Shown: positions 1 to 64,000 of the stretch, in pieces
Position numbering within the stretch: position 1 is the first letter of the stretch
Layout of the letters: every line of letters begins with the position of its first letter
Source: Alphaproteobacteria bacterium
Lineage (GTDB): Bacteria; Pseudomonadota; Alphaproteobacteria; JAJTHO01; CANGYM01
Direction of reading: 5' to 3'
Assembly (NCBI GenBank): GCA_044371315.1
Contig: JBILTX010000001.1
Span: 1,907-65,906, forward strand
Length of the DNA: 64,000 nt
Position numbers and translations under genes: made by a program
The notes under the pieces: generated by a model
What the model was told of the DNA's origin: nothing
Databases searched by the model: none
What the model saw: only the letters and a program-made list of their open reading frames with translations

Positions 1-2
1 TT

Positions 3-278
3 TTGCGGTTTTAATCCTCGCGAGTGCCTTGGCCGTAAAATAGGGGATTTTGGTTGGCGCGGCGTTTTTGGGGTCAGGGATTGATGACAGAGGCTTTAAA
101 GCCCATCACCGATTATGCTTTTGATGTTTTGGGATTTGAATCCCTAACGTTTTCCAACGCGGTGGGAAATTTCCGTTCCCGCCGGATTAAGGAAAAACAA
201 GGGGCCCAATTTTTGGGTATCCGCCTTGGCACTTTTTGGCGGCCTATAGGGCCACCACACCCCCGCACCATGATTTGA
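3..278 (+). CDS. GNAT-family N-acetyltransferase, C-terminal fragment (5' end outside window)
   Basis: The frame is open from the window start. The motif GQGLMTEALKPITDYAFDVLGFESLTFSNAVGNFRSRRIKEKQG resembles the C-terminal acetyl-CoA-binding region of RimJ/RimL-type GNATs. Confidence 0.5.
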
Positions 279-356
279 ATTGTTTTTGATATAAACCTTG
301 ACATTTTTTTTTTTCGATTAGCCTTGCTGAAATGATTTTCATTGAAAGGGGTTTAT

Positions 357-1049
357 ATGGAGGAAGAAATTTCAGAAGAAGAGCTCTCTTTATATGAGTG
401 GTTGTCCAGCCAAACGAAGGAACTTTGGGGGTATCTTGTTCAGGGGGTACCATATCAGAATATTTCTAGCATGTATGATAGGCCTTCCGAAGGCTCTCAG
501 GAACAACAGCAAGGCATAAAGTTTTTGATTGCTGCACCAGAATACCAAAGGTCCAAAGAATTAGTCGTTGAGAAGCCTTTTCTTAGGTTTGATTTAGAAC
601 GTTTTGAAGAATTGTGGAGGGGTTTGCCTGCTATACAGGAAATGCAAGCTGAACAACGGTTTTGTACTGAACGTGCGAGGGAATATTTTGATCAGTGTGA
701 CGATGAAACCCAGCGTGCTGTTCGTCAGGTTATGAAAGTGTTTGAAAAAGCTCAAACAGAAAGAGACAAGCCGCCTTATGATTGGTTTCATTTTGAGTCC
801 ATTCGAAACTATTGCCCATTAGAGTCAGAAAATCCTGATGATTTGACTCAATGGGCTAAAGGTAGAATACATGATTTTTTGGCCATTATTCCCGCTATGG
901 ATTCAGATGTTTCAGGGAAAGCAAGCGATGAAAATTCTCCTGCGTTGGGCCCAATGGAAGGTATAGCAAGGCAAGCGGCAGGCGCATTTGGTAGTGCCGT
1001 CCAAAGATTCCAACATTTAATCGGTATGGGCCGCGACCACACCCAATAA
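357..1049 (+). CDS. hypothetical acidic protein in a low-GC segment, no recognisable domain
   Basis: 231-aa ORF (from the ATG at 357, which has an AAAGGGG SD; an alternative ATG lies at 342). The local sequence is AT-rich compared with its neighbours, and a TTGACA lies about 55 bp upstream. No signal peptide and no TM segment. Confidence 0.45.
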   Translation: MEEEISEEELSLYEWLSSQTKELWGYLVQGVPYQNISSMYDRPSEGSQEQQQGIKFLIAAPEYQRSKELVVEKPFLRFDLERFEELWRGLPAIQEMQAEQRFCTERAREYFDQCDDETQRAVRQVMKVFEKAQTERDKPPYDWFHFESIRNYCPLESENPDDLTQWAKGRIHDFLAIIPAMDSDVSGKASDENSPALGPMEGIARQAAGAFGSAVQRFQHLIGMGRDHTQ

Positions 1050-2126
1050 CCCCCCCCGCGTCATCGTCGCATCCTGTTGCCACAAGTGCTGCGCCAGTGT
1101 CAGGCGTTTGGAGAGTTCGGGGCCCTGCGGCACGCCGGCGGCCATCAGGTCCGCGGCGGTGATGGGGGGCGTGCGGCGATTCCACCATTGGTCAAACAGG
1201 GCGCGGGCGGCGGTGTCGTCGGTTTCGCGGGACAGGGCGCGGGCCAACAGGGCCTCTGGCGATGTCCAGTCCTGCCCCGTTAAGGCATGCTGAAACCAGC
1301 GCCGCTGGGATCGTGTCAGGGGCCACGTGGTTAAGATAACCTCAGGGTCTTGGCACAGGACCAACAACGCCGCTTTGGCCCGATCCACCGGCACATCAAA
1401 AAACCCCATCAGACGGGCGGCCCGCTCTCCCCCATCAAAGGGGGGCAGGTGGGGGGCGGTGATGTTGGATGTGTGCATCTCCGCCAACATGCGGGGCATT
1501 TGGGGGGCGGCCAGCAATTTGATCATTTCCGCCATGATCCGTTCTGCCGATAACGTGGCCAGCCGGTGTCGGTTTTGGGCACAGGCCATCAGGGCGTCTT
1601 CGGACAAGGGCACATCGGCCCCTTGATACCACGCCGCCATGCGCATATACCGCAGGATGCGCAGGTGATCCTCGATAATCCGGTCGTCGGGATTGCCAAT
1701 AAAGCGCACAAAGCGGTTTTTCAGGTCCACCATCCCCCCCAAAGGGTCGTGGATGGTGCCGGCGGCATCCTGATACAGGGCATTCATGGTAAAATCGCGG
1801 CGCTGGGCATCTTGGTCCCATTGATCGGTAAAGACAACCTGGGCATACCGGCCATCTGCCGCATGATCCGACCGCAGCGTCGTAATTTCGTAGGTGTGAC
1901 CGCCGGTATACGCCACAATGGTGCCATAGCGGGCATAGCGGTCTTGGGCGGAAATCCGGCATCGTTCCAACATCGAAACAACTTTATTGGGGGTCAGGGT
2001 TGTGGCAAAATCCACATCCGTCACCGGATAGCCCATCAGAGTATTCCGAACGCATCCCCCCACCATACGGGTGGTGTCGTGCCCTAGGGCCTGAAAAATT
2101 GCCGTGGGGGCAGGGCAGGGGGGCAT
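1017..2126 (-). CDS. cca: CCA tRNA nucleotidyltransferase / poly(A) polymerase family
   Basis: N-terminal GGCVRNTLMG...DVDFATT nucleotidyltransferase head motif. Length is 369 aa. Confidence 0.8.
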   Translation of the reverse strand: MPPCPAPTAIFQALGHDTTRMVGGCVRNTLMGYPVTDVDFATTLTPNKVVSMLERCRISAQDRYARYGTIVAYTGGHTYEITTLRSDHAADGRYAQVVFTDQWDQDAQRRDFTMNALYQDAAGTIHDPLGGMVDLKNRFVRFIGNPDDRIIEDHLRILRYMRMAAWYQGADVPLSEDALMACAQNRHRLATLSAERIMAEMIKLLAAPQMPRMLAEMHTSNITAPHLPPFDGGERAARLMGFFDVPVDRAKAALLVLCQDPEVILTTWPLTRSQRRWFQHALTGQDWTSPEALLARALSRETDDTAARALFDQWWNRRTPPITAADLMAAGVPQGPELSKRLTLAQHLWQQDATMTRGGLLGVVAAHTD

Positions 2127-2414
2127 TTAAAACCGCACCCCCGTTTGGGCCGCGTATCCCAGCGACAGGATCAGCAGCAGCAGGCTGGTGGCACTCAGCC
2201 ACATCGTGCGTTTTCGGGCCCACCACGGGCGCGGGGTGATGGGTATGGTGATGATTTTGGGTTTTAACGTTTGGGGATAGCGGGCACGCGCCCACCGCAG
2301 CAGCGTATCCCCCACCCACGCCAGAATCCATGGCAAAATCAGGGGGATCAACAGGGCAAGAATTTTGTTCAGCATTTGGGTGTTGTCTGGTATAGCTGAC
2401 ACTAATCCTAACAT
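2127..2414 (-). CDS. small hypothetical membrane protein (2 predicted TM)
   Basis: ORF abuts the cca start codon and has two hydrophobic helices. The start is uncertain because it would overlap the divergent MoxR gene. Confidence 0.3.
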   Translation of the reverse strand: MLGLVSAIPDNTQMLNKILALLIPLILPWILAWVGDTLLRWARARYPQTLKPKIITIPITPRPWWARKRTMWLSATSLLLLILSLGYAAQTGVRF

Positions 2415-2433
2415 AACCCCGTTTGATTCGCCA

Positions 2434-3408
2434 ATGGTTGATGTTCCCCAAATTCAGGCGGCGACGGCTTCGGCCCGCGCCATCCTTTCTGAAATGCGCC
2501 GTCATGTTTTGGGACAGGATGAAACCTTGGCCCTGTTGCTGACCACCCTGTTGTCGGGGGGACATGCGTTGATGGTGGGGATGCCTGGGCTGGCCAAAAC
2601 GAAATTGGCGGCGTGTATGGCGGGATTGCTGGGGTTATCCATGGCGCGGGTGCAATGTACGCCGGATTTGATGCCATCCGACATTTTGGGCAGCGAAGTT
2701 TACGAAGAGGGGGCGCCCGAGCCGTTTCGCTTTATTCCGGGCCCCGTGTTCACCCATATCCTGCTGGTGGATGAAATCAATCGGGCCAGTCCGCGGACAC
2801 AATCGGCCCTGCTGCAGGCCATGCAGGAAAAGGCCGTCACCGTGGCCGGAAAAACCTATCCCCTGCCGTCGCCGTTTCATGTGCTGGCCACGCAGAATCC
2901 GCTGGAACATTTGGGGACGTATCCCCTGCCGGAGGCGCAGCTGGATCGCTTTTTGACCCACATTCAGATGGATTATCCCGATCCCAAAACCGAAGAGGCC
3001 ATTTTGATGGCCACCACCACAGGGGAAGAGCCCCCCCTGACCCCCGTGTTAACGGCGGATACCACGCGATCGCTGCAGGCCATGATCCACGCCATGCCGC
3101 TGGGTCAGGCCGTGGTGCAGGCCATTGTCGCCTTGTGTCAATCCACGCGCCCCGAAAGTCCCTTGGCCCCCGAGATCGTGCGTCGCTGCGTCACCTACGG
3201 CGCGGGGATTCGGGCGGGACAGGCCCTGATGCTGGCGGTGCGGGCGCGGGCGTTGGTGGATGGGCGTTTTGCCCCCACGGTGGAGGACATCGTGGCCCTA
3301 GCCCCCGCCGTCCTGCGCCACCGCATCGGCCTGAATCATCAAGCCCTGCGCGACAAAGTGGGTCCGCTGGATGTCATTCGCGCGGTGGTGGGGGGGATTA
3401 GCGGGTAA
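2434..3408 (+). CDS. MoxR-family AAA+ ATPase
   Basis: Walker A GMPGLAKT, Walker B LLVDEINRA and the following QSALLQAMQE motif. About 325 aa from the MVDVPQ start; an alternative upstream ATG is at 2365. Confidence 0.85.
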   Translation: MVDVPQIQAATASARAILSEMRRHVLGQDETLALLLTTLLSGGHALMVGMPGLAKTKLAACMAGLLGLSMARVQCTPDLMPSDILGSEVYEEGAPEPFRFIPGPVFTHILLVDEINRASPRTQSALLQAMQEKAVTVAGKTYPLPSPFHVLATQNPLEHLGTYPLPEAQLDRFLTHIQMDYPDPKTEEAILMATTTGEEPPLTPVLTADTTRSLQAMIHAMPLGQAVVQAIVALCQSTRPESPLAPEIVRRCVTYGAGIRAGQALMLAVRARALVDGRFAPTVEDIVALAPAVLRHRIGLNHQALRDKVGPLDVIRAVVGGISG

Positions 3409-3685
3409 CTTGTCGTTGTGCCAGTATGGCGGCGAATTCTTTTTCCAAAGAAGGCGTACGACTAAAGCGCACAATGGTGTTGGCGGGTTGCTGAATATGG
3501 GCCTCAATACCTTTGGCTAGTATCTCTAAAGCGGCTCCTTGGAGTTCTTTAGGAAGCTGGCCAACTGTTTGGCCTAGAACGGTTTCTTGATATTCTTTGG
3601 ACTGAGCGAGGAATTCATCAAGATTCCCCAAAAGCTTGGTAGCAAAAACTGCATCACTGTTAGGACTTTGTACCATAAAACCCAC
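3398..3685 (-). CDS. hypothetical small protein adjacent to flagellin (95 aa)
   Basis: ORF in a lower-GC patch. Its start lies 46 bp downstream of a perfect CRP-type palindrome. No recognisable family. Confidence 0.45.
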   Translation of the reverse strand: MGFMVQSPNSDAVFATKLLGNLDEFLAQSKEYQETVLGQTVGQLPKELQGAALEILAKGIEAHIQQPANTIVRFSRTPSLEKEFAAILAQRQVTR

Positions 3686-3730
3686 CTTTCCCTAAACCTT
3701 ACCCCCATAGTATCCCCTATTCGATCAAAA

Positions 3731-3752
3731 AAATGTGACGTGTGTCACATTT
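3731..3752. promoter_or_regulatory. perfect CRP-consensus palindrome AAATGTGA-N6-TCACATTT
   Basis: AAATGTGACGTGTGTCACATTT has a perfect 9-bp inverted arm. It is centred about 57 bp upstream of the 3398..3685 start codon on the minus strand. Confidence 0.5.
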
Positions 3753-3878
3753 TGGGGGGGGTGAAAAGAAAAACCCCCCATAAAACGCCCTCTCCCTTTC
3801 AGGGAGAGGGCTGGGGAGAGGGTGTTTCAGGTACGCAAAAGCCCCCTCTCCCTAACCCTCTCCCCGTGGGGGAGAGGG
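3753..3878. repeat. array of GC-rich hairpins built from the GGGAGAGGG/CCCTCTCCC motif, REP-like
   Basis: G8-N12-C6 hairpin. CCCTCTCCC-tttca-GGGAGAGGG at 3788-3810. GGGGAGAGG at 3813-3822 pairing with CCCCTCTCC near 3843-3852. CCCTCTCCCC-gtg-GGGGAGAGGG at 3856-3878. Confidence 0.55.
3762..3810 (-). terminator. putative intrinsic terminator of the flagellin transcript
   Basis: On the minus strand the 3788-3810 hairpin is followed by a T-rich run (GCGTTTTATGGGGGGTTTTTCTTTTC). Confidence 0.45.
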
Positions 3879-3915
3879 AAAATAGGAAAAGGGGGCGATA
3901 GCGTGGTTAGGATAA

Positions 3916-5895
3916 TTATCCCACCAGACGCAGCAACTGCTGGGGCATCTGGTTGGCCTGGGCAGCAACCCCAACCGCAGCCTGCAGCAAGGCCTGGTTT
4001 TTGTAGAAGTTGCTGGATTCCGCCGCAAAGTCCACATCAACAAACTGACCGTTGGCCGCGTTGCTGTTTTCAATAACGGTGGTTAGGTTGGTGTCGATTT
4101 GGCTGAACCGGCTTTGCAAGGCACCGATTTTGGCGGTGTTCTTGTTCAGCGTGTCGATGGCTTCATCAATCACCCCCTGCGCGGCTTGGGCACGGGCCGC
4201 CGTGTCAATGGCAATCAAATTGGCGCCATTGGCGTCGGTGATGCCCAATTCTTTGGTCGATACAGAATCCAACTCAACAGAGATAAGATCATTGAATGCA
4301 TCCAAACCAACCTGTGTGGTCACAGAGGTTTTTCCAGATTTTTCAACGTCAAAGCGGAATTGGTAGTTGTTGGATCCAAAGGTCACTTGTTGGAACGTTT
4401 CATCAGCGGCAAGGGTCGATGACGTTCTACGCAACTGATCGTTGGTAAAGGTCAATTCCACCCCGTTGCTGAAGGAAACCGTTGTCAAATTGGCATTATC
4501 ATCAATGTCAGACACATCCTTAACTACAGCGTCGTACGTCTGACCCTTTTGATCCTGAATGCGGAATGTGGTTGTGTCCGCATGGGAATCAAAGCTGGAG
4601 GTCAGGGTATACGTGCCGGCGGCTGTGCTGCTGGAGGCTTTCAGGATATTGTCATAACCACCCGCGGTTTGGGCCGTGGAGGTTGTGCCCAGTCCTAAGG
4701 ATGTCAGCGGAGTTCCTACACCGTTGGCAAGCGTAAAGGTCGATGCAGGATCCAGAGAGTATAAAACAAGATTCAATCCTCCGGTACCCGCAGAAGCATC
4801 ATCTCTTAGGGTTGCCGCTACCCCTGTTTGTTCTGAAATAGCATTGATTTTGTCCCGTATGGATCCAATGCCTTCATTGAGCGTAAGAGCTGCTGTAGTT
4901 GCAGATCCAGTGCTTCCCGTAATCGTAATTGTAGCCAGTGCCGCAGCAGCCGAAGGGGTAGCTTCTGTTGCAAAGTCCAAGGTACTGACAACACTGGATA
5001 CAACCGTAGTATCCGATCGGAATGCATTGGCTGTTTCTGTGATGTTGGCAGCGCGGAAGACAACTTCACTGCCCCCTGTGCCCACACCCAGAATTTGTTT
5101 CAGGTCGCTTTCCATGGTGTCTTCAGTTCCTGCTGTGACAACCAAGGCACCGTCAGCGTTAGATATTGTAAACCCATTGTTGTCGTTGGTGGTGCTTTTA
5201 AACTGAATGGTGCTGCCTATTGCTGCGTTTTGCTTCACTTCACCGCGAAAGGTTTCCATTTGGGCACCATTTTTGATATCCATTTCGATGATGTAATTGG
5301 TGTTGGCATCGTTGCGTGTTACGCGTACGTCATCAATGGTCCCCTCAACAGCACCGGTGTAGTTACTAAGGGCAATGTTAGTATTATTAAAGTAAGTTCC
5401 ATCTAAAGTTTGTAAGGAACTGTTTACAATACCAGCAGTGGTCACGTTGGTGCCCGCTTTAAATGTGGCATTGGCACCGCCTGCCAGTAATTTAATGCCG
5501 TTCATTTGGGTTTGGTTCACGGTGTTGTCGATCTGCTTGATCAATTCGCCGAATTCTTCTTGGGAAATCAGACGCTCAGCATCGGACAGGGTTCCGTTCA
5601 CGGCCTGTGTGGACAGGGTTTTCAAACGGGTTAACAATTCACTGACCCGTGTCACACCCCCACCGGCAATCTGCAGCAAGGATGATGTTTGTCCGGCGTT
5701 CACTTTGGCCTGGGTTAATGTGGCAATGTTGGATTTCAATTTGTTAGAAATAGCGAGTGAAGCCGCATCATCCGAAGGGCGCACAATACGCGAACCCGAT
5801 GACAGCTTTCCAACACTGGCAGCGGCATTGCGCGAGTGGATGTTGATATTGGCATTAGCGGCTTCAGCAGAGCTGTTGGTTAAGATACTAGGCAT
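3916..5895 (-). CDS. flagellin (659 aa) with a large central hypervariable domain
   Basis: N-terminal flagellin D0/D1 region (LSSGSRIVRPSDDAASLAISNKLKSNIATLTQA, NAGQTSSLLQIAGG). C-terminal D0 region (NSNAANGQFVDVDFAAESSNFYKNQALLQAAVGVAAQANQMPQQLLRLVG). The middle region is rich in T, S, G and N. Confidence 0.9.
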   Translation of the reverse strand: MPSILTNSSAEAANANINIHSRNAAASVGKLSSGSRIVRPSDDAASLAISNKLKSNIATLTQAKVNAGQTSSLLQIAGGGVTRVSELLTRLKTLSTQAVNGTLSDAERLISQEEFGELIKQIDNTVNQTQMNGIKLLAGGANATFKAGTNVTTAGIVNSSLQTLDGTYFNNTNIALSNYTGAVEGTIDDVRVTRNDANTNYIIEMDIKNGAQMETFRGEVKQNAAIGSTIQFKSTTNDNNGFTISNADGALVVTAGTEDTMESDLKQILGVGTGGSEVVFRAANITETANAFRSDTTVVSSVVSTLDFATEATPSAAAALATITITGSTGSATTAALTLNEGIGSIRDKINAISEQTGVAATLRDDASAGTGGLNLVLYSLDPASTFTLANGVGTPLTSLGLGTTSTAQTAGGYDNILKASSSTAAGTYTLTSSFDSHADTTTFRIQDQKGQTYDAVVKDVSDIDDNANLTTVSFSNGVELTFTNDQLRRTSSTLAADETFQQVTFGSNNYQFRFDVEKSGKTSVTTQVGLDAFNDLISVELDSVSTKELGITDANGANLIAIDTAARAQAAQGVIDEAIDTLNKNTAKIGALQSRFSQIDTNLTTVIENSNAANGQFVDVDFAAESSNFYKNQALLQAAVGVAAQANQMPQQLLRLVG

Positions 5896-5980
5896 AGAAA
5901 AAGACTCCTTGCTACGTGCATGATGGATGTCCTACATGGACAGGTTAAATCGGCAAAAAAGACCGATCGGCAAAAAAGGG

Positions 5981-5997
5981 TGCATGAAGTGTGCCAA
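5981..5997 (-). promoter_or_regulatory. sigma-54 (-24/-12) promoter candidate for the flagellin gene
   Basis: The minus strand reads TTGGCACACTTCATGCA, i.e. TGGCAC-N5-ATGCA. This fits the GG-N10-GC spacing with one mismatch to TGGCACG-N4-TTGCA. It lies about 85 bp upstream of the ATG. Confidence 0.5.
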
Positions 5998-6154
5998 AAG
6001 GGGTGTTTTTTGCCGAGCCCGCAACCAAAAATTGCAAAGAACCGGCAAAACCTGCCTAATTCCATGAAAAATAAGGAAAAAATACATAAAATGCACGGCA
6101 TTCAGGCACATTTTGCCCTGCACATTTTGCCGGTGGGTAAAAAATGCCTATCGT

Positions 6155-7291
6155 TTAAAGCGTATTCAGCGCTGCCCTAAAATCGGTGATCAGATCGCTG
6201 GGATCCTCAACTCCCACAGACACCCGCAGCAGGTTGGGGGGCGTGGTGAGTTTATAATCCTCGACCGTTGCGCGATGTTCAATTAAACTTTCGGTGCCGC
6301 CTAGGGATGTGGCAACCTTGAAAATCCTGAGTGCCCGAATCACCGCCAAGGCCGCCGGTGCCCCGCCGCGCACCAAAACGGACATCAGGGCCCCATAACG
6401 GCCATGCATCTGAACCCGCGCGGTATCGTGCCCAGAGTGGGATGGCAGGCCTGGGTACAAAACGCCCTCAACTTTGGGATGGGCTTGCAGGGCCAGCGCC
6501 AAGGCCAAGGTGTTGTCACAACTGGCCGCAATCCGCAGATGCAGGGTTTTCATCCCCCGCAGCAATAACCATGCTTCAAAAGGTCCCAGAATCCCCCCCA
6601 GTGTGCCGCGCAGTTTTTTGATGGTTTGCCACAGGGCGGTGTCTTCTTTGGCAATCACGGCCCCCGCAATCACATCATGATGACCGTTCAGGGCCTTGGA
6701 ACACGAATGCACCACAAAATCCGCGCCTAGGCGTAGCGGCTGGGTCAGCAGGGGCGTGGGCACGGTGTTATCCACCACCAAAATTGCGCCGCAGCCCCTC
6801 GCGATGGCGGCAGCGTCGGCGATGTCCGTGATGTCCATCATGGGATTTGACGGCGTTTCCACCCAAATCACATCGGTGCGTCCAGCCCCCGCCACGCGGG
6901 CCAGATCATCAGGGTTACTGTTGTCATAGACCCGCACACCGTACCCCCACTGCCCTGCCCATTCCAAAAACCAGTTGGACAGCCCCACATATAATGTTTT
7001 CGGCACCACAAACTGGGCCCCTGCTTTTTGGGCCAATAAAACTGCGCTGCAGGCCGCCATGCCAGAGGCATAAACGGCGCTTTCAAAGCCACCCTCCATC
7101 AGGGTCAACAAACGTTCCACATCCAGATAGGTGGGATTTTCGGGGCGTGCATACACCCGTCCTGCTTCGTATCCTGTATCCGTAGGTTGACGGGCAAAGG
7201 TGGCGGAGGGGTAAATGGGCGGCACGATGGAACGGGTGGTGGGCTCGATGGCGGGGGTGGCTTGGGCCAAGTGGGTGTGGATGTGGGACAT
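6155..7291 (-). CDS. Cys/Met-metabolism PLP-dependent enzyme (O-succinylhomoserine sulfhydrylase / cystathionine gamma-synthase family)
   Basis: Family-typical block around the PLP-lysine, SCSKALNGHHDVIAGAV. The internal start MSHIHTHLAQ is preferred over the longer ORF. Confidence 0.8.
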   Translation of the reverse strand: MSHIHTHLAQATPAIEPTTRSIVPPIYPSATFARQPTDTGYEAGRVYARPENPTYLDVERLLTLMEGGFESAVYASGMAACSAVLLAQKAGAQFVVPKTLYVGLSNWFLEWAGQWGYGVRVYDNSNPDDLARVAGAGRTDVIWVETPSNPMMDITDIADAAAIARGCGAILVVDNTVPTPLLTQPLRLGADFVVHSCSKALNGHHDVIAGAVIAKEDTALWQTIKKLRGTLGGILGPFEAWLLLRGMKTLHLRIAASCDNTLALALALQAHPKVEGVLYPGLPSHSGHDTARVQMHGRYGALMSVLVRGGAPAALAVIRALRIFKVATSLGGTESLIEHRATVEDYKLTTPPNLLRVSVGVEDPSDLITDFRAALNTL

Positions 7292-7354
7292 AAATTTGCG
7301 TTGGTTGGGAAAAAAGGTTATGATGACTGCCTTTATTATCATGTTTTCACCGTT

Positions 7355-8704
7355 ATGAGTAGTTTTCACCGCGAATCTTGGTCCCCTGATGCTTGGCAGC
7401 GCCTGCCCATTGTGCAACATCCCACCTATCCGGATCAGGCGGCCTTGCAAGGCGTCAAAGCCCAACTGTCCAAAATGCCCCCGCTGGTCTTTGCGGGGGA
7501 GGTGCGGGCCCTAAAGAGAAAATTGGCCAAAGTGGCCAGAGGCGAGGCCTTTTTGCTCCAAGGCGGGGACTGCGCCGAAAGTTTTGTGGAATTTGGGGCC
7601 AACAAAATTCGGGATACGCTGCGCGTGATTCTGCAAATGGCTGTGGTTTTGGCCTATAGTTCCGGCAAGCCTGTGGTAAAAATTGCGCGTATGGCCGGCC
7701 AGTTTGCCAAGCCCCGATCGGCGGATATGGAAACCATAGGGGATATAACCCTGCCCGCGTATCGCGGGGATATCATTAACGGCATGGACTTTACACCAGA
7801 GGCACGGTGCCCTGACCCCGAGCGTATGTTGCGCTGTTATTATCAATCCGCAGCCACGCTGAATTTGATTCGCGCCCTTTCCGAAGGGGGCTATGCCAAC
7901 ATTCACAAGCTGAACCGGTGGAGTTTGGATTTCGTGGCGGCCTCTCCCGTGGGGCATCGTTACCAAGACACCATCGACAGTATCACCAAGGCCCTGAGCT
8001 TTATGGAAGCCTGCGGTCTGACGGCAGAACAGGTGCCCCAAATTGAAAAAACAACGGTGTATACATCTCATGAGGCTTTGTTGTTGCACTATGAAGAATG
8101 CTTAACCCGCATTGATAGCTTAACAGGGGATTGGTACGACACCTCGGCCCATATGGTGTGGATTGGGGATAGGACCAGACAGCCGGATCACGCCCACGTG
8201 GCCTTTATGCGCGGCATCGGCAACCCCGTTGGCATCAAGTGTGGCCCAACCACGGATCCCCAAACGTTGGTAGACATTATCAAAACCATAAACCCCGATA
8301 ACGAAGAGGGTCGCATCGTCCTGATTTCCCGTATGGGGGCGGGCAAGGTGGAGGCCCACTTGCCAACCTTGATTGAGGCTGTTGAAGCCACGGGGCAATC
8401 GGTGGTTTGGTCCTGTGATCCCATGCACGGCAATACCCATAAAACCAGCGATGGGACCAAAACACGATCCTTTGACGCTATTTTACAAGAAGTTAGAGAG
8501 TTTTTTGCCGTTCATAAAAAAATGGGCACCCACGCTGGTGGTGTTCATATCGAAATGACGGGACAGGATGTCACGGAATGTGTCGGCGGCGGCCAGCAGT
8601 TGGGGGAAGAGGATCTAAAACATCGCTACGAAACCCACTGTGACCCCAGACTGAATGCGTCACAGGCTTTGGAATTATCCTTTTTGCTGGCGGATGTTGT
8701 CTAA
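7355..8704 (+). CDS. class II 3-deoxy-7-phosphoheptulonate (DAHP) synthase
   Basis: About 449 aa from MSSFHRESWSPDAWQ. Class II N-terminus LPIVQHPTYPD..., followed by LLQGGDCAESF. Confidence 0.85.
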   Translation: MSSFHRESWSPDAWQRLPIVQHPTYPDQAALQGVKAQLSKMPPLVFAGEVRALKRKLAKVARGEAFLLQGGDCAESFVEFGANKIRDTLRVILQMAVVLAYSSGKPVVKIARMAGQFAKPRSADMETIGDITLPAYRGDIINGMDFTPEARCPDPERMLRCYYQSAATLNLIRALSEGGYANIHKLNRWSLDFVAASPVGHRYQDTIDSITKALSFMEACGLTAEQVPQIEKTTVYTSHEALLLHYEECLTRIDSLTGDWYDTSAHMVWIGDRTRQPDHAHVAFMRGIGNPVGIKCGPTTDPQTLVDIIKTINPDNEEGRIVLISRMGAGKVEAHLPTLIEAVEATGQSVVWSCDPMHGNTHKTSDGTKTRSFDAILQEVREFFAVHKKMGTHAGGVHIEMTGQDVTECVGGGQQLGEEDLKHRYETHCDPRLNASQALELSFLLADVV

Positions 8705-8720
8705 ACCTTATAAGGGCTGA

Positions 8721-9692
8721 TCAGTGCTGCCTGTGGGCTAGGCTTTGGAGAATATCCCCAAAAGCGTCGTGAATCGCCTTGGGGCCCCCTAAGGTATGAA
8801 GGGCCTCTGTTGCCTGCTGGGTGTGGTGAACAACCAGATGGTGCATATCAGAAAAAATGCTGTGTTCGTGCATCAGTTGGGTCACTTTGGGCAGGCTGCT
8901 ACGGCGTTCCTCCTCATGATCCATTAGGCTTTGCATCCATGTTTTTTTAGACGGGGAAACCCGTTGATACAGGGTTAGCCAAGGCCACGTTACCTTGCCC
9001 TCTAAAAAATCTTTTCCGATGCTTTTGCCCAAGGATTCCCCTTGGGCGGTGTAATCCAACAGATCATCCTGCAACTGAAACGCCAGCCCCAAGTGTAACC
9101 CCAGACGGCGCAACTGATTGCATGTCTCTTGGGGTTTTTGCGCCAAATACCCCGTGACCTCGCAGGCTGCGGCAAACAATTCGGCGGTTTTGCGCTCAAT
9201 GATGTTAAAATAATGCTCTTCTGTCATGGTCAGGTTTTTCAGGGATAGCAGTTGCAGCACTTCTCCCTCAGCAATGCGGGAAGAGGCCCGTGCCAGAATC
9301 TCCAACACCTTCAGCGTTTTGGTTTCCACCATCAATTGAAACGCCCGACTGAACAGGAAATCCCCCACCAGAACGTTGGCCGCATTGCCCCACACCAAGC
9401 GGGCACTGGCTTTGCCGCGGCGTTCCTCCGCCTGATCCACAACATCATCATGCAGCAGGGTGGCGGTATGGATGCATTCCACGGCGGCGGCCAGAGGATA
9501 GTGACGATCCTCTTTATAATCCATCAACCCCGCACAAGCCAAGGTCAGCAAAGGTCGAATGCGTTTGCCCCCTGCATCCAGCAAATAATGGGAAAGGTCC
9601 GGAATTAGGGCAATACCAGAGGATACGTTTTCTGACAACAGGGCCTCAACCCTCCTCATTTCATCTGAAAACAGTATGCTGAGCGTATCCAT
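8721..9692 (-). CDS. ispB: polyprenyl diphosphate synthase (octaprenyl-diphosphate synthase-like)
   Basis: First DDxxD motif LLHDDVVDQAEERRG and second motif FQLQDDLLDY. Length is 323 aa. Confidence 0.75.
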   Translation of the reverse strand: MDTLSILFSDEMRRVEALLSENVSSGIALIPDLSHYLLDAGGKRIRPLLTLACAGLMDYKEDRHYPLAAAVECIHTATLLHDDVVDQAEERRGKASARLVWGNAANVLVGDFLFSRAFQLMVETKTLKVLEILARASSRIAEGEVLQLLSLKNLTMTEEHYFNIIERKTAELFAAACEVTGYLAQKPQETCNQLRRLGLHLGLAFQLQDDLLDYTAQGESLGKSIGKDFLEGKVTWPWLTLYQRVSPSKKTWMQSLMDHEEERRSSLPKVTQLMHEHSIFSDMHHLVVHHTQQATEALHTLGGPKAIHDAFGDILQSLAHRQH

Positions 9693-9740
9693 AATCGTTT
9701 TTTCCTAGCGTTGCTTCGTTTTCCGTTCTAAGGTGCTTTT

Positions 9741-10643
9741 ATGTCAAGCGTTTTCCCGTTTTTTCGCCTTTTTTTTGTGTTGATGGTTTTGGTCATGGCT
9801 TCGGCCTGCGCCCTTAAAGAAGAGGCCTATCGCAGAGCGGCCAACGAAGAGGCCTCAGCATCATTGATAAAAATTGGGGATTCTTCCTTTGAGGCTGAAA
9901 ATTATCAACCCGCCCTTGACCTTTATTTGCGTGCCTACAAAAAAAAACCCGATGATGCCACACTGGAAAAAATCGCCGTGACGTTTGACCGCATGGGGAA
10001 CCCTCAGGCCTCTTATCAAACCTATCTTTTGTTGCAACAAAACAACCCTAAAAACGAATTGTATCTTAAAAATCTGGCGCAGGCGGCCTTTTATGCCGAA
10101 GATTTTCAGGCCAGTCAGAAATACTATCAGGATCTTTTGCAAAGGGATCCCAGCGATGGCAATCACTTAGGCGCAGGCGTTGTTGAGGATGTTTTGGGGC
10201 ATCACGATACAGCCCAAAACCATTATCGCCAAGTTATCGAGCATAGCCCTCGGAATTTGAATGCCAAAAATAATTTGGGCCTTTCGTTGTTGTTACAGGG
10301 TAAGGTGACGGAGGCAGAGGCCCTTTTCAAGGCCCTCACCGAACGCGCCGATAGCGAGCCGCGTTTTGATATGAATCTGGCTCTTGTTTACGGTGTTTCG
10401 GGAAAATCGGCGCAGGCTGAATCGTTGTTAAAAAAATATCTTTCCCCAGAGGACGTGGCATCAACCCTGCAATTTTATCGGGATTATAGTTTGCTGAATG
10501 CGGAACAACGCCGGCGGGTGGTGTATGGGTTTTCCGAAAACCCTGAAACGGACCCCAAGTCCGACTCTGCGGCAGGGTCTTTAAAAGCCTTTCTTTCCCC
10601 AAGGCCATCTGGCACGGAAGAGCCAGATGCGTCTAAGCCTTAG
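9741..10643 (+). CDS. secreted tetratricopeptide-repeat protein
   Basis: N-terminal signal peptide ending ...MASAC, followed by multiple TPR-like repeats (YQPALDLYLRAYKKKPDD, NNLGLSLLLQGKVTEAEALF). Confidence 0.7.
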   Translation: MSSVFPFFRLFFVLMVLVMASACALKEEAYRRAANEEASASLIKIGDSSFEAENYQPALDLYLRAYKKKPDDATLEKIAVTFDRMGNPQASYQTYLLLQQNNPKNELYLKNLAQAAFYAEDFQASQKYYQDLLQRDPSDGNHLGAGVVEDVLGHHDTAQNHYRQVIEHSPRNLNAKNNLGLSLLLQGKVTEAEALFKALTERADSEPRFDMNLALVYGVSGKSAQAESLLKKYLSPEDVASTLQFYRDYSLLNAEQRRRVVYGFSENPETDPKSDSAAGSLKAFLSPRPSGTEEPDASKP

Positions 10644-10647
10644 TCGG

Positions 10648-11328
10648 TTATTTAGGAGGAGAACCCTTTTCCGGTTCGCTGGTGGGGGCGTCGTCTTCAG
10701 GGATGGGGATAAACACGGGATCCCCCGCTACCAAAGAATAACGAAAAGATACATGCTTTCGTTTTTTTAGGGTTATCAGTCGCGCCAGATACAATACCCC
10801 CCCCAAAAAAGCAAAAACCCAGATGGTTCCGAGAATCCACAAACTATGCAGACCGAAATAAATCAACAGCATACCAGCGGCGATTACTAGGCACAGGGTT
10901 TGCTTGATGCTTTTTTTGAGTTCTTTTTCCGTATATTGACTGGCGTATTCAATATCATAGCGTTTTTTACTGAGCGTCATGGGGGCAATACGCATTTGGG
11001 GACGCAGGGCTTGGAAACGTTTGTTTTCATCCATTTTCAGTTTCAATCGCCACCCTGCAATCATCAAAATCAGAATCGGCAACGTGACGATGTCAATCAC
11101 AATCAGCAGCAGGCAGGATATCAGGATTCCTACAATCAGGGCGATGTAGGTGGGATGCATGAAGGGTGCTTCCCATTGATCTTTAATACTTTTTGTGGCC
11201 ACATAACCAATGCCGCCGCGTTTATGGGCAAAGGGATGAATCAGAAACTCCCCCTGTCTCGTGGGGCGCACGCAAACGCGGTAGTGATGGCGCCGCATGC
11301 GAGAGGTCATCCAAAAAGGATAGATCAT
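10648..11328 (-). CDS. hypothetical membrane protein, paralog A of a tandem pair
   Basis: N-terminal cytoplasmic motif R-x-R-P-x3-GEFL-x-HPFAHKRGGIGYV followed by TM helices. Shares this architecture with the upstream paralog. Confidence 0.6.
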   Translation of the reverse strand: MIYPFWMTSRMRRHHYRVCVRPTRQGEFLIHPFAHKRGGIGYVATKSIKDQWEAPFMHPTYIALIVGILISCLLLIVIDIVTLPILILMIAGWRLKLKMDENKRFQALRPQMRIAPMTLSKKRYDIEYASQYTEKELKKSIKQTLCLVIAAGMLLIYFGLHSLWILGTIWVFAFLGGVLYLARLITLKKRKHVSFRYSLVAGDPVFIPIPEDDAPTSEPEKGSPPK

Positions 11329-11969
11329 GGCTTTTCTCCCTCAAGGGGGGGCAACAATCCTTCTGTTCGTCCCAAAGACAGCTTTGCAGCTTTCCAGCGC
11401 GACGTTAGCAGCATGTATGCGCGGTACCCGTAATACGCTGTCATCAGGGCCGCAAGAACCAATACCAAAAGCTGTTGGCGCAGACTATCCCCCGAGAGGC
11501 CATAAATCATAGTTCCGATAAAAAGGATCAGCAGAAAAATAGAAAAAAGAGACAAAACAAAAATATAAAAACGGGAAACCTGCAGCGATCGCTCCATCCA
11601 ATACCGTTTGAATGTCAATCGGTGGGGCAGGGGGGTTAAGTGTGACAAAAAGGCATCAAAGCGTCGTTTCTGCCAGTCATAATTCAAAACGCCCAGCCAG
11701 ATCCCCAATCCCAACCCCAACAAGGATCCGATCAGATCATAATCAAAAAGCCAGGCAATGAGCAGGCCCAACAACAGCGTGGGTACAAACACAAAAGCAA
11801 AGGGATCCCAATCAGCGGTTTTGGCCTGTTCCAAATCCTTGGCATTGACGGCATACCCCACGCCGCCGCGATGATGGTCAAAGGGGAAATAAAGAAAATC
11901 CCCCCCCTCGCTGGGGCAGGGACGCAGGCGGATTTCTGTACGTTTTCTTATTTGGCGATTGAAAAACAT
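11325..11969 (-). CDS. hypothetical membrane protein, paralog B of a tandem pair
   Basis: N-terminal LRPCPSEGGDFLYFPFDHHRGGVGYAV followed by TM helices. Overlaps paralog A by 4 bp. Confidence 0.6.
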   Translation of the reverse strand: MFFNRQIRKRTEIRLRPCPSEGGDFLYFPFDHHRGGVGYAVNAKDLEQAKTADWDPFAFVFVPTLLLGLLIAWLFDYDLIGSLLGLGLGIWLGVLNYDWQKRRFDAFLSHLTPLPHRLTFKRYWMERSLQVSRFYIFVLSLFSIFLLILFIGTMIYGLSGDSLRQQLLVLVLAALMTAYYGYRAYMLLTSRWKAAKLSLGRTEGLLPPLEGEKP

Positions 11970-12047
11970 CGTGACATCGTTTTTGGTTTTTTACAGTTTT
12001 ATGGGTAAGATGCTGTAAGATTACAATCTCAATGTCAATAAACCGTT

Positions 12048-13859
12048 ATGGCCTCTTTCCTATCCGCCCCCCTGTCGCACAGGCTTTCGCCCGTGATTTT
12101 GCCGTTGTTGTTTGTTTTGGGGATGAAGATTCTGCCCATCATGACCCAGCCGCAAAACTGGACAGAAACGATGACGGATCCCGATGCAATTTTGCGTTTG
12201 GTGGTGGTGGATAATCTGATTCAAACGGGGGACTGGGGGGATCATCGGATTCATCGGACCAACCCCCCCACGGGAACCGTGACCCCGTGGACACGGCCCA
12301 TGGATGGTGTGGTGTTGACAGGGTATGCGTCCATGCGGTTATTTTTGGATGAAAAACAGGCCCTCATCGGATCGGCCATGATCATGCCGCCGCTGTTGTT
12401 TGTTTTGGGGCTTGTCTTTGTGTGGCGATGGATGGCGTCACAGGGGATGCCGATTTATGCCCAGCTCTTTGTTTTGATGGCTATGGCTCTTAATCCGTGG
12501 TTCAGAGCGTTTGATCCTGGTGCCGTTGATCATCATGGCTTGCTTTTGGTGTGTGCTTGGATGCAGTTTCTTTTGACCTATAGCGTGATTCAGGGTAGGG
12601 GGCATCACGCCCCCTACTTGGCCATGGTTACAGGATTGGGAATATGGGTTTCCCCTGAATTTTTTATCGTGTCATTTTTATCGTTTGCGGGGTTGGCCTT
12701 TTGCTGGTTAAGGTGCCCTAGGGAGTATCACGCGCCTTTTTTAAACGTTCTGTGGATCACAACCTTGATTCTGGCGGTGGCTGTTGGGATAGAGCAGCCT
12801 GTGTTTTGGGTGCCTTTTTATGACACGGTTTCTGTGGTTTACGTGGCGTTGTTGGCCATGATGACGGCGGGCTTTTGGGCCCTGAAAGCAACAGAGCGTC
12901 ATGATCTGTGGGACCGTTTGTTTTTTGCGGTGGGTGTATTGATTTTAATTTTGGGGGTTATGCGGTGCCTTTATCCGGAATTTTATAAACTCACCATGGG
13001 GGGGCTAGATCCCTATATCATAAAGTCTTTTTTGCCCAGCGTGTCGGAACAACAGGCGTTGGTGGATGGCTTTAAAGATATTTTTCCCCCCCAACCGTGG
13101 ATAGGGATTGTGGTTTCTCATCTTTTGTTTTTTTTGGGATACGGGTTTTTCTTTCATCGGCTGAGGGTGACGAGGGGGGAGTTTTTTCAGGGACATTCTC
13201 CGGACCTCTTCGTGTTTGTTTATGCGGTGGTGACCTTAGGGTTGGGGGTGGCAGTGGTGCGCCTTTATCCTTATTCCCTTTTGCCTGGGGTGTTTTTATT
13301 TTTGCCTGTTTTGGATGCGTTGGTTAAAACGCCCAAACTCTCCGCTTTATCCGACAGTTTAAGAGCGTGCTGTGTGATCATTATAGCGGCTGTGCCCATG
13401 TTGAGTTTGGCGTTTTTGATGAGTTTGGCGGAACTTTGGCCGTCATCGCAAAAAGATGGTGTGGATAATGCCTGTGATGACGATACGCGGGTTTTTATCC
13501 AAAACGCCCTGATGCCCGCCCTGCCCCAAGCCCATTTGATTTTCACCCACAACAACGATATGCCCGCGTTGCTGTTTTGGACCCCCTACACGGCCTTGGC
13601 GGGGAATTATCACAGAGAGCCTGCCGCCCTGAAAGATTTGGCAACGTTTTTTTCCGCCAAGACAGAGAGCGAAGCCCAAGCTTTGATCCAAAAACATCGT
13701 CCCGATGCGGTGATTGTGTGTTTAAAACGGGCAGAGCCCCGTGGCCGCTGGATTTATGATGTGGCCACTGGAAAAATCAACCCACCCGACGGCCTGAAAC
13801 GTATTTCCACAGACGAAAAGCTGTATCCTAACATTCGGCTGTATCAGGTCAGCCCTTAA
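12048..13859 (+). CDS. large polytopic membrane protein (603 aa) with a C-terminal soluble domain; possible GT-C-like glycosyltransferase
   Basis: More than 10 hydrophobic helices and a first loop with DPDAILRLVVVDNLIQTGDWGDHRIHR. The soluble C-terminal part is about 150 aa. Family assignment is uncertain. Confidence 0.6.
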   Translation: MASFLSAPLSHRLSPVILPLLFVLGMKILPIMTQPQNWTETMTDPDAILRLVVVDNLIQTGDWGDHRIHRTNPPTGTVTPWTRPMDGVVLTGYASMRLFLDEKQALIGSAMIMPPLLFVLGLVFVWRWMASQGMPIYAQLFVLMAMALNPWFRAFDPGAVDHHGLLLVCAWMQFLLTYSVIQGRGHHAPYLAMVTGLGIWVSPEFFIVSFLSFAGLAFCWLRCPREYHAPFLNVLWITTLILAVAVGIEQPVFWVPFYDTVSVVYVALLAMMTAGFWALKATERHDLWDRLFFAVGVLILILGVMRCLYPEFYKLTMGGLDPYIIKSFLPSVSEQQALVDGFKDIFPPQPWIGIVVSHLLFFLGYGFFFHRLRVTRGEFFQGHSPDLFVFVYAVVTLGLGVAVVRLYPYSLLPGVFLFLPVLDALVKTPKLSALSDSLRACCVIIIAAVPMLSLAFLMSLAELWPSSQKDGVDNACDDDTRVFIQNALMPALPQAHLIFTHNNDMPALLFWTPYTALAGNYHREPAALKDLATFFSAKTESEAQALIQKHRPDAVIVCLKRAEPRGRWIYDVATGKINPPDGLKRISTDEKLYPNIRLYQVSP

Positions 13860-13890
13860 ATAATTATTTGGTGCAATAATTATTTGGTGC
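13857..13890. repeat. tandem 16-bp direct repeat AATAATTATTTGGTGC x2 that includes the tRNA-Leu 3' end
   Basis: Seen directly in the sequence. The repeat unit is GCACCA plus the palindromic AATAATTATT in the tRNA orientation. Confidence 0.6.
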
Positions 13891-13970
13891 CCCAGGAGGG
13901 ACTTGAACCCCCACACCCTTGCGAGTAGCAGATTTTGAGTCTGCCGCGTCTACCATTCCACCACTGGGGC
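13885..13970 (-). tRNA. tRNA-Leu (anticodon CAA)
   Basis: Reverse complement folds as a type II tRNA. Acceptor GCCCCAG/CTGGGGC, anticodon loop CTCAAAA, long variable arm, T-loop GGTTCAAGTCC, encoded CCA. Confidence 0.9.
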
Positions 13971-14079
13971 ATTATCAACGGTGTGCTTTATACCAAGGTT
14001 TTGGGGGGTGGTCAAATTTTCCTTAAAAAAAATTTTGTGGCGATGGGCGGGGGGATTTGTTAAGGTCAGCGACCTTTGT

Positions 14080-14163
14080 GCGGTCGTGGCGGAATGGTAG
14101 ACGCGCAGCGTTGAGGTCGCTGTGGGGAGACCCGTGGAAGTTCGACTCTTCTCGACCGCACCA
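14080..14163 (+). tRNA. tRNA-Leu (anticodon GAG)
   Basis: Acceptor GCGGTCG/CGACCGC, anticodon loop TTGAGGT, long variable arm, T-loop GGTTCGACTCT, encoded CCA. Confidence 0.9.
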
Positions 14164-14178
14164 CCTTGTTTTATTGGA

Positions 14179-14334
14179 TTAAAAATCCGTCACCACCATG
14201 CGGCCATCCGATTTACGCACAATCCATTCGGTGGGGGCTGACGCCACAGGGGGCTCTTTTTTATCCAGGGATTTTTTTTCAGCGGGGACGTGTGTTTCCT
14301 CAGCCGATGTGTTAATGTCTTGAGTCATATCCAT
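14179..14334 (-). CDS. small DUF1674-like protein (SDHAF4-like C-terminus)
   Basis: 51-aa ORF ending APTEWIVRKSDGRMVVTDF. This resembles the conserved ...GDWE.KGR..DF tail of alphaproteobacterial DUF1674 proteins. The start is uncertain. Confidence 0.4.
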   Translation of the reverse strand: MDMTQDINTSAEETHVPAEKKSLDKKEPPVASAPTEWIVRKSDGRMVVTDF

Positions 14335-14369
14335 CCTGTGATGCTTTGACGATAAACAAACGTACCATA

Positions 14370-15671
14370 ATGTCTGCCCCAAAACCATCCCGATTTTCCA
14401 CGGATCACAGCATGGCCCTGCGCCGTTTGGTGCTGGACATCTATAGTGATATTCTCAAACGCAGACAAATGTTGGAGGAAACCTGCGCCCGTCACCCCAG
14501 CTTTGCGCGGTATGATGCCGCAGATCGCGGATTTGTCATGGTGCGCCTAAAAACCCTGTTCCGGTATCGGGGGGCCTTTATGGCCATGCTGCGGGATTTT
14601 TCCCCCAAAAAAACAGAGCACGAGGCTGTGTTGCATTTGGCCTTGGCTGAGGTTTTGTGTTTAGGCACCCCCGTGTATGCCGTTGCCCAGTGGGCTAAAA
14701 GCGTTTCAAAGCTATATGCCCAAAAGTATGTTCATGCTTTGATCCAGAGGGCTGTGCGTCTGGGGGAGGGGTGGTGTGCGCTTTATCTGAAACCTGAAAA
14801 CCTGATATCCCCTTGGTTATACCAGCGATTGCAGCAGGGGTATGACTCAGATACCTTAAACACGATGACCAAGGTTCATTTGACCATACCCCCTTTGGAT
14901 ATAACCCTCAGAAATTCAGGATTTTTAGGGGATGATAGGGCAGGGCAGGGGGGGCATTCCTTTCTGGTGCCGTGGTCAAACCGTTATTCAGACTCACCGG
15001 TTGTTAGCTCTTTGCCAGGGTATGACCAGGGGCTATGGTGGGTTCAGGATGTGGCGGCCAGTTTTCCGGTGATGGCCCTAGGTGATGTACGGGGGCAGAC
15101 TGTTTTGGATATGGGCGCGGCCCCAGGGGGAAAGACGATGCAGCTGGCCTCGCGCGGGGCCTATGTTACGGCGCTGGATTATGCGCCGGATCGTATGAGG
15201 GTTTTAAAAGAGAATCTGGCGCGAACGGGCCTTATTGCCGATGTGGTGGCTGCGGATGCGTTGACGTGGGCTTCGCCAAGATTGTTTGATGCTGTCTTGC
15301 TGGATGCCCCGTGTTCCGCCACGGGAACGTTGCGGCGTCATCCGGAATTGCCTTGGATTCGGGATGATGGCTACCTTGGGGCGTTACAGGCTACGCAAGA
15401 GGCTTTGCTGCATCGCGCCCTGAATGTGGTTAAACTGGGGGGCAAAGTGGTTTACGCTGTGTGTTCCCTTTTGAAAGAAGAGGGATCGGATGTGGTTCAG
15501 TCTGTGCTGGTGGCGCGGGCGGATTGTCTCTTGCAGCCGATCACAAACCAAGATACCATGATCCCTGATTTTGCCCTGAAAGACGGATATCTTCAAACCA
15601 ACCCCAGCCATGCTGCTGAGGATGGGGGGATGGATGGATTTTTTGCGGCATGTTTTGTTAAAACATCCTGA
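14370..15671 (+). CDS. rsmB: 16S rRNA m5C methyltransferase, RsmB/Sun family
   Basis: SAM-binding VLDMGAAPGGKT, DAPCSATG and the PC/TC catalytic cysteine context CSLLKEEG. An NusB-like N-terminal region is present. Confidence 0.8.
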   Translation: MSAPKPSRFSTDHSMALRRLVLDIYSDILKRRQMLEETCARHPSFARYDAADRGFVMVRLKTLFRYRGAFMAMLRDFSPKKTEHEAVLHLALAEVLCLGTPVYAVAQWAKSVSKLYAQKYVHALIQRAVRLGEGWCALYLKPENLISPWLYQRLQQGYDSDTLNTMTKVHLTIPPLDITLRNSGFLGDDRAGQGGHSFLVPWSNRYSDSPVVSSLPGYDQGLWWVQDVAASFPVMALGDVRGQTVLDMGAAPGGKTMQLASRGAYVTALDYAPDRMRVLKENLARTGLIADVVAADALTWASPRLFDAVLLDAPCSATGTLRRHPELPWIRDDGYLGALQATQEALLHRALNVVKLGGKVVYAVCSLLKEEGSDVVQSVLVARADCLLQPITNQDTMIPDFALKDGYLQTNPSHAAEDGGMDGFFAACFVKTS

Positions 15672-15683
15672 TGGTGGTCGACT

Positions 15684-16334
15684 GTGGTTCGTTTGGCACC
15701 TTCTCTTTTATCCGCGGATTTTGCCCATTTGGCCAGAGATGTGGCGGCTTTAGAGGCCGCGGGGGCGGATGCGTTGCATTTGGATGTGATGGATGGTCAT
15801 TTTGTGCCTAATATGACGTTTGGTCCGCCGGTGATTGCGGCGTTGCGGCCGTTGACAGCCTTACCTTTGGACGCCCATTTGATGATCACCCATGCTGAAA
15901 CCACGGTGGAGTCCTATATCGCCGCCGGTGTCAATCATATCACGGTTCATGCCGAGGCCTGCACCCATTTGGACCGTCTTCTTACCTTTATAAAATCTCG
16001 GGGCTGTACGGCAGGGGTGGCCTTTAATCCCTCAACACCCCCAGATATGCTGCGCTATTTACCCCAAGTAGATTTGGTTCTGGTGATGACTGTGAATCCT
16101 GGGTTTGGGGGGCAGGCTTTTTTGGAGTCTCAAATTGAAAAAATCAAATGGGTTCGGGATTTTCGGGCTGAAAAGAAATTATCTTTTGATATTCAGGTTG
16201 ACGGGGGCATTACGCAGGATACCATTGGGCGTGTTGTGGCCGCCGGTGCCGATGTGATTGTGGCCGGCAGTGCGGTTTTTAAAGGGGGTGTTGCTGAGGT
16301 TCCCAATAATATCGCACGGTTGCGTCATGGTTGA
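15684..16334 (+). CDS. rpe: ribulose-phosphate 3-epimerase
   Basis: LAPSLLSADFAHLARDV...HLDVMDGHFVPN, and a C-terminal GAD..VAGSAVF. Confidence 0.9.
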   Translation: MVRLAPSLLSADFAHLARDVAALEAAGADALHLDVMDGHFVPNMTFGPPVIAALRPLTALPLDAHLMITHAETTVESYIAAGVNHITVHAEACTHLDRLLTFIKSRGCTAGVAFNPSTPPDMLRYLPQVDLVLVMTVNPGFGGQAFLESQIEKIKWVRDFRAEKKLSFDIQVDGGITQDTIGRVVAAGADVIVAGSAVFKGGVAEVPNNIARLRHG

Positions 16335-17961
16335 AACGTTACAGCATTTCGATGCGCATATCACGCTGCCGGATTTTGAGGTTAGCCCCCTGCGGGCGCA
16401 TTTGATGCAATCTGCACTTCATCTATCCCCTTACCGTTGGATGTTAAAGCGGGGTAGCACGCAAGAAGTTGTCTGCTTTCCTCCCGATTTATGGGCCGGA
16501 GACCCTGAGGAAGGTCAGGCCCTTATCGACGGTGTGTACACTCTGCGTGGGCAACGTTTTCCTGTGACGGAAACCCCTTGGCGTCGTGGGGGCTTGCCTC
16601 TTGAGGCCTCTCATTTCCTTTGGCTGCGGGATCTTCACGCGGTGGGCGGGGATCAGGCGCGTCAAATAGCCCGCCGGTTGACCGAATCTTGGATTCAGGA
16701 TCATACTCGTGTATCCGGTCTTCCTTGGCAGCCGTATATTACGGCAGAGCGTTCCGTGTTGTGGTTGCAGCATTATTCCTTTTTTGCGGCAGGATCAGAG
16801 GAGGTTTTCCAAGAAAGCCTCAGTCAATCGTTGATCCTTCATCTTTATCGCTTGAGGGCTCATTATTATGCCCGTTATCCTGATGATGACCCCCTGTTGA
16901 TCATCAAAGCCATGATGTATATCACAGGCTGTCTTAAGGGGTATGAGACTTGGTTTGAAGAGTTAGAATCGTGCGTAGAGGATTACCTCTCCCATGCCAT
17001 CGATGAACGGTATGAACACCGCTGCAAGAGCCTTGCCCTGCAGCTGGAAACGGTCATTCATTTGCTGGACATTCGGCTCTTGTATCAAAGCAGAAAACAG
17101 AGTGCCCCTGCTTATCTTAGGGATATGCTCTGCCAAATGGGGGCGGTGCTTAAGAGGGCGCAGATGGGGGCCTTGCCTGCATTTCATATGACGCCACGCT
17201 ATGATCGCGCTTGGTTACAAAGTTTGCTGACCATGGCTGGACAGTCCTGTCAAGTGATGGTGCAGCCGTTTCAAGGTCGTGTGATGGGGTTGGAAAAAAT
17301 TGTTTGCAAGAATACCTGTGTTATTATGGACTGTCGATTGCCAGAAACGGGCCAGCGGTATCATGCCAGTCCACTGGCCTTTGAACTGGGTATTGGTAAA
17401 AATCTGCTGATTACCCACTGTGGTTATAGTGCCACGTTATCCCCAGAATGGAAAAAGGCCCTGCGGGGGACGGCGGCGCACAGCACGCTGTCCATGGATG
17501 ATGCGGATGCCTTTGATTATGGGATATCTGGGGAAAAAACGTTATCCCGCATTGAAACGGAGGTTTCAGAAGACGCGGGTCGTATGACGCTGAAAGCCCG
17601 TCACGATGGGTATTTTGGTCGTTTTGGGGTGTTGCATGAACGCACGTTGGTGCTTTCTCGCAATGGAGATCATTTAAGTGGGCACGATGGGCTCAAAGGG
17701 GCGCAAGGTCATGCGTTTTGTGTGCGTTTCCACCTGCCGCCCCACATTCGCCCCTTGCTGGAGGCCGGAAAAAACCGCGTCTATCTGGATGCCGTGAACC
17801 AAGACATTTGGACCCTGACCTGTCCTGCATGGCCCATTACGGTGGAAGAAAGTGTGTTCATCGATACCGAAGGGGCCATCCGCCAAACGTCCCAAGTTGT
17901 GATTCGTGGCACCACAGGCGCCGGACAGACCGATATTCATTGGGTGCTGCAAAAGGCGTGA
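16327..17961 (+). CDS. heparinase II/III-like family protein (conserved next to rpe in alphaproteobacteria)
   Basis: 544 aa, start overlapping the rpe stop. The assignment rests on remembered gene context and overall similarity, not on a single motif. Confidence 0.45.
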   Translation: MVETLQHFDAHITLPDFEVSPLRAHLMQSALHLSPYRWMLKRGSTQEVVCFPPDLWAGDPEEGQALIDGVYTLRGQRFPVTETPWRRGGLPLEASHFLWLRDLHAVGGDQARQIARRLTESWIQDHTRVSGLPWQPYITAERSVLWLQHYSFFAAGSEEVFQESLSQSLILHLYRLRAHYYARYPDDDPLLIIKAMMYITGCLKGYETWFEELESCVEDYLSHAIDERYEHRCKSLALQLETVIHLLDIRLLYQSRKQSAPAYLRDMLCQMGAVLKRAQMGALPAFHMTPRYDRAWLQSLLTMAGQSCQVMVQPFQGRVMGLEKIVCKNTCVIMDCRLPETGQRYHASPLAFELGIGKNLLITHCGYSATLSPEWKKALRGTAAHSTLSMDDADAFDYGISGEKTLSRIETEVSEDAGRMTLKARHDGYFGRFGVLHERTLVLSRNGDHLSGHDGLKGAQGHAFCVRFHLPPHIRPLLEAGKNRVYLDAVNQDIWTLTCPAWPITVEESVFIDTEGAIRQTSQVVIRGTTGAGQTDIHWVLQKA

Positions 17962-17977
17962 AGGAGAATTATGTTGT

Positions 17978-18850
17978 TCACACAGGATCCTGATGCACCA
18001 TCACATCGGCGTGGGGGTATAGGGTTTCGAGTTTTTTTTCCAGTCCATCGGCGATGGCGTGGGCCTGAAACAGGGTTTGGTGACCGCTCAGGTCCAGATG
18101 AACCTGAATAAAAATTTTACTGCCCGATGCGCGGGTTTTCAGACGGTGATACCCTTCGACCCCCGGATATTCCGTGATAATCCTGATGATGTCGGCTTCT
18201 TGATCTGGCGGCAGGGCGTGGTCCATCAGGCGATGATACGCGGGCATAACAACATGCATCACCACATGCCACAAAACATACAGGGCAATCCCTATGCCCA
18301 ACAGACCGTCAACAGCCACCCATCCCGTGCGTGATGCGATCAAAATGGCGGCAATGACTCCTGCGTTGGTTAAAACGTCACTCAGATAATGCGCATGATC
18401 CGCCCGTAACAGAACCGATCGGGTCCTTTTCATCATCATTTGCTGATACACAACCAAACTGAGTGTGAAGGTGATGGAAATCCCCATAACGGCCAAGGCC
18501 CAAATGTCATTGTGCAGCGGGGTGGGGCGAATCAGTTGTTCCACCCCCTGCAGCAGAGCAAACACCGCAATGCCGCTGACAAAGGCCCCCTGAAGAAGGC
18601 CCATAATATCCTCGATGCTATGATGGCCAAAACGGTGATCATCATCGGCGGGTTTTGACGCATAGCCCGCTGCCAGCGCGTTGCCTAGGGACATCAGGGC
18701 ATCCATCAGAGAATCCAGCATAGAGGCAAAGACACTGGCGGATCCCGATATACTCCAAGCGGCAATTTTCAGGGCCACCAAAATTAAAGCCATCCCCATG
18801 GCTACAAAGCTGGCGCGGCGGGCAATATGGGTATGCTCAGACACACTCAT
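17978..18850 (-). CDS. cation diffusion facilitator family transporter
   Basis: Six TM helices, then a cytoplasmic domain with HSIEDIMGLLQGAFVSGIAVF and a C-terminal HQ-rich metal-binding region. Confidence 0.85.
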   Translation of the reverse strand: MSVSEHTHIARRASFVAMGMALILVALKIAAWSISGSASVFASMLDSLMDALMSLGNALAAGYASKPADDDHRFGHHSIEDIMGLLQGAFVSGIAVFALLQGVEQLIRPTPLHNDIWALAVMGISITFTLSLVVYQQMMMKRTRSVLLRADHAHYLSDVLTNAGVIAAILIASRTGWVAVDGLLGIGIALYVLWHVVMHVVMPAYHRLMDHALPPDQEADIIRIITEYPGVEGYHRLKTRASGSKIFIQVHLDLSGHQTLFQAHAIADGLEKKLETLYPHADVMVHQDPV

Positions 18851-19389
18851 AAAACATCATAGTACAAATAGGTGGCAAAAAGGGTTTTGACGCACCCACG
18901 CTTTTGAAGGCGTGTGTCTTGAACAGGGGGAAAGGTCGCCTTGCGTCGCAGAAGATCCTGCTTTGACCATAAACTTTCGGCAATAGGATCCTTAATGTTC
19001 ATGGCCTCATTCAGAGCTTGGCAGGGGGCTTTGGATAGGCCCTCTAAAAAGAAAACCAAATGTTCCCCCGCCCATCCCATTTGCCAATTTAAGGGGGGAT
19101 TGCCCTGAAAAACGGGGGGTGTTATGGGCCAAAGATCCTGATAAATCTTGGATAGACTGGTGGGATTTTGCCCATCCCACGATAGGTCTTTTTTGGCAAT
19201 CCCTAAAACGTTTGCATGATTCGCCATGTCCCGCAGCATTTCGGATTGTTGAAAAACGGCCGTGATGGGATTGTTTTTGGGGTTTTGCCCATGTTTTGTT
19301 AACATTATCAGGCCTAGGGCCGCTACCATAGTCGCCAGAAAAGCCCATAAAATTTTGATTTTTAAGGATTTTGAAAGGAGAGGCATCAC
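18847..19389 (-). CDS. hypothetical membrane-anchored protein
   Basis: One N-terminal TM helix and an otherwise soluble 150-aa domain. 4-bp overlap with the downstream CDF gene. Confidence 0.45.
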   Translation of the reverse strand: MMPLLSKSLKIKILWAFLATMVAALGLIMLTKHGQNPKNNPITAVFQQSEMLRDMANHANVLGIAKKDLSWDGQNPTSLSKIYQDLWPITPPVFQGNPPLNWQMGWAGEHLVFFLEGLSKAPCQALNEAMNIKDPIAESLWSKQDLLRRKATFPPVQDTRLQKRGCVKTLFATYLYYDVL

Positions 19390-20231
19390 AGATGTGCCCT
19401 TAAAACTTGAATCGCCGCAGAGACAAGGGGCCAGCGGTTCAGGGTATAAAAATGAAAATCCCGAACGCCGCGTTGATATAACGTCTCACACTGGCCAATC
19501 AGCAGATGGGCGGCCAGATGGTGGTTGGCAGGATCTTGGTCAAAATCTGAAAACCAACGTTCCACCCACAGGGGAATAGACGTTCCGCAAAATCCAGCAA
19601 AGGCCTTGGCTTGGGAAAAACTATGCATCGCCAGCAGTCCTGGCACGATGGGGATGGTGATGCCAGCGTTTTGCGCCGCGTCCACAAAACGACTGTACAC
19701 GTCCACATCAAAGAAAAACTGTGTGATGGCCTGTGTGGCGCCGGCATCCTGCTTGCGCTTTAAGATGTCAATATCTTGGGCAATTGAAGAGGATTCGGGG
19801 TGCTTTTCCGGATAGGCAGAAACCTTGATGTCAAAAGGATGTCGTTGCCGCAGACCCGCGATCAAATCGGTGGCATAGGCGTACCCTTCAGGATGGGGCG
19901 CATAATCCATGGTTTTTTCGGGCATATCACCGCGCAGCCCCACCAAAGAGCGCACGCCATGTTGCCAATAATCATCCGCAATGGTATGGATATCATCTTT
20001 GGAAAGCCCCACACAGGTCAGGTGCGGCGTGACATTCTTGGCCCCCCTGTTTATCATTTCCAGAACGATTTCCCGTGTTTTTTCCCGCGTGCTGCCCCCC
20101 GCGCCAAAAGTCACAGATACAAACTGAGGGTTTAGCGGCAGAAGGTTATCCACCGTTTCCCACAGCTGGGTGGTCTGGGTTTGGGTTTTCGGGGGGAAAA
20201 ACTCAAAAGAATAACGTAAAGACTCTGGCAT
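19386..20231 (-). CDS. metF: 5,10-methylenetetrahydrofolate reductase
   Basis: N-terminus SFEFFPPKT...VSVTFGAGGSTREKT and internal HLTCVG. Length is 281 aa. Confidence 0.9.
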   Translation of the reverse strand: MPESLRYSFEFFPPKTQTQTTQLWETVDNLLPLNPQFVSVTFGAGGSTREKTREIVLEMINRGAKNVTPHLTCVGLSKDDIHTIADDYWQHGVRSLVGLRGDMPEKTMDYAPHPEGYAYATDLIAGLRQRHPFDIKVSAYPEKHPESSSIAQDIDILKRKQDAGATQAITQFFFDVDVYSRFVDAAQNAGITIPIVPGLLAMHSFSQAKAFAGFCGTSIPLWVERWFSDFDQDPANHHLAAHLLIGQCETLYQRGVRDFHFYTLNRWPLVSAAIQVLRAHL

Positions 20232-20306
20232 GGGGCGTAGCGAAGTGTTAAGACATAATCTTTACCATACCCTTTCTTTGGATGCAAAGATCTATAGAGA
20301 CCCCCC

Positions 20307-21104
20307 ATGAAGCCGTTATCCTTGATTTTTTTCTTTTTCGTCGTTTGGGCGTGGCATCCTGCATTTGCGCAGACGTCCTCTGATCAAGCAGAATCATCGG
20401 ACGTTTGTCAGGACATGAACGCTTATGACCCGTGGGAGGGTTGGAATCGTCAGGTTTTTGCTTTTAACCTGTTTATGGACGATTATCTGATTAAACCGGT
20501 GGCCCAAGGGTATGATTTTATCCGCCCCGATTTTCTGAAAAAGCCCCTTAACAATTTTTATGATAACCTGCACGAGCCCCTTAATGTCTTGAATAATCTG
20601 CTGCAGGGGGAATGGAAGCGTGCGGGGGATTCGTGGGCCCGTTTTTTCGTCAATTCAACGTTTGGTCTTTTGGGATTTTTTGATGTGGCTGACGATGAAA
20701 ATGTTCAAGAAGCCCGCGAGGATTTTGGTCAAACCCTAGCGGTATGGGGTGTGGATCACGGGGCCTATTTCGTGATTCCTTTTTATAAACCCAGCACGGT
20801 GCGGGATGCCTTTGGGGAAATCGCCGTGGATGGTTTTCTTTTAACGCCATGGTATTACGTTGCCGACAATAACGACGCCATGGGCTGGTACTATGGTCGC
20901 CTTGCAGGTGAATTTTTAGAGGTTCGCGCTGATAATCTTAAAACATTCGATAATCTACGCAAAACAGCGGCGGATGATGATAGCTTTTATGCCCTAATGC
21001 GTTCTCTCTCTTGTCAAAAGCGTCAGGTTGAGATAAGTAATGGGAAGTTTCAGGAGAATCAATCGGCTGGTTTTGAGGAAGAATTTTTCGCAGATCAACC
21101 TTAA
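20307..21104 (+). CDS. mlaA: MlaA/VacJ family lipoprotein
   Basis: Signal peptide, then WEGWNRQVFAFN and NSTFGLLGFFDVA family motifs. Confidence 0.8.
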   Translation: MKPLSLIFFFFVVWAWHPAFAQTSSDQAESSDVCQDMNAYDPWEGWNRQVFAFNLFMDDYLIKPVAQGYDFIRPDFLKKPLNNFYDNLHEPLNVLNNLLQGEWKRAGDSWARFFVNSTFGLLGFFDVADDENVQEAREDFGQTLAVWGVDHGAYFVIPFYKPSTVRDAFGEIAVDGFLLTPWYYVADNNDAMGWYYGRLAGEFLEVRADNLKTFDNLRKTAADDDSFYALMRSLSCQKRQVEISNGKFQENQSAGFEEEFFADQP

Positions 21105-21110
21105 ATAATT

Positions 21111-21743
21111 TTGGATCGGGTATTTATCATGCGTTTTTTTGGGTTGGTTTTGGCGTTTTTGGTTTGCTTTGGTTCCGCGGCATGGGCACAGTCTTTTGAT
21201 AAAAAACCCAGTATGGATTATATCCAGGGGTTGGCGGAAAAAGTTGTCGTTATTGCCAAACAAAATAAAGATAAGGCCATTCAGGATGAGAATGTTGCAA
21301 AATTACTGAATGAAAATTTAGCTTATGAACGGATTGCCCGTTTTGTTTTGGGCAAACATTGGGCGAATGCCAACGAAAAAGAGAAAAAAGAGTTTGTTGA
21401 TCTTTATGCGAAATCCCTTCGTCTAGCCTATTCCCGTCAAATTTTGTCGGTGGATTTGAAAGATGTACAGGTTTATGATGCTCTTGTTGCGCCTCGGGGC
21501 CAGATGGTCACGGTCAAAACAAAGGTCGTGGATCCCGATTCAGGTCAACTTGTGGCGATTGACTGGCGGTTGTTTTCTTCTGCCGAAGGATACAAAATTC
21601 TGGATGTGCTCGTAGAGGGCATCAGTGTGGCGTCTTCTCAGCGTTCAGAATACGCCTCGATTATTCAACGAGGGGGGGGTAAAGTTGAGGCGGTTCTGGC
21701 CAAGTTGCGTCAGGATACCCAAGAACCTGTTCAAAATCCGTGA
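21111..21743 (+). CDS. mlaC: phospholipid-binding protein MlaC/Ttg2D family
   Basis: Signal peptide. ERIARFVLGKHWANANEKEKKEFVDLYAKSL is typical of the toluene-tolerance Ttg2D family. Confidence 0.75.
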   Translation: MDRVFIMRFFGLVLAFLVCFGSAAWAQSFDKKPSMDYIQGLAEKVVVIAKQNKDKAIQDENVAKLLNENLAYERIARFVLGKHWANANEKEKKEFVDLYAKSLRLAYSRQILSVDLKDVQVYDALVAPRGQMVTVKTKVVDPDSGQLVAIDWRLFSSAEGYKILDVLVEGISVASSQRSEYASIIQRGGGKVEAVLAKLRQDTQEPVQNP

Positions 21744-23605
21744 AGACTTTTAGCCTTCGCCGCCTTTCATATGCGGTGATTGTGGTTGTTTTTGTTTTTT
21801 TGATGGTCTGCTCAGGCTTTATTATTTTAAGCCTTAATAATTTAAGCGTCATGGCAGAGCATGCCCGTTTAGAAGCCGTCCCGAAAGCCCTAGATCGTCA
21901 CCAAAAAGCCAGGATTATTGAGCAAATGCGGGCGTTGTTGGATGTGATGCTGACTACGGGCGATTTAAAAAAAATTGACATGGTTAAGGGAAAATTGGTT
22001 TTTTTAAGCACGCATATGATGGATCGTTATCTTGATCCTTCTCTTCATGCTTTGATGAGGCATATTTCTGCGGAAACCCAACGTTTGGCATCAAAAGCAC
22101 GGACTATCGTAGCTAAAAACAATGAAATTTTTGATCAAAAACAGAAAATTGATGCGCAGATTGAAACCTTGCGTCCTTTTATAGAACAAACTCAGATTGA
22201 ATTGTGGTCAAAATTGCAGGTTCATTCTTCCCACGACAGGGAGGTATTTGTGCTTTATAAACGCATGGAAACATTGATGGGGACCTTTGACAAAATGGCT
22301 CTTTCTTTGGCCCAGCTGATGATTTTGCAAACGTCACAAGCTGTGGAAAATGAACAAAATCATTACCGCGCGATGGCAAGCTTGCTTCTTTATCTTAAGC
22401 CAAGATTGCCTAGCCTCAGTTATCAAAAAGAGCTCTACGCACTTATTGAACATTTTTCATCTGTGGAGTATTTGTTTGATTTAAAACAAGAAAATATTAG
22501 TTTTTTGGCCCAGCTTTCTAAAGAACATTTGTCCCTGAATCAGAATTTGTCTTCTTTGCAGAATCAATTGACCCAAACAGGTATTGATTTGGCCAAAAGG
22601 GTGACGGATTCTTTGGAATATCAAGCTCGTGAAGGATTTTTAGCCTCAATGATTGTTTTCCTTGTTTTGGGGGCTTTGTTTTTCTTGTTGGCGCTCATTT
22701 TGCTTTATGGGATTGTGAAACCTATGACGCGGGCCAGCTATGTTTTGCGGAATTTGCATGGGTGTGATCCCCAAAAGGATTTAATGCATTCCGATTTGGT
22801 TGAGATGGAATCCATTAATCAAGGGGTTATACAGTTGGCGTCTGCCATGAAGGCTACAGAGGAGGCTAACGCACGTTTAATCACCATGGCCCAACTGCAA
22901 AGCACCTTCACCGCCACCGTTTCCCATGAATTGCGCACCCCATTAACGTCCATCCGTGGCTTTTCGCATATCATTCAAAAAGATTTAAAAACCATTTTGC
23001 AAGATATACCATCATCAAAATATATATCCCGCATTGTCTCTAACGTAGAGATTATTCAGGCTGAAAGTGAACGTTTGAGCCTGTTGATTAATGATGTTTT
23101 GGATATGACCAGTCTTTCCTCTGGCCGCATGGTCTGGCGGGACGAATATACTCAACCGGCGGAGGTTATCCGTTACACCGTTGCGGCCATGAAGGGGCAG
23201 CGTCTTCAGCATACCCACATTTTACTGGAGCAGGATATTCAAAATCCCTTGCCAACCTTAAAGGTGGATCCTCATCGCCTGCAACAGGTTCTGATGAACT
23301 TGTTGCACAATGCATACAAATTTACGGAAAAGGGTCGCATTATATTGAAATGCTGGGCAAAAAATGATCGTGTTTATTTTTCCGTCCAAGATACGGGCAT
23401 GGGGATTCCCAAAGAAGACTTTGATAGAATTTTTGAACAATTTCAGCAAAGTGGGTCTTTGAAAGATAAGCCCCGTGGTACCGGTTTGGGATTGGCCATT
23501 TGTCGTCAAATTGTAGAACATTATGGTGGTTCGTTAACCGTGTCTTCTGAGGTCGGCAAAGGCAGTACCTTTACATTTTTTATTGGACATAATACCTCAG
23601 CATAG
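21740..23605 (+). CDS. membrane sensor histidine kinase
   Basis: N-terminal TM helix, long coiled sensor region, second TM helix, HisKA H-box SHELRTPLTSIRGF, and the N, G1 and G2 boxes of an HATPase_c domain. Confidence 0.85.
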   Translation: MKTFSLRRLSYAVIVVVFVFLMVCSGFIILSLNNLSVMAEHARLEAVPKALDRHQKARIIEQMRALLDVMLTTGDLKKIDMVKGKLVFLSTHMMDRYLDPSLHALMRHISAETQRLASKARTIVAKNNEIFDQKQKIDAQIETLRPFIEQTQIELWSKLQVHSSHDREVFVLYKRMETLMGTFDKMALSLAQLMILQTSQAVENEQNHYRAMASLLLYLKPRLPSLSYQKELYALIEHFSSVEYLFDLKQENISFLAQLSKEHLSLNQNLSSLQNQLTQTGIDLAKRVTDSLEYQAREGFLASMIVFLVLGALFFLLALILLYGIVKPMTRASYVLRNLHGCDPQKDLMHSDLVEMESINQGVIQLASAMKATEEANARLITMAQLQSTFTATVSHELRTPLTSIRGFSHIIQKDLKTILQDIPSSKYISRIVSNVEIIQAESERLSLLINDVLDMTSLSSGRMVWRDEYTQPAEVIRYTVAAMKGQRLQHTHILLEQDIQNPLPTLKVDPHRLQQVLMNLLHNAYKFTEKGRIILKCWAKNDRVYFSVQDTGMGIPKEDFDRIFEQFQQSGSLKDKPRGTGLGLAICRQIVEHYGGSLTVSSEVGKGSTFTFFIGHNTSA

Positions 23606-23643
23606 TTTATATTTATCTGATTTTTTATATAGGTGCCATTTGT

Positions 23644-24336
23644 ATGAATAAAACGCTGGAGGCCATTGATATCTTCTCTGGACTGTCTCCTGAAGACAGG
23701 AGCCGTATCGCTGCCCTCTGCCAGTGGAGGGTTTTTGAAAAAGATCAGTACATTCTGGACAAAGACGACCAAGAAACCGATGTTTATTTTATTATAGAGG
23801 GTGCTGTACGCATTTTGAATTATTCTTTGGCCGGACGCGAAGTCAGCTATGCAGATATTGGGGCGGGAGCCTGCTTTGGAGAACTGTCTGCCCTAGACAA
23901 ACAGCCCCGCTCGGCGGCTGTGATTGCCAAAACCACCACCCAAGTGGCTGTGCTCTCTGCCGCACAATTTGAAAAGATTCTTCGGGATTATCCCAGCATT
24001 GCCATGGCCTTGCTGAAAAAATTGGCCTCTTTTTTACGGTTTGCCTCGCTGCGTATTTTTGAGATGAGCACTCAGCAATCTCAAAATCGTGTAGCCTTGG
24101 AATTGTTGCGTTTGATGGAAGATTGTGGAGAAAAAGGTCTTAATCACGATGTTTCCGTGATTTTATCACCCGCCCCCAAGCAGATGGATTTGGCCAACCG
24201 TATTGGCACAACACGGGAAACTGTGGCCAGAGCCTTTCGGAAATTAACCGAAGAGGGGATTGTGGTCCGCGTCCCCAAGGGATTAAAAATTTTAAATCCA
24301 GAGGCTTTGCATGCCTTAGCGGAAAACATTGAATAG
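23644..24336 (+). CDS. Crp/Fnr-family transcriptional regulator
   Basis: cNMP-binding fold (GACFGELSALD...RSAAV) and a C-terminal HTH RETVARAFRKLTEEGIV. Confidence 0.85.
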   Translation: MNKTLEAIDIFSGLSPEDRSRIAALCQWRVFEKDQYILDKDDQETDVYFIIEGAVRILNYSLAGREVSYADIGAGACFGELSALDKQPRSAAVIAKTTTQVAVLSAAQFEKILRDYPSIAMALLKKLASFLRFASLRIFEMSTQQSQNRVALELLRLMEDCGEKGLNHDVSVILSPAPKQMDLANRIGTTRETVARAFRKLTEEGIVVRVPKGLKILNPEALHALAENIE

Positions 24337-24782
24337 CGGGCAGGGAACCTTTATACTTGTTTTAGGCTGGCGTGTGCGAGGTCCATCACGTTCCTCGGTC
24401 CATAATGTAAGAATGGGAGCTGTCCCTGTTTTGATCGTGGTCAAAGCACTACGGCGCCCCCCTGGTCATCGGCACCAGGCAACACGATGGCCACGGCACG
24501 CTGGCTCTTTTTTAAAACAAACTGTCGATTTCATGGCCACGACCGTTGTCGTCGTCGCCGACCTGAAAGGTGTCATCGCGCCAAGGCGGCGCATCTTTGC
24601 GCGTTTTGCGTTGAACGGCCTCTCTGTATGTCGCTTTGTGACTTTTTGCGGGAATGGCCCCTTTGATAACAGAAACCGGCACCACCAACGCAGGCGCGGG
24701 GGGAGGAATCGTAAACATATCCTTTATTATCCCCCCAAAAGGTTAACGAAAGGTCAATCAGACTATCCCCCCCTCTGGTCAT

Positions 24783-26108
24783 TTATTTTCGTTTATCATA
24801 AGGATTGTCCCGCGTGCGCAGGACAATGCGCAGGGGAATTGGACCCAACCCTAAATTATCAGCAAGGCTTTTTTTTAGGTAACGTAAATAATCCGCCGGA
24901 ACCTCCTCGCTGCGCGTTGTGAAGATCACGAACGTAGGGGGGCGGGTCGAGGCTTGCGTGGCGTATTTTAAACGGATGCGGCGACTTTTGATTACCGGCG
25001 GTGGGTGATGGGTGGTGGCATAGGTCAGCCATTGATTCAGAAGGGCCGTGGACACACGTTTGTTCCATAAATCATACAAAGCGCGGCTTTTTGCAAAAAG
25101 GTCGGAAACGCCCTGACCCTTTTGGGCCGAGAGGTAAACCACGGGCAAGTCTGCCACATCATGAAACAGCATGGGGGATTGTTTTTTGATATAATGGGTG
25201 ATCCGTTTTTTTTGATCCTCTGGCACCAAATCCCATTTGTTCAGGGCCAAAATCACGGGCCGTCCTTCTTCCAGTGCATCGGATACGATGGAAAGATCCT
25301 GTTTTTCAATTCCCTGAACGGCATCCACCACCACAATGGCGATATGACAAAAATCCATAGCATGCTTGGTTTCGTGGGCGGCTTTGTGTTCAATAACATC
25401 GCGGTGGGCCTTTTTTTTGCGCAGGCCCGCAGTGTCCGTAAGACGAAATGTATGCCCAGAAATAACCGTGGTCGCATGAATGGCATCCCGCGTCATTCCT
25501 GGCATTTCACTGGTCAAGGTTCGCTCGTACCCCAGCAAAGCATTGAGAAGTGTAGATTTACCGGCATTTGGCCGTCCCAAAAGCGCGATTTTTAGGGGGT
25601 CCTGACCTTTTTCTATGCCTTGGCTTTTCTCGGCATTTCTTTTAAGGATTTCTTCTTTTAACTCAGAAATACCATGCCCTGTGCGTGCTGATAAGAGGAT
25701 TGTAAGCTCAGCGTCATAAATGTCACCCCCAGTATTTTTTTGTATGTCTGACTTGTTTTTGACAATAAAAACAGGCTTTTGCTCCTTTTTGAGAAGCCGG
25801 AAGCAGCCCTTGTCTTCCTCGGAAATACCTTCGCCGGCATCGGTTAAAAAGACAACTAAGTCAGACTTAGAAATACCATTAAGCGTTGCTCGCATCATGT
25901 CCTTGGCCATAGACGTTTTGCCATAAAGATCGATGCCAGGGGTATCAATCAGGCAAACATCGTGTCCATCCCACGTTGTGTAAACGTCTTTCCAATCCCG
26001 CGTAACGCCAGGTTCATCATGAACGATGGCAACGGGCCGGCCCAAAAGACGGTTCAGAAGCGTGGATTTTCCCACATTGGGGCGTCCCACCAAGGCAACA
26101 GTGATCAT
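24783..26108 (-). CDS. der: ribosome-associated GTPase Der (EngA)
   Basis: Two tandem GTPase domains, each with a [10 protein letters not shown] / [11 protein letters not shown]-loop, and a KH-like C-terminus. Confidence 0.95.
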
Positions 26109-26129
26109 AAGGCATCATATCACAAAAAA

Positions 26130-26675
26130 TTAAGGAAGGATTCCCTTTAACAAAGGATTTTGCTCTTGATAGGCCACGGGCTCTCCATCACTCAGGGGTT
26201 TGTTTGCCTCTTTAAGTGTTTTTAATCGTGCGTATTCTTTTTTAGGCTCAATGATTGTGTTGGGTTTGGCTAAATTTAAGGGGTTGGTTAATACATCTTG
26301 GCTTTCCGCTTCATCGGTTTTCAATCGTTCGCGAATCATGGGATCCACCGCCGTTGTGCCGGTGGCTTTGTCTAGGAAAGCTTGGGCATTTCCCCCTGTT
26401 ATAGCAACAGCCTCGGAGGCGGCCTCTGTTGTTAGGGGGGTGCCCGTGATCACAGAGGCTCCGCGGCTTTGAGAGGAAGGGGTTGCGGTTGCCAAGCTTC
26501 CGGGGGAGGGAATGTGTTCAGGATTATGAACATCGCCGGGTACAGCCAAAGGCTCCCGCTTTAAAATGGCAAATTCATCAGGGGTGTTGCGGGCAATGCC
26601 CAGCATAGAGGCCCGATCCTCGCCTGCACAACCGGAGAGGCTCAGGGCTAAGACAGCGGCAAAAAACAGGCGCAT
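26130..26675 (-). CDS. hypothetical lipoprotein downstream of lspA
   Basis: The internal start MRLFFAAVLALSLSGC is a lipobox signal peptide. The start abuts the lspA stop. Confidence 0.5.
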   Translation of the reverse strand: MRLFFAAVLALSLSGCAGEDRASMLGIARNTPDEFAILKREPLAVPGDVHNPEHIPSPGSLATATPSSQSRGASVITGTPLTTEAASEAVAITGGNAQAFLDKATGTTAVDPMIRERLKTDEAESQDVLTNPLNLAKPNTIIEPKKEYARLKTLKEANKPLSDGEPVAYQEQNPLLKGILP

Positions 26676-26676
26676 A

Positions 26677-27158
26677 TCAAACCTTCTTCTTTGAAACGAT
26701 TTGACTATAAAGCAACATAAGCACGCCGACAACAATACAGCTGTCGGCCAAATTAAAAGCCGGCCAATGGTACGAGCCAACATAGAAATCCAAAAAATCA
26801 AAAACCGCGCCATACAAAATACGGTCCCGTATGTTGCCCACCGCACCCCCAATAATCAGCGACAGGGCCCAACGTTCCCGAGGCTGATCGTTTTTATACA
26901 ACCAGATCAGCAAACCCACCACAAAACCCCCTGTTATGCCCAGCAAAACAAAGGGGGGAAGGGCCTGAAACAGACCAAAACTGACGCCGGTATTCCAAAC
27001 AACATTCAGGTTGAATCCGTTAAAGATCGGATAAAAAGACGTATCGCGAGAAAAAAGAAAAGACATCACCGCTGTTTTCAGCCAGATATCCCCAAGGGCA
27101 ATCAGAAGGGCGACTCCCACGTGCCACCCAAACCGTTGAACATGCTGGCGGTGCATCA
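26677..27158 (-). CDS. lspA: lipoprotein signal peptidase II
   Basis: NTGVSFGLF and FNLADSCIVVG motifs. Four TM helices. The start overlaps the ileS stop (TGATG). Confidence 0.9.
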
Positions 27159-29975
27159 GGATACCCCCTGAATGACAGAGGCACACCGGTCACACAGGTT
27201 GGGTGTGGCATGATCCTGAGGGGTCAGATCCTCATGACGCCAGCACCGCTGGCATTTTTCCCGCATTGATTTTGATATCGAAACAAGGGGTGCCACAATC
27301 GTTTCGTTTTCAATATAATCAATGTGCGAAACAAGGGCGACCTCTGTCAGGTTAAAATAATCAGCCGTTTTACGATCGTTAGGGTGAAGTTCTAGGGTAA
27401 CATCAGCCTCAAGATTGGCTTTGATGTCTCCTTTTTTTCTTGCCTGTTCAAGGGATTGTAGGACTTGGGCCCGAAGGTTCAAGAGGGATTCCCCGTGTTC
27501 GGCCAAAGAGGGATTGTCCCATGTCGTCGGCAGAGGGGGGGTATCCAGCAAATGCACGCTGCCATGTTCATGATCCAAAAGATACAGCTCTTCTGCTGTA
27601 AAACAGAGCAGGGGGGCCAGCCAGCGCAGAAGGCTGTCGTATAAATGGCGTAAAACGGTGCGCGTGGCCCGACGTTTTGGGCTATGTGTCCCCTCACAGT
27701 ATAAGGTGTCCTTGCGGATATCAAAATAAAACGAAGATAGGATGCTGCTGCAAAAGGTGTGAAGCTTTTGATAAAATTCAGAAAATTCAAAGGTGGATTG
27801 TAGGGCTTGCCAGTCATGATCAAGGGCTTTCAAGTGGTGCAAGACCCATTGTTCCAACGGGGGCAGGGCGCCATATTCGATCGTTTCGCTATCGAACCAA
27901 AAGCGAAGGTTGCCATGCAAAAAGCGCATGGTGTTACGAAAACGTCGATAAATATCGGCGTAGTGGTCGAACAATGTTTTTTGAACGTGGACATCATGGC
28001 TGGTGTCTGAAAAGACCGCCCATAGCCTGAGAATGTCCGCGCCGTAGGCTTTGACGATATCTTGGGGGGCGACAACATTCCCCAAAGATTTAGACATTTT
28101 TCGTCCCTGATGATCCAAAACAAACCCGTGTGTCATCAGGTTTTTATAGGGGGCCTGCCCCAACAGCGCAGATCCCACCAGCAAAGACGATTGAAACCAG
28201 CCGCGATGTTGGTCGGACCCTTCCAAATAAAGGTCTGCGGGGACCTGCTCAGAGTCCAGAGCAAAGCTAAACGTTGTGCCGCTATCAAACCAGACATCCA
28301 AAATATCATGGGATTTTTCGTAATCATGGGGGTTTAAATCCAGTCCCTCAAAGAAAACCTCCAGCGGGGTTTCAAACCATGCATCACATCCCTTTTCGGC
28401 GATGACGTTGGCAACACGATCAATAAACGTTTGAATGATTGCGGGATTTTTGGGGATTTCCCCCGTTTCTTTATGCTGAACAATGGTTAACGGAACCCCC
28501 CACAGGCGTTGACGGGACAAACACCAGTCGGGACGAGACGCCACCATAGAGGTCAGACGTGTGCGACTTTTGGAGGGGAAAAACCCCACGCGATGCAGAC
28601 TGCGCAGAGCAACCTCACGCAGGCTCAGCCCTGAATCCATAGGTTGATCCATGGTGACGAACCATTGTGGAGTCAGCAGCGTGATTAAGGGGGCTTTGGA
28701 TCGCCAAGAATGCGGGTAACTATGCACAAAAGGGCGTTCCCCCAAAAGGCGATGGTTGGTTTTGAGGTGTTCTAGAATCGCCGGCGTCACCTTAAAAATA
28801 TGCTGTCCCCCAAAATGGGGAACGTTTTGGGTGTAAAGGCCTTCCCGTGTTACAATTTGGGGGAAATGATTTTGAAAAAAGGCGATGGTTTCTAGGCGGT
28901 GTTGCAAACGGGGCTCTTCGGTTAAAGGCGAGCGCATCAAAAGAAAATCATCTTCACCATGGGCGGGGGCGATGTGAACAATCCCTGTGCCCTGATCATC
29001 GGTGATAAAGGTTGCGGGGTATACGCAGGAATACCAAGACAGCCCTTTGTTGGTATCAAGCGGAAAGGGCCGCTCACACAGGGTGCCGACTAAGGAATGC
29101 CCAAGAATGTCTTGTATGACATCAAAAGATATACCGCAGGCAGACGAAAAGGCCTGGACGCGTTGACGCAAGACCACAAAATGATGTCCGTCAGGATGAC
29201 GCAGCAGAGCGTAAAGCAAATCAGGGTGCACCGCCAGCCCCGCATTGGCCGGCAAGGTCCAAGGGGTTGTGGTCCAAGCGACCAAAGATGTTTCAGGCGG
29301 CAAATCTCCCTCAATCACGGGAAAAGCAACATAGGCTTCGGTGGATGTTTTTTCGTGGTATTCTATTTCGGCCTCTGCAAGGGCCGTTTGTTCAACCGTT
29401 GACCACCAAACGGGGCGAACCCCTTGGGTAATCAGATTTTTTTCCCATAGTTTTCCAAAAGCCCGAACAATGGCCGCTTCGTTGTCAAAGTCCATGGTTA
29501 AATAAGGGTGATCCCAGAGACCATCAACACCCAGACGTTGAAATTCCTCGTTTTGGTGATTGGACCATTGCTCGGCATAGCTGCGGCATTCTTCGCGAAA
29601 GTCACGCAAGGAAACATCGGCTTTTTTCTTTTTTTGGGCTTGGTATTGCTCCTCAATTTTCCATTCGATGGGCAGGCCGTGACAATCCCACCCTGGGCGA
29701 AAACGAACATGGCGCCCCATCATGCGATGATAGCGGTTTAGGAGATCCTTTAAAATTTTCCCCATGGCATGACCCAGATGGATGGGGCCATTGGCATAGG
29801 GCGGCCCATCGTGCAGCACAAAGGGACGGGCCCCTTGGTTTTTCTGCGTTAAGGACGCATATAAATTTTGTGACTGCCAGCGGGCCAAAATATCCCCTTC
29901 CTTTTGGGGAAGGCCGGCTTTCATGGGCAGAGGGGTTTCCGGAAGGAACAGGGTATGACGATAATCGGTGTTCAT
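27156..29975 (-). CDS. ileS: isoleucine--tRNA ligase
   Basis: HLGH (PIHLGHAMGK) and KMSKS (KMSKSLGN) class I motifs. 939 aa with C-terminal Zn-binding cysteines. Confidence 0.95.
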   Translation of the reverse strand: MNTDYRHTLFLPETPLPMKAGLPQKEGDILARWQSQNLYASLTQKNQGARPFVLHDGPPYANGPIHLGHAMGKILKDLLNRYHRMMGRHVRFRPGWDCHGLPIEWKIEEQYQAQKKKKADVSLRDFREECRSYAEQWSNHQNEEFQRLGVDGLWDHPYLTMDFDNEAAIVRAFGKLWEKNLITQGVRPVWWSTVEQTALAEAEIEYHEKTSTEAYVAFPVIEGDLPPETSLVAWTTTPWTLPANAGLAVHPDLLYALLRHPDGHHFVVLRQRVQAFSSACGISFDVIQDILGHSLVGTLCERPFPLDTNKGLSWYSCVYPATFITDDQGTGIVHIAPAHGEDDFLLMRSPLTEEPRLQHRLETIAFFQNHFPQIVTREGLYTQNVPHFGGQHIFKVTPAILEHLKTNHRLLGERPFVHSYPHSWRSKAPLITLLTPQWFVTMDQPMDSGLSLREVALRSLHRVGFFPSKSRTRLTSMVASRPDWCLSRQRLWGVPLTIVQHKETGEIPKNPAIIQTFIDRVANVIAEKGCDAWFETPLEVFFEGLDLNPHDYEKSHDILDVWFDSGTTFSFALDSEQVPADLYLEGSDQHRGWFQSSLLVGSALLGQAPYKNLMTHGFVLDHQGRKMSKSLGNVVAPQDIVKAYGADILRLWAVFSDTSHDVHVQKTLFDHYADIYRRFRNTMRFLHGNLRFWFDSETIEYGALPPLEQWVLHHLKALDHDWQALQSTFEFSEFYQKLHTFCSSILSSFYFDIRKDTLYCEGTHSPKRRATRTVLRHLYDSLLRWLAPLLCFTAEELYLLDHEHGSVHLLDTPPLPTTWDNPSLAEHGESLLNLRAQVLQSLEQARKKGDIKANLEADVTLELHPNDRKTADYFNLTEVALVSHIDYIENETIVAPLVSISKSMREKCQRCWRHEDLTPQDHATPNLCDRCASVIQGVS

Positions 29976-29986
29976 AGAATGGATTT

Positions 29987-30910
29987 TTAAAGGTCACCAA
30001 AACATTGCCGTGCGCGTCGACAGTCTTCTTCTATACATGCTTTCAGGGTGGGAAGCGATGGAAATTTCATTTCGGGGCGCAGGAAGTGATGGAAAGACAC
30101 GTGGAGGGTATCCCCGTAAAGATCGTTTTGAAAGTCAAACAAATGAACCTCAAGGCGTTCTTGCGTCCCCCCAACCGTGGGACGAAGGCCCACATTGGCC
30201 ACGCCATAATGCCGATGTTGCCGCCATTGGATGGTGACAGCGTAAGCCCCAGCATGCGGGGGTAAAAATGAGTCTAAGGATAGATTGGCCGTGGGAAAGC
30301 CCAAGGTGCGGCCCAGACGATCTCCGGCAATCACAGGACCGGTGATGGTATAGGGACGCCCTAAAAGATGATTGGCTTTTTTCAGGTTTCCTTCCCTTAA
30401 CAGTCGGCGAATGGTGGTGGAGGCACAAACGGTTCCCTCCTCATCGACCCATGGGGCGGCAACGGTGACGCCAAAACCCAAACGTTCCCCAAGATGCCGG
30501 AGTGTTTGAACATTGCCGCTGCGTCCATGTCCAAAAGCAAAATCTGGCCCCACCACTACGTGACCCACACGTAGGCCCTGCACCAAAAACTCTTGGGCAA
30601 AGTGTTCGGGGGATTGCTCAGCAAAGGGGCCATCAAATGTCTGGTGCCACAAAAAATCCAGCCCTTCTTCTTTAAGATATTGTTCTTTTTGAGATTGAGA
30701 TGTCAGGTGAAAAGGGTTTCGGGAAGGATGAAAAAAATCTCGGGGGTGGGGATCAAAGGTTATTGCGCCAAAGAAACGAAAATGCACAAATTGTTTTGAT
30801 ATAGAAATGACATGGGCGTGCCCCCGATGAACACCGTCAAAGTTCCCGAGGGCCACGCTGCAGCCAGGGTGTTGAAAATCGGAAAAACAGGCATTTTGGT
30901 AGATTTTCAT
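29987..30910 (-). CDS. ribF: bifunctional riboflavin kinase / FAD synthetase
   Basis: N-terminal ALGNFDGVHRGH FAD-synthetase motif and a C-terminal riboflavin kinase domain. Length is 307 aa. Confidence 0.9.
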   Translation of the reverse strand: MKIYQNACFSDFQHPGCSVALGNFDGVHRGHAHVISISKQFVHFRFFGAITFDPHPRDFFHPSRNPFHLTSQSQKEQYLKEEGLDFLWHQTFDGPFAEQSPEHFAQEFLVQGLRVGHVVVGPDFAFGHGRSGNVQTLRHLGERLGFGVTVAAPWVDEEGTVCASTTIRRLLREGNLKKANHLLGRPYTITGPVIAGDRLGRTLGFPTANLSLDSFLPPHAGAYAVTIQWRQHRHYGVANVGLRPTVGGTQERLEVHLFDFQNDLYGDTLHVSFHHFLRPEMKFPSLPTLKACIEEDCRRARQCFGDL

Positions 30911-31038
30911 GGGATAAATTTTGGAAAAACCTTAACAGAGTATGGGGGGGCTAAGAGCGTTTGCCTCCTTAGGGGAAGTGTGTTACAAGGAAAGCCGTCT
31001 GACCCCAACATAAATTTCTAAAGAGAGAGCTTTCAGGC

Positions 31039-31698
31039 ATGACCACCAAAAAACTACAAGATCCCGAAGAAATCAAGGATTTGATGCGCGAAGTTGAAGA
31101 CGATATGGCCTTTGAATCCCTAAAAAAAGGGATGAAGCGCTTTGGGCCAGCGATAGCGGTTCTGGTTATGGCGATTCTTTTGGCGATGGGTGGGGGCTCT
31201 TGGTACCATAACAGGCAGGATCAAAAAGCCTTGCAGGCAGAGGACGTTTTTATTCGCTTGGTTTATCCGGACGCAGAAAATAGCAAAGGGGATGTGAGGG
31301 ACGAGGATTTGGTATTTTCCTCAGGATATCAGACATTGGTAGCCTTTGCGGAGGGCCAGCGGCATCTCAGCCACGATCGCCCTGCAGAGGCATGGGACAT
31401 CTGGCAGAAATCCCTTAAAAACGCCCCGCTTCCTTTGCGGAATCTTTTGGTGGTGGCGTCGGGGTCCTTGCCCAAGGGCGATGCTGGCAAAGGCATCCCT
31501 GAGGAAAGTTTGCAGGCCTTGGCACAAAGCCAAACATCATCGTGGCGCTTTTTGGCCCAAGAGGCCAGAGCCTTCGGCCTTTATGCCGCAGGGGATAAGG
31601 CTGGTGCCAAAAAAATTTGGGATGAACTTGCTAAAACAGAGGGCCTTCCTTCGGGGCTGCGGGATCGAACCCAAACGATGCTCAAGAGTTTCATATGA
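31039..31698 (+). CDS. YfgM-like membrane-anchored TPR-like protein
   Basis: A single TM helix after an acidic N-terminus. It sits directly upstream of the BamB-like gene with a 4-bp overlap, as in yfgM-bamB arrangements. Confidence 0.55.
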   Translation: MTTKKLQDPEEIKDLMREVEDDMAFESLKKGMKRFGPAIAVLVMAILLAMGGGSWYHNRQDQKALQAEDVFIRLVYPDAENSKGDVRDEDLVFSSGYQTLVAFAEGQRHLSHDRPAEAWDIWQKSLKNAPLPLRNLLVVASGSLPKGDAGKGIPEESLQALAQSQTSSWRFLAQEARAFGLYAAGDKAGAKKIWDELAKTEGLPSGLRDRTQTMLKSFI

Positions 31699-32993
31699 TG
31701 GGGCGGGGCGCGATGTTTCGGCCTTCTTTGGGTTTGATTTTGGGCTGCACTATGGTTTTTTCTGCCTGTGCTTCCTCTGAGGATCCTGAAAACAAGGTTG
31801 TGGGTGACCGTATTGCGGTGTTTGAGGACCATCAAGAGACGTTAAAACCCAAAGAAGGTGCTCAGATCGAGTTATCAGAACCCGTGGATCGAGCCATTTG
31901 GCCTATGGTTTCTGGCAATGCCACCCACCAGATGGGCCAAATGGTGCTGGATGATCATTTGAAACGTTTGTGGGATGTGGATTTAGAGGATTTTGAGTCC
32001 AGTGAGGACGGAACTCTGTCTCAGCCCGTCATCAATGAAGGTCGCATGATCGTGATGGACGCGACCTCTGTGGTTTTTGCATTGGATCAAAAAACAGGAA
32101 AAGCGTTGTGGAAGACGCCCTTAGCGCCCTCTACAGAACAGGATGTTGTTTTGGATGGAGGGGGGGTCGCCGCCACGGAATCCAAGGTTTTTGCCGCAAC
32201 GGGGTATGGCGAGTTTTTGGTGTTGAAAGCAGAAACAGGGGAGGTGCTTTGGCGTCTTGCTTTGCCTGCTTCCCCAGCCTCTGCCCCGACCTTTGAAGGC
32301 GACTATGTTTATATAACCACAAAATCCAATCAGGTGGTGGCGATTTCTCTGGGCACCAAGGCCATCGCGTGGGTTTATACAGGTCTGCAGCAATCAACAG
32401 GGGTTGCCGGTGGTGCTGCGCCCGCCATTTTTGATCAGACGGTGGTGGCGGCTCTTTCATCAGGGGAGGTTGTGGCCATTCATAAAGATACGGGCCGTTC
32501 CCTTTGGTTTGATTCGCTCAGCGAAGACAGTACGTTGGGGCTTTCGGATATCGTTGCTGATCCTGTTTTGGCGTATAATCGGGTCTTTGCGGCCCCTGTT
32601 GGCGGGGGGTATTTCACGGCTCTCAGTCTGGCAACGGGCACACGCCTCTGGCAGCATTCTGTGGGCCTTGTGTATCCCCCTGCTGTCGCCGGCAACGGTA
32701 TTTTTGTCACCACGTCGGATCAGAAGGCTATGGCCTTTACCGTCAAAGGGGATTTGGTATGGACGGTTTCCCTGCCCAAAGACGATGATCAGATGTGGTT
32801 TGGCCCCCTTGTGGCCGGATCAAAAGTTTTGGTTTTGAATCACCAAGGGGACCTTTTGGTCCTAAGCCCCACCACAGGTCAAACCTTGAGCACGTTATCC
32901 TTAGGCGACGAAGTGGCGGCGCCGCCGTTGATTACTCAAAAAACGCTGTTTGTGCTGACAAAAAAAGGGCGCATTTTGGCATATGGTTCTTAA
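31695..32993 (+). CDS. bamB: PQQ-like beta-propeller lipoprotein, BamB-like outer membrane assembly factor
   Basis: Lipoprotein signal sequence, then repeated beta-propeller blades (VVALDQKTGKALW, VLKAETGEVLW, AIHKDTGRSLW, ALSLATGTRLW). Confidence 0.75.
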   Translation: MMGRGAMFRPSLGLILGCTMVFSACASSEDPENKVVGDRIAVFEDHQETLKPKEGAQIELSEPVDRAIWPMVSGNATHQMGQMVLDDHLKRLWDVDLEDFESSEDGTLSQPVINEGRMIVMDATSVVFALDQKTGKALWKTPLAPSTEQDVVLDGGGVAATESKVFAATGYGEFLVLKAETGEVLWRLALPASPASAPTFEGDYVYITTKSNQVVAISLGTKAIAWVYTGLQQSTGVAGGAAPAIFDQTVVAALSSGEVVAIHKDTGRSLWFDSLSEDSTLGLSDIVADPVLAYNRVFAAPVGGGYFTALSLATGTRLWQHSVGLVYPPAVAGNGIFVTTSDQKAMAFTVKGDLVWTVSLPKDDDQMWFGPLVAGSKVLVLNHQGDLLVLSPTTGQTLSTLSLGDEVAAPPLITQKTLFVLTKKGRILAYGS

Positions 32994-32995
32994 GG

Positions 32996-33652
32996 CTAGG
33001 GGGCTTGTGGCTTAGCCAGAGGCGATTGCCCTTGGAAAAAAGCACAGTCATCACGGATCAGGCAGGTGTTACAAAGGGGATTTCGCGCTTTGCAGGTATA
33101 CCGTCCATGTAGAATCAGCCAGTGATGGGCGTTTTTCTGGTAAATCTCTGGTATGACTTTTAAAAGACGATCTTCAACGGCTCTGGGTGTTTTCCCTAGG
33201 GCTAGGCCTGTTCTTTGAGCGACGCGGAAAATATGGGTATCAACGGCAATGGTGGCATGCCCAAAAGCTGTGTTTAGAACGACATTGGCGGTTTTGCGCC
33301 CCACCCCAGGCAAGGCCTCTAAAGCCTCTCGGTCATCGGGGACGTGCCCTTGGTGGTGCTCGCAAAGCAGACGGCATGTTTGAAAAAGATGTTTGGCTTT
33401 GCTGCGAAATAAATTGAGACTTTTTAAAAGAGAGGTTAAACGCTCCTCCCCCAGTGCCAACATGGTTTGTGGAGTATCGGCAAGGGCAAACAGGGGCCGC
33501 GTGACAATGTTGACTTGTTTATCGGTGCTTTGGGCCGATAGCATGACCGCCACCAAAAGGGTGAAGGGCGAGTGATACATCAACTCGGTTTTGGGCTCTG
33601 GACAGGATTTTTGAAAAATTTCAAAAATGCGGACAACGGCCTCGGGGGTCAT
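32996..33652 (-). CDS. nth: endonuclease III
   Basis: HhH-GPD motif LPGVGRKTANVVL and a C-terminal 4Fe-4S cluster C-x6-C-x2-C-x5-C. Confidence 0.9.
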   Translation of the reverse strand: MTPEAVVRIFEIFQKSCPEPKTELMYHSPFTLLVAVMLSAQSTDKQVNIVTRPLFALADTPQTMLALGEERLTSLLKSLNLFRSKAKHLFQTCRLLCEHHQGHVPDDREALEALPGVGRKTANVVLNTAFGHATIAVDTHIFRVAQRTGLALGKTPRAVEDRLLKVIPEIYQKNAHHWLILHGRYTCKARNPLCNTCLIRDDCAFFQGQSPLAKPQAP

Positions 33653-33674
33653 GGCAAGCCGTTTGCCTCAATCC

Positions 33675-34841
33675 TTACACAGCCAGCAGCATGCGCTCGG
33701 GGTCTTCCATCATGTCCTTGAGTCTGACCAAAAAGGTCACGGCTTCTTTCCCATCAATAATGCGGTGATCATAGGACAAAGCCACATACATCATCTGACG
33801 GATCACAATCTGATCTTTGACCACGACGGGACGGGGCTGGACTTTGTGCAATCCCAAAATGCCAGACTGGGGGGTGTTTAAAATGGGCGTGGATAGCAGG
33901 GATCCATAAACTCCCCCATTGGTGATGGTAAAGGTGCCCCCGTTCATATCCTCAATAGACAGTTTGCCATTGCGGGCTTTAACGGCCAGATCTGCGATGG
34001 TTTTTTCAATGCCCGCCAGACTAAGGATATCCGCATCCCGCACAACCGGCACAACCAGCCCTGCATCGGTGCCCACTGCAACACCGATATCATAATGATT
34101 TTTATAGATAATTTCATCACCTTCGATTTGGGCATTGACGGATGGGATATCCTGAAGCGCGGCGATGGCGGCCTTAACAAAAAAGCCCATAAAGCCCAGT
34201 TTAATGCCGTGTTTTTTCTCAAACAGGTCTTTGTGACGATTGCGCAAGTCGATGACGCGCGTCATGTCGATTTCATTAAAGGTGGTGAGGATGGCCGCTG
34301 TGTTTTGGGCTTCTTTCAGGCGTTCGGCAATGCGGGCACGAAGGCGGGTCATGCGGCGACGTTCCTCCCGCGGGGCAGAGGTGGCCGTTGCAAGGGAGGG
34401 TTGAGACAGATGGGCGACGACATCGGATTTTAAAATCTGTCCTTTTTTTCCCGTCCCAGACACATCCGCGGCGGAAAGGTTATGTTCCGCCATCATTTTG
34501 GCCGCCGCAGGGGGCACCACAGGAGAGGGAAGATCAGGAACGACCGCAGGGGACGCAGGGGAAGGCGTTTTGGCTAACGGGGGGGAGGCGGCGGCGGAAG
34601 CCACACCGTCTTCAATAATGCCCAACGTTGCCCCAATGGCAACAGTATCCCCTTCTTTAAAAGCGCAGGAGGAGAGAACACCCGCCGCAGGGGCAAAGAC
34701 CTCCACGGTCACTTTGTCCGTTTCGAGCTCGGCGATGGCTTCGTTGACGGCCACGGCCTGTCCAACGGTTTTGAACCATTTGGCAACGGTGGCTTCGGTG
34801 ATGGATTCTCCGAGGGCAGGTACAACAACAGGGGTCGTCAT
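33675..34841 (-). CDS. 2-oxoacid dehydrogenase E2 component (dihydrolipoamide acyltransferase, SucB-like), not next to any E1 or E3 gene
   Basis: Single lipoyl domain ([11 protein letters not shown]), an Ala/Pro linker, a peripheral subunit-binding domain and a catalytic domain ending in the DHRIIDG active-site motif. Confidence 0.85.
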
Positions 34842-34854
34842 AATGGGGGTGTCC

Positions 34855-35802
34855 TTAATGAATCAGGGCACGAATCATGCCAGAAAAAAGCACCTTGTCA
34901 AGAACCAAGGCCGAAAACAGCGCAAACAGATAAAACAAAGAGTAACCAAACAAACGGCGGGCAGCTTTGTTTTGCTGTTCTGTGTTGGTTGTGATCAGGG
35001 GGTGAGCGAGGGATAAAAAGCGCATTCCTAGCAATAAAGCAATGGCCCCATAACCCCAAGAAACATATCCCAGCAAGGTCGGCATGAGAGAGATCCCTAC
35101 CAAAAGGATGCTGTAAATCAGGATATGCAAAACGGTGCTGGGTTTTCCCTTAACGACAGGCAGCATGGGGATGCCGACACGGGCGTAATCTTCGGCGCGG
35201 TACAGGGATAAAGCCCAAAAATGGGGCGGTGTCCAGAAAAAAACAATAAGAAACAAAGACCAAGGCAAAAGACTGTCAACGTTGCCCGTCATAGCGGCCC
35301 ATAAAATCACGGGGGGCAGGGCCCCTGCCGCCCCGCCAATCACAATGTTTTGATAGGTGGAGCGTTTCAAAACCACCGTATAAAGACCGGCGTAAAAAAC
35401 AATAGAAAACGCCAGCCAGCCTGCCGCGTACCACGATAGTGACAGGCCCATAAGCACAACGGAAAATGTTGCCAGACTTAGGGAAAAAGCCAAAGCATTC
35501 TCAGGGCTGACGGTTCCAGAGGGAATGGGACGCAGGGCGGTCCGCTCCATCTTGGCATCAATGTCGCGATCATACCACATATTGAACGCGCCGGCAGCGC
35601 CACTGCCAAAAGCAATACACAAAAGGGCCATGAAACAAGAAAAGGCATTCACATTTTCTAAAAAAGGAACTGTACAAAGGGCGGTGAAAACGACCAACTG
35701 AATGACGCGGGGTTTTAAAAGCGCCCCGTAGGGGGAAAGGGTGGCCAAAGACAGACGAATCTCTGTGAAAAAGGGGGCGAGAGAAGCTTTTAGCGTTGTC
35801 AT
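34855..35802 (-). CDS. ctaB: protoheme IX farnesyltransferase (heme O synthase)
   Basis: [20 protein letters not shown] and the UbiA-fold TM pattern. The internal start MTTLKASL is preferred; it overlaps the upstream stop in an ATGA. Confidence 0.85.
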
Positions 35803-36191
35803 GCCGCATCTCCTTGCCAGAGCGACCATAAGCCCAAAAGGAAAGAGATCATGATACAAAGAACAGAAACCACGAAGGGGATCAGTCTGCGAGAAGGGGC
35901 AGAGGAGGTATAGCCCAAAGCGTAAAAAACACGGGCCGCCAGCCAAGACCAGCCCAAAATGGCTGCGGCTATGTTTTGTCCCTGTCCAGATAAAATCCAT
36001 AACAGGGGCAAAAACATAACAGTGGATTCTATGGTATTTTGTTGGGTACGAAAAACAGCCTCAAAACGCGGGTCACCACGGGTTTCAGGGGGGGTAACGC
36101 CAAATTTGTGCCGAGCACGTCCAACAGAAAATGCCAAGCCCCACAGGAAAGCACAGGTCAAAAGGGTGATGAGGGTGGGGTGAAAAGGCAT
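35799..36191 (-). CDS. MAPEG-family small membrane protein
   Basis: 130 aa and four TM helices. The RARHKFGVTPPE...ESTVMFLPLLW pattern is typical of bacterial MAPEG members. Confidence 0.6.
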   Translation of the reverse strand: MPFHPTLITLLTCAFLWGLAFSVGRARHKFGVTPPETRGDPRFEAVFRTQQNTIESTVMFLPLLWILSGQGQNIAAAILGWSWLAARVFYALGYTSSAPSRRLIPFVVSVLCIMISFLLGLWSLWQGDAA

Positions 36192-36202
36192 AAAAGGGGG
36201 CT

Positions 36203-37801
<1,599 letters not shown>

Positions 37802-38605
37802 TTAGAGATCTTTTGAAGGGGTTTTTTCTTGGATTTTTCCGCCTTTTTCTTGAATCCAAAGATCAAAGGCTTCGGGGGAGACAGCCTTGATCGCAATGGG
37901 CATAAAGGCATGCCCGACACCGCAAATTTCAGAACACTGACCGTAATACATGCCTTCTTTTTCAATGTGCGTCCATGTTTCGTTGAGGCGGCCTGGGATC
38001 GTATCCGTCTTAATGGCCAAGGAAGGCATAGCCCAACTGTGAATCACATCAGCCGAGGTTAGGATAAACTTGATTTTTGTGCCCACGGGCAAAACCAAAG
38101 GATTATCCACATCCAAAAGGCGTTTTTGACCAGGTTTTAGGTCTTTCTCTTCAATCATGTAAGAATCAAACGCCAGCCCACCATGATCAGGGTACTCATA
38201 CTGCCAGTACCATTGATGACCTGTTACCTTGACGGTGAAGGCGGTGTCTGGGGCCACATCGGTAAAATAAAGAAGCCGCATAGATGGGACAACAATCGCC
38301 ACCAAAATCAGCACAGGAATGCCGGTCCAGATGATCTCTAGCAGGGTATTATGAGAAGTTTTGGAAGGGGCCGGATTTTTGGATGCTCGAAAACGCCACG
38401 TCACATACAGCAAAAGGGCCAAAACAAAAATTGTAATAAAAAAAATAATATAAAGCAAAAGATTATGAAAATCATGGATTTTGTGAGCCACGGGGGATGA
38501 TGCTGATTGAAGAGAGAGCCCCCAAGGTTGGGGAGCAGCAAAAGAGGGTAGGGAAACCAAAGTCAAAACGGGAAGAGTGAACAATAAAAACAAAAAAGAA
38601 CGCAT
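37802..38605 (-). CDS. coxB: cytochrome c oxidase subunit II
   Basis: Signal peptide, two TM helices and the CuA site HSWAMPSLAIKTD...CSEICGVGHAFM. Confidence 0.95.
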   Translation of the reverse strand: MRSFLFLLFTLPVLTLVSLPSFAAPQPWGLSLQSASSPVAHKIHDFHNLLLYIIFFITIFVLALLLYVTWRFRASKNPAPSKTSHNTLLEIIWTGIPVLILVAIVVPSMRLLYFTDVAPDTAFTVKVTGHQWYWQYEYPDHGGLAFDSYMIEEKDLKPGQKRLLDVDNPLVLPVGTKIKFILTSADVIHSWAMPSLAIKTDTIPGRLNETWTHIEKEGMYYGQCSEICGVGHAFMPIAIKAVSPEAFDLWIQEKGGKIQEKTPSKDL

Positions 38606-38722
38606 TGACAGAAGATCTCCTCAATCATGAGAGAAAAAAAGGCAGGGTATGCACAACCTCTGATTTGGTTGTAACGGTTGGCCTTTGGCCGCGCAAGTGT
38701 TTTTTGATTTTAGTATGGCGTA

Positions 38723-39319
38723 TTAAGGGACGTTTTTTTTCTGGGGTGCTGGGTCCACCAAAGACATTTTGATAATGCGATCCGGCTGGGTGACGGTCCC
38801 ATTGTTCATGGGGTCACCTTTTTTGATGGTGTCGACAAAATTCATGCCCTCGACAACCTCGCCCCAGACAGTATATTGGCCATCCAGATGGGGGGCTGGG
38901 GCTAAGACAATGAAAAACTGACTGTCCGCGCTGTCAGGATTCATGGCGCGCGCCATGGAAACGGTACCGCGCAGGTGAGGGGCACTGGAAAATTCGGCAG
39001 CTAAGTTTTGCCCTGATCCCCCCGTGCCATCCCCCTTAGGGTCGCCGGTTTGGGCCATAAAACCATCAATAACGCGATGAAACGTCAGGCCATCATAAAA
39101 GCCCTTGGCGATCAATTCCTTAATGCGGGTCACGTGACGAGGGGCTAAGTCGGGGCGCAGCCGGATTTTCACAACACCGTCTTTGAGTTGCATATAGGCA
39201 AAAGCCGTATCGTTTTCTTGATTTTGGCCAGCAGGTGTTTCAGCTTTGGCAGATTGTGCGTTGGTCACAAAAAAAACTCCGCATATAAAAAAGAAGGATA
39301 AAAGAAAAAGGCGCATCAC
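38723..39319 (-). CDS. periplasmic cyclophilin-type peptidyl-prolyl isomerase
   Basis: Signal peptide and the FHRVIDGFMAQTGDP...GTGGSG cyclophilin signature. Confidence 0.9.
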   Translation of the reverse strand: MMRLFLLSFFFICGVFFVTNAQSAKAETPAGQNQENDTAFAYMQLKDGVVKIRLRPDLAPRHVTRIKELIAKGFYDGLTFHRVIDGFMAQTGDPKGDGTGGSGQNLAAEFSSAPHLRGTVSMARAMNPDSADSQFFIVLAPAPHLDGQYTVWGEVVEGMNFVDTIKKGDPMNNGTVTQPDRIIKMSLVDPAPQKKNVP

Positions 39320-39337
39320 AGGGGACCTTTGGGCTTC

Positions 39338-39955
39338 TTAGGCTTTGGAATAAAACTCCACAACAAGGCTGGGCTCCATCCGCACAGGATAGGGGACATC
39401 CGCCAGCTTGGGCACACCAATGAATCGGCACGAACGCTCAGAGGTGTTGACGTCCAGATAAGAGGGCACTTCCCGTTCTGAATTTTGAAGGGCCTCAAGA
39501 ATGCGGATATTGTCCTTGGAGGTATCGCGAATGGCGATGATATCGCCCTCTTGAACTTGGTAAGAGGCAATGTTGACCACTTTTCCATTGACCGTAATGT
39601 GTTTGTGGCTGACCAACTGGCGGGCGGCAAAAATAGTCACGGCGAAACAGGCGCGGTAAACCACGGCATCCAAGCGGCTTTCCAGCAAGGCAATCAGGTT
39701 TTCGCTGGTGTCCCCTTTGCGACGAACGGCTTCGTCAAAAAGACGGCGAAACTGACGTTCGTTGATGCGACCGTAATAGCCCTTTAATTTTTGCTTGGCC
39801 ATTAGCTGAATGCCGTAATCGGTCGGCTTGCTGCGACGCTGGCCGTGCTGGCCAGGGCCATAGGCGCGGGCGTTAAAGGGACTTTTCGGGCGTCCCCACA
39901 GGTTAATGCCCAAACGGCGGTCGATTTTGTACTTTGTTGTGACAATTTTTGTCAT
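39338..39955 (-). CDS. rpsD: 30S ribosomal protein S4
   Basis: [41 protein letters not shown] is a near-invariant S4 N-terminus. Confidence 0.95.
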
Positions 39956-40071
39956 GCGTGCAAATCCCAAAAAGTAAAAATAAGGATGGCACTATAAAAC
40001 CTCCGCTGGATTTGTCAAATGCTTTTCCGGTGCCTGTCAAAGCAAATTACAAATGTCCTCATTTGTGGGTG

Positions 40072-40548
40072 TTATAATCCAACCCCCTCTAGGGTTAAAA
40101 GGGCTTGTTTTCTCTCTGCCCCCCAGCGATAGCCCCCGACGCCGCCCGCGCGGGGAACCACCCGATGACAGGGCACAACAATGGCGCACGGGTTGGCTGC
40201 ACAAGCCTGCGCCACCGCACGGATGGCGCTTCCATAGCCAATCATGGCGGCAACCTCGCCGTAGGTTCGCACCTGTCCCGCCGGAATTGTGGTGAGGGCC
40301 CGCCAAACTTGGTGTTGCAATGATGTTGCCTGGGGCAGGGCGTAGGGCAATTTTGGCCAAGGTCCCTGACCATTTAAAAAAATTTTCAAGGCCTCAACCC
40401 ACAAAGCCTGATCGGGGCTGTCAAAAGGGCGAGGCTTGCCCATTATAAAAGGTGGGGTATCGTCAAAAATAACCCTTTGAAATCCAAGGCTATTGCCTTC
40501 CCAGCACAAGGCCCCCAGCGGGGTGCTGAAAACACCGCTTGACATCAA
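40072..40548 (-). CDS. ogt: methylated-DNA--protein-cysteine methyltransferase
   Basis: IPAGQVRTYGEVA and the active-site PCHRVV motif. Confidence 0.9.
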   Translation of the reverse strand: MMSSGVFSTPLGALCWEGNSLGFQRVIFDDTPPFIMGKPRPFDSPDQALWVEALKIFLNGQGPWPKLPYALPQATSLQHQVWRALTTIPAGQVRTYGEVAAMIGYGSAIRAVAQACAANPCAIVVPCHRVVPRAGGVGGYRWGAERKQALLTLEGVGL

Positions 40549-41117
40549 GATCCTTCTTTTTTTTCAAAAAAAGTATAAGAGAGGGTTATGCTGGTGACGT
40601 CATCCATAAACGGATCTTTGAGTATGGCCGGATCCACGTAAAAACTGACAGGAAACCGTTTGGTTGCGCCTGGTTTAATGGATTGCTCTTTAAAACAAAA
40701 ACACTGGATTTTGTGAAAATATCGCCCCGCTTTTAAGGGGGTTACATTAAACGTCGCCGTACCCACAACGGGAGTCTGGCTATTATTGTGGGCTTCGTAA
40801 TAAATCAAAAAGGGGCGACCGGCGTGGACCGATACGCTGCGTTGTTCTGGTCGAAAAACCCAAGGCAATCCTGGGGTCACATCGGCATTAAATTCAATGC
40901 GGAAAGGTCGCCCCAGATTGGCTATTGGGTCCTTGGTCATGGGTGGGGTGTTTTCTCCGATTTGGGGTGTGCCCCCAAATCCGGTTACTTGGCAAAACAA
41001 GCGATAAAGGGGCGCAGAGGCAAAGGTCAAAACGAGCATGACCGCCACCAAGCCCACCAAGGGCATCACCGTTTGTTTGTATTTAGCCACCATGCCCCAT
41101 CCGATGTAGGGTGACAT
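40545..41117 (-). CDS. ctaG: cytochrome c oxidase assembly protein CtaG/Cox11
   Basis: N-terminal TM anchor, LYRLFCQVTGFGGT and the copper-binding CFCF motif. Confidence 0.9.
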   Translation of the reverse strand: MSPYIGWGMVAKYKQTVMPLVGLVAVMLVLTFASAPLYRLFCQVTGFGGTPQIGENTPPMTKDPIANLGRPFRIEFNADVTPGLPWVFRPEQRSVSVHAGRPFLIYYEAHNNSQTPVVGTATFNVTPLKAGRYFHKIQCFCFKEQSIKPGATKRFPVSFYVDPAILKDPFMDDVTSITLSYTFFEKKEGS

Positions 41118-41262
41118 AATAAAACAAAATCACCAGCAAAACCAAAAGAATCAGGACCGCTCGATTTTTACGGCGTGTTTGAAGATCGGGAACCATAAGC
41201 GCTTGCGTACCTAAACAGAATCAGATTATAAAGGACCCATCATGACATTGTAAAGCCCGATT

Positions 41263-41748
41263 ATGTCCGTCCTTCATCGCAGCGCACGCACTTGGTTTTT
41301 GTGGGAACTGGTTCAGGGGATGGCCCTGTCTTTGTCCTATTTTTTTAAGCCCAAAGTGACCCTGAGCTATCCCCATGAAAAAGGGCCAATCAGCCCACGT
41401 TTTCGGGGGGAGCATGCCCTGCGCCGCTATGACAATGGGGAGGAGCGCTGCATCGCCTGTAAATTGTGTGAAGCCGTCTGTCCCGCCCAGGCCATCACCA
41501 TCGAGGCAGAGCCCCGCCCCGACGGCAGTCGTCGCACCACACGTTATGACATTGACATGACCAAGTGCATTTATTGCGGTTTTTGCCAAGAAGCCTGCCC
41601 CGTGGATGCCATTGTGGAGGGGCCCAATTTTGAATTTGCCGTAGAAACACGCGAAGAGCTCTATTATACCAAAGAAAAATTGTTGGATAATGGGGATCGG
41701 TGGGAAGAGCAAATCCGAAAAAATCTCGCCGCCAATGCCGATCATTAA
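41263..41748 (+). CDS. nuoI: NADH-quinone oxidoreductase subunit I, located outside any nuo operon
   Basis: Two 4Fe-4S motifs [12 protein letters not shown] and [12 protein letters not shown], plus the NuoI-specific flanks [13 protein letters not shown] and [13 protein letters not shown]. Confidence 0.9.
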
Positions 41749-41764
41749 ATAATGGTCCGTTTTT

Positions 41765-42571
41765 ATGGCCGGAACGTCATCCCTTTTGCCTGCGACGCGG
41801 TTGACGTCGCATTTGAATATCATTCTTGTGCGTCCCCAAATGGGGGAAAACATAGGGATGGCCATACGGGCTATGGTCAACTGCGGTTTAACATCTTTGC
41901 GCTTGGTGGCCCCACGGGATGGATGGCCCAGTGAAAGTGCCCAAAGCGCTAGTGCGGGTGGCCTGAATCATCTATGCGTGTCTGTGTTTCCAACCCTTGA
42001 GGATGCCATTGCCGATCTGTCCTTTGTTATCGCCACCACAGCCCGTCCCCGAACGTTGGCCAAACCCTCCCTCAGTCATCCACAGGCGTGTGAGATCCTT
42101 TCCTCAAAGGCCCAAAATGACCCCGTGGGGCTTCTCTTTGGTCCCGAAAAAGCTGGCTTGACCAACGATGATGTGGCTTTGGCGGATGCCACGGTGACGC
42201 TGGATTTAAACCCTGCCTTTGCGTCATTAAACCTTGCTCAGGCTGTTTTTGTTTTTGCTTATGCCTTTTGGAATCTTCGGGATACGCCGCCTGAGCCCCC
42301 CCAAGAAGCCCACATAGCCGCCCCCAAAAAAGAGTGGCTTTATTTTTTTGAAACGTGGGAACGTGTTTTAATTCAGACGGGATTTTTGCATGTTCCTGAA
42401 AAGCGGGACATGATGATTCGGAATCTCCGCACCATGTTGATGCGTGGCCAGTTTTCCCATCAGGAACTTCAAACATTGCACGGGGTGTTTCGGTCCTTGC
42501 TGATGGCGGATGGGAAACGGGTCTCTTTTGAAAAAAAACACCCTGATCCAAACAAAACTGGCGATGCCTAA
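41765..42571 (+). CDS. SpoU/TrmH-class RNA 2'-O-methyltransferase (TrmJ-like)
   Basis: LNIILVRPQMGENIGMAIRAMVNCG N-terminal SPOUT motif, then LFGPEKAGL. Confidence 0.7.
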   Translation: MAGTSSLLPATRLTSHLNIILVRPQMGENIGMAIRAMVNCGLTSLRLVAPRDGWPSESAQSASAGGLNHLCVSVFPTLEDAIADLSFVIATTARPRTLAKPSLSHPQACEILSSKAQNDPVGLLFGPEKAGLTNDDVALADATVTLDLNPAFASLNLAQAVFVFAYAFWNLRDTPPEPPQEAHIAAPKKEWLYFFETWERVLIQTGFLHVPEKRDMMIRNLRTMLMRGQFSHQELQTLHGVFRSLLMADGKRVSFEKKHPDPNKTGDA

Positions 42572-42644
42572 AACCCATCTTTACATCCTATTTGTTTTAT
42601 GAAAGTACTTTAGACAAAGAACAAACCATAAAGAGGTTACACTT

Positions 42645-43418
42645 ATGGCGCACCAAAAACACCCTTATCACTTGGTGGATCCCAGTCCGTGGCCGTTGTT
42701 GGCATCGCTGGCGGCGGGGGCCTTGGCTGTGGGGGCCCTGTTGTTTTTCAAGGGGCTGACGTCCCATGGGTTGTGGGTTGGCCTGCTGTCTGTTCTGGTT
42801 TGTATGTATGGCTGGTGGCGCAGTGTGGTGAAAGAGGCCAATACGCCCGGCACCCACAATCCTGTCGTTCAAACGGGTCTGCGATATGGGGTGGTGCTTT
42901 TTATTGCCTCTGAAGTGATGTTTTTTGTGGCGTTTTTTTGGGCGTATTTTAATGCCCGTTTGTTCCCCGTGGGGGGCGTTTGGCCGCCTCAGGGCATTGT
43001 TCCGCTGGATCCCATGTCGTTGCCCTTTTTGAACACCTTGATTTTGTTGCTTTCAGGGACAACCGTGACGTGGGCCCACCATGCGTTGCTGCATGGGGAC
43101 CGTCAGGGGCTGCGTCAGGGGTTGCTGTATACCGTTCTTTTGGGAACGCTGTTTTTGGGATTGCAGGCTTATGAATACAGCCATGCGACCTTTGGGTTTC
43201 GTGATGGCATTTATGCCTCAACCTTTTACATGGCTACGGGATTTCACGGGTTTCACGTGTTGATTGGGACGCTGTTTTTGCTGGTGTGTTATTTGCGGGC
43301 CCGTTCCGGCCAGTTTACAGAAAAACACCATGTCGGGTTCGAGGCCGCCGCGTGGTACTGGCATTTTGTGGACGTCGTCTGGCTGTTTCTGTTTGCGTCG
43401 GTGTATTTGGGTGGTTAA
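42645..43418 (+). CDS. coxC: cytochrome c oxidase subunit III
   Basis: [17 protein letters not shown] start, seven TM helices and a conserved C-terminal [14 protein letters not shown]. Confidence 0.95.
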
Positions 43419-43770
43419 GCCGCGGGTTTCTTTCCTGCACACGGTCTTTCGGGGCACATGCCCCCGATGTGGGGTGGGGTCTGTTTACGAAGGCTTTTTT
43501 GCGTTAAAACCCGCTTGTCCATCCTGTAATCTGGATTTGCGTGGCCATGACATGGGCGATGGCCCTGTTTATGTGATCCTTTCGTTGCTGTGTCTTCTGG
43601 TGCCTTTGGGGGCGCTTTTTGTGGAATTTCGGTATGAACCACCGGTATGGGTCCACGGGATTGTCTGGCCTGTGGTGGTTTTGGGGTTAACATTGGGCCT
43701 GCTGCGGCCGATCAAATCGGCCTATCTGCATCAGCAGTACTGTCACCGTTCTTTGAAAGAGGATGCCTAG
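43330..43770 (+). CDS. DUF983-family zinc-ribbon membrane protein
   Basis: CPRCG...CPSCN zinc ribbon followed by two TM helices, in the position after coxC that is typical for alphaproteobacteria. The start is ambiguous: the nearest in-frame ATG overlaps coxC by 89 bp. Confidence 0.55.
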
Positions 43771-44497
43771 GTTCATGCGGTGGCTGAAGCCCCTTTTGTT
43801 TTGGGTTGTTGTGCTTGGCATTCAAGGGACCCTTATGGGATTAAGCCACTGGCAATGGCATCGCCTGTCGTGGAAGGAAAATGCCATAGCCCTGAGGGAT
43901 GCACGCTGGGCATCCGAAGTCATTCCGGTAGAACACGCCCTTTCCCAAAACAGTATGCCCCCCGACTGGTTGAACGTCAGAGTGTGTGGCCAAGTCATAC
44001 CACAAACATATGCCAAAGTTTCCTACGTAGCGGGGCTGTCCAAGGCTGCTTTTTCTGTGGTGGTGCCCATGACGGCAGCATTGGGGCCGTTGGGGAATCG
44101 AAACATACTTTTGGATGTCGGTTATGTTTATTTTGATGAAGAAATAAACATGGCGTCGCAAGAAATACCAGAGCAAAGCACAGAAAAACAATGTTTTTCT
44201 GGACACATTATCCCTGTATCTCGTGCTTGGGGCGGGGGCATGGGCGGGAAAGGGCAGGGGGATGTCTACTCTTATTTCGATATCGACACAATGGCGCGTC
44301 GTTGGTCGGTGGATCCCTTTGTGCCGTGGGTGGTGCGGCTGGATCAGCCGGATGTGTTGGTGGCGGGGCCTGTTAAAGCGTATCCCAATACCCCGCCAGA
44401 ATTGCGTAACCCCCACTTGGGCTATGCGCTGACGTGGATGGCTTTGGCCGTGATTTGGCCCGTTATGGTGTGGCTGCGCCTTAAAAAAGCGCGATAA
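43763..44497 (+). CDS. SURF1-family cytochrome oxidase assembly protein
   Basis: N-terminal TM helix plus HWQWHRLSWKE, and a C-terminal TM helix with LGYALTW. Length is 244 aa. Confidence 0.8.
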   Translation: MPRFMRWLKPLLFWVVVLGIQGTLMGLSHWQWHRLSWKENAIALRDARWASEVIPVEHALSQNSMPPDWLNVRVCGQVIPQTYAKVSYVAGLSKAAFSVVVPMTAALGPLGNRNILLDVGYVYFDEEINMASQEIPEQSTEKQCFSGHIIPVSRAWGGGMGGKGQGDVYSYFDIDTMARRWSVDPFVPWVVRLDQPDVLVAGPVKAYPNTPPELRNPHLGYALTWMALAVIWPVMVWLRLKKAR

Positions 44498-44592
44498 AGA
44501 CACACATCAATGGATAGAAACATTCTCATGGTGCCTTTTTGAAAAAAGAGTCATTGACAAATGCCCCACAAAACGACACCTTAGGCACCGAA

Positions 44593-44685
44593 GGAGCGAT
44601 GGGTGAGTGGCTGAAACCAACGGTTTGCTAAACCGTCGTACGGGCTTTACCCGTACCGAGGGTTCGAATCCCTCTCGCTCCGCCA
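44593..44685 (+). tRNA. tRNA-Ser (anticodon GCU)
   Basis: Acceptor GGAGCGA/TCGCTCC, anticodon loop TTGCTAA, long variable arm, T-loop GGTTCGAATCC, encoded CCA. Confidence 0.9.
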
Positions 44686-44761
44686 TGATTCTCTCCGAAT
44701 GCTTTTTGAGCCGCAGTTAAGCGTTAAGTGTCTAATATAATTATTTTTTAAAAGGACATTT

Positions 44762-45364
44762 GTGTTAGACCAAATTATTATAGACAAACAGGTCACTGCC
44801 GCAATAGTGGGCGGTTTTATAGCGGGTTGCACTGGCTGGTTTATTGATTGGAAGCGTGAAAACAGGAAGTTTCAAGCCTTAAGAAATTTTTTGATCACGG
44901 GTATTTGTGATGATCTCCAGCATTCTGTTGGGCTTTTCGATAAAATTCACGAAGAGTATGAAAAAACAGGAATAATTTATTTTACAACACTCAATGAGTT
45001 AAAAGAATCAAGGTATGTGTACCACAACAACAAAGATTGGATGGCCATCTTTGATGATGGTGATTTGCGCAAGAAAATTTTTAAGTATTATCTACAGAGC
45101 AATAATGCAATTCATATGCTGGAGTTTTTTCAACAGAGAAAGTATGACATAGAAGCTAGAGTTGATGAATTAGCCATAAAAATCAAATCAGAAAATCCAA
45201 CGTTTTCACAGGAAGAGGCTCTAAAACAGGCTATTGGTTATATGTCTAAAGAACACACTGAATATGAGAATTTACCCAAGCACATCAGTCAATTTGCAAA
45301 TAAGTTAAAAGATTTCAAAACAACAGCTGAAACTATAATCACAAAACTTAAAACCATACAGTGA
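44762..45364 (+). CDS. hypothetical protein of the islet: N-terminal TM helix plus a 170-aa cytoplasmic domain
   Basis: AT-rich codon usage and one hydrophobic helix (VTAAIVGGFIAGCTGWFIDW). No recognisable domain. Confidence 0.5.
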   Translation: MLDQIIIDKQVTAAIVGGFIAGCTGWFIDWKRENRKFQALRNFLITGICDDLQHSVGLFDKIHEEYEKTGIIYFTTLNELKESRYVYHNNKDWMAIFDDGDLRKKIFKYYLQSNNAIHMLEFFQQRKYDIEARVDELAIKIKSENPTFSQEEALKQAIGYMSKEHTEYENLPKHISQFANKLKDFKTTAETIITKLKTIQ

Positions 45365-45717
45365 GAGTTCAAGTGAGATTTAAGCATCAATTTGTATTGA
45401 TATTTTTGGTCCTTGTTGTTGTAGGATCGGCAACAGCAAAAACTGAAAATAAAGCTGAGGACACCCTTGACCCGCGTTGGGTTTTGGCTGTTGCAAAAAA
45501 CACTGGGTCTTGTGGCATCATGCAGGAGATGATTTCCTTTCAGCAGAAAACAAAAATGCAAGGCGGAGATGATTTTGTGACGAGGTTTTTGCAAACGGAA
45601 TCAGCCCGTCGGGGTATCGCCGTTAACCAGATGTTCGATGAGTGCAATGATTCGATTGCCAAATATGGAGACTTATGGCAATTTATGGATCCACAGTCCA
45701 AACAGACAAAGCCATAA
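45361..45717 (+). CDS. hypothetical small secreted protein of the islet (GTG start)
   Basis: Signal-peptide-like FVLIFLVLVVVGSATA, four Cys residues, 4-bp overlap with the upstream ORF. Confidence 0.4.
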   Translation: MRVQVRFKHQFVLIFLVLVVVGSATAKTENKAEDTLDPRWVLAVAKNTGSCGIMQEMISFQQKTKMQGGDDFVTRFLQTESARRGIAVNQMFDECNDSIAKYGDLWQFMDPQSKQTKP

Positions 45718-45829
45718 GGGTGCTTTTGGTTTTTGCAGGAAAGAGTTGTCTATTTTGAGTGCTCCTGAATCTGCCCCAACATTTTTGAGTTGCCAAAGAG
45801 CCCCTCTGCGCTATACCTGAACCTGTGTT

Positions 45830-46801
45830 GTGTTCAAAAAGGATGTTATGCTGCCCAAACCATCGTTGACCGTGCTGATGGCCAGCCCGCGCGGGTTTTG
45901 TGCGGGGGTGGATCGGGCGATTTTGATCGTAGAGCGGGCGCTGGAAAAATACGGCCCCCCTGTGTACGTGCGTCACGAAATTGTCCATAATCGTCACGTG
46001 GTGCAGTCCCTCAGGAATAAAGGCGCTGTTTTTGTTGACGATTTGCAGGATATTCCCACGGATCGCCCCGTGGTGTTTTCCGCCCATGGCGTATCAAAGG
46101 CCGTGGTGGGGGAGGCCGAGGACAAAGCGCTGTTTACCCTGGATGCCACCTGTCCCCTAGTGTCCAAAGTGCATCATGAGGTTCTGCGCTGGCACAGTAA
46201 AGGCTATCACATCATTTTTATCGGACACCGCGGCCATCCTGAGGTGGAGGGCACCATGGGTCAGGTGCCGGCGGGGGCCATGACCTTGGTGGAAACGGTA
46301 GCGGATGTGGCGGATTTGAGTATGTCTTCGGACACACCGATGGCATACGCAACGCAAACCACCTTATCAGTGGATGAAACCATGGCCATTGTGGCGGCGC
46401 TGAAGGCCCGTTATCCCCACCTGCAGGGTCCCAAAAAAGAAGATATCTGTTATGCCACCACCAACCGGCAAGAGGCTGTGAAGCGACTGGCCCCGCTTTG
46501 TGATCTGTTTCTTGTGGTGGGGTCCCCCAATTCGTCCAATTCGCGCCAACTGGTTCAGGTCGCCATGGATTATGGATGCCCCCGCGCGGTGCTGTTGGAT
46601 ACACCAGACCCGCTACAGCGTTTGCCTTTGGTGGGGGGGATGACCGTGGGCCTAAGCGCAGGGGCATCAGCCCCCGAAGCGTTGGTTCAGGACATACTCA
46701 AGGCCCTGCAGGATTATTTCTTTGTGGAAATAAAAGAAGAAAGCGGCATGTCCGAAGGGGTCTCCTTTCGCCTACCAGTCATTCTTGAGGGGAATGACTG
46801 A
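45830..46801 (+). CDS. ispH: 4-hydroxy-3-methylbut-2-enyl diphosphate reductase
   Basis: LMASPRGFCAGVDRAI, with the other cluster-binding cysteines conserved. Length is 323 aa. Confidence 0.9.
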   Translation: MFKKDVMLPKPSLTVLMASPRGFCAGVDRAILIVERALEKYGPPVYVRHEIVHNRHVVQSLRNKGAVFVDDLQDIPTDRPVVFSAHGVSKAVVGEAEDKALFTLDATCPLVSKVHHEVLRWHSKGYHIIFIGHRGHPEVEGTMGQVPAGAMTLVETVADVADLSMSSDTPMAYATQTTLSVDETMAIVAALKARYPHLQGPKKEDICYATTNRQEAVKRLAPLCDLFLVVGSPNSSNSRQLVQVAMDYGCPRAVLLDTPDPLQRLPLVGGMTVGLSAGASAPEALVQDILKALQDYFFVEIKEESGMSEGVSFRLPVILEGND

Positions 46802-46803
46802 GT

Positions 46804-47766
46804 ATGGCGGTATTTACAAGTCTTTCCAAGAGCGACTTTGACCAAGTCTCTCAAGTATGGCCCATAGGGCCTATAGAGAAATACCAAGGAATGGCTTCCG
46901 GTGTTGAGAACACCACCTACCGAGTTTGCTCTGGTATGTCTAAGTATATCCTCACATTGATTGAAAAAAGGACCCGGGCAGACGATTTAAGGTATTTCTC
47001 AGAGCTTCAAAAGTATTTCTTTTCGCGAGGCATACCATGTCCGACAGTTGTTTTGACGGAGCATCAAAAAAACTATCAAGAAATACTTGGGCTGCCCGCT
47101 GTTTTGACGACGTTTTTATCGGGCCAGTCTTTGGAAGCCCTCAGCCAAGAAGCCTGTGCCCAAATGGGAGGGTTCTTGGGCACCATGCACCGCGTTCAGG
47201 GGGAGTTTCCCCTGCGTAAAGACAATCCCGTTTCCTTGGCTGCGTTGGGGGATATCTGGCAAAAATGCACGCAGGCGCAGGGCTTTTCCCCAGAATCTTG
47301 GGGGGGGCTTTACGACGAATTTTTGTTGTTGGGACAGCAGGATATGGATCATCTGCCCCGTGGAACCATCCATGCGGATGCCTTTCCCGACAATGTTTTT
47401 TTTGATGAAAAAGGGCAGATTTGCGGCATCATCGATTGGTATTTTGCGTGTTATGATCATTTGCTTTACGATGTCGCCCTGACCATGGTGGGGTGGTGTT
47501 ATGACGAAGCCCGTCAGTGGCGGCCGGATTGGGCAGGGGCATTTTTGCGGGCGTATTTGCGGGCGTTTCCTTTAGGGGCCTTTAAAGACACCGATTTGCG
47601 CTGGATGCTGCGTCGTGCCTGTGTGCGTATTGCCATAACGCGCCTTTATGATCACCTGTATCCCCGCGCCGACGGGATGGTTGTGCCCAAAAGCCCCTTG
47701 GATTTTTTGCAGCATCTGCAAAACCATCAGCGGGGGATTCCCCTTTATGAGGGATCGTTGCTATGA
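46804..47766 (+). CDS. thrB: homoserine kinase, type II (APH-like phosphotransferase fold)
   Basis: Position within the conserved ispH-thrB-rnhA arrangement. The [12 protein letters not shown] catalytic loop and [10 protein letters not shown] are present. Confidence 0.8.
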
Positions 47767-48206
47767 CTTATCCTCAGGTTTGTCTGTATACGGATGGGGC
47801 TTGCTCGGGCAATCCGGGACCAGGGGGATGGGGCGCGTTGCTGACTATGGGGGCGCATGAAAAAGAACTATGCGGGGCCGAGGCCCATACCACCAACAAC
47901 CGTATGGAAATGATGGCAGCGATTCAGGGGCTTAGGGCCCTAAAAAATCCCTGTCAGGTGGATCTTTATACCGACAGCCAGTATCTTCGTATGGGGATCA
48001 CCAGCTGGATTGTGGGGTGGAAAAAAAACGGTTGGAAAACAGCGGATAAAAAACCTGTTAAAAATGAAGATCTCTGGCGGGCCTTAGAGGATCTGGTGAG
48101 CATCCATGACATCCGTTGGCATTGGGTGAAAGGGCACAATGGACACCCCGAAAACGAACGCGTGGATCTGCTGGCGCGGTCGGCAATATTGACTTTAAAA
48201 TCATGA
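47763..48206 (+). CDS. rnhA: ribonuclease HI
   Basis: [24 protein letters not shown] and DSQY active-site blocks. Confidence 0.95.
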
Positions 48207-49423
48207 CGTTGCGGCATTGGATATACTTAGGAGTACTTGGTTTTTCCAGTGGATTACCCTTTATGGTCACGGGTATGACCTTGGCGGCCCGTCTGACCGA
48301 TGCGGGGTTTTCGTTGCAGACGTTGGGGTTGTTTGCCTTGGTGGGGATGCCCTATGCGCTGAAGATTTTATGGGCCCCCTGTATTGACCATCTTTCCTTG
48401 CCTTTTTTGGGTCCTAGGTTGGGGCAGAGGCGGGCTTGGGCGGTTTTGGCTCAGATGGGGATTCTGCTGATGTATGCGGCGATGGCTTTCGTTGGGCCAG
48501 AGTCCAACATTCTGATGTTTGCCAGTCTTTGTTTTGGTTTGACTTTTTTTTCGGCGACACAGGATGTGGCGCTTGATGGATACCGCATTGCGTGGCTGCA
48601 GAAGCATCAGCAGGCTTGGGGGGCAGGGGTTTTTGTGAATTGTTATCGTTTGGCCCTGATGGTATCGGGGGCAGGGGCTGTGATGGCCTCGGACGTTGTG
48701 GGCTGGTTTTGGGTGATGCTGGGGTTGATGGTGTTTCAAATTTTGGGTGTAGCCGCGATTCTAGCGCTTGGCCCCCAAGATGTTTCCCCAGAGTCTTATC
48801 ACGGATCATGGTTTTCTCGGGCGTTTTTGAAGCCTCTTCAAGGGCTTAAACAGCATAAAAACTGGATTGCTTTTTTGGCCATCGTGCTGACGTTTCGGCT
48901 GCCGGATGCTTACTTGGCATCCATGAATTATCGTTTTTTGCATGATATGGGGTTTTCTAAGGCTGAAATTGCCAGTGTGGTCCAGATTTACGGCCTGTCG
49001 GCGGCGTTTGTGGGGGGTGTGTTGGGTGGATTTATCATGCAGCGCTTGGGCCTGTATCGCGCCTTGGTGATTGCGGCGGTGCTGCAAATGGTATCGAATC
49101 TCAGTTATGCGTGGATTGATGGGCCATTTTTATCTCAATTGATTGTTGTGATGACCATAGAGGAGTTAGCCAGCGGGATTGCGACGGCTTCTTTCCTAGG
49201 GTTTCTCGCCCTTTTGTGTCAAAAGGATGTGGCGGCCACGCAGTATGCTTTGTTGACGTCGTTGGTCGCATTAACACGGATGTTGGTTTCGTCAACATCG
49301 GGTGTGGCGGCGGCGGCGCTGGGATGGGACACTTTTTTTGTTGCCTCCGCTTTGTTGGGGGTGTTGGGATTGGGCCTTGTGGTTGCGGTGCGCCCCGTTT
49401 TTGGCCGTTTGATGAGGGATTGA
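48203..49423 (+). CDS. ampG: AmpG-family muropeptide MFS permease
   Basis: N-terminus [20 protein letters not shown] characteristic of AmpG, with 12-14 TM helices. The start overlaps the rnhA stop (ATGA). Confidence 0.85.
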
Positions 49424-49453
49424 CCCCTTAGGTGCGGTGCGTTAAGGTGTCTC

Positions 49454-50107
49454 ATGACCCAAATTCATCGCCTTCTTCCCAAAACCATCACCAAAGCCGT
49501 GATTTTTTTGCACGGGGTTGGCGCCAATGGTCAGGATTTGCTGGGATTGTCGTCTTTTTTGCGGCCTGCCCTGCCTGAAACCGTGGCCTATATCGCGCCC
49601 GATGGGTTTGATTCCTACGATATGTTGCCTGTGGGGATGGTGGCCGAAAGCTATCAATGGTTTTCTTTAAAGGATCGATCGCCACAGGTTTTGTCCGATG
49701 CCCTTGATCAGGCCGTCGTTCGTTTTCAGGTGGTGTTTGAGGATATGCGTCGCAATTTGGGCCTAGGGTACAACGACATTGTATTGGTGGGATTTTCTCA
49801 AGGCACCATGCTTGCTATACGTGCCGCCCTAGAATTGCCCTCACCTATTGCTGGTGTTATAGGCTTTTCGGGGGCTTTTTTGCCGCCATCGCGTATGCAT
49901 AGTCATCCCCCGTTTTGTCTGATTCATGGAAGGCAGGATGAGGTTATACCCAGTCAAGCTACAGAACATGCCGCCCACCAGCTCAAGCAGGGGGGATGCT
50001 TGGTGGACTATTTTATTGATGAAGATTTGGGCCACTCTATCGATGAAAGGGGCATACAAAGAATGACAAAGTATATCTCTCAATGGTTTAACGCGCCTTC
50101 TCTCTAA
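49454..50107 (+). CDS. alpha/beta hydrolase, phospholipase/carboxylesterase family
   Basis: VIFLHGVGANGQDL, the nucleophile elbow GFSQGT, and a C-terminal Asp/His. Confidence 0.8.
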   Translation: MTQIHRLLPKTITKAVIFLHGVGANGQDLLGLSSFLRPALPETVAYIAPDGFDSYDMLPVGMVAESYQWFSLKDRSPQVLSDALDQAVVRFQVVFEDMRRNLGLGYNDIVLVGFSQGTMLAIRAALELPSPIAGVIGFSGAFLPPSRMHSHPPFCLIHGRQDEVIPSQATEHAAHQLKQGGCLVDYFIDEDLGHSIDERGIQRMTKYISQWFNAPSL

Positions 50108-50413
50108 AAGGTTAACGGGGCGCGCGTCTATGCAGAGTATGGCAGGGGGTGTTTTGTTGAAAAAATCGCTCAAAACAATTGCATTTTCGTATGATTTAAT
50201 TTATATTAAATCATATCGGCGCTTTGGGGATGCCTTGGGATCTTTGGGGATTTCGGGATTTTCTCTTTATTTTCCTGAAATCCACCTAAAAAAACAAAAA
50301 CATCTGACTAAAAAGATAGGGTTTTTTAGGGGTTTTTTAAGCATCCGCTCTTCATTTTTGGGAAAGTTTAATCTGTTGTTACCATTCCAATATCGAAATA
50401 AAATGGGGTTTTT

Positions 50414-51832
50414 ATGCGCTATATAAGCACGCGGGGGCTTGCCCCTAGGCTGTCTTTCTCGGATGTTGTGTTTGCGGGTCTTGCCGAGGATGGTGGTCTG
50501 TATGTTCCTGAGGAATACCCCGTTTTTTCGATGCAGGAATGGGCCCGTTTGCGGGGAAAGTCCTACGCAGAGGTGGCGTTTTCCATTATGCGGCCGTATA
50601 TGCATGAAACTTTTGATGATCCTACCTTGCGGGCGATGATTGATCGTGCTTATGGGGGGTTTTCTCAACCGGATAATATCGCTCCTCTTATTCAGGTGGG
50701 GCCAGAAGACTGGATTCTGGAGCTGTTCCATGGCCCAACCCTTGCGTTCAAAGATTATGCCATGCAGATGTTGGCCCAGACTTTTCAGGGGCTTTTACAA
50801 CAAAAAAAACGTGCCCTGACCATCGTGGGGGCCACATCGGGGGATACAGGGTCTGCTGCGCTGCATGCGTGTCGGGATATTCAAGGGGCCCAAGTTTTTA
50901 TTTTGCATCCCCATGGACGTGTGTCAGAGGTTCAGCGCAAACAAATGACAACCGTCATCGCGCCCCATATTCATAACATTGCTTTGCAGGGCACGTTTGA
51001 TGATTGCCAGGCCATGGTTAAACGCCTTTTTCAGGATATAGAAGCGAGGAATGTGTGGGGATTGACCGCGGTCAACTCTATTAACTGGGCCCGTATTTTG
51101 CCCCAAGTTGTTTATTACGCATATGCCGCTTTGGCTTTGGGGGCGCCTGAACGTACGGTGTCTTTCACCGTGCCCACAGGAAATTTTGGTAATATGTTTG
51201 CGTGTTTTGTGGCCCAAAAAATGGGTCTTCCTTTGGGGCGATGTGTTGTGGCCAGCAACAGAAACAATATTTTGACCCGTTTTTTCCAAACCGGCGTGAT
51301 GGAGGCAAGGCCTGTGGAAGCCTCTGTCAGCCCCAGTATGGATATTCAGGTTTCCAGTAATTTTGAGAGGATGTTGTTTGAAGTTCAATCTAGAAACGCA
51401 ACGATGGTTAAAAATCAAATGGATAGTTTTAAAAAAACAGGGGAATTTTCAGTTGATTCGGGGACCATAGAGGGATTAAGAGAAAAATTCGATGCTTTTG
51501 ATGCGATGGATGATCAAACATCCGAAATGATTTCGGTCATGGAACAAAAAACGGGATATCTGTGTGATCCCCATACATCCGTAGGTTGCTATGCAGCACG
51601 TCAATGGCGTCAATCAGGAGGCTTGGGGGTGATGGTGGCTTTGGCTTGTGCTCATCCGTCAAAGTTTGGCCCGGTCGTTCAAGGTGCTACGGGCAGGCCG
51701 GTCAGTATCCCAGAGCGATTAAAGAAAACGCTTCAGGCCCCCGAAAAGGTTAACGTTTTGGCGAACAATTTTGAGATGGTTCGGGATTTTATCGATTCAG
51801 CCCGTCGTTCGCCATCGGCGTCTCTATCTTAG
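50414..51832 (+). CDS. thrC: threonine synthase
   Basis: MRYISTRG start, PLP-lysine context PTLAFKDYAM. Length is 472 aa. Confidence 0.9.
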   Translation: MRYISTRGLAPRLSFSDVVFAGLAEDGGLYVPEEYPVFSMQEWARLRGKSYAEVAFSIMRPYMHETFDDPTLRAMIDRAYGGFSQPDNIAPLIQVGPEDWILELFHGPTLAFKDYAMQMLAQTFQGLLQQKKRALTIVGATSGDTGSAALHACRDIQGAQVFILHPHGRVSEVQRKQMTTVIAPHIHNIALQGTFDDCQAMVKRLFQDIEARNVWGLTAVNSINWARILPQVVYYAYAALALGAPERTVSFTVPTGNFGNMFACFVAQKMGLPLGRCVVASNRNNILTRFFQTGVMEARPVEASVSPSMDIQVSSNFERMLFEVQSRNATMVKNQMDSFKKTGEFSVDSGTIEGLREKFDAFDAMDDQTSEMISVMEQKTGYLCDPHTSVGCYAARQWRQSGGLGVMVALACAHPSKFGPVVQGATGRPVSIPERLKKTLQAPEKVNVLANNFEMVRDFIDSARRSPSASLS

Positions 51833-51958
51833 GGTGTGGATTGCAGATTTCGCAGGAAGCGGACGAAATTTTCTTTTGGGGCTATTGCCAAGCGTTGGCG
51901 AATGGTCTAATGCTATTTTTCTTTCATCATCATGGTTTTTTTTGGAGACGAAACTTTC

Positions 51959-52381
51959 ATGTCTACGCAACAGACGCTTTCTATCATTAAGCCTGACGCC
52001 ACCCGTCGCAATTTAACAGGGGAAATTAATGCCCGCATTGAAAAGTCGGGGTTGCGTATTGTGGCCCAAAAACGGACACTTTTGAGTCGCGCTCAGGTAG
52101 AGCGTTTTTATGCCGCCCACAAAGATCGTTCTTTTTTTCCAGAATTGTGTGCTTTTATGACCTCGGGTCCTGTGGTGATTCAAGTGCTGGAGGGCGTAGA
52201 AGCCGTTAAAAAATACAGGGCCCTGATGGGTGCCACAAACCCCAGTCAGGCAGATCCAGACACGCTAAGACGGGATTTTGCCGAATCGATTGAGGCAAAC
52301 TCTGTCCATGGCAGCGATTCAGAAGACTCTGCTGAGGAAGAAATTGCCTTTTTCTTTGCGAAAATGGACATTGTTGGCTAA
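51959..52381 (+). CDS. ndk: nucleoside diphosphate kinase
   Basis: [13 protein letters not shown] and the active-site NSVHGSDS. Confidence 0.95.
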
Positions 52382-52435
52382 CCTTTCTTTGGGGGACGAT
52401 GACGTTTCCTTGCCGCTGCCCTCTCACCTTCAGCT

Positions 52436-53536
52436 TTGGAAGGGACTATGACCCTTTACGTGCGCCTGTTTTTTAAGCGTCTGGTGTGGGTCTTTTTTGG
52501 GGTTTTTTTTGCCCTTTTGGGGCTGGCTTGGATGGGTAGGATTGTCCAGTATATGGACGTTTTGCAACAGGTCTCCCTCCCTCTTTCTGCCTTTTTTTCG
52601 TGGGTGGCTTTGCTGCTGCCCTATGTGATTTATATGATCTTGCCGTTGGTGGCGGTGGTGACCACATTTTTGGTTTATCATTATTGTCATCAGCATCATG
52701 TTCTGACGGTGTTATCCAGTGCGGGTCTTTCGGTGGGCCGCCGTATGCGCCCCGCTTGGTATTTTGGGGCGATGTGTGGTGGGATGGCCTTGATTGTTTC
52801 TTGTTTTCTTTTACCCCCCAGCTATCATAGTTTTAAGATGAAGCAAAATGCTTTTCGTCAACAACAGACTGTCAATTTGATTCAGCCCCAACAGTTTTTC
52901 ACATGGGACAAAAAAACATTTTATATCAAAAAGGTGGCAGAGGACGGTGGCCTACAAGATATTTTAATTTGGACAGATGAAGAGGGGACCCAGTCGTTTC
53001 TTTATGCCAAAGCCGGTCGCTTGGTCCAAGAAGACGAGGGGTCTTTTCTGGTATTAAAACAAGGATATCAAAATATTGTGGATGATCGAGATCGGCTTTC
53101 TCGGCTGGATTTTGATCACTATCAACTGCGCTTGGATCCACAGACGGCTGAGGTTTATCAAAGGCGGAATCTTTTGGAGTTTTCCCCCATGGATCTTTTG
53201 ACATCGGATCATGTTCCCACTACCCAAAAAACCAAACGTTGGGTGGCGGGACATATGCGGTTGCTTTACCCCTTGTTGGCGGTTTTGTTTGCGGTTTATC
53301 CTGCGCTGATTTTTTCAACACTGTCATTTTCCCGAACATCGGGGGTAATGCGACCTTTTTTGCGGATTGTTCCTGTAACGCTTGGGTTTTTTGGTGTGTT
53401 TTTGTTCCTCAGCCAGAGCGCGGAATCCTTTCCCATTCTGGTGTATGCCTTGTATGGAATGGTGGCTTTCGCCTTTGTGAGGTTGGCATTTCCCACGTTA
53501 AAAATTTCCGGCATCGTTCGGGGGGGGCGGCCATGA
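52436..53536 (+). CDS. lptF: LPS export ABC permease LptF
   Basis: LptF/LptG (YjgP/YjgQ) family architecture with six TM helices and a periplasmic beta-jellyroll. First of a tandem pair upstream of lptD. Confidence 0.8.
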   Translation: MEGTMTLYVRLFFKRLVWVFFGVFFALLGLAWMGRIVQYMDVLQQVSLPLSAFFSWVALLLPYVIYMILPLVAVVTTFLVYHYCHQHHVLTVLSSAGLSVGRRMRPAWYFGAMCGGMALIVSCFLLPPSYHSFKMKQNAFRQQQTVNLIQPQQFFTWDKKTFYIKKVAEDGGLQDILIWTDEEGTQSFLYAKAGRLVQEDEGSFLVLKQGYQNIVDDRDRLSRLDFDHYQLRLDPQTAEVYQRRNLLEFSPMDLLTSDHVPTTQKTKRWVAGHMRLLYPLLAVLFAVYPALIFSTLSFSRTSGVMRPFLRIVPVTLGFFGVFLFLSQSAESFPILVYALYGMVAFAFVRLAFPTLKISGIVRGGRP

Positions 53537-54603
53537 TTTTGGATAATTATTTGTGGTTTCGTTTGTGGCAACGATGGCTTTTGCTGCTGGGGGTGATGGT
53601 TATTATTTTGTATTCCATTGATTTTTTGGCGCAAATTCGGGAATACGATCACTGGCCCGTGTTGGATGTGGCCAAAATGGTTGTGTATCGGTTGCCGATG
53701 CTTTTGGATACAGCCTTGCCTTATCTTGGTTTTTTGACTGTTTTTTTTACATTTTCTAGCCTTCAAAATGCCAATGTTTTTGATGTAATGCGCTCGTCAG
53801 GATATTCTTGGCGTCGTATTATGGCGGTTTCCGCTTTGTTTGCTTGTGTTTTGGGGCTTTTTCATATCATTGTGTTTGAAAATATGCGTCTGCGGGCCCA
53901 TGAGGTTTATCAGGATTTGTTGTCCGATCATGGAGATGCCCCAGAACATCCTTTTAAGGGGCAGGATATTTGGTTAACCTCTTCTTTTCCCTCAGAAACG
54001 ATTGTTTTGCAGGCCAAAGCCTTTCGAGACGGTGCTTTTCAGAATGTTTCTCTTGTTGTTCTGGGGCCAGACAATGCCTTAAAAAACCAGATCCGCGCTG
54101 AAAAAGCAGAAATTAGGGATGGTGTGCTTGTTGTGGAAAAGGGAGACTCTTGGGCTTCTGGAACCAAAGAACCTCTTGGGCCCCAAGGGGTGCGCTTGCC
54201 TTGGGGGGGGCAATCTAGGGAAGACCTTTTAAGGCCCAGCCCACCAGAAAAGACATTTGTATCCGTAATGCGTGATTTTTTTCAGAATGGGGATAATCTT
54301 TCAAGGATCCATCCAGAGGAAACACGGGTGTTTTGGCAGGGAGCAGCTCGTCCATTGTATTATAGCGCGTTGGCGGTTTTGGCCACAGTGGCGCTGCTTA
54401 GCAGTCATCACCGCACGCGTTCTTTTGTGCCTTTTGGGGTTAGCGCGGTGTTGATGTTCGTTTTTCATATGGCCACGAACGTGACCGTGCATTGGGCCAA
54501 TCAGGGATTGCTGCCGTTTTGGTATGCCTTTTTATGGGCGTCAGTTCTCTTGCTTTTCGGATCTTTTTTGGTTTTAATGCGTCGCACATATGGCGCGGTA
54601 TGA
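53533..54603 (+). CDS. lptG: LPS export ABC permease LptG
   Basis: Second YjgP/YjgQ-family permease. Its start overlaps the lptF stop (ATGA). Confidence 0.8.
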   Translation: MILDNYLWFRLWQRWLLLLGVMVIILYSIDFLAQIREYDHWPVLDVAKMVVYRLPMLLDTALPYLGFLTVFFTFSSLQNANVFDVMRSSGYSWRRIMAVSALFACVLGLFHIIVFENMRLRAHEVYQDLLSDHGDAPEHPFKGQDIWLTSSFPSETIVLQAKAFRDGAFQNVSLVVLGPDNALKNQIRAEKAEIRDGVLVVEKGDSWASGTKEPLGPQGVRLPWGGQSREDLLRPSPPEKTFVSVMRDFFQNGDNLSRIHPEETRVFWQGAARPLYYSALAVLATVALLSSHHRTRSFVPFGVSAVLMFVFHMATNVTVHWANQGLLPFWYAFLWASVLLLFGSFLVLMRRTYGAV

Positions 54604-56725
54604 CTTTTTTTTGGCGATGGTTTTTATCTGGCTGCTGCTGGTTCCAGCAGCGGCGGAATCCATAACGGTGAAAGATGTCGCCGTGAAAGCCGATGTCCTA
54701 ACCCTCAATTATGAGGGGCGAACCATCCAAGGTGAGGGGAATGTTGTCTTAGAAAGTCAAGATCATCGCCTAACGTCGGACACCTTGACCTATAATGAAA
54801 AGACTGGCGAAATCACCGCCGCAGGCCATGTTGTTTTGTTGGATAAAAAAGAACAAACAACCCTGAAAACGGATCATGTTGTTTTGGATGGTGATTTTCG
54901 CTCTGTTACGCTTGAAAAGATGCGTTTGCTGTTTCAGAATAAAGGCACGCTCACGGCTTCTTCAGGACAGCGGCGTTTGGGGAAAGAGCACGATTTAAAA
55001 GACGCGCATTTTACGCCCTGCAAAGTCTGTGAAGGCGAGTCCCCCCTGTGGTCGGTGGCAGCGGATGAGGTCAAGCATGATACAGACTCCAAGGTGATTC
55101 GTTACTATAATGCGTATTTTCAAATCTTTGATGTGCCTGTGTTTTACTTGCCGTATTTTGAACAGGACGATCCTACGGTCAAGCGTTCCAGTGGCTTTTT
55201 GCGGGGATCCGTGGAGCAGCGATCAGAAGAGGGGATTTTGATTCGCGCCCCATATTATTACACCATGTCCCCCCATCAGGATGTCACCGTCACGCCCATC
55301 TGGACCCAAAATGGGGGGGAGGTTTTGGGGATGGAGCATCGGTATCTAGGGGAAACCTTTGGGATTACATCCACGGGGTCCATCGGTAGTGTCAATCGTG
55401 TGGAAAATACCCAGTTGCAGGATGATAAAAATGCGGCTGGTCATTTGGATTCTGCGTTGGATTGGCAACCTGCGCCTTTTTGGCAGGTGGATGGGGATTT
55501 GGAACGTGCCAGCCGGAAAGGGTATCTGCGTCAGTTTGATTTTGATCAGCGGGACATTCTTTCCAGTGGGGCGCGGACCCTTTATCATCGTGGCCCAACA
55601 ACCTTTGTGACGGATGCCCGCACGTACCAAGATTTGCGCCCTGCTGAGGACAGCGATACCGTGCCATGGGTTTTGCCGGATACCAGCCTGTCTCATTTTT
55701 GGGAATCCCCATCGTGGGCGAAGGGATCCCTAAGCAGCGGCGTTTCGGGGCGTGTTCTTGAGCGGGATCAAGGCAACGATAATCAGCGGGCCAGTGTTTT
55801 TAACGCTTGGCAACGGCAGTTTTTTGCATCTGATGGCAGTGTTTTTGAAACATCGGCGCTGCTGCGCCAAGATATTTATCATCGGGATGTTTTTTCAAAA
55901 GCGCAGGATGCCGTGGTGGAATCCGATACCAAGGCCCGTTTTTTTCCGGCCCTTCAGGCAGGGTATAAAAAACCGTTTTACAAAGCCACGGAATCGGGGT
56001 TTCACCAGTTATCTCCTGTGGCGCAGGTGGTGGTGATCCCCACCAATGTCAACAGCGATACCATCCAAAACGAAGATTCTCAGGTTTTTGAGTTGGATGC
56101 GGACAATCTGTTTTCTGTGAACCGCCCCACAGGGTATGATATCACCAGCGAAGGCAGCCGCGCCGATTATGGGGGATCCTATGCGTATCAGGGGGAGACG
56201 TATCTGGCGGACCTCTTTTTGGGCCAAAGTTTCCAGTTCGATCAGCCCACCACAGAGGCATTGCTGGCCGGTGGGGAAGGGGAGGATTTTTCCGATCCCG
56301 TGGCGCGGTGGCAGTTGGCATTTCCGGGCTTGCTGTCCTTTGATCACAGCATGCGTTTGCATGAAAGTGATGGTCGCATTGCCCGCAGTCTGGCCAACCT
56401 TAGTACGGAATTTGGTGGCTTTACCACGAGCTTTACCCATTTCCTGCTGGATCGGGGTCAGGATTATCAGGAAACATCGGAAAAACGGGATGAACTTTCT
56501 GCAACCTTGGGCATTCCCCTGAATGAATCATGGATGTGGAGCAACACCGCCATTCGGGATTTGCAAAACGACGAAAACCGTTTGGCCCAAACGCAGTTAA
56601 CTTACACCATGGATTGCGCCCGCTTTTCGTTGGAGTATCGCAAAGATTACACCAGCGACCCCAATGCCACGGCCGGAAATTCCGTGATGTTTCGTATTGA
56701 TTTGATTGGGGCAGGATCCCCATAA
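54590..56725 (+). CDS. lptD: LPS-assembly outer membrane protein LptD
   Basis: Signal peptide, N-terminal OstA/LptA-like domain (YEGRTIQGEGNVVLESQDHRLTSDTLTYNEKTGEI), and a large beta-barrel. Length is 711 aa. Confidence 0.85.
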   Translation: MARYDFFLAMVFIWLLLVPAAAESITVKDVAVKADVLTLNYEGRTIQGEGNVVLESQDHRLTSDTLTYNEKTGEITAAGHVVLLDKKEQTTLKTDHVVLDGDFRSVTLEKMRLLFQNKGTLTASSGQRRLGKEHDLKDAHFTPCKVCEGESPLWSVAADEVKHDTDSKVIRYYNAYFQIFDVPVFYLPYFEQDDPTVKRSSGFLRGSVEQRSEEGILIRAPYYYTMSPHQDVTVTPIWTQNGGEVLGMEHRYLGETFGITSTGSIGSVNRVENTQLQDDKNAAGHLDSALDWQPAPFWQVDGDLERASRKGYLRQFDFDQRDILSSGARTLYHRGPTTFVTDARTYQDLRPAEDSDTVPWVLPDTSLSHFWESPSWAKGSLSSGVSGRVLERDQGNDNQRASVFNAWQRQFFASDGSVFETSALLRQDIYHRDVFSKAQDAVVESDTKARFFPALQAGYKKPFYKATESGFHQLSPVAQVVVIPTNVNSDTIQNEDSQVFELDADNLFSVNRPTGYDITSEGSRADYGGSYAYQGETYLADLFLGQSFQFDQPTTEALLAGGEGEDFSDPVARWQLAFPGLLSFDHSMRLHESDGRIARSLANLSTEFGGFTTSFTHFLLDRGQDYQETSEKRDELSATLGIPLNESWMWSNTAIRDLQNDENRLAQTQLTYTMDCARFSLEYRKDYTSDPNATAGNSVMFRIDLIGAGSP

Positions 56726-56735
56726 GGACGCATAG

Positions 56736-56758
56736 CCCCCGCGGTTTAAGGGCGGGGG
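56736..56758. terminator. GC hairpin between convergent lptD and the T4SS-like operon (possible bidirectional terminator)
   Basis: CCCCCGC-ggtttaagg-GCGGGGG. The loop contains the stop codon of the minus-strand gene. No clear U-tract on either side. Confidence 0.3.
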
Positions 56759-58296
56759 GATTGTGGAGTCCCCTCTTTGGGGCATGCGGATTCCAGCTCT
56801 TTTTGTTTTTCCCCAATGCGTGTGCTGATGGCACAGGTGATGTTCAGGATTCTGGGATTCCATTGATAATCGGGGTTTTGGGTGTAATAGGTCAAAAATT
56901 GCTGGGCCTTGGCGGCGTAGGCTTTGGCAAAGTTAATTTCCCCTGTCAGCACCCGTAGGGTTTCTCTGGGTTCGTTGGCAGCCAAGGGCAGATAAGCCGC
57001 CGCTTTTTTTTGCAGGTTGGCCTTCCTCTGGGCCAAAGACAGGGGTTTAGGGGACAGACCATCCAGACCCGACTGGTCCACGGTCATGAAAAATATGCTC
57101 ATATCCTCACGCTCGGCCTCAGCCTTGGCCACAGAGGGGGGGACCATGCGGTCATAATCGGCTTTCATGGTTTTCAGGTTTTTGGTGGATTCCTCAACCG
57201 ATCGACGCTGGTTTTGCAAAGCCGACATGAAAATAGTATTGTTTTTTAGGGACGGATCCTTGGCCAAAGCCTCTTCTGCGCGTTCCAGAGACTGTTGCTG
57301 GCGGCGAAGCGCAAAATCCTGACGTTGCATGGTTTCCTCAAACGCCATCCAGTTGAGGGTTGTGGGGTCATACAGTTGGCTGTGCTGTTTTAGGACGTTT
57401 TTCGCCAAGGCCGCGCGGTTTTCCCGCAGCAACCATGCGGGATTCTGGATGCCCGTCTGGCAGGCCAACAGTTGAAACAGGCCGCTGTTGTCAACGGGCA
57501 GGGGACGGTTCATCAAGGCTTTCACCCCGCGGGAAAATTGTTCCGAAAACACAGACCCCGTATCCGGCGTTTTGTTGGGAAAACAGGCGGGAACCTGACT
57601 TTGCATGGCGCCCAGGGTCAATCCGGCATCACTCAGCTGGGTCAGGGTTTCTGTGACGCCAGAGGCCGTCATGTCCATCAACGCGGTCAGCGAGGCCCCC
57701 ATCTGGGCACGCATCAATCCGGCCTGTTCCGCATCACGCTGGCGCATCAGCAAATCATCAAACAGTTTGGGATCCACACCAATGCCGCCCCCCCCATCAA
57801 CAGGGGAGATTTTCAGCGGCCCCAGAACGCTGGGATTGTCCTGCAAAATCTTTTGCATGGCAGAGGCCGAGGAGAGGGGCTGGCTATCGTCTATCGATAA
57901 CGGAATGCCAAAAATTTCACGCGGGGGCATGGGGGTTTGCTGTTTGCAACCCCGAATTTGGCGGTCGTAACGGTTTAGGTCCTGAAAAAATTTTTCGTAC
58001 GCCTGATCGGGTTTCAGGAAATAGGGTTGCAGGGCCTGAAACACAACGGCGTGTTGTTCGTTCAGGGCGATGATGGCCTCTTCATGGCGGATGGCGGCCT
58101 CGAACGTGGCTTGAAAGGTTTGGGGCACGCTATTCCCGCGAATCAGGGTTTCTGTGCTTTGCCACTGGGTGGCGGCGCTGCTGAGCTGACGCGCCTGCGC
58201 TTGGCTTTGCAAACATAGCAGGGTGGGGGTGTCAGGGGGCGCGGCCCCCGCCGAAGTTGCCGTCAAAGTGAACAAAAACAGGGTTAAAAATCGCAT
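56746..58296 (-). CDS. secreted protein (516 aa), last gene of the VirB3/VirB4-like operon
   Basis: Signal peptide MRFLTLFLFTLTATSAGA. No TM helix, Gln/Leu/Ala-rich. No recognisable family. Confidence 0.6.
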   Translation of the reverse strand: MRFLTLFLFTLTATSAGAAPPDTPTLLCLQSQAQARQLSSAATQWQSTETLIRGNSVPQTFQATFEAAIRHEEAIIALNEQHAVVFQALQPYFLKPDQAYEKFFQDLNRYDRQIRGCKQQTPMPPREIFGIPLSIDDSQPLSSASAMQKILQDNPSVLGPLKISPVDGGGGIGVDPKLFDDLLMRQRDAEQAGLMRAQMGASLTALMDMTASGVTETLTQLSDAGLTLGAMQSQVPACFPNKTPDTGSVFSEQFSRGVKALMNRPLPVDNSGLFQLLACQTGIQNPAWLLRENRAALAKNVLKQHSQLYDPTTLNWMAFEETMQRQDFALRRQQQSLERAEEALAKDPSLKNNTIFMSALQNQRRSVEESTKNLKTMKADYDRMVPPSVAKAEAEREDMSIFFMTVDQSGLDGLSPKPLSLAQRKANLQKKAAAYLPLAANEPRETLRVLTGEINFAKAYAAKAQQFLTYYTQNPDYQWNPRILNITCAISTRIGEKQKELESACPKEGTPQSPRP

Positions 58297-58311
58297 GCCT
58301 TAGCGCATTGA

Positions 58312-59505
58312 TTATTTTTGACATTCTTGGGGGACGAAGTAGGTCGGATTATGGCAAACGCTGTTTAGGGATTCGCTCAACAGTTTCATGCTTTGCAGGT
58401 GGGCTTTGTATTGCTCCAGCAGGCTGCGATCGGCCTCCAGATTTTGGATTAGGGCCAGACTGCGGTTAATGCACCCAGAAATTGGCATTTCTATTTCTTT
58501 CAGGCGCAGGGAAAAGTTACCCAATCCCCCCAGATTGACCCCAAGACCTTCCGCTAGGTTGGCTAATCCTTTGATCGTATCCAAAAATTTCTGGGTTGTG
58601 TTTTTATTAAACACCGAATAATCCTCCACACAGGGTTCGTACAGGGTTTTGGGGATGTAATTAAAAAAGACTTCCCGCATGCGGGCATGCACGCGCAGCA
58701 GATCCGAATAGGCATTCATGCTATAGGCCGCGTGGGCCAACGTGGCACTTTTGCACGTATCGATAAAGCATTGTTTTTGTGCGGTAAACACCGTGTTATT
58801 GCGACAGTCTTTCTTCAAATCCATCATCTGTGCCAGATTGTTTTGGGCACAATTCATGATGTATTGGGTTTTTTGGGCGGGGGTGATTTGTTTTTGTTGG
58901 ATGGCCAGTTCCGCCAAACTTTCGCAGCGCAAACACCCGAAATCTGTGGGGGCGCCCCCTGTTTGGGTGGATGCCTCAATCAGGGCTTTGATTTTTTTAT
59001 CGGGCATGCCGATGGCGTTTTTGATACCGCTGAGCAAATAATACTGCTCGCCCCGTTGTTGCAACAGGTAATCCAGTTGGGCAGAGGTATCCTTAAACTC
59101 CTTCACCCGCAGGGTTTCATAAAACTGCCGACTGCCCGGCAGCATGGTCAGGTCCGTCACACAAAACCCCGTTCCGCACCAGAGGGCATTGCAGGGGATA
59201 TACATGTGACAGAGATTGGTCCCAGGGAAGGGGGGCGTTTGTTTACAGACGCACGGTCTGGTGGACGACAGAGGGTAACAAATCCCATCCACACACGGCT
59301 CCAACGGACTCACCGGCACAATGGGCGGCGGCGGGACAGAGGGCACATATGCGGGCGGCCCCTTTAACCCCAACAAACTGGTGGCCGCTCCAGCCGCTCC
59401 GGCGACCTTAGAGGCCCCCGATGCCACCGCCGTCGGATCAACGGCCCCCGCCCCCGCCGATATCCCCAGCATCAGCAAAAACAGGATCAGATGGCGCATG
59501 ATCAA
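58312..59505 (-). CDS. Cys-rich secreted protein (397 aa, 18 Cys) with an N-terminal Pro-rich linker
   Basis: Signal peptide, PPAYVPSVPPPPIVPVSPLEP linker, then clustered cysteines (CVDGICYPL, PCVCK, LCHMYIPCNALWCGTGFC). Confidence 0.6.
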   Translation of the reverse strand: MIMRHLILFLLMLGISAGAGAVDPTAVASGASKVAGAAGAATSLLGLKGPPAYVPSVPPPPIVPVSPLEPCVDGICYPLSSTRPCVCKQTPPFPGTNLCHMYIPCNALWCGTGFCVTDLTMLPGSRQFYETLRVKEFKDTSAQLDYLLQQRGEQYYLLSGIKNAIGMPDKKIKALIEASTQTGGAPTDFGCLRCESLAELAIQQKQITPAQKTQYIMNCAQNNLAQMMDLKKDCRNNTVFTAQKQCFIDTCKSATLAHAAYSMNAYSDLLRVHARMREVFFNYIPKTLYEPCVEDYSVFNKNTTQKFLDTIKGLANLAEGLGVNLGGLGNFSLRLKEIEMPISGCINRSLALIQNLEADRSLLEQYKAHLQSMKLLSESLNSVCHNPTYFVPQECQK

Positions 59506-61205
59506 TCAGTCGCTTGATAGACAGGGGCTCCACTTTCAATCAGATCCCCCAGACTGGCACAGGCATTTTGCAAAATCACCTGTTCGGTGTTGACGTTGGT
59601 CATGACCAGATTGTACATGGACAGTCCGATCAGGACGTTCATTTGGCTCATCACCGAACCTTCGGCCAAGGAAGAGGCCTGTAACAGGGCGATGGAGGGG
59701 CAGAGTTCTTTGCCGCTTTTTGTGTCATAAAATTGGACTTTTTCGCATCGTTTTGGGTTCCCAGTGCCGGTGAACAATTCCTGAAACATTTTGGCGGGAA
59801 TTTGTTGTTTGCTGATGGCCGCGGCGGCGCAGCGGGATTTGAGCTGGCCTAGAAACAGACGTTTATTCGCCTCTTCGATCTGTTTGCATTTGGTGGTGCT
59901 GTTGTTGGCCATTTTGGGGTTGCATCTCAGCATGCTGAGCAAAAACTTTGCAATATCTGCGGTGTTTAGCGTTTGGTTGGGTGGTAGATTGGTTGTCCCC
60001 GCCAACGGGGTGTCTTTGGATAACGGGCCGGTTCGGAAAGAGTCTTCTGTCGCTCCCGCGACATCACCGAGCTGCGCTAAGACATTAGGGAAATCTGTTC
60101 TTGTCCCCATGGCCTCAAGGACGGGGAGACCAAACAGTCCTGCAAAATCATAGAACATACTTTTCAATGATCCTGCTGGTCCGGTGACTTCATCAGACAA
60201 TGCAAATCCCCCTTTGAGCAAACCACTACCAATTAAAAATCCTTGGACGGATCGGATGTAGGTCGTTAGTTGGCCCGCATCGAAGCCTTGGCCGCCCCCG
60301 AATGTCCCCACCAATGTAAAAATAGCCCCCCCGATTTGACCAATTTGCCCTATGTTTTTGGTGATGTCTGGGGAGAGGGCAATCCCAAATTTCCCCAATA
60401 CATCGGGAAGGTTTGTGAGGAAATTGAGACCCGATTGTGCGCAATTCAGGCCTCCGCCCTGACAGTTCCCTTGCAGACCTTGGAGGGCATAGTACGTATC
60501 GCCCAAATTCTCGCTCAGGTCTCGTACTTGTCTGGTAAACTTGGCAATATTGCCGAGGGGGTCGGATGGTTTCGCGATCAATGAGTCTTTCAGCGTGTAT
60601 CCTAGGGTGGCATTGGTGGAGGCAGATGGATCAAAGGCCCCGCTAAAGTCACCGGCAGGAGCAGGTACGTCAACGAGGGCGGGGGCAGAGGGATCAAAGG
60701 GATTAGGAGGCGTAGCCGTTCCCTGAGTAGGGGCCGGCGTCCCCGCCGGCGTAGAGGTAGCCGGTGTCGCCGCCGGAGCAGGGGTGCCAGATGTCGCCGG
60801 CGTAGTAGCCGGAGCAGCAGCGGCATTCACCTTTGCTGCCGCCGCTGGGCCTTCTCTTATGGCGTTATATGCAATGGAATCGCTGGTATAGGCGGCGTAC
60901 AATGAACTGGAAAATTCAGCCAAAATTGTGTCAGTGGTGGGGATGTCTTTTGCTTCCGCTGGGGCTTGGTATTTAATAGCCCCCAGAATCTTAGTTAGGG
61001 TTTCGTTTGTTGTTTTTTGGGCATTGTTCAGCTCAAGAAGCTTAATATTGAGATTGGCCAATGCAATGACTTGGCTCGTCAAAAGTGTCTGCGCCTTTGT
61101 ATCAGACACCATCACCACGGGCAGGGCAGAGGCCCCGTAAACGGGCATCAGCACCATTTGCAGCACCATCACATAGCATAACGTCCGTCGAAAGAGGGAA
61201 AGCAT
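59502..61205 (-). CDS. secreted protein (567 aa) with a coiled-coil N-domain, Pro/Ala/Thr low-complexity linker, and Gly-rich/Cys-containing C-terminal part
   Basis: Signal peptide, a heptad-like segment (QVIALANLNIKLLELNNAQKTTNETLTKILGAIKYQ), the AAAAPATTPATSGTPAPAATPATSTPAGTPAP linker, and GQIGQIGGAIFTLVGTFGGGQGF. Confidence 0.6.
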   Translation of the reverse strand: MLSLFRRTLCYVMVLQMVLMPVYGASALPVVMVSDTKAQTLLTSQVIALANLNIKLLELNNAQKTTNETLTKILGAIKYQAPAEAKDIPTTDTILAEFSSSLYAAYTSDSIAYNAIREGPAAAAKVNAAAAPATTPATSGTPAPAATPATSTPAGTPAPTQGTATPPNPFDPSAPALVDVPAPAGDFSGAFDPSASTNATLGYTLKDSLIAKPSDPLGNIAKFTRQVRDLSENLGDTYYALQGLQGNCQGGGLNCAQSGLNFLTNLPDVLGKFGIALSPDITKNIGQIGQIGGAIFTLVGTFGGGQGFDAGQLTTYIRSVQGFLIGSGLLKGGFALSDEVTGPAGSLKSMFYDFAGLFGLPVLEAMGTRTDFPNVLAQLGDVAGATEDSFRTGPLSKDTPLAGTTNLPPNQTLNTADIAKFLLSMLRCNPKMANNSTTKCKQIEEANKRLFLGQLKSRCAAAAISKQQIPAKMFQELFTGTGNPKRCEKVQFYDTKSGKELCPSIALLQASSLAEGSVMSQMNVLIGLSMYNLVMTNVNTEQVILQNACASLGDLIESGAPVYQATD

Positions 61206-61254
61206 AGGTCACGCCCCAGAAACTTTTAAGAGTTTATTTAAAATTTATCATACC

Positions 61255-63705
61255 TTAAGAATCGCTGTCAAGGTAGATGTTCAGCCAGTCGGATTGATAA
61301 TTGTGCATTAACCGCTCAGCCAACGCGCGGGAGGGTTCATCGGAATAATAAATCCGCATCAATCGGCCCAGCGGGGACAGGTCCGTGTCCAGAATGATGG
61401 ATTCCCCGCTGGCGCGTTTCATCAACACAGAGCGTTTCAGTTTTTTGGCGGCGGGCAGTTTGCCGCTGATGTATAGCCATTCCCGCTCGGTTAATCCCCA
61501 GTCCTGATATTCCCGCGCTTGGCCTTGGGGGTTGGGAAAGAAAAATGTGGTTTGCGCTTGGCCACGGATGGCCTCGCCCAGGCCGGCTTGGGTGATGGCC
61601 TCGGGCCGCTGGAATGCCGAAATGACGGCGCCGCGGCGTTTTCGATATTCCTGCAACATCTGCAAAAAATAATTCCGGAAAATGGGGTGTTTCACCACGG
61701 GTTCCGTTTCGTCAATGAAAATCAGGGCAGGGGCCTTTAATTCGGAAATCGTATCCTGAATCCGGTGCATCAGATACAAAATCACGGCCCGCGCCAAATC
61801 ATCGTGTTCATACAACCGCGTAAAATCCAGCGCCACAATGCGGGATGTTTTTAAATCTAGGGTGTCCTGCTTGGCATTAAAAATCTTTCCATAAACGGCG
61901 GGGTCCACCCATTTATGAAGATTTTTTCGCACCATGCCGCCTTTGCTGTACACCGCATCATAAATGTTGGCCAGCGATCGGCGTTCGTGTGGCAGGCCCG
62001 GTGTGTCATATGCGGCCTCAATAGAAAACCCAATTTCCTCGATGGCATCGGCGTCTTGGCATTCTGAAATGGCCTGCAAAAAGGCCCTGAGAAACGATCG
62101 GTTCGATGGATTATCTTTCAGCTGAAACGGATTCATGGACGATTGAATCCCGGGGATGTTGGATCCCTCAAAGGTCACATAACTGCCCGAGGTCGCGCAG
62201 GTAAACAGGTATCCCCCCCCGTGCCGATCCACCATATAATAGCGCAGATCTTCATGCCGCATGGCCATGCCCGCCAGAAAGTTGATCAGCGTGGTTTTTC
62301 CCCCTCCGGTGGGGCCAATGCTGACGGCGTGGGCGACGGCGGCTTTTTCCTCAGAAATATGAAACTGAAAGGCATAGGGTGTGCCAGAAATGGTCCGAAA
62401 GTTGGCGATGGCCCCCTTGCCCCAATCCGAGGAGCTCAGGCCCGGAGATGGCCGCTCAAACGTCAAATGTGTGGCAATGTTTTTGGAAAACAGTTTATAG
62501 GGGCGCGGCCATAATTTAAAACTGGGGAATTGCAAAAACCAGCTGGCTTGGGCGACGGCGCCCTCTCGCACCACAGAAATGCCGTAAGTGCTGGCGATGC
62601 GCTTGACTTCGGCTTCGGTGGCTTCCATTTCGTCTACGGTTTTGCCATAGCAAAACACCATCATCATGTATTGTGACAACACGTTGGTGCCGCCGGTGTT
62701 GCCCTCCACCGCATCCAGCGCGGTTTCAAACTGGGCGGCGGTGCCGGGACTGAACCGTTGGGCCAGTGACAGTTTGTATTGGTGGGTGATATGGATGGCG
62801 GCCTTGGTTTTGGTCCAAGGTTCAATGATGTGGGAAACAATAATTTCCCCGTGAACGGTGTTTAGCGAATTGACATAGGCTTCGTACGTAAAATCCCCCA
62901 ACGCCCGCAGACCCACGCAGCAGGCATAGAGTTTTTTATGGCCGGATGTAAAGGTAATGCCCCCATCATCCCCCCCAAATTCCACCTGATCGCCGCAAAT
63001 GGCATCCGATGCCCCATCCCCCACGCCCCCAGGCACGGGTTGAGAAATCGGGCTGACAATCCGCGAAAATACATAAAGGGGACGCATTTTCACATCGGGA
63101 TGGCCCTGCTTCATGACCACGGGCCCATATTTATGCAAAATGTTGCTGGTGATATCGATAACGGAATTGAGTTTTTTTTGGGATGTTTGATCTTTATCGG
63201 GCAAAGAAAAAACAACAAACTGGCGGTTGCTATAGGCGCGGGCAAAGGTGCCGTTCCAACGTCTGGCAATTTCCCGCAAAACAGGGTTGGCGTGGGTGGT
63301 GGGGGGGGCGACGTCCACCCGCTCGCGGATGGTAAAGGCCCGAATGGTGACATGATAATCCTGCAGGGCATCGATCCAATCCTTTCGCGCCAGCAGCAGC
63401 ATTTCCCGATCATGGTCACTCATGAACGTATCATCAAAACCCATCATTTCCACACATTGCGCCAAATCCCCATTTTTACAGGCGATGGTTTTCCCGTCGC
63501 TGAGCACCTTTTCAAAAGGCAAAACATCCGCCAGACGATCTTCTTTGGGATAGGGCAGCAAAATGCGGGCCGTGGTGGGAATCAAAATGGCCGCAAAGGC
63601 CACCCCTGCGGCAATAACCCCCAGCAGGGTCAAAAGAATGGAAGTCAGGCTGAAGTTTTCGGAAAACGCCGCCAACACATCGGGGGATAACGACTCAGGG
63701 AACAT
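61255..63705 (-). CDS. VirB4/TrbE/TraC-family type IV secretion ATPase (816 aa)
   Basis: Walker A GPTGGGKTT, Walker B ALIFIDE, and the C-terminal VirB4 blocks ISAFQRPEAI and QTTFFFPNPQ. Hydrophobic N-terminal segment. Confidence 0.9.
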   Translation of the reverse strand: MFPESLSPDVLAAFSENFSLTSILLTLLGVIAAGVAFAAILIPTTARILLPYPKEDRLADVLPFEKVLSDGKTIACKNGDLAQCVEMMGFDDTFMSDHDREMLLLARKDWIDALQDYHVTIRAFTIRERVDVAPPTTHANPVLREIARRWNGTFARAYSNRQFVVFSLPDKDQTSQKKLNSVIDITSNILHKYGPVVMKQGHPDVKMRPLYVFSRIVSPISQPVPGGVGDGASDAICGDQVEFGGDDGGITFTSGHKKLYACCVGLRALGDFTYEAYVNSLNTVHGEIIVSHIIEPWTKTKAAIHITHQYKLSLAQRFSPGTAAQFETALDAVEGNTGGTNVLSQYMMMVFCYGKTVDEMEATEAEVKRIASTYGISVVREGAVAQASWFLQFPSFKLWPRPYKLFSKNIATHLTFERPSPGLSSSDWGKGAIANFRTISGTPYAFQFHISEEKAAVAHAVSIGPTGGGKTTLINFLAGMAMRHEDLRYYMVDRHGGGYLFTCATSGSYVTFEGSNIPGIQSSMNPFQLKDNPSNRSFLRAFLQAISECQDADAIEEIGFSIEAAYDTPGLPHERRSLANIYDAVYSKGGMVRKNLHKWVDPAVYGKIFNAKQDTLDLKTSRIVALDFTRLYEHDDLARAVILYLMHRIQDTISELKAPALIFIDETEPVVKHPIFRNYFLQMLQEYRKRRGAVISAFQRPEAITQAGLGEAIRGQAQTTFFFPNPQGQAREYQDWGLTEREWLYISGKLPAAKKLKRSVLMKRASGESIILDTDLSPLGRLMRIYYSDEPSRALAERLMHNYQSDWLNIYLDSDS

Positions 63706-63991
63706 ATTTTCGGGTTCCGGGCTTTCCCTTAATCAAATTGCGCGTGGATCGCTTGCTATAGGCCCATGCGGGGAGCAGGGTCGCCATATGGGGTTCCTTG
63801 GCCCCTTGCGCCGCCAAAACCATATGGAAAAAAATCAAAGAAATGATGATCAACAGGGGGCTGACCTTAAACAATCCCCATGCATACACAATACCCAAGG
63901 CATGAAAGCCCATATTGATAATGGCGGGCATCATCGGTGCCCAAAACAGTGTGGCCGGACTGGCAACAGCGCGCATGACTTTTTCTGGCAT
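63695..63991 (-). CDS. VirB3/TrbD-like small inner-membrane protein
   Basis: 98 aa with two hydrophobic helices and an RAVASPATLFWAP N-terminus. It overlaps the VirB4-like gene by 11 bp, the typical virB3-virB4 coupling. The start is close to the window edge. Confidence 0.55.
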   Translation of the reverse strand: MPEKVMRAVASPATLFWAPMMPAIINMGFHALGIVYAWGLFKVSPLLIIISLIFFHMVLAAQGAKEPHMATLLPAWAYSKRSTRNLIKGKPGTRKYVP

Positions 63992-64000
63992 GGGGCCCCT

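Follow-up and report, generated by a model that had tools for sequence, protein, structure and literature searches.

A hypervariable mosaic gene directly downstream of virB4 in freshwater Alphaproteobacteria and its possible VirB5 ancestry

Gene X and its locus

What is encoded directly behind virB4 in the window, the 64,000-nt stretch of DNA analysed here, and does the product belong to the secretion machinery whose genes precede it? An earlier note on this DNA had placed a 567-AA secreted protein at this position. The open reading frame, here called gene X, is indeed present at 59502..61205 (ATG start, TGA stop, with the stop codon at 59502–59504) and lies on the minus strand, which the note had left unstated; all features described below are on the same strand. 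It begins 49 nt after the upstream gene, and within these 49 nt a Shine-Dalgarno-like GGGG stands ahead of the ATG; the near invariance of M1, S3, L4, F5 and R6 among 41 homologues supports the choice of start codon. The upstream gene encodes an 816-AA VirB4 ATPase (61255..63705; TIGR00929, E 1e-100, and PF03135). It is preceded by a gene for a 98-AA VirB3 (63695..63991), accepted on position and size, with a PF05101 match (E 3e-4) whose score of 21.5 bits lies below the gathering cut-off of 23.9.

Downstream, X is tightly coupled through the junction TGAtcATG to gene Y (58312..59505), recognised from its open reading frame and hydropathy as encoding a 397-AA secreted protein with 18 cysteines. 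The third secreted protein of the series, recognised in the same way, is the 516-AA product of gene Z (56746..58296), the last gene of the operon fragment. Protein Y gave no family match in Pfam or NCBIfam, and Z showed weak BLASTP similarity to counterparts in related operons, L025_324 (3e-4) and L012_471 (0.003). Similarity to VirB5 was looked for in both proteins and found in neither, and hydropathy revealed no transmembrane (TM) segments past their signal peptides. In the window's lineage the operon is truncated, ending after Z, and genes for VirB6 and VirB8-11 are absent from the X locus; the analysis covered the 64-kb window and loci of 20 kb. The window also carries flagellin and amino-acid biosynthesis genes, and the organism looks free-living, with no known host.

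The order virB3-virB4-X is kept in the window and at each of nine related loci (L001-L009). Homologues of X form an orphan family of about 46 full-length proteins of 519–627 AA, all from freshwater alphaproteobacterial metagenomes or metagenome-assembled genomes (MAGs). The reading frame is intact at every locus examined and its dN/dS is below 1; together with the 46 homologues, this shows that the frame is more than a chance one. Protein X has no sequence match in Pfam, NCBIfam or the PDB, and when 1.84 billion representative proteins were searched with a profile, every match belonged to the X family.

Architecture of protein X

Kyte-Doolittle 19-mer peaks above 1.4 occur in X only within residues 1-30 (maximum 1.71 at 12-30), and the N-terminus is nearly invariant. 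Both features agree with the signal peptide described earlier and point to a putative Sec signal at residues 1-26 (61128..61205), with cleavage near YGAS/A. Protein X is therewith predicted to be Sec-secreted and soluble in the periplasm or outside the cell, with no membrane anchor. The conserved N-terminal head (residues 27-118; 60852..61127), delimited by alignment and AF2 secondary structure, opens with the mature end LPVVMVSD; a 41-residue helix (36-76) comes next, then two short ones (91-104 and 111-118). Its invariant residues in the alignment of 41 homologues include V33, D35, A38, L42 and Q45, and the region 40-75 exists in two allelic versions. The head had been described as a coiled coil; residues 36-76 are indeed modelled as one long helix with hydrophobic residues at 8 of 11 a/d heptad positions, a pattern that does not by itself prove a coiled coil.

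The Pro/Ala/Thr linker that had been noted is plain from composition (A25, P18 and T14 in residues 116-215). We assign to it residues 119-215 (60561..60851), a hypervariable low-complexity stretch that is predicted to be disordered and shows no secondary structure in the AF2 model. Mean pairwise column identity there is 0.37–0.57, and both length and sequence differ widely among homologues. The linker includes degenerate 27-nt (9-AA) tandem repeats (60725..60817; repeat family D1), for which Tandem Repeats Finder reported a period of 27 and 2.3–2.4 copies.

The following module (residues 216-409; 59979..60560) is variable, helical and Gly-rich, with 20% Gly in residues 216-330 and two invariant cysteines, C248 and C255; at least three allelic classes of it could be distinguished in the alignment. 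A string search placed the Gly-rich segment GQIGQIGGAIFTLVGTFGGGQGF, which had been called amphipathic but not truly transmembrane, at residues 286-308 (60282..60350). Its Kyte-Doolittle 19-mer values stay below 1.4, so that the segment is not a TM helix, just as the note had it. The amphipathic part of the claim holds only in a modest form, with a hydrophobic moment of up to 0.44 at an Eisenberg mean of about 0.63–0.65. Within the segment F302 is invariant and G304 nearly so in the family.

Residues 410-567 (59505..59978) form a Cys-rich helical domain with long helices at 437-478 and 519-558. This is the most conserved part of the family, with pairwise column identity of 0.81–0.94 in 461-480 and 501-560. 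The six C-terminal cysteines counted earlier are all there (C428, C440, C459, C487, C502 and C549); with C248 and C255 they make eight mature cysteines, every one invariant in the family, while a further one, C10, falls in the signal peptide. A fusion of a VirB5-like tip protein with an adhesin-like or pore-forming module had been considered for this protein. Its architecture does not look like an end-to-end fusion; rather, the middle seems to have expanded, with the conserved head on one side and the conserved C-terminal domain on the other. This architecture is also older than the window's lineage, because the long form is common to relatives at 62–66% VirB4 identity.

Structure prediction gave models of low confidence. 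For full-length X, AF2 reached a pLDDT of 31.9; for a core construct the pLDDT was 55.1 with a pTM of 0.42, and 58–75 in the C-terminal domain. Foldseek against the PDB with this low-confidence core model returned no match at E ≤ 0.001, only generic helical bundles at a TM-score of about 0.2. The three conserved helices of 40–42 residues are compatible with a bundle, but are no proof of one.

Relation to VirB5 and TrbJ

The VirB5/TrbJ family (Pfam PF07996) includes A. tumefaciens VirB5, pKM101 TraC (1R8I), R388 TrwJ and RP4 TrbJ. In six of six reference operons (Agrobacterium pTi, IncN, R. etli, pXAC64, Lichenicola and Phaeobacter) VirB5 or a VirB5-sized annotated type IV secretion system (T4SS) protein is encoded right after virB4; the Phaeobacter slot gene lies one tiny open reading frame further from virB4. 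We followed the same slot through relatives whose VirB4 proteins are 66, 65, 59, 56, 55, 49 and 36% identical to that of the window. Almost every contiguous operon along this gradient has a slot protein of 238–538 AA that is predicted to carry a signal peptide and matches no family; further downstream come a small lipoprotein-like open reading frame, VirB8 and VirB9.

The Pfam and NCBIfam models for VirB5/TrbJ matched 0 of 41 X family members, even at E values up to 10. As the bona fide A. tumefaciens VirB5 also failed PF07996 in the same test, the missing match carries little weight. Direct comparison of the X family with seven VirB5/TrbJ sequences by hhalign was not significant. We give the comparison as a chain of profiles, each built from two to seven sequences and each link accompanied by a reversed-sequence control. 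The X family matched five unnamed metagenomic long forms found in the same slot (L012_499, L026_466, L039_531, L037_534 and L038_538) with a probability of 90.9% and E 1.2e-6 (control 0.19). The match spans 180 colinear columns, residues 313-509 of X, with cysteines aligned. BLASTP of X against L037_534 gave E 0.001. The homology to the long forms is carried by the C-terminal domain; the middle module of X is colinear with the Gly-rich middle of the long forms. The long forms in turn matched seven bona fide or annotated mature VirB5/TrbJ sequences (probability 67%, E 5e-5, control 0.79). They also matched short slot proteins in two colinear stretches, the N-terminal helix (E 2e-4) and the C-terminal helices (E 1e-3), and the short forms matched VirB5/TrbJ with a probability of 92.5% and E 5e-7 (control 0.023).

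The N-terminal head of X taken alone showed no significant similarity to long forms, short forms or true VirB5. Its LPVVMVSD, in which V33 and D35 are invariant, stands in register with the [IVF]PVxD of VirB5/TrbJ and all counterparts; this motif followed by a long helix is a feature of all reference sequences used here and not a published definition. With E values of 0.012–0.06 against the short-form VPVLD, at control values of 0.06–0.15, the hhalign match of the motif is only suggestive. For X as a whole, VirB5 ancestry is supported only indirectly, through transitive profile matches of moderate strength together with synteny. Of the VirB5/TrbJ-type assignment made earlier, what stands is the slot, the predicted secretion and the chain of profiles; a direct match to VirB5, TraC or TrbJ sequences or models was not obtained.

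Like VirB5/TrbJ proteins, X is encoded right after virB4, has a Sec signal (predicted in its case), and lacks a membrane anchor; its mature N-terminus, with a possible xPVxD-type motif, is followed by a predicted long helix. Helices are likewise predicted throughout X, and those near its two ends are long and conserved. VirB5 has been described as a three-helix bundle with a loose globular region, and its homologues are only 23–27% identical (PMC11873049), so that extreme divergence of the kind seen in X also occurs among accepted members. The differences lie in size and composition. VirB5/TrbJ proteins are about 220–260 AA long (220–256 AA for those fetched), so X at 567 AA exceeds twice their length, as had been pointed out. 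About 290 of its residues, the Pro/Ala/Thr spacer and the Gly-rich module, have no VirB5/TrbJ counterpart, and its eight invariant cysteines contrast with none in A. tumefaciens VirB5 or in the short forms Mv_273 and L015_238.

The long forms share with X the slot, a Gly-rich middle, the homologous Cys-containing C-terminal helical domain and hypervariability, at a length of 466–538 AA. They differ from it in sequence (identity about 18–28% where aligned) and in having no Pro/Ala/Thr linker. In L012_499, L026_466 and L039_531 an internal VPVxD-type motif (AVHD in L039_531) is also preceded by a Gly-rich extension at the N-terminus; X has no such extension. In L026, L037 and L038 the operon runs on into VirB8-VirB9, and the contigs of L012 and L039 stop short of these two genes; in the window's lineage the operon ends after Z.

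Gene X is a hypervariable mosaic

The main feature of gene X had escaped the first reading of this DNA: it is hypervariable and has the mosaic make-up of a recombining gene, whereas the locus is otherwise conserved. Across loci, amino-acid identity to the window is 90–99% for VirB3, 94–99% for VirB4, 83–98% for LptD, 66–95% for Z, 58–85% for Y (from full-length loci) and 36–62% for X. Even against a genome with a 99% identical VirB4, X is 45% identical, and its dS amounts to 5–9 times the values for VirB4, LptD and Z. Compared with L007, the DNA is 93–100% identical in the flanks and drops to 36–60% only inside X. The corresponding dS values are 0.88 for X (1.46 in the middle module), 0.26 for Y and 0.10–0.18 for VirB3, VirB4, Z and LptD. 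For the linker, comparison with four of six loci gave saturated dS. Values of omega are 0.35–0.72 for X, about 0.3 for Y and 0.02–0.07 for VirB3, VirB4 and LptD.

Results of these comparisons show that the middle of X, and to a lesser extent its first helix, consists of old, highly diverged allelic modules that homologous recombination has moved around among co-existing lineages. The machinery genes on either side are nearly identical while the modules of X differ. The nearest homologue of X switches from segment to segment, with patches of 93–100% identity in proteins that are 49–65% identical overall. Against L002 the dS of the middle module is 0.155, below that of VirB4 (0.356) and LptD (0.57), and a recent exchange of this module is therefore indicated. 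The pattern extends to a sister clade (L037/L038), in which identical VirB4 proteins accompany slot proteins that are 68% identical. The VirB2 pilin paralogues encoded upstream vary as well (46–84% identity between strains vs. about 95% for VirB4); the related loci have five VirB2-like genes, two of them internally duplicated.

The sequences all come from metagenomes or MAGs, in which co-existing strains can become fused where their sequences are conserved, and chimeric assemblies could account for part of the mosaic pattern. That the hypervariability as a whole is an artefact of such assemblies, or of decaying pseudogenes, is hardly credible. X is intact and full length in nine related loci and 41 homologues, all of its eight cysteines are kept throughout, and omega stays below 1. 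Independent samples and data sources yielded the same alleles (P0005, for example, lies on nine contigs from JGI, ENA and Logan), and the deep allelic divergence, with dS of 0.9–1.5 within the gene, is beyond what assembly can produce.

Discussion

We propose, with a probability of roughly 0.65, that this uncultured lineage of freshwater Alphaproteobacteria has a chromosomal T4SS of the VirB type whose VirB5-slot subunit is X. The protein would descend from the VirB5/TrbJ minor pilins or stalk-tip proteins, having grown greatly in length and diverged very far from them. VirB5 is located at the pilus tip, mounted on VirB6; the R388 homologue TrwJ/VirB5 forms a pentamer on VirB6, ends at the pilus tip and is needed for pilus biogenesis (PMC9259494). 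X is predicted to be exported by Sec and to lose its signal peptide near residue 26, and its eight invariant cysteines would form disulfides in the periplasm. By analogy with R388 TrwJ/VirB5 (PMC9259494), the head and the C-terminal domain may serve as a core bound to the VirB2 pilus and the conserved part of the machine. The middle of about 290 residues would be displayed distally, in contact with the target surface. Conserved ends around a middle swapped between closely related lake bacteria resemble a surface-antigen cassette, and for this reason X probably sets what the secretion machine touches. The variation may then reflect diversifying or balancing selection on target recognition or evasion, as for Bartonella TrwJ and TrwL.

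Protein X might instead have an accessory role particular to this lineage, for example as a secreted adhesin, a periplasmic factor or an effector, and sit behind virB4 without VirB5 ancestry; the true VirB5 would then be encoded elsewhere together with VirB6 and VirB8-11. The missing direct match to VirB5/TrbJ models or sequences would fit this, as would the low-confidence fold models that gave no Foldseek match and a length 2.5 times that usual for VirB5. The operon is moreover truncated at this locus, with the remaining T4SS genes elsewhere, and a canonical VirB5 could be among them. We nevertheless consider an accessory role unlikely: X is homologous (E 1.2e-6) to long forms in the same slot, which have matches of their own to the short slot proteins and to VirB5/TrbJ; the relatives' contiguous B2-B3-B4-...-B8-B9 operons showed no second VirB5 candidate; and the failure of model searches counts for little when A. 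tumefaciens VirB5 misses PF07996. A tip-mounted, ClyA-like alpha-helical pore-former, with segment 286-308 inserting, would refine the tip-protein model rather than oppose it. Pentameric VirB5 has been found to resemble pore-forming proteins and to superpose on Hemolysin E (PMC9259494). For X, helices are predicted throughout, its single Gly-rich, moderately hydrophobic segment lies between helices, and L012_499 and L026_466 have equivalent Gly/hydrophobic stretches. The ClyA pore 2wcd_A did appear at rank 6 of the Foldseek list, but at a probability of 0.06 and a TM-score of 0.15 on a low-confidence model this is no evidence. No sequence similarity of X to ClyA-type toxins was found among PDB sequences or in the search of 1.84 billion representatives. 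As the segment also lies in the most variable module, differs between allelic classes and is not strongly amphipathic as helix or strand, we regard a pore-former of this type as quite improbable.

In Rickettsiales, the rvh genes for a split T4SS include virB3-virB4 followed by several large genes, and several VirB2 paralogues. The layout of the X locus superficially recalls this arrangement, and the earlier note had suggested a comparison with the large extracellular domains of Rickettsiales VirB6 paralogues. VirB6 is, however, a polytopic membrane protein (PMC9259494), and none of X, Y and Z has a TM segment past its signal peptide, by which a VirB6 identity of X is effectively refuted. The profile search that returned only the X family speaks against such a relation too, as does the separate TrbL/VirB6 gene in the relative L014.

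Variable tip proteins are known from other systems. The Trw-like variant-pilus type is marked, among other traits, by the lack of a coupling protein (VirD4/TrwB) and by adhesion as its main task. The Bartonella Trw system is, like that of X, a chromosomal VirB-type system of an alphaproteobacterium with several virB2 genes upstream of virB3-virB4. In both, the predicted surface components are far more diversified than the machinery, with recombination involved, and diversification of Bartonella TrwJ and TrwL has been tied to host-specific adhesion (PMC2883598). In Bartonella, however, variation arises mainly inside a single genome, where trwJ-trwI-trwH and trwL have been amplified in tandem, whereas X is single-copy, varies as mosaic alleles between strains and is more than twice as long as TrwJ. 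A defined region of a tip-protein family also varies between otherwise similar systems in IncI2 VirB5, whose hypervariable region is at the C-terminus (PMC11873049), and in H. pylori CagL, which has a hypervariable motif (PMC6488209). The motif in CagL is a short one, and the variable region of IncI2 VirB5 ends a protein of ordinary VirB5 architecture, whereas in X the exchanged modules, saturated in synonymous divergence, make up about half of the protein (residues ~40-75 and 119-409).

Organization of gene X and its product

Gene X (59502-61205, minus strand) is a secreted-type open reading frame of 567 AA that starts 49 nt past the stop codon of virB4; its TGA sits 2 nt ahead of the ATG of the next gene, Y (TGAtcATG). 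The upstream VirB4 protein has 816 AA (TIGR00929, E 1e-100) and is preceded by a 98-AA VirB3 candidate, which has a sub-threshold PF05101 match (E 3e-4) and was taken as VirB3 on position and size. The parts of X described in the earlier note were recovered. Hydrophobic peaks are confined to residues 1-30, the predicted signal peptide, and the head has a single long predicted helix at residues 36-76. Ala, Pro and Thr make up 57% of residues 116-215, the Pro/Ala/Thr (PAT) linker, which is encoded by DNA with degenerate 27-nt repeats. The Gly-rich core has 20% Gly in residues 216-330, and its segment GQIGQIGGAIFTLVGTFGGGQGF at 286-308 is too polar for a membrane span, as had been supposed. Besides the six C-terminal cysteines already noticed there is an additional pair, C248/C255. 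All eight cysteines of the mature protein are unchanged across 41 aligned homologues and may form four putative disulfides. Conservation is high over the first 118 and the final ~158 residues and low in the middle. From its sequence, X is predicted to be secreted and soluble.

Searches of Pfam, NCBIfam and PDB sequences returned zero matches for X or any of 41 family members, and a PDB profile search gave no match for the family. When 1.84 billion representative proteins were searched exhaustively with an HMMER profile, the nine hits were all members of the X family or its fragments, with no remote homologues. The approximately 46 homologues of X carry no annotation and all come from metagenomes or MAGs; those that bear a label are given as “Alphaproteobacteria bacterium” and were sampled in Lake Mendota and the Rimov reservoir. 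Judged by these searches, the X family is narrow and orphan.

Chromosomal setting of the locus

The window is ordinary chromosome, with genes for flagellin, DAHP synthase, IleRS, cytochrome oxidase, BamB, Der and threonine synthase together with ndk, lptF, lptG and lptD. [quoted passage not shown] Gene order is identical in every related locus: four to five VirB2/TrbC-like genes, virB3, virB4, X, Y, a further secreted-protein gene Z, and housekeeping genes. VirB6 and VirB8-11 are absent from this locus, and the T4SS is therefore split in the window's lineage. Here the operon ends after Z, beside the convergent lptD (54590-56725); in relatives with 55-66% VirB4 identity (loci L013, L014, L026, L028 and L037) it runs on into a small lipoprotein-like ORF, VirB8 and VirB9, so that VirB6 and VirB8-11 must be elsewhere in the window's lineage.

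The product of Y (58312-59505, minus strand) is a secreted protein of 397 AA that contains 18 cysteines and matches no family. Its variability is moderate, with 58-85% identity over the full-length loci and an omega of about 0.3, and is greater at the ends than in the centre. Z (56746-58296, minus strand) encodes a secreted Gln/Ala-rich helical protein of 516 AA, also with no family match. Its product has weak BLASTP similarity to proteins encoded at the same position in relatives (L025_324, 3e-4; L012_471, 0.003; such handles give the locus and the length in AA). No VirB5 similarity was found for Y and Z, and paralogy of X with either was rejected as X is similar to neither. VirB6 identity was likewise ruled out for X, Y and Z because none has a membrane span. 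VirB2-like pilin genes lie just past the right end of the window. In the related locus L009 five VirB2/TrbC-like genes are found upstream of virB3 (L009 4732-7181), with equivalents in L001-L008; two of the five (217 and 189 AA) each hold two VirB2-like halves.

Elsewhere in the window, the 659-AA flagellin (3916-5895, minus strand) has the helical domains typical of both termini, but its central stretch of ~430 residues gave no domain match at E ≤ 1e-5. A 603-AA ORF (12048-13859, plus strand), also with no Pfam match at E ≤ 1e-5, is adjoined by tRNA genes at 13888-13970 and 14080-14160.

Relationship of X to VirB5

VirB4 relatives were placed in their contigs at 66, 65, 59, 56, 55, 49 and 36% identity; among the matches listed, a metagenome scan with the VirB4 alignment returned distant VirB4s (≤38% identity) and nothing for this gradient series. 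Directly past VirB4, nearly all relatives encode a family-less protein of 238-538 AA with a predicted signal peptide, and in most contiguous operons a small lipoprotein-like ORF, VirB8 and VirB9 lie downstream of it. As six reference operons show, the position after VirB4 is the canonical VirB5 slot. The mature N-termini of the slot proteins, VirB5, TrbJ and X appear to follow one pattern: GIPVFD in L012, GIPTID in L013, VINID in L014, YPVVD in L015, VPVLD in Microvirga, FVVSD in A. tumefaciens VirB5, GIPVID in RP4-type TrbJ and LPVVMVSD in X. Pairwise BLAST joins slot proteins into a network, with links such as those between L012_499 and L026_466 (1e-17), L015_238 and Microvirga_273 (4e-14), L014_285 and L028_377 (2e-13), and X and L037_534 (0.001).

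For the profile-profile comparisons, the S and V profiles were built from mature sequences, and reversed sequences served as controls; inflation of hhalign scores by signal peptides was checked by rerunning on mature sequences with reversed controls. Short forms of the slot protein matched seven true or annotated VirB5/TrbJ proteins with a probability of 92.5% (E 5e-7, control 0.023). Five long forms (L012_499, L026_466, L039_531, L037_534 and L038_538) matched VirB5/TrbJ at 67% (E 5e-5, control 0.79). Long and short forms were aligned with each other through the N-terminal helix (48%, E 2e-4) and, colinearly, the C-terminal helices (19%, E 1e-3), with controls of about 0.1 in both cases. The X family matched the long forms at 90.9% (E 1.2e-6, control 0.19) over 180 colinear columns with the cysteines aligned. 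A Campylobacter protein, Cj_B5, was dropped from the VirB5 profile; it has no signal peptide and looks unrelated.

Direct comparison of the X family with VirB5/TrbJ profiles was not significant, and the N-terminal head by itself gave no significant profile match to any set compared. Three positional counterparts, L014_285, Mv_273 (from Microvirga) and L013_510, were compared with PDB sequences and gave no VirB5 match. The absent Pfam match carries little weight, since the true A. tumefaciens VirB5 also misses PF07996 and reaches TrbJ models through its first 50 residues only. AF2 modelling gave a pLDDT of 31.9 for full-length X. For a core construct (residues 27-118 + 410-567, with full-length homologues as alignment rows) pLDDT was 55 and pTM 0.42, the C-terminal domain reaching 58-75; Foldseek of this low-confidence model against the PDB gave generic helical bundles at TM-scores of ~0.2, none with E ≤ 0.001.

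Of the match to VirB5/TrbJ-type minor pilins proposed in the earlier note, the slot and the predicted signal peptide stand; a direct sequence or model match of X to VirB5 or TrbJ was not found. We read X as a member of a long-form branch among strongly diverged VirB5-slot proteins, and descent of this branch from VirB5 is probable (about 0.75-0.8). The same note had suggested a fusion of a VirB5-like tip protein with another module. In X the added residues lie inside the protein, with the head on one side and the C-terminal helical domain on the other; this is an expanded middle and not an end-to-end fusion.

Among the long forms, the genes in L012 (10549-12048), L026 (7618-9018) and L039 (3751-5346) encode a Gly-rich extension of the N-terminus, about 90-150 residues long, ahead of an internal VPVxD-type motif (AVHD in L039_531) and helix, which align with the mature VirB5 N-terminus. 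L012_499 has a second GIPVFD straight after the signal peptide.

Allelic variation of X

Amino-acid identity to the window was computed over nine related loci. It was 94-99% for VirB4, 90-99% for VirB3, 83-98% for LptD, 66-95% for Z and 58-85% for Y in the full-length loci, and fell to 36-62% for X. Against L007, X is 45% identical when VirB4 is 99% and LptD 98% identical. At the DNA level the flanks are 93-100% identical; identity drops to 36-60% only at ~61000-59800 and is back to 95% at 59600. The upstream VirB2-like pilins are 46-84% identical between strains vs. about 95% for VirB4. In a sister clade (L037 vs. L038) the VirB4 proteins are identical and the slot proteins 68% identical. A search of 5.8 billion proteins with L012_499 returned nothing but L012_499 itself, indicating that the slot evolves fast.

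In comparison with L007, X has a dS of 0.88 and its middle module (residues 216-409) one of 1.46; VirB3, VirB4, Z and LptD lie at 0.10-0.18 and Y at 0.26. The X alleles thus long predate their genomic background and do not simply evolve faster. For X, omega lies at 0.35-0.72; Y and Z have values of about 0.2-0.35, and VirB3, VirB4 and LptD of 0.02-0.07. Against L002 the linker is saturated and the middle module has a dS of 0.155, under that of the flanking VirB4 (0.356) and LptD (0.57); this module was therefore exchanged between lineages recently. The nearest homologue of X switches by segment, with patches of 93-100% identity within proteins 49-65% identical overall. The window and the related loci contain neither silent cassettes resembling X nor template repeats or partial copies; programmed variation of the DGR or pilS-like kind is thus unsupported within the available sequence, and the variation is allelic and recombinational. 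X is a hypervariable mosaic of old recombining alleles with conserved ends and a variable middle, and the pilins vary along with it.

Possible role and known parallels

Little is understood of what sets the target specificity of type IV secretion systems; a leading candidate is VirB5, which sits at the pilus tip. The locus offers a natural experiment, in which a near-invariant machine (VirB4 94-99%) carries variable VirB2 pilins and a tip-slot protein rebuilt from anciently diverged, interchangeable modules. The bacteria that carry it look like free-living freshwater organisms; Lake Mendota and the Rimov reservoir yielded them in repeated samplings over years. Should target contact be made by the middle module, the series of alleles would map which parts of a VirB5-type protein are fixed for assembly and which are free for recognition. 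VirB5-slot proteins can also exceed twice the usual size and evade all current family models, so that annotation pipelines would score such T4SSs as lacking VirB5.

In R388, a VirB5 pentamer is found on VirB6 and later at the pilus tip (PMC9259494), and in the Bartonella Trw system host-specific adhesion is determined by diversified TrwJ and TrwL (PMC2883598). By analogy with these systems, the conserved head and tail would anchor X to the machine and pilus, and X, stabilised by disulfides, would present its spacer and Gly-rich module outward; targets, competitors or predators would select for many X modules staying in circulation. X might be an exchangeable specificity cassette of a chromosomal T4SS in free-living lake bacteria, a reading we consider unlikely as it stands: its ends would plug in, and its middle, receptor-binding or membrane-inserting, would choose the cells engaged, be they bacterial competitors, kin or protists. 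Balancing selection would preserve old allelic modules, and strains would trade them. In the Xanthomonas X-T4SS, Cys-rich periplasmic Tpf proteins bind VirB5 and block fratricide (bioRxiv 10.64898/2026.05.09.723464); by analogy, the Cys-rich and tightly coupled Y could be a cognate partner or protection factor of X if X is such a cassette.

The principle of hypervariability in VirB5-type proteins is not new, since it is known for the C-terminus of IncI2 VirB5 (PMC11873049), a motif of CagL (PMC6488209) and Bartonella TrwJ. What is new here is the scale, with roughly half of the 567-AA X varying, and the modular allele shuffling, with saturated dS beside 99%-identical machinery. Likewise new are the combination of a PAT spacer, four putative disulfides and a Gly-rich module in one protein, its occurrence in a split chromosomal T4SS of apparently free-living freshwater Alphaproteobacteria and the escape of the family from every family model.

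Related operons

The nearest cultured-organism relative of the window VirB4 (36% identity, also 816 AA) is encoded on plasmid pMVF16-3 of Microvirga sp. VF16 (locus L010, 671088-683300). Its cluster is complete (B2-B3-B4-273-228-428-58-B8-B9-B10-B11) and adjoined by a MobA/MobL relaxase; VirB4 and the four following genes are annotated as hypothetical. Telmatospirillum likewise has a related system. The slot protein of L013 (L013_510; 10441-11973) has a TrbJ-like start, GIPTIDFSNLGQNIQQ, with a weak TrbJ match (E 0.014). Its middle has weak matches to the aRib, Invasin_D3 and MiiA surface-protein motifs, which suggests that an Ig-like adhesin module was independently inserted here in the slot protein.

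Within-operon paralogy was seen in L015 (10477-13543), where L015_238 resembles the products of the next two genes, L015_521 (6e-6) and L015_232 (2e-7), and in L014 (10442-13846), where L014_285 resembles L014_845 (2e-4); some relatives therefore hold several VirB5-like genes in a row. Three relatives have a secretin gene (PF00263) past VirB8 and VirB9 (CagX): directly after VirB9 in L013 (16743-18368) and L028 (10857-11858), and after two unassigned ORFs in L015 (17183-18475). In L015 it is preceded, in addition, by a prepilin peptidase (A24) and TcpQ. The T4SS operon could here be joined to a type IV pilus/T2SS-like outer-membrane module, or the secretin gene may just belong to a neighbouring pilus cluster.
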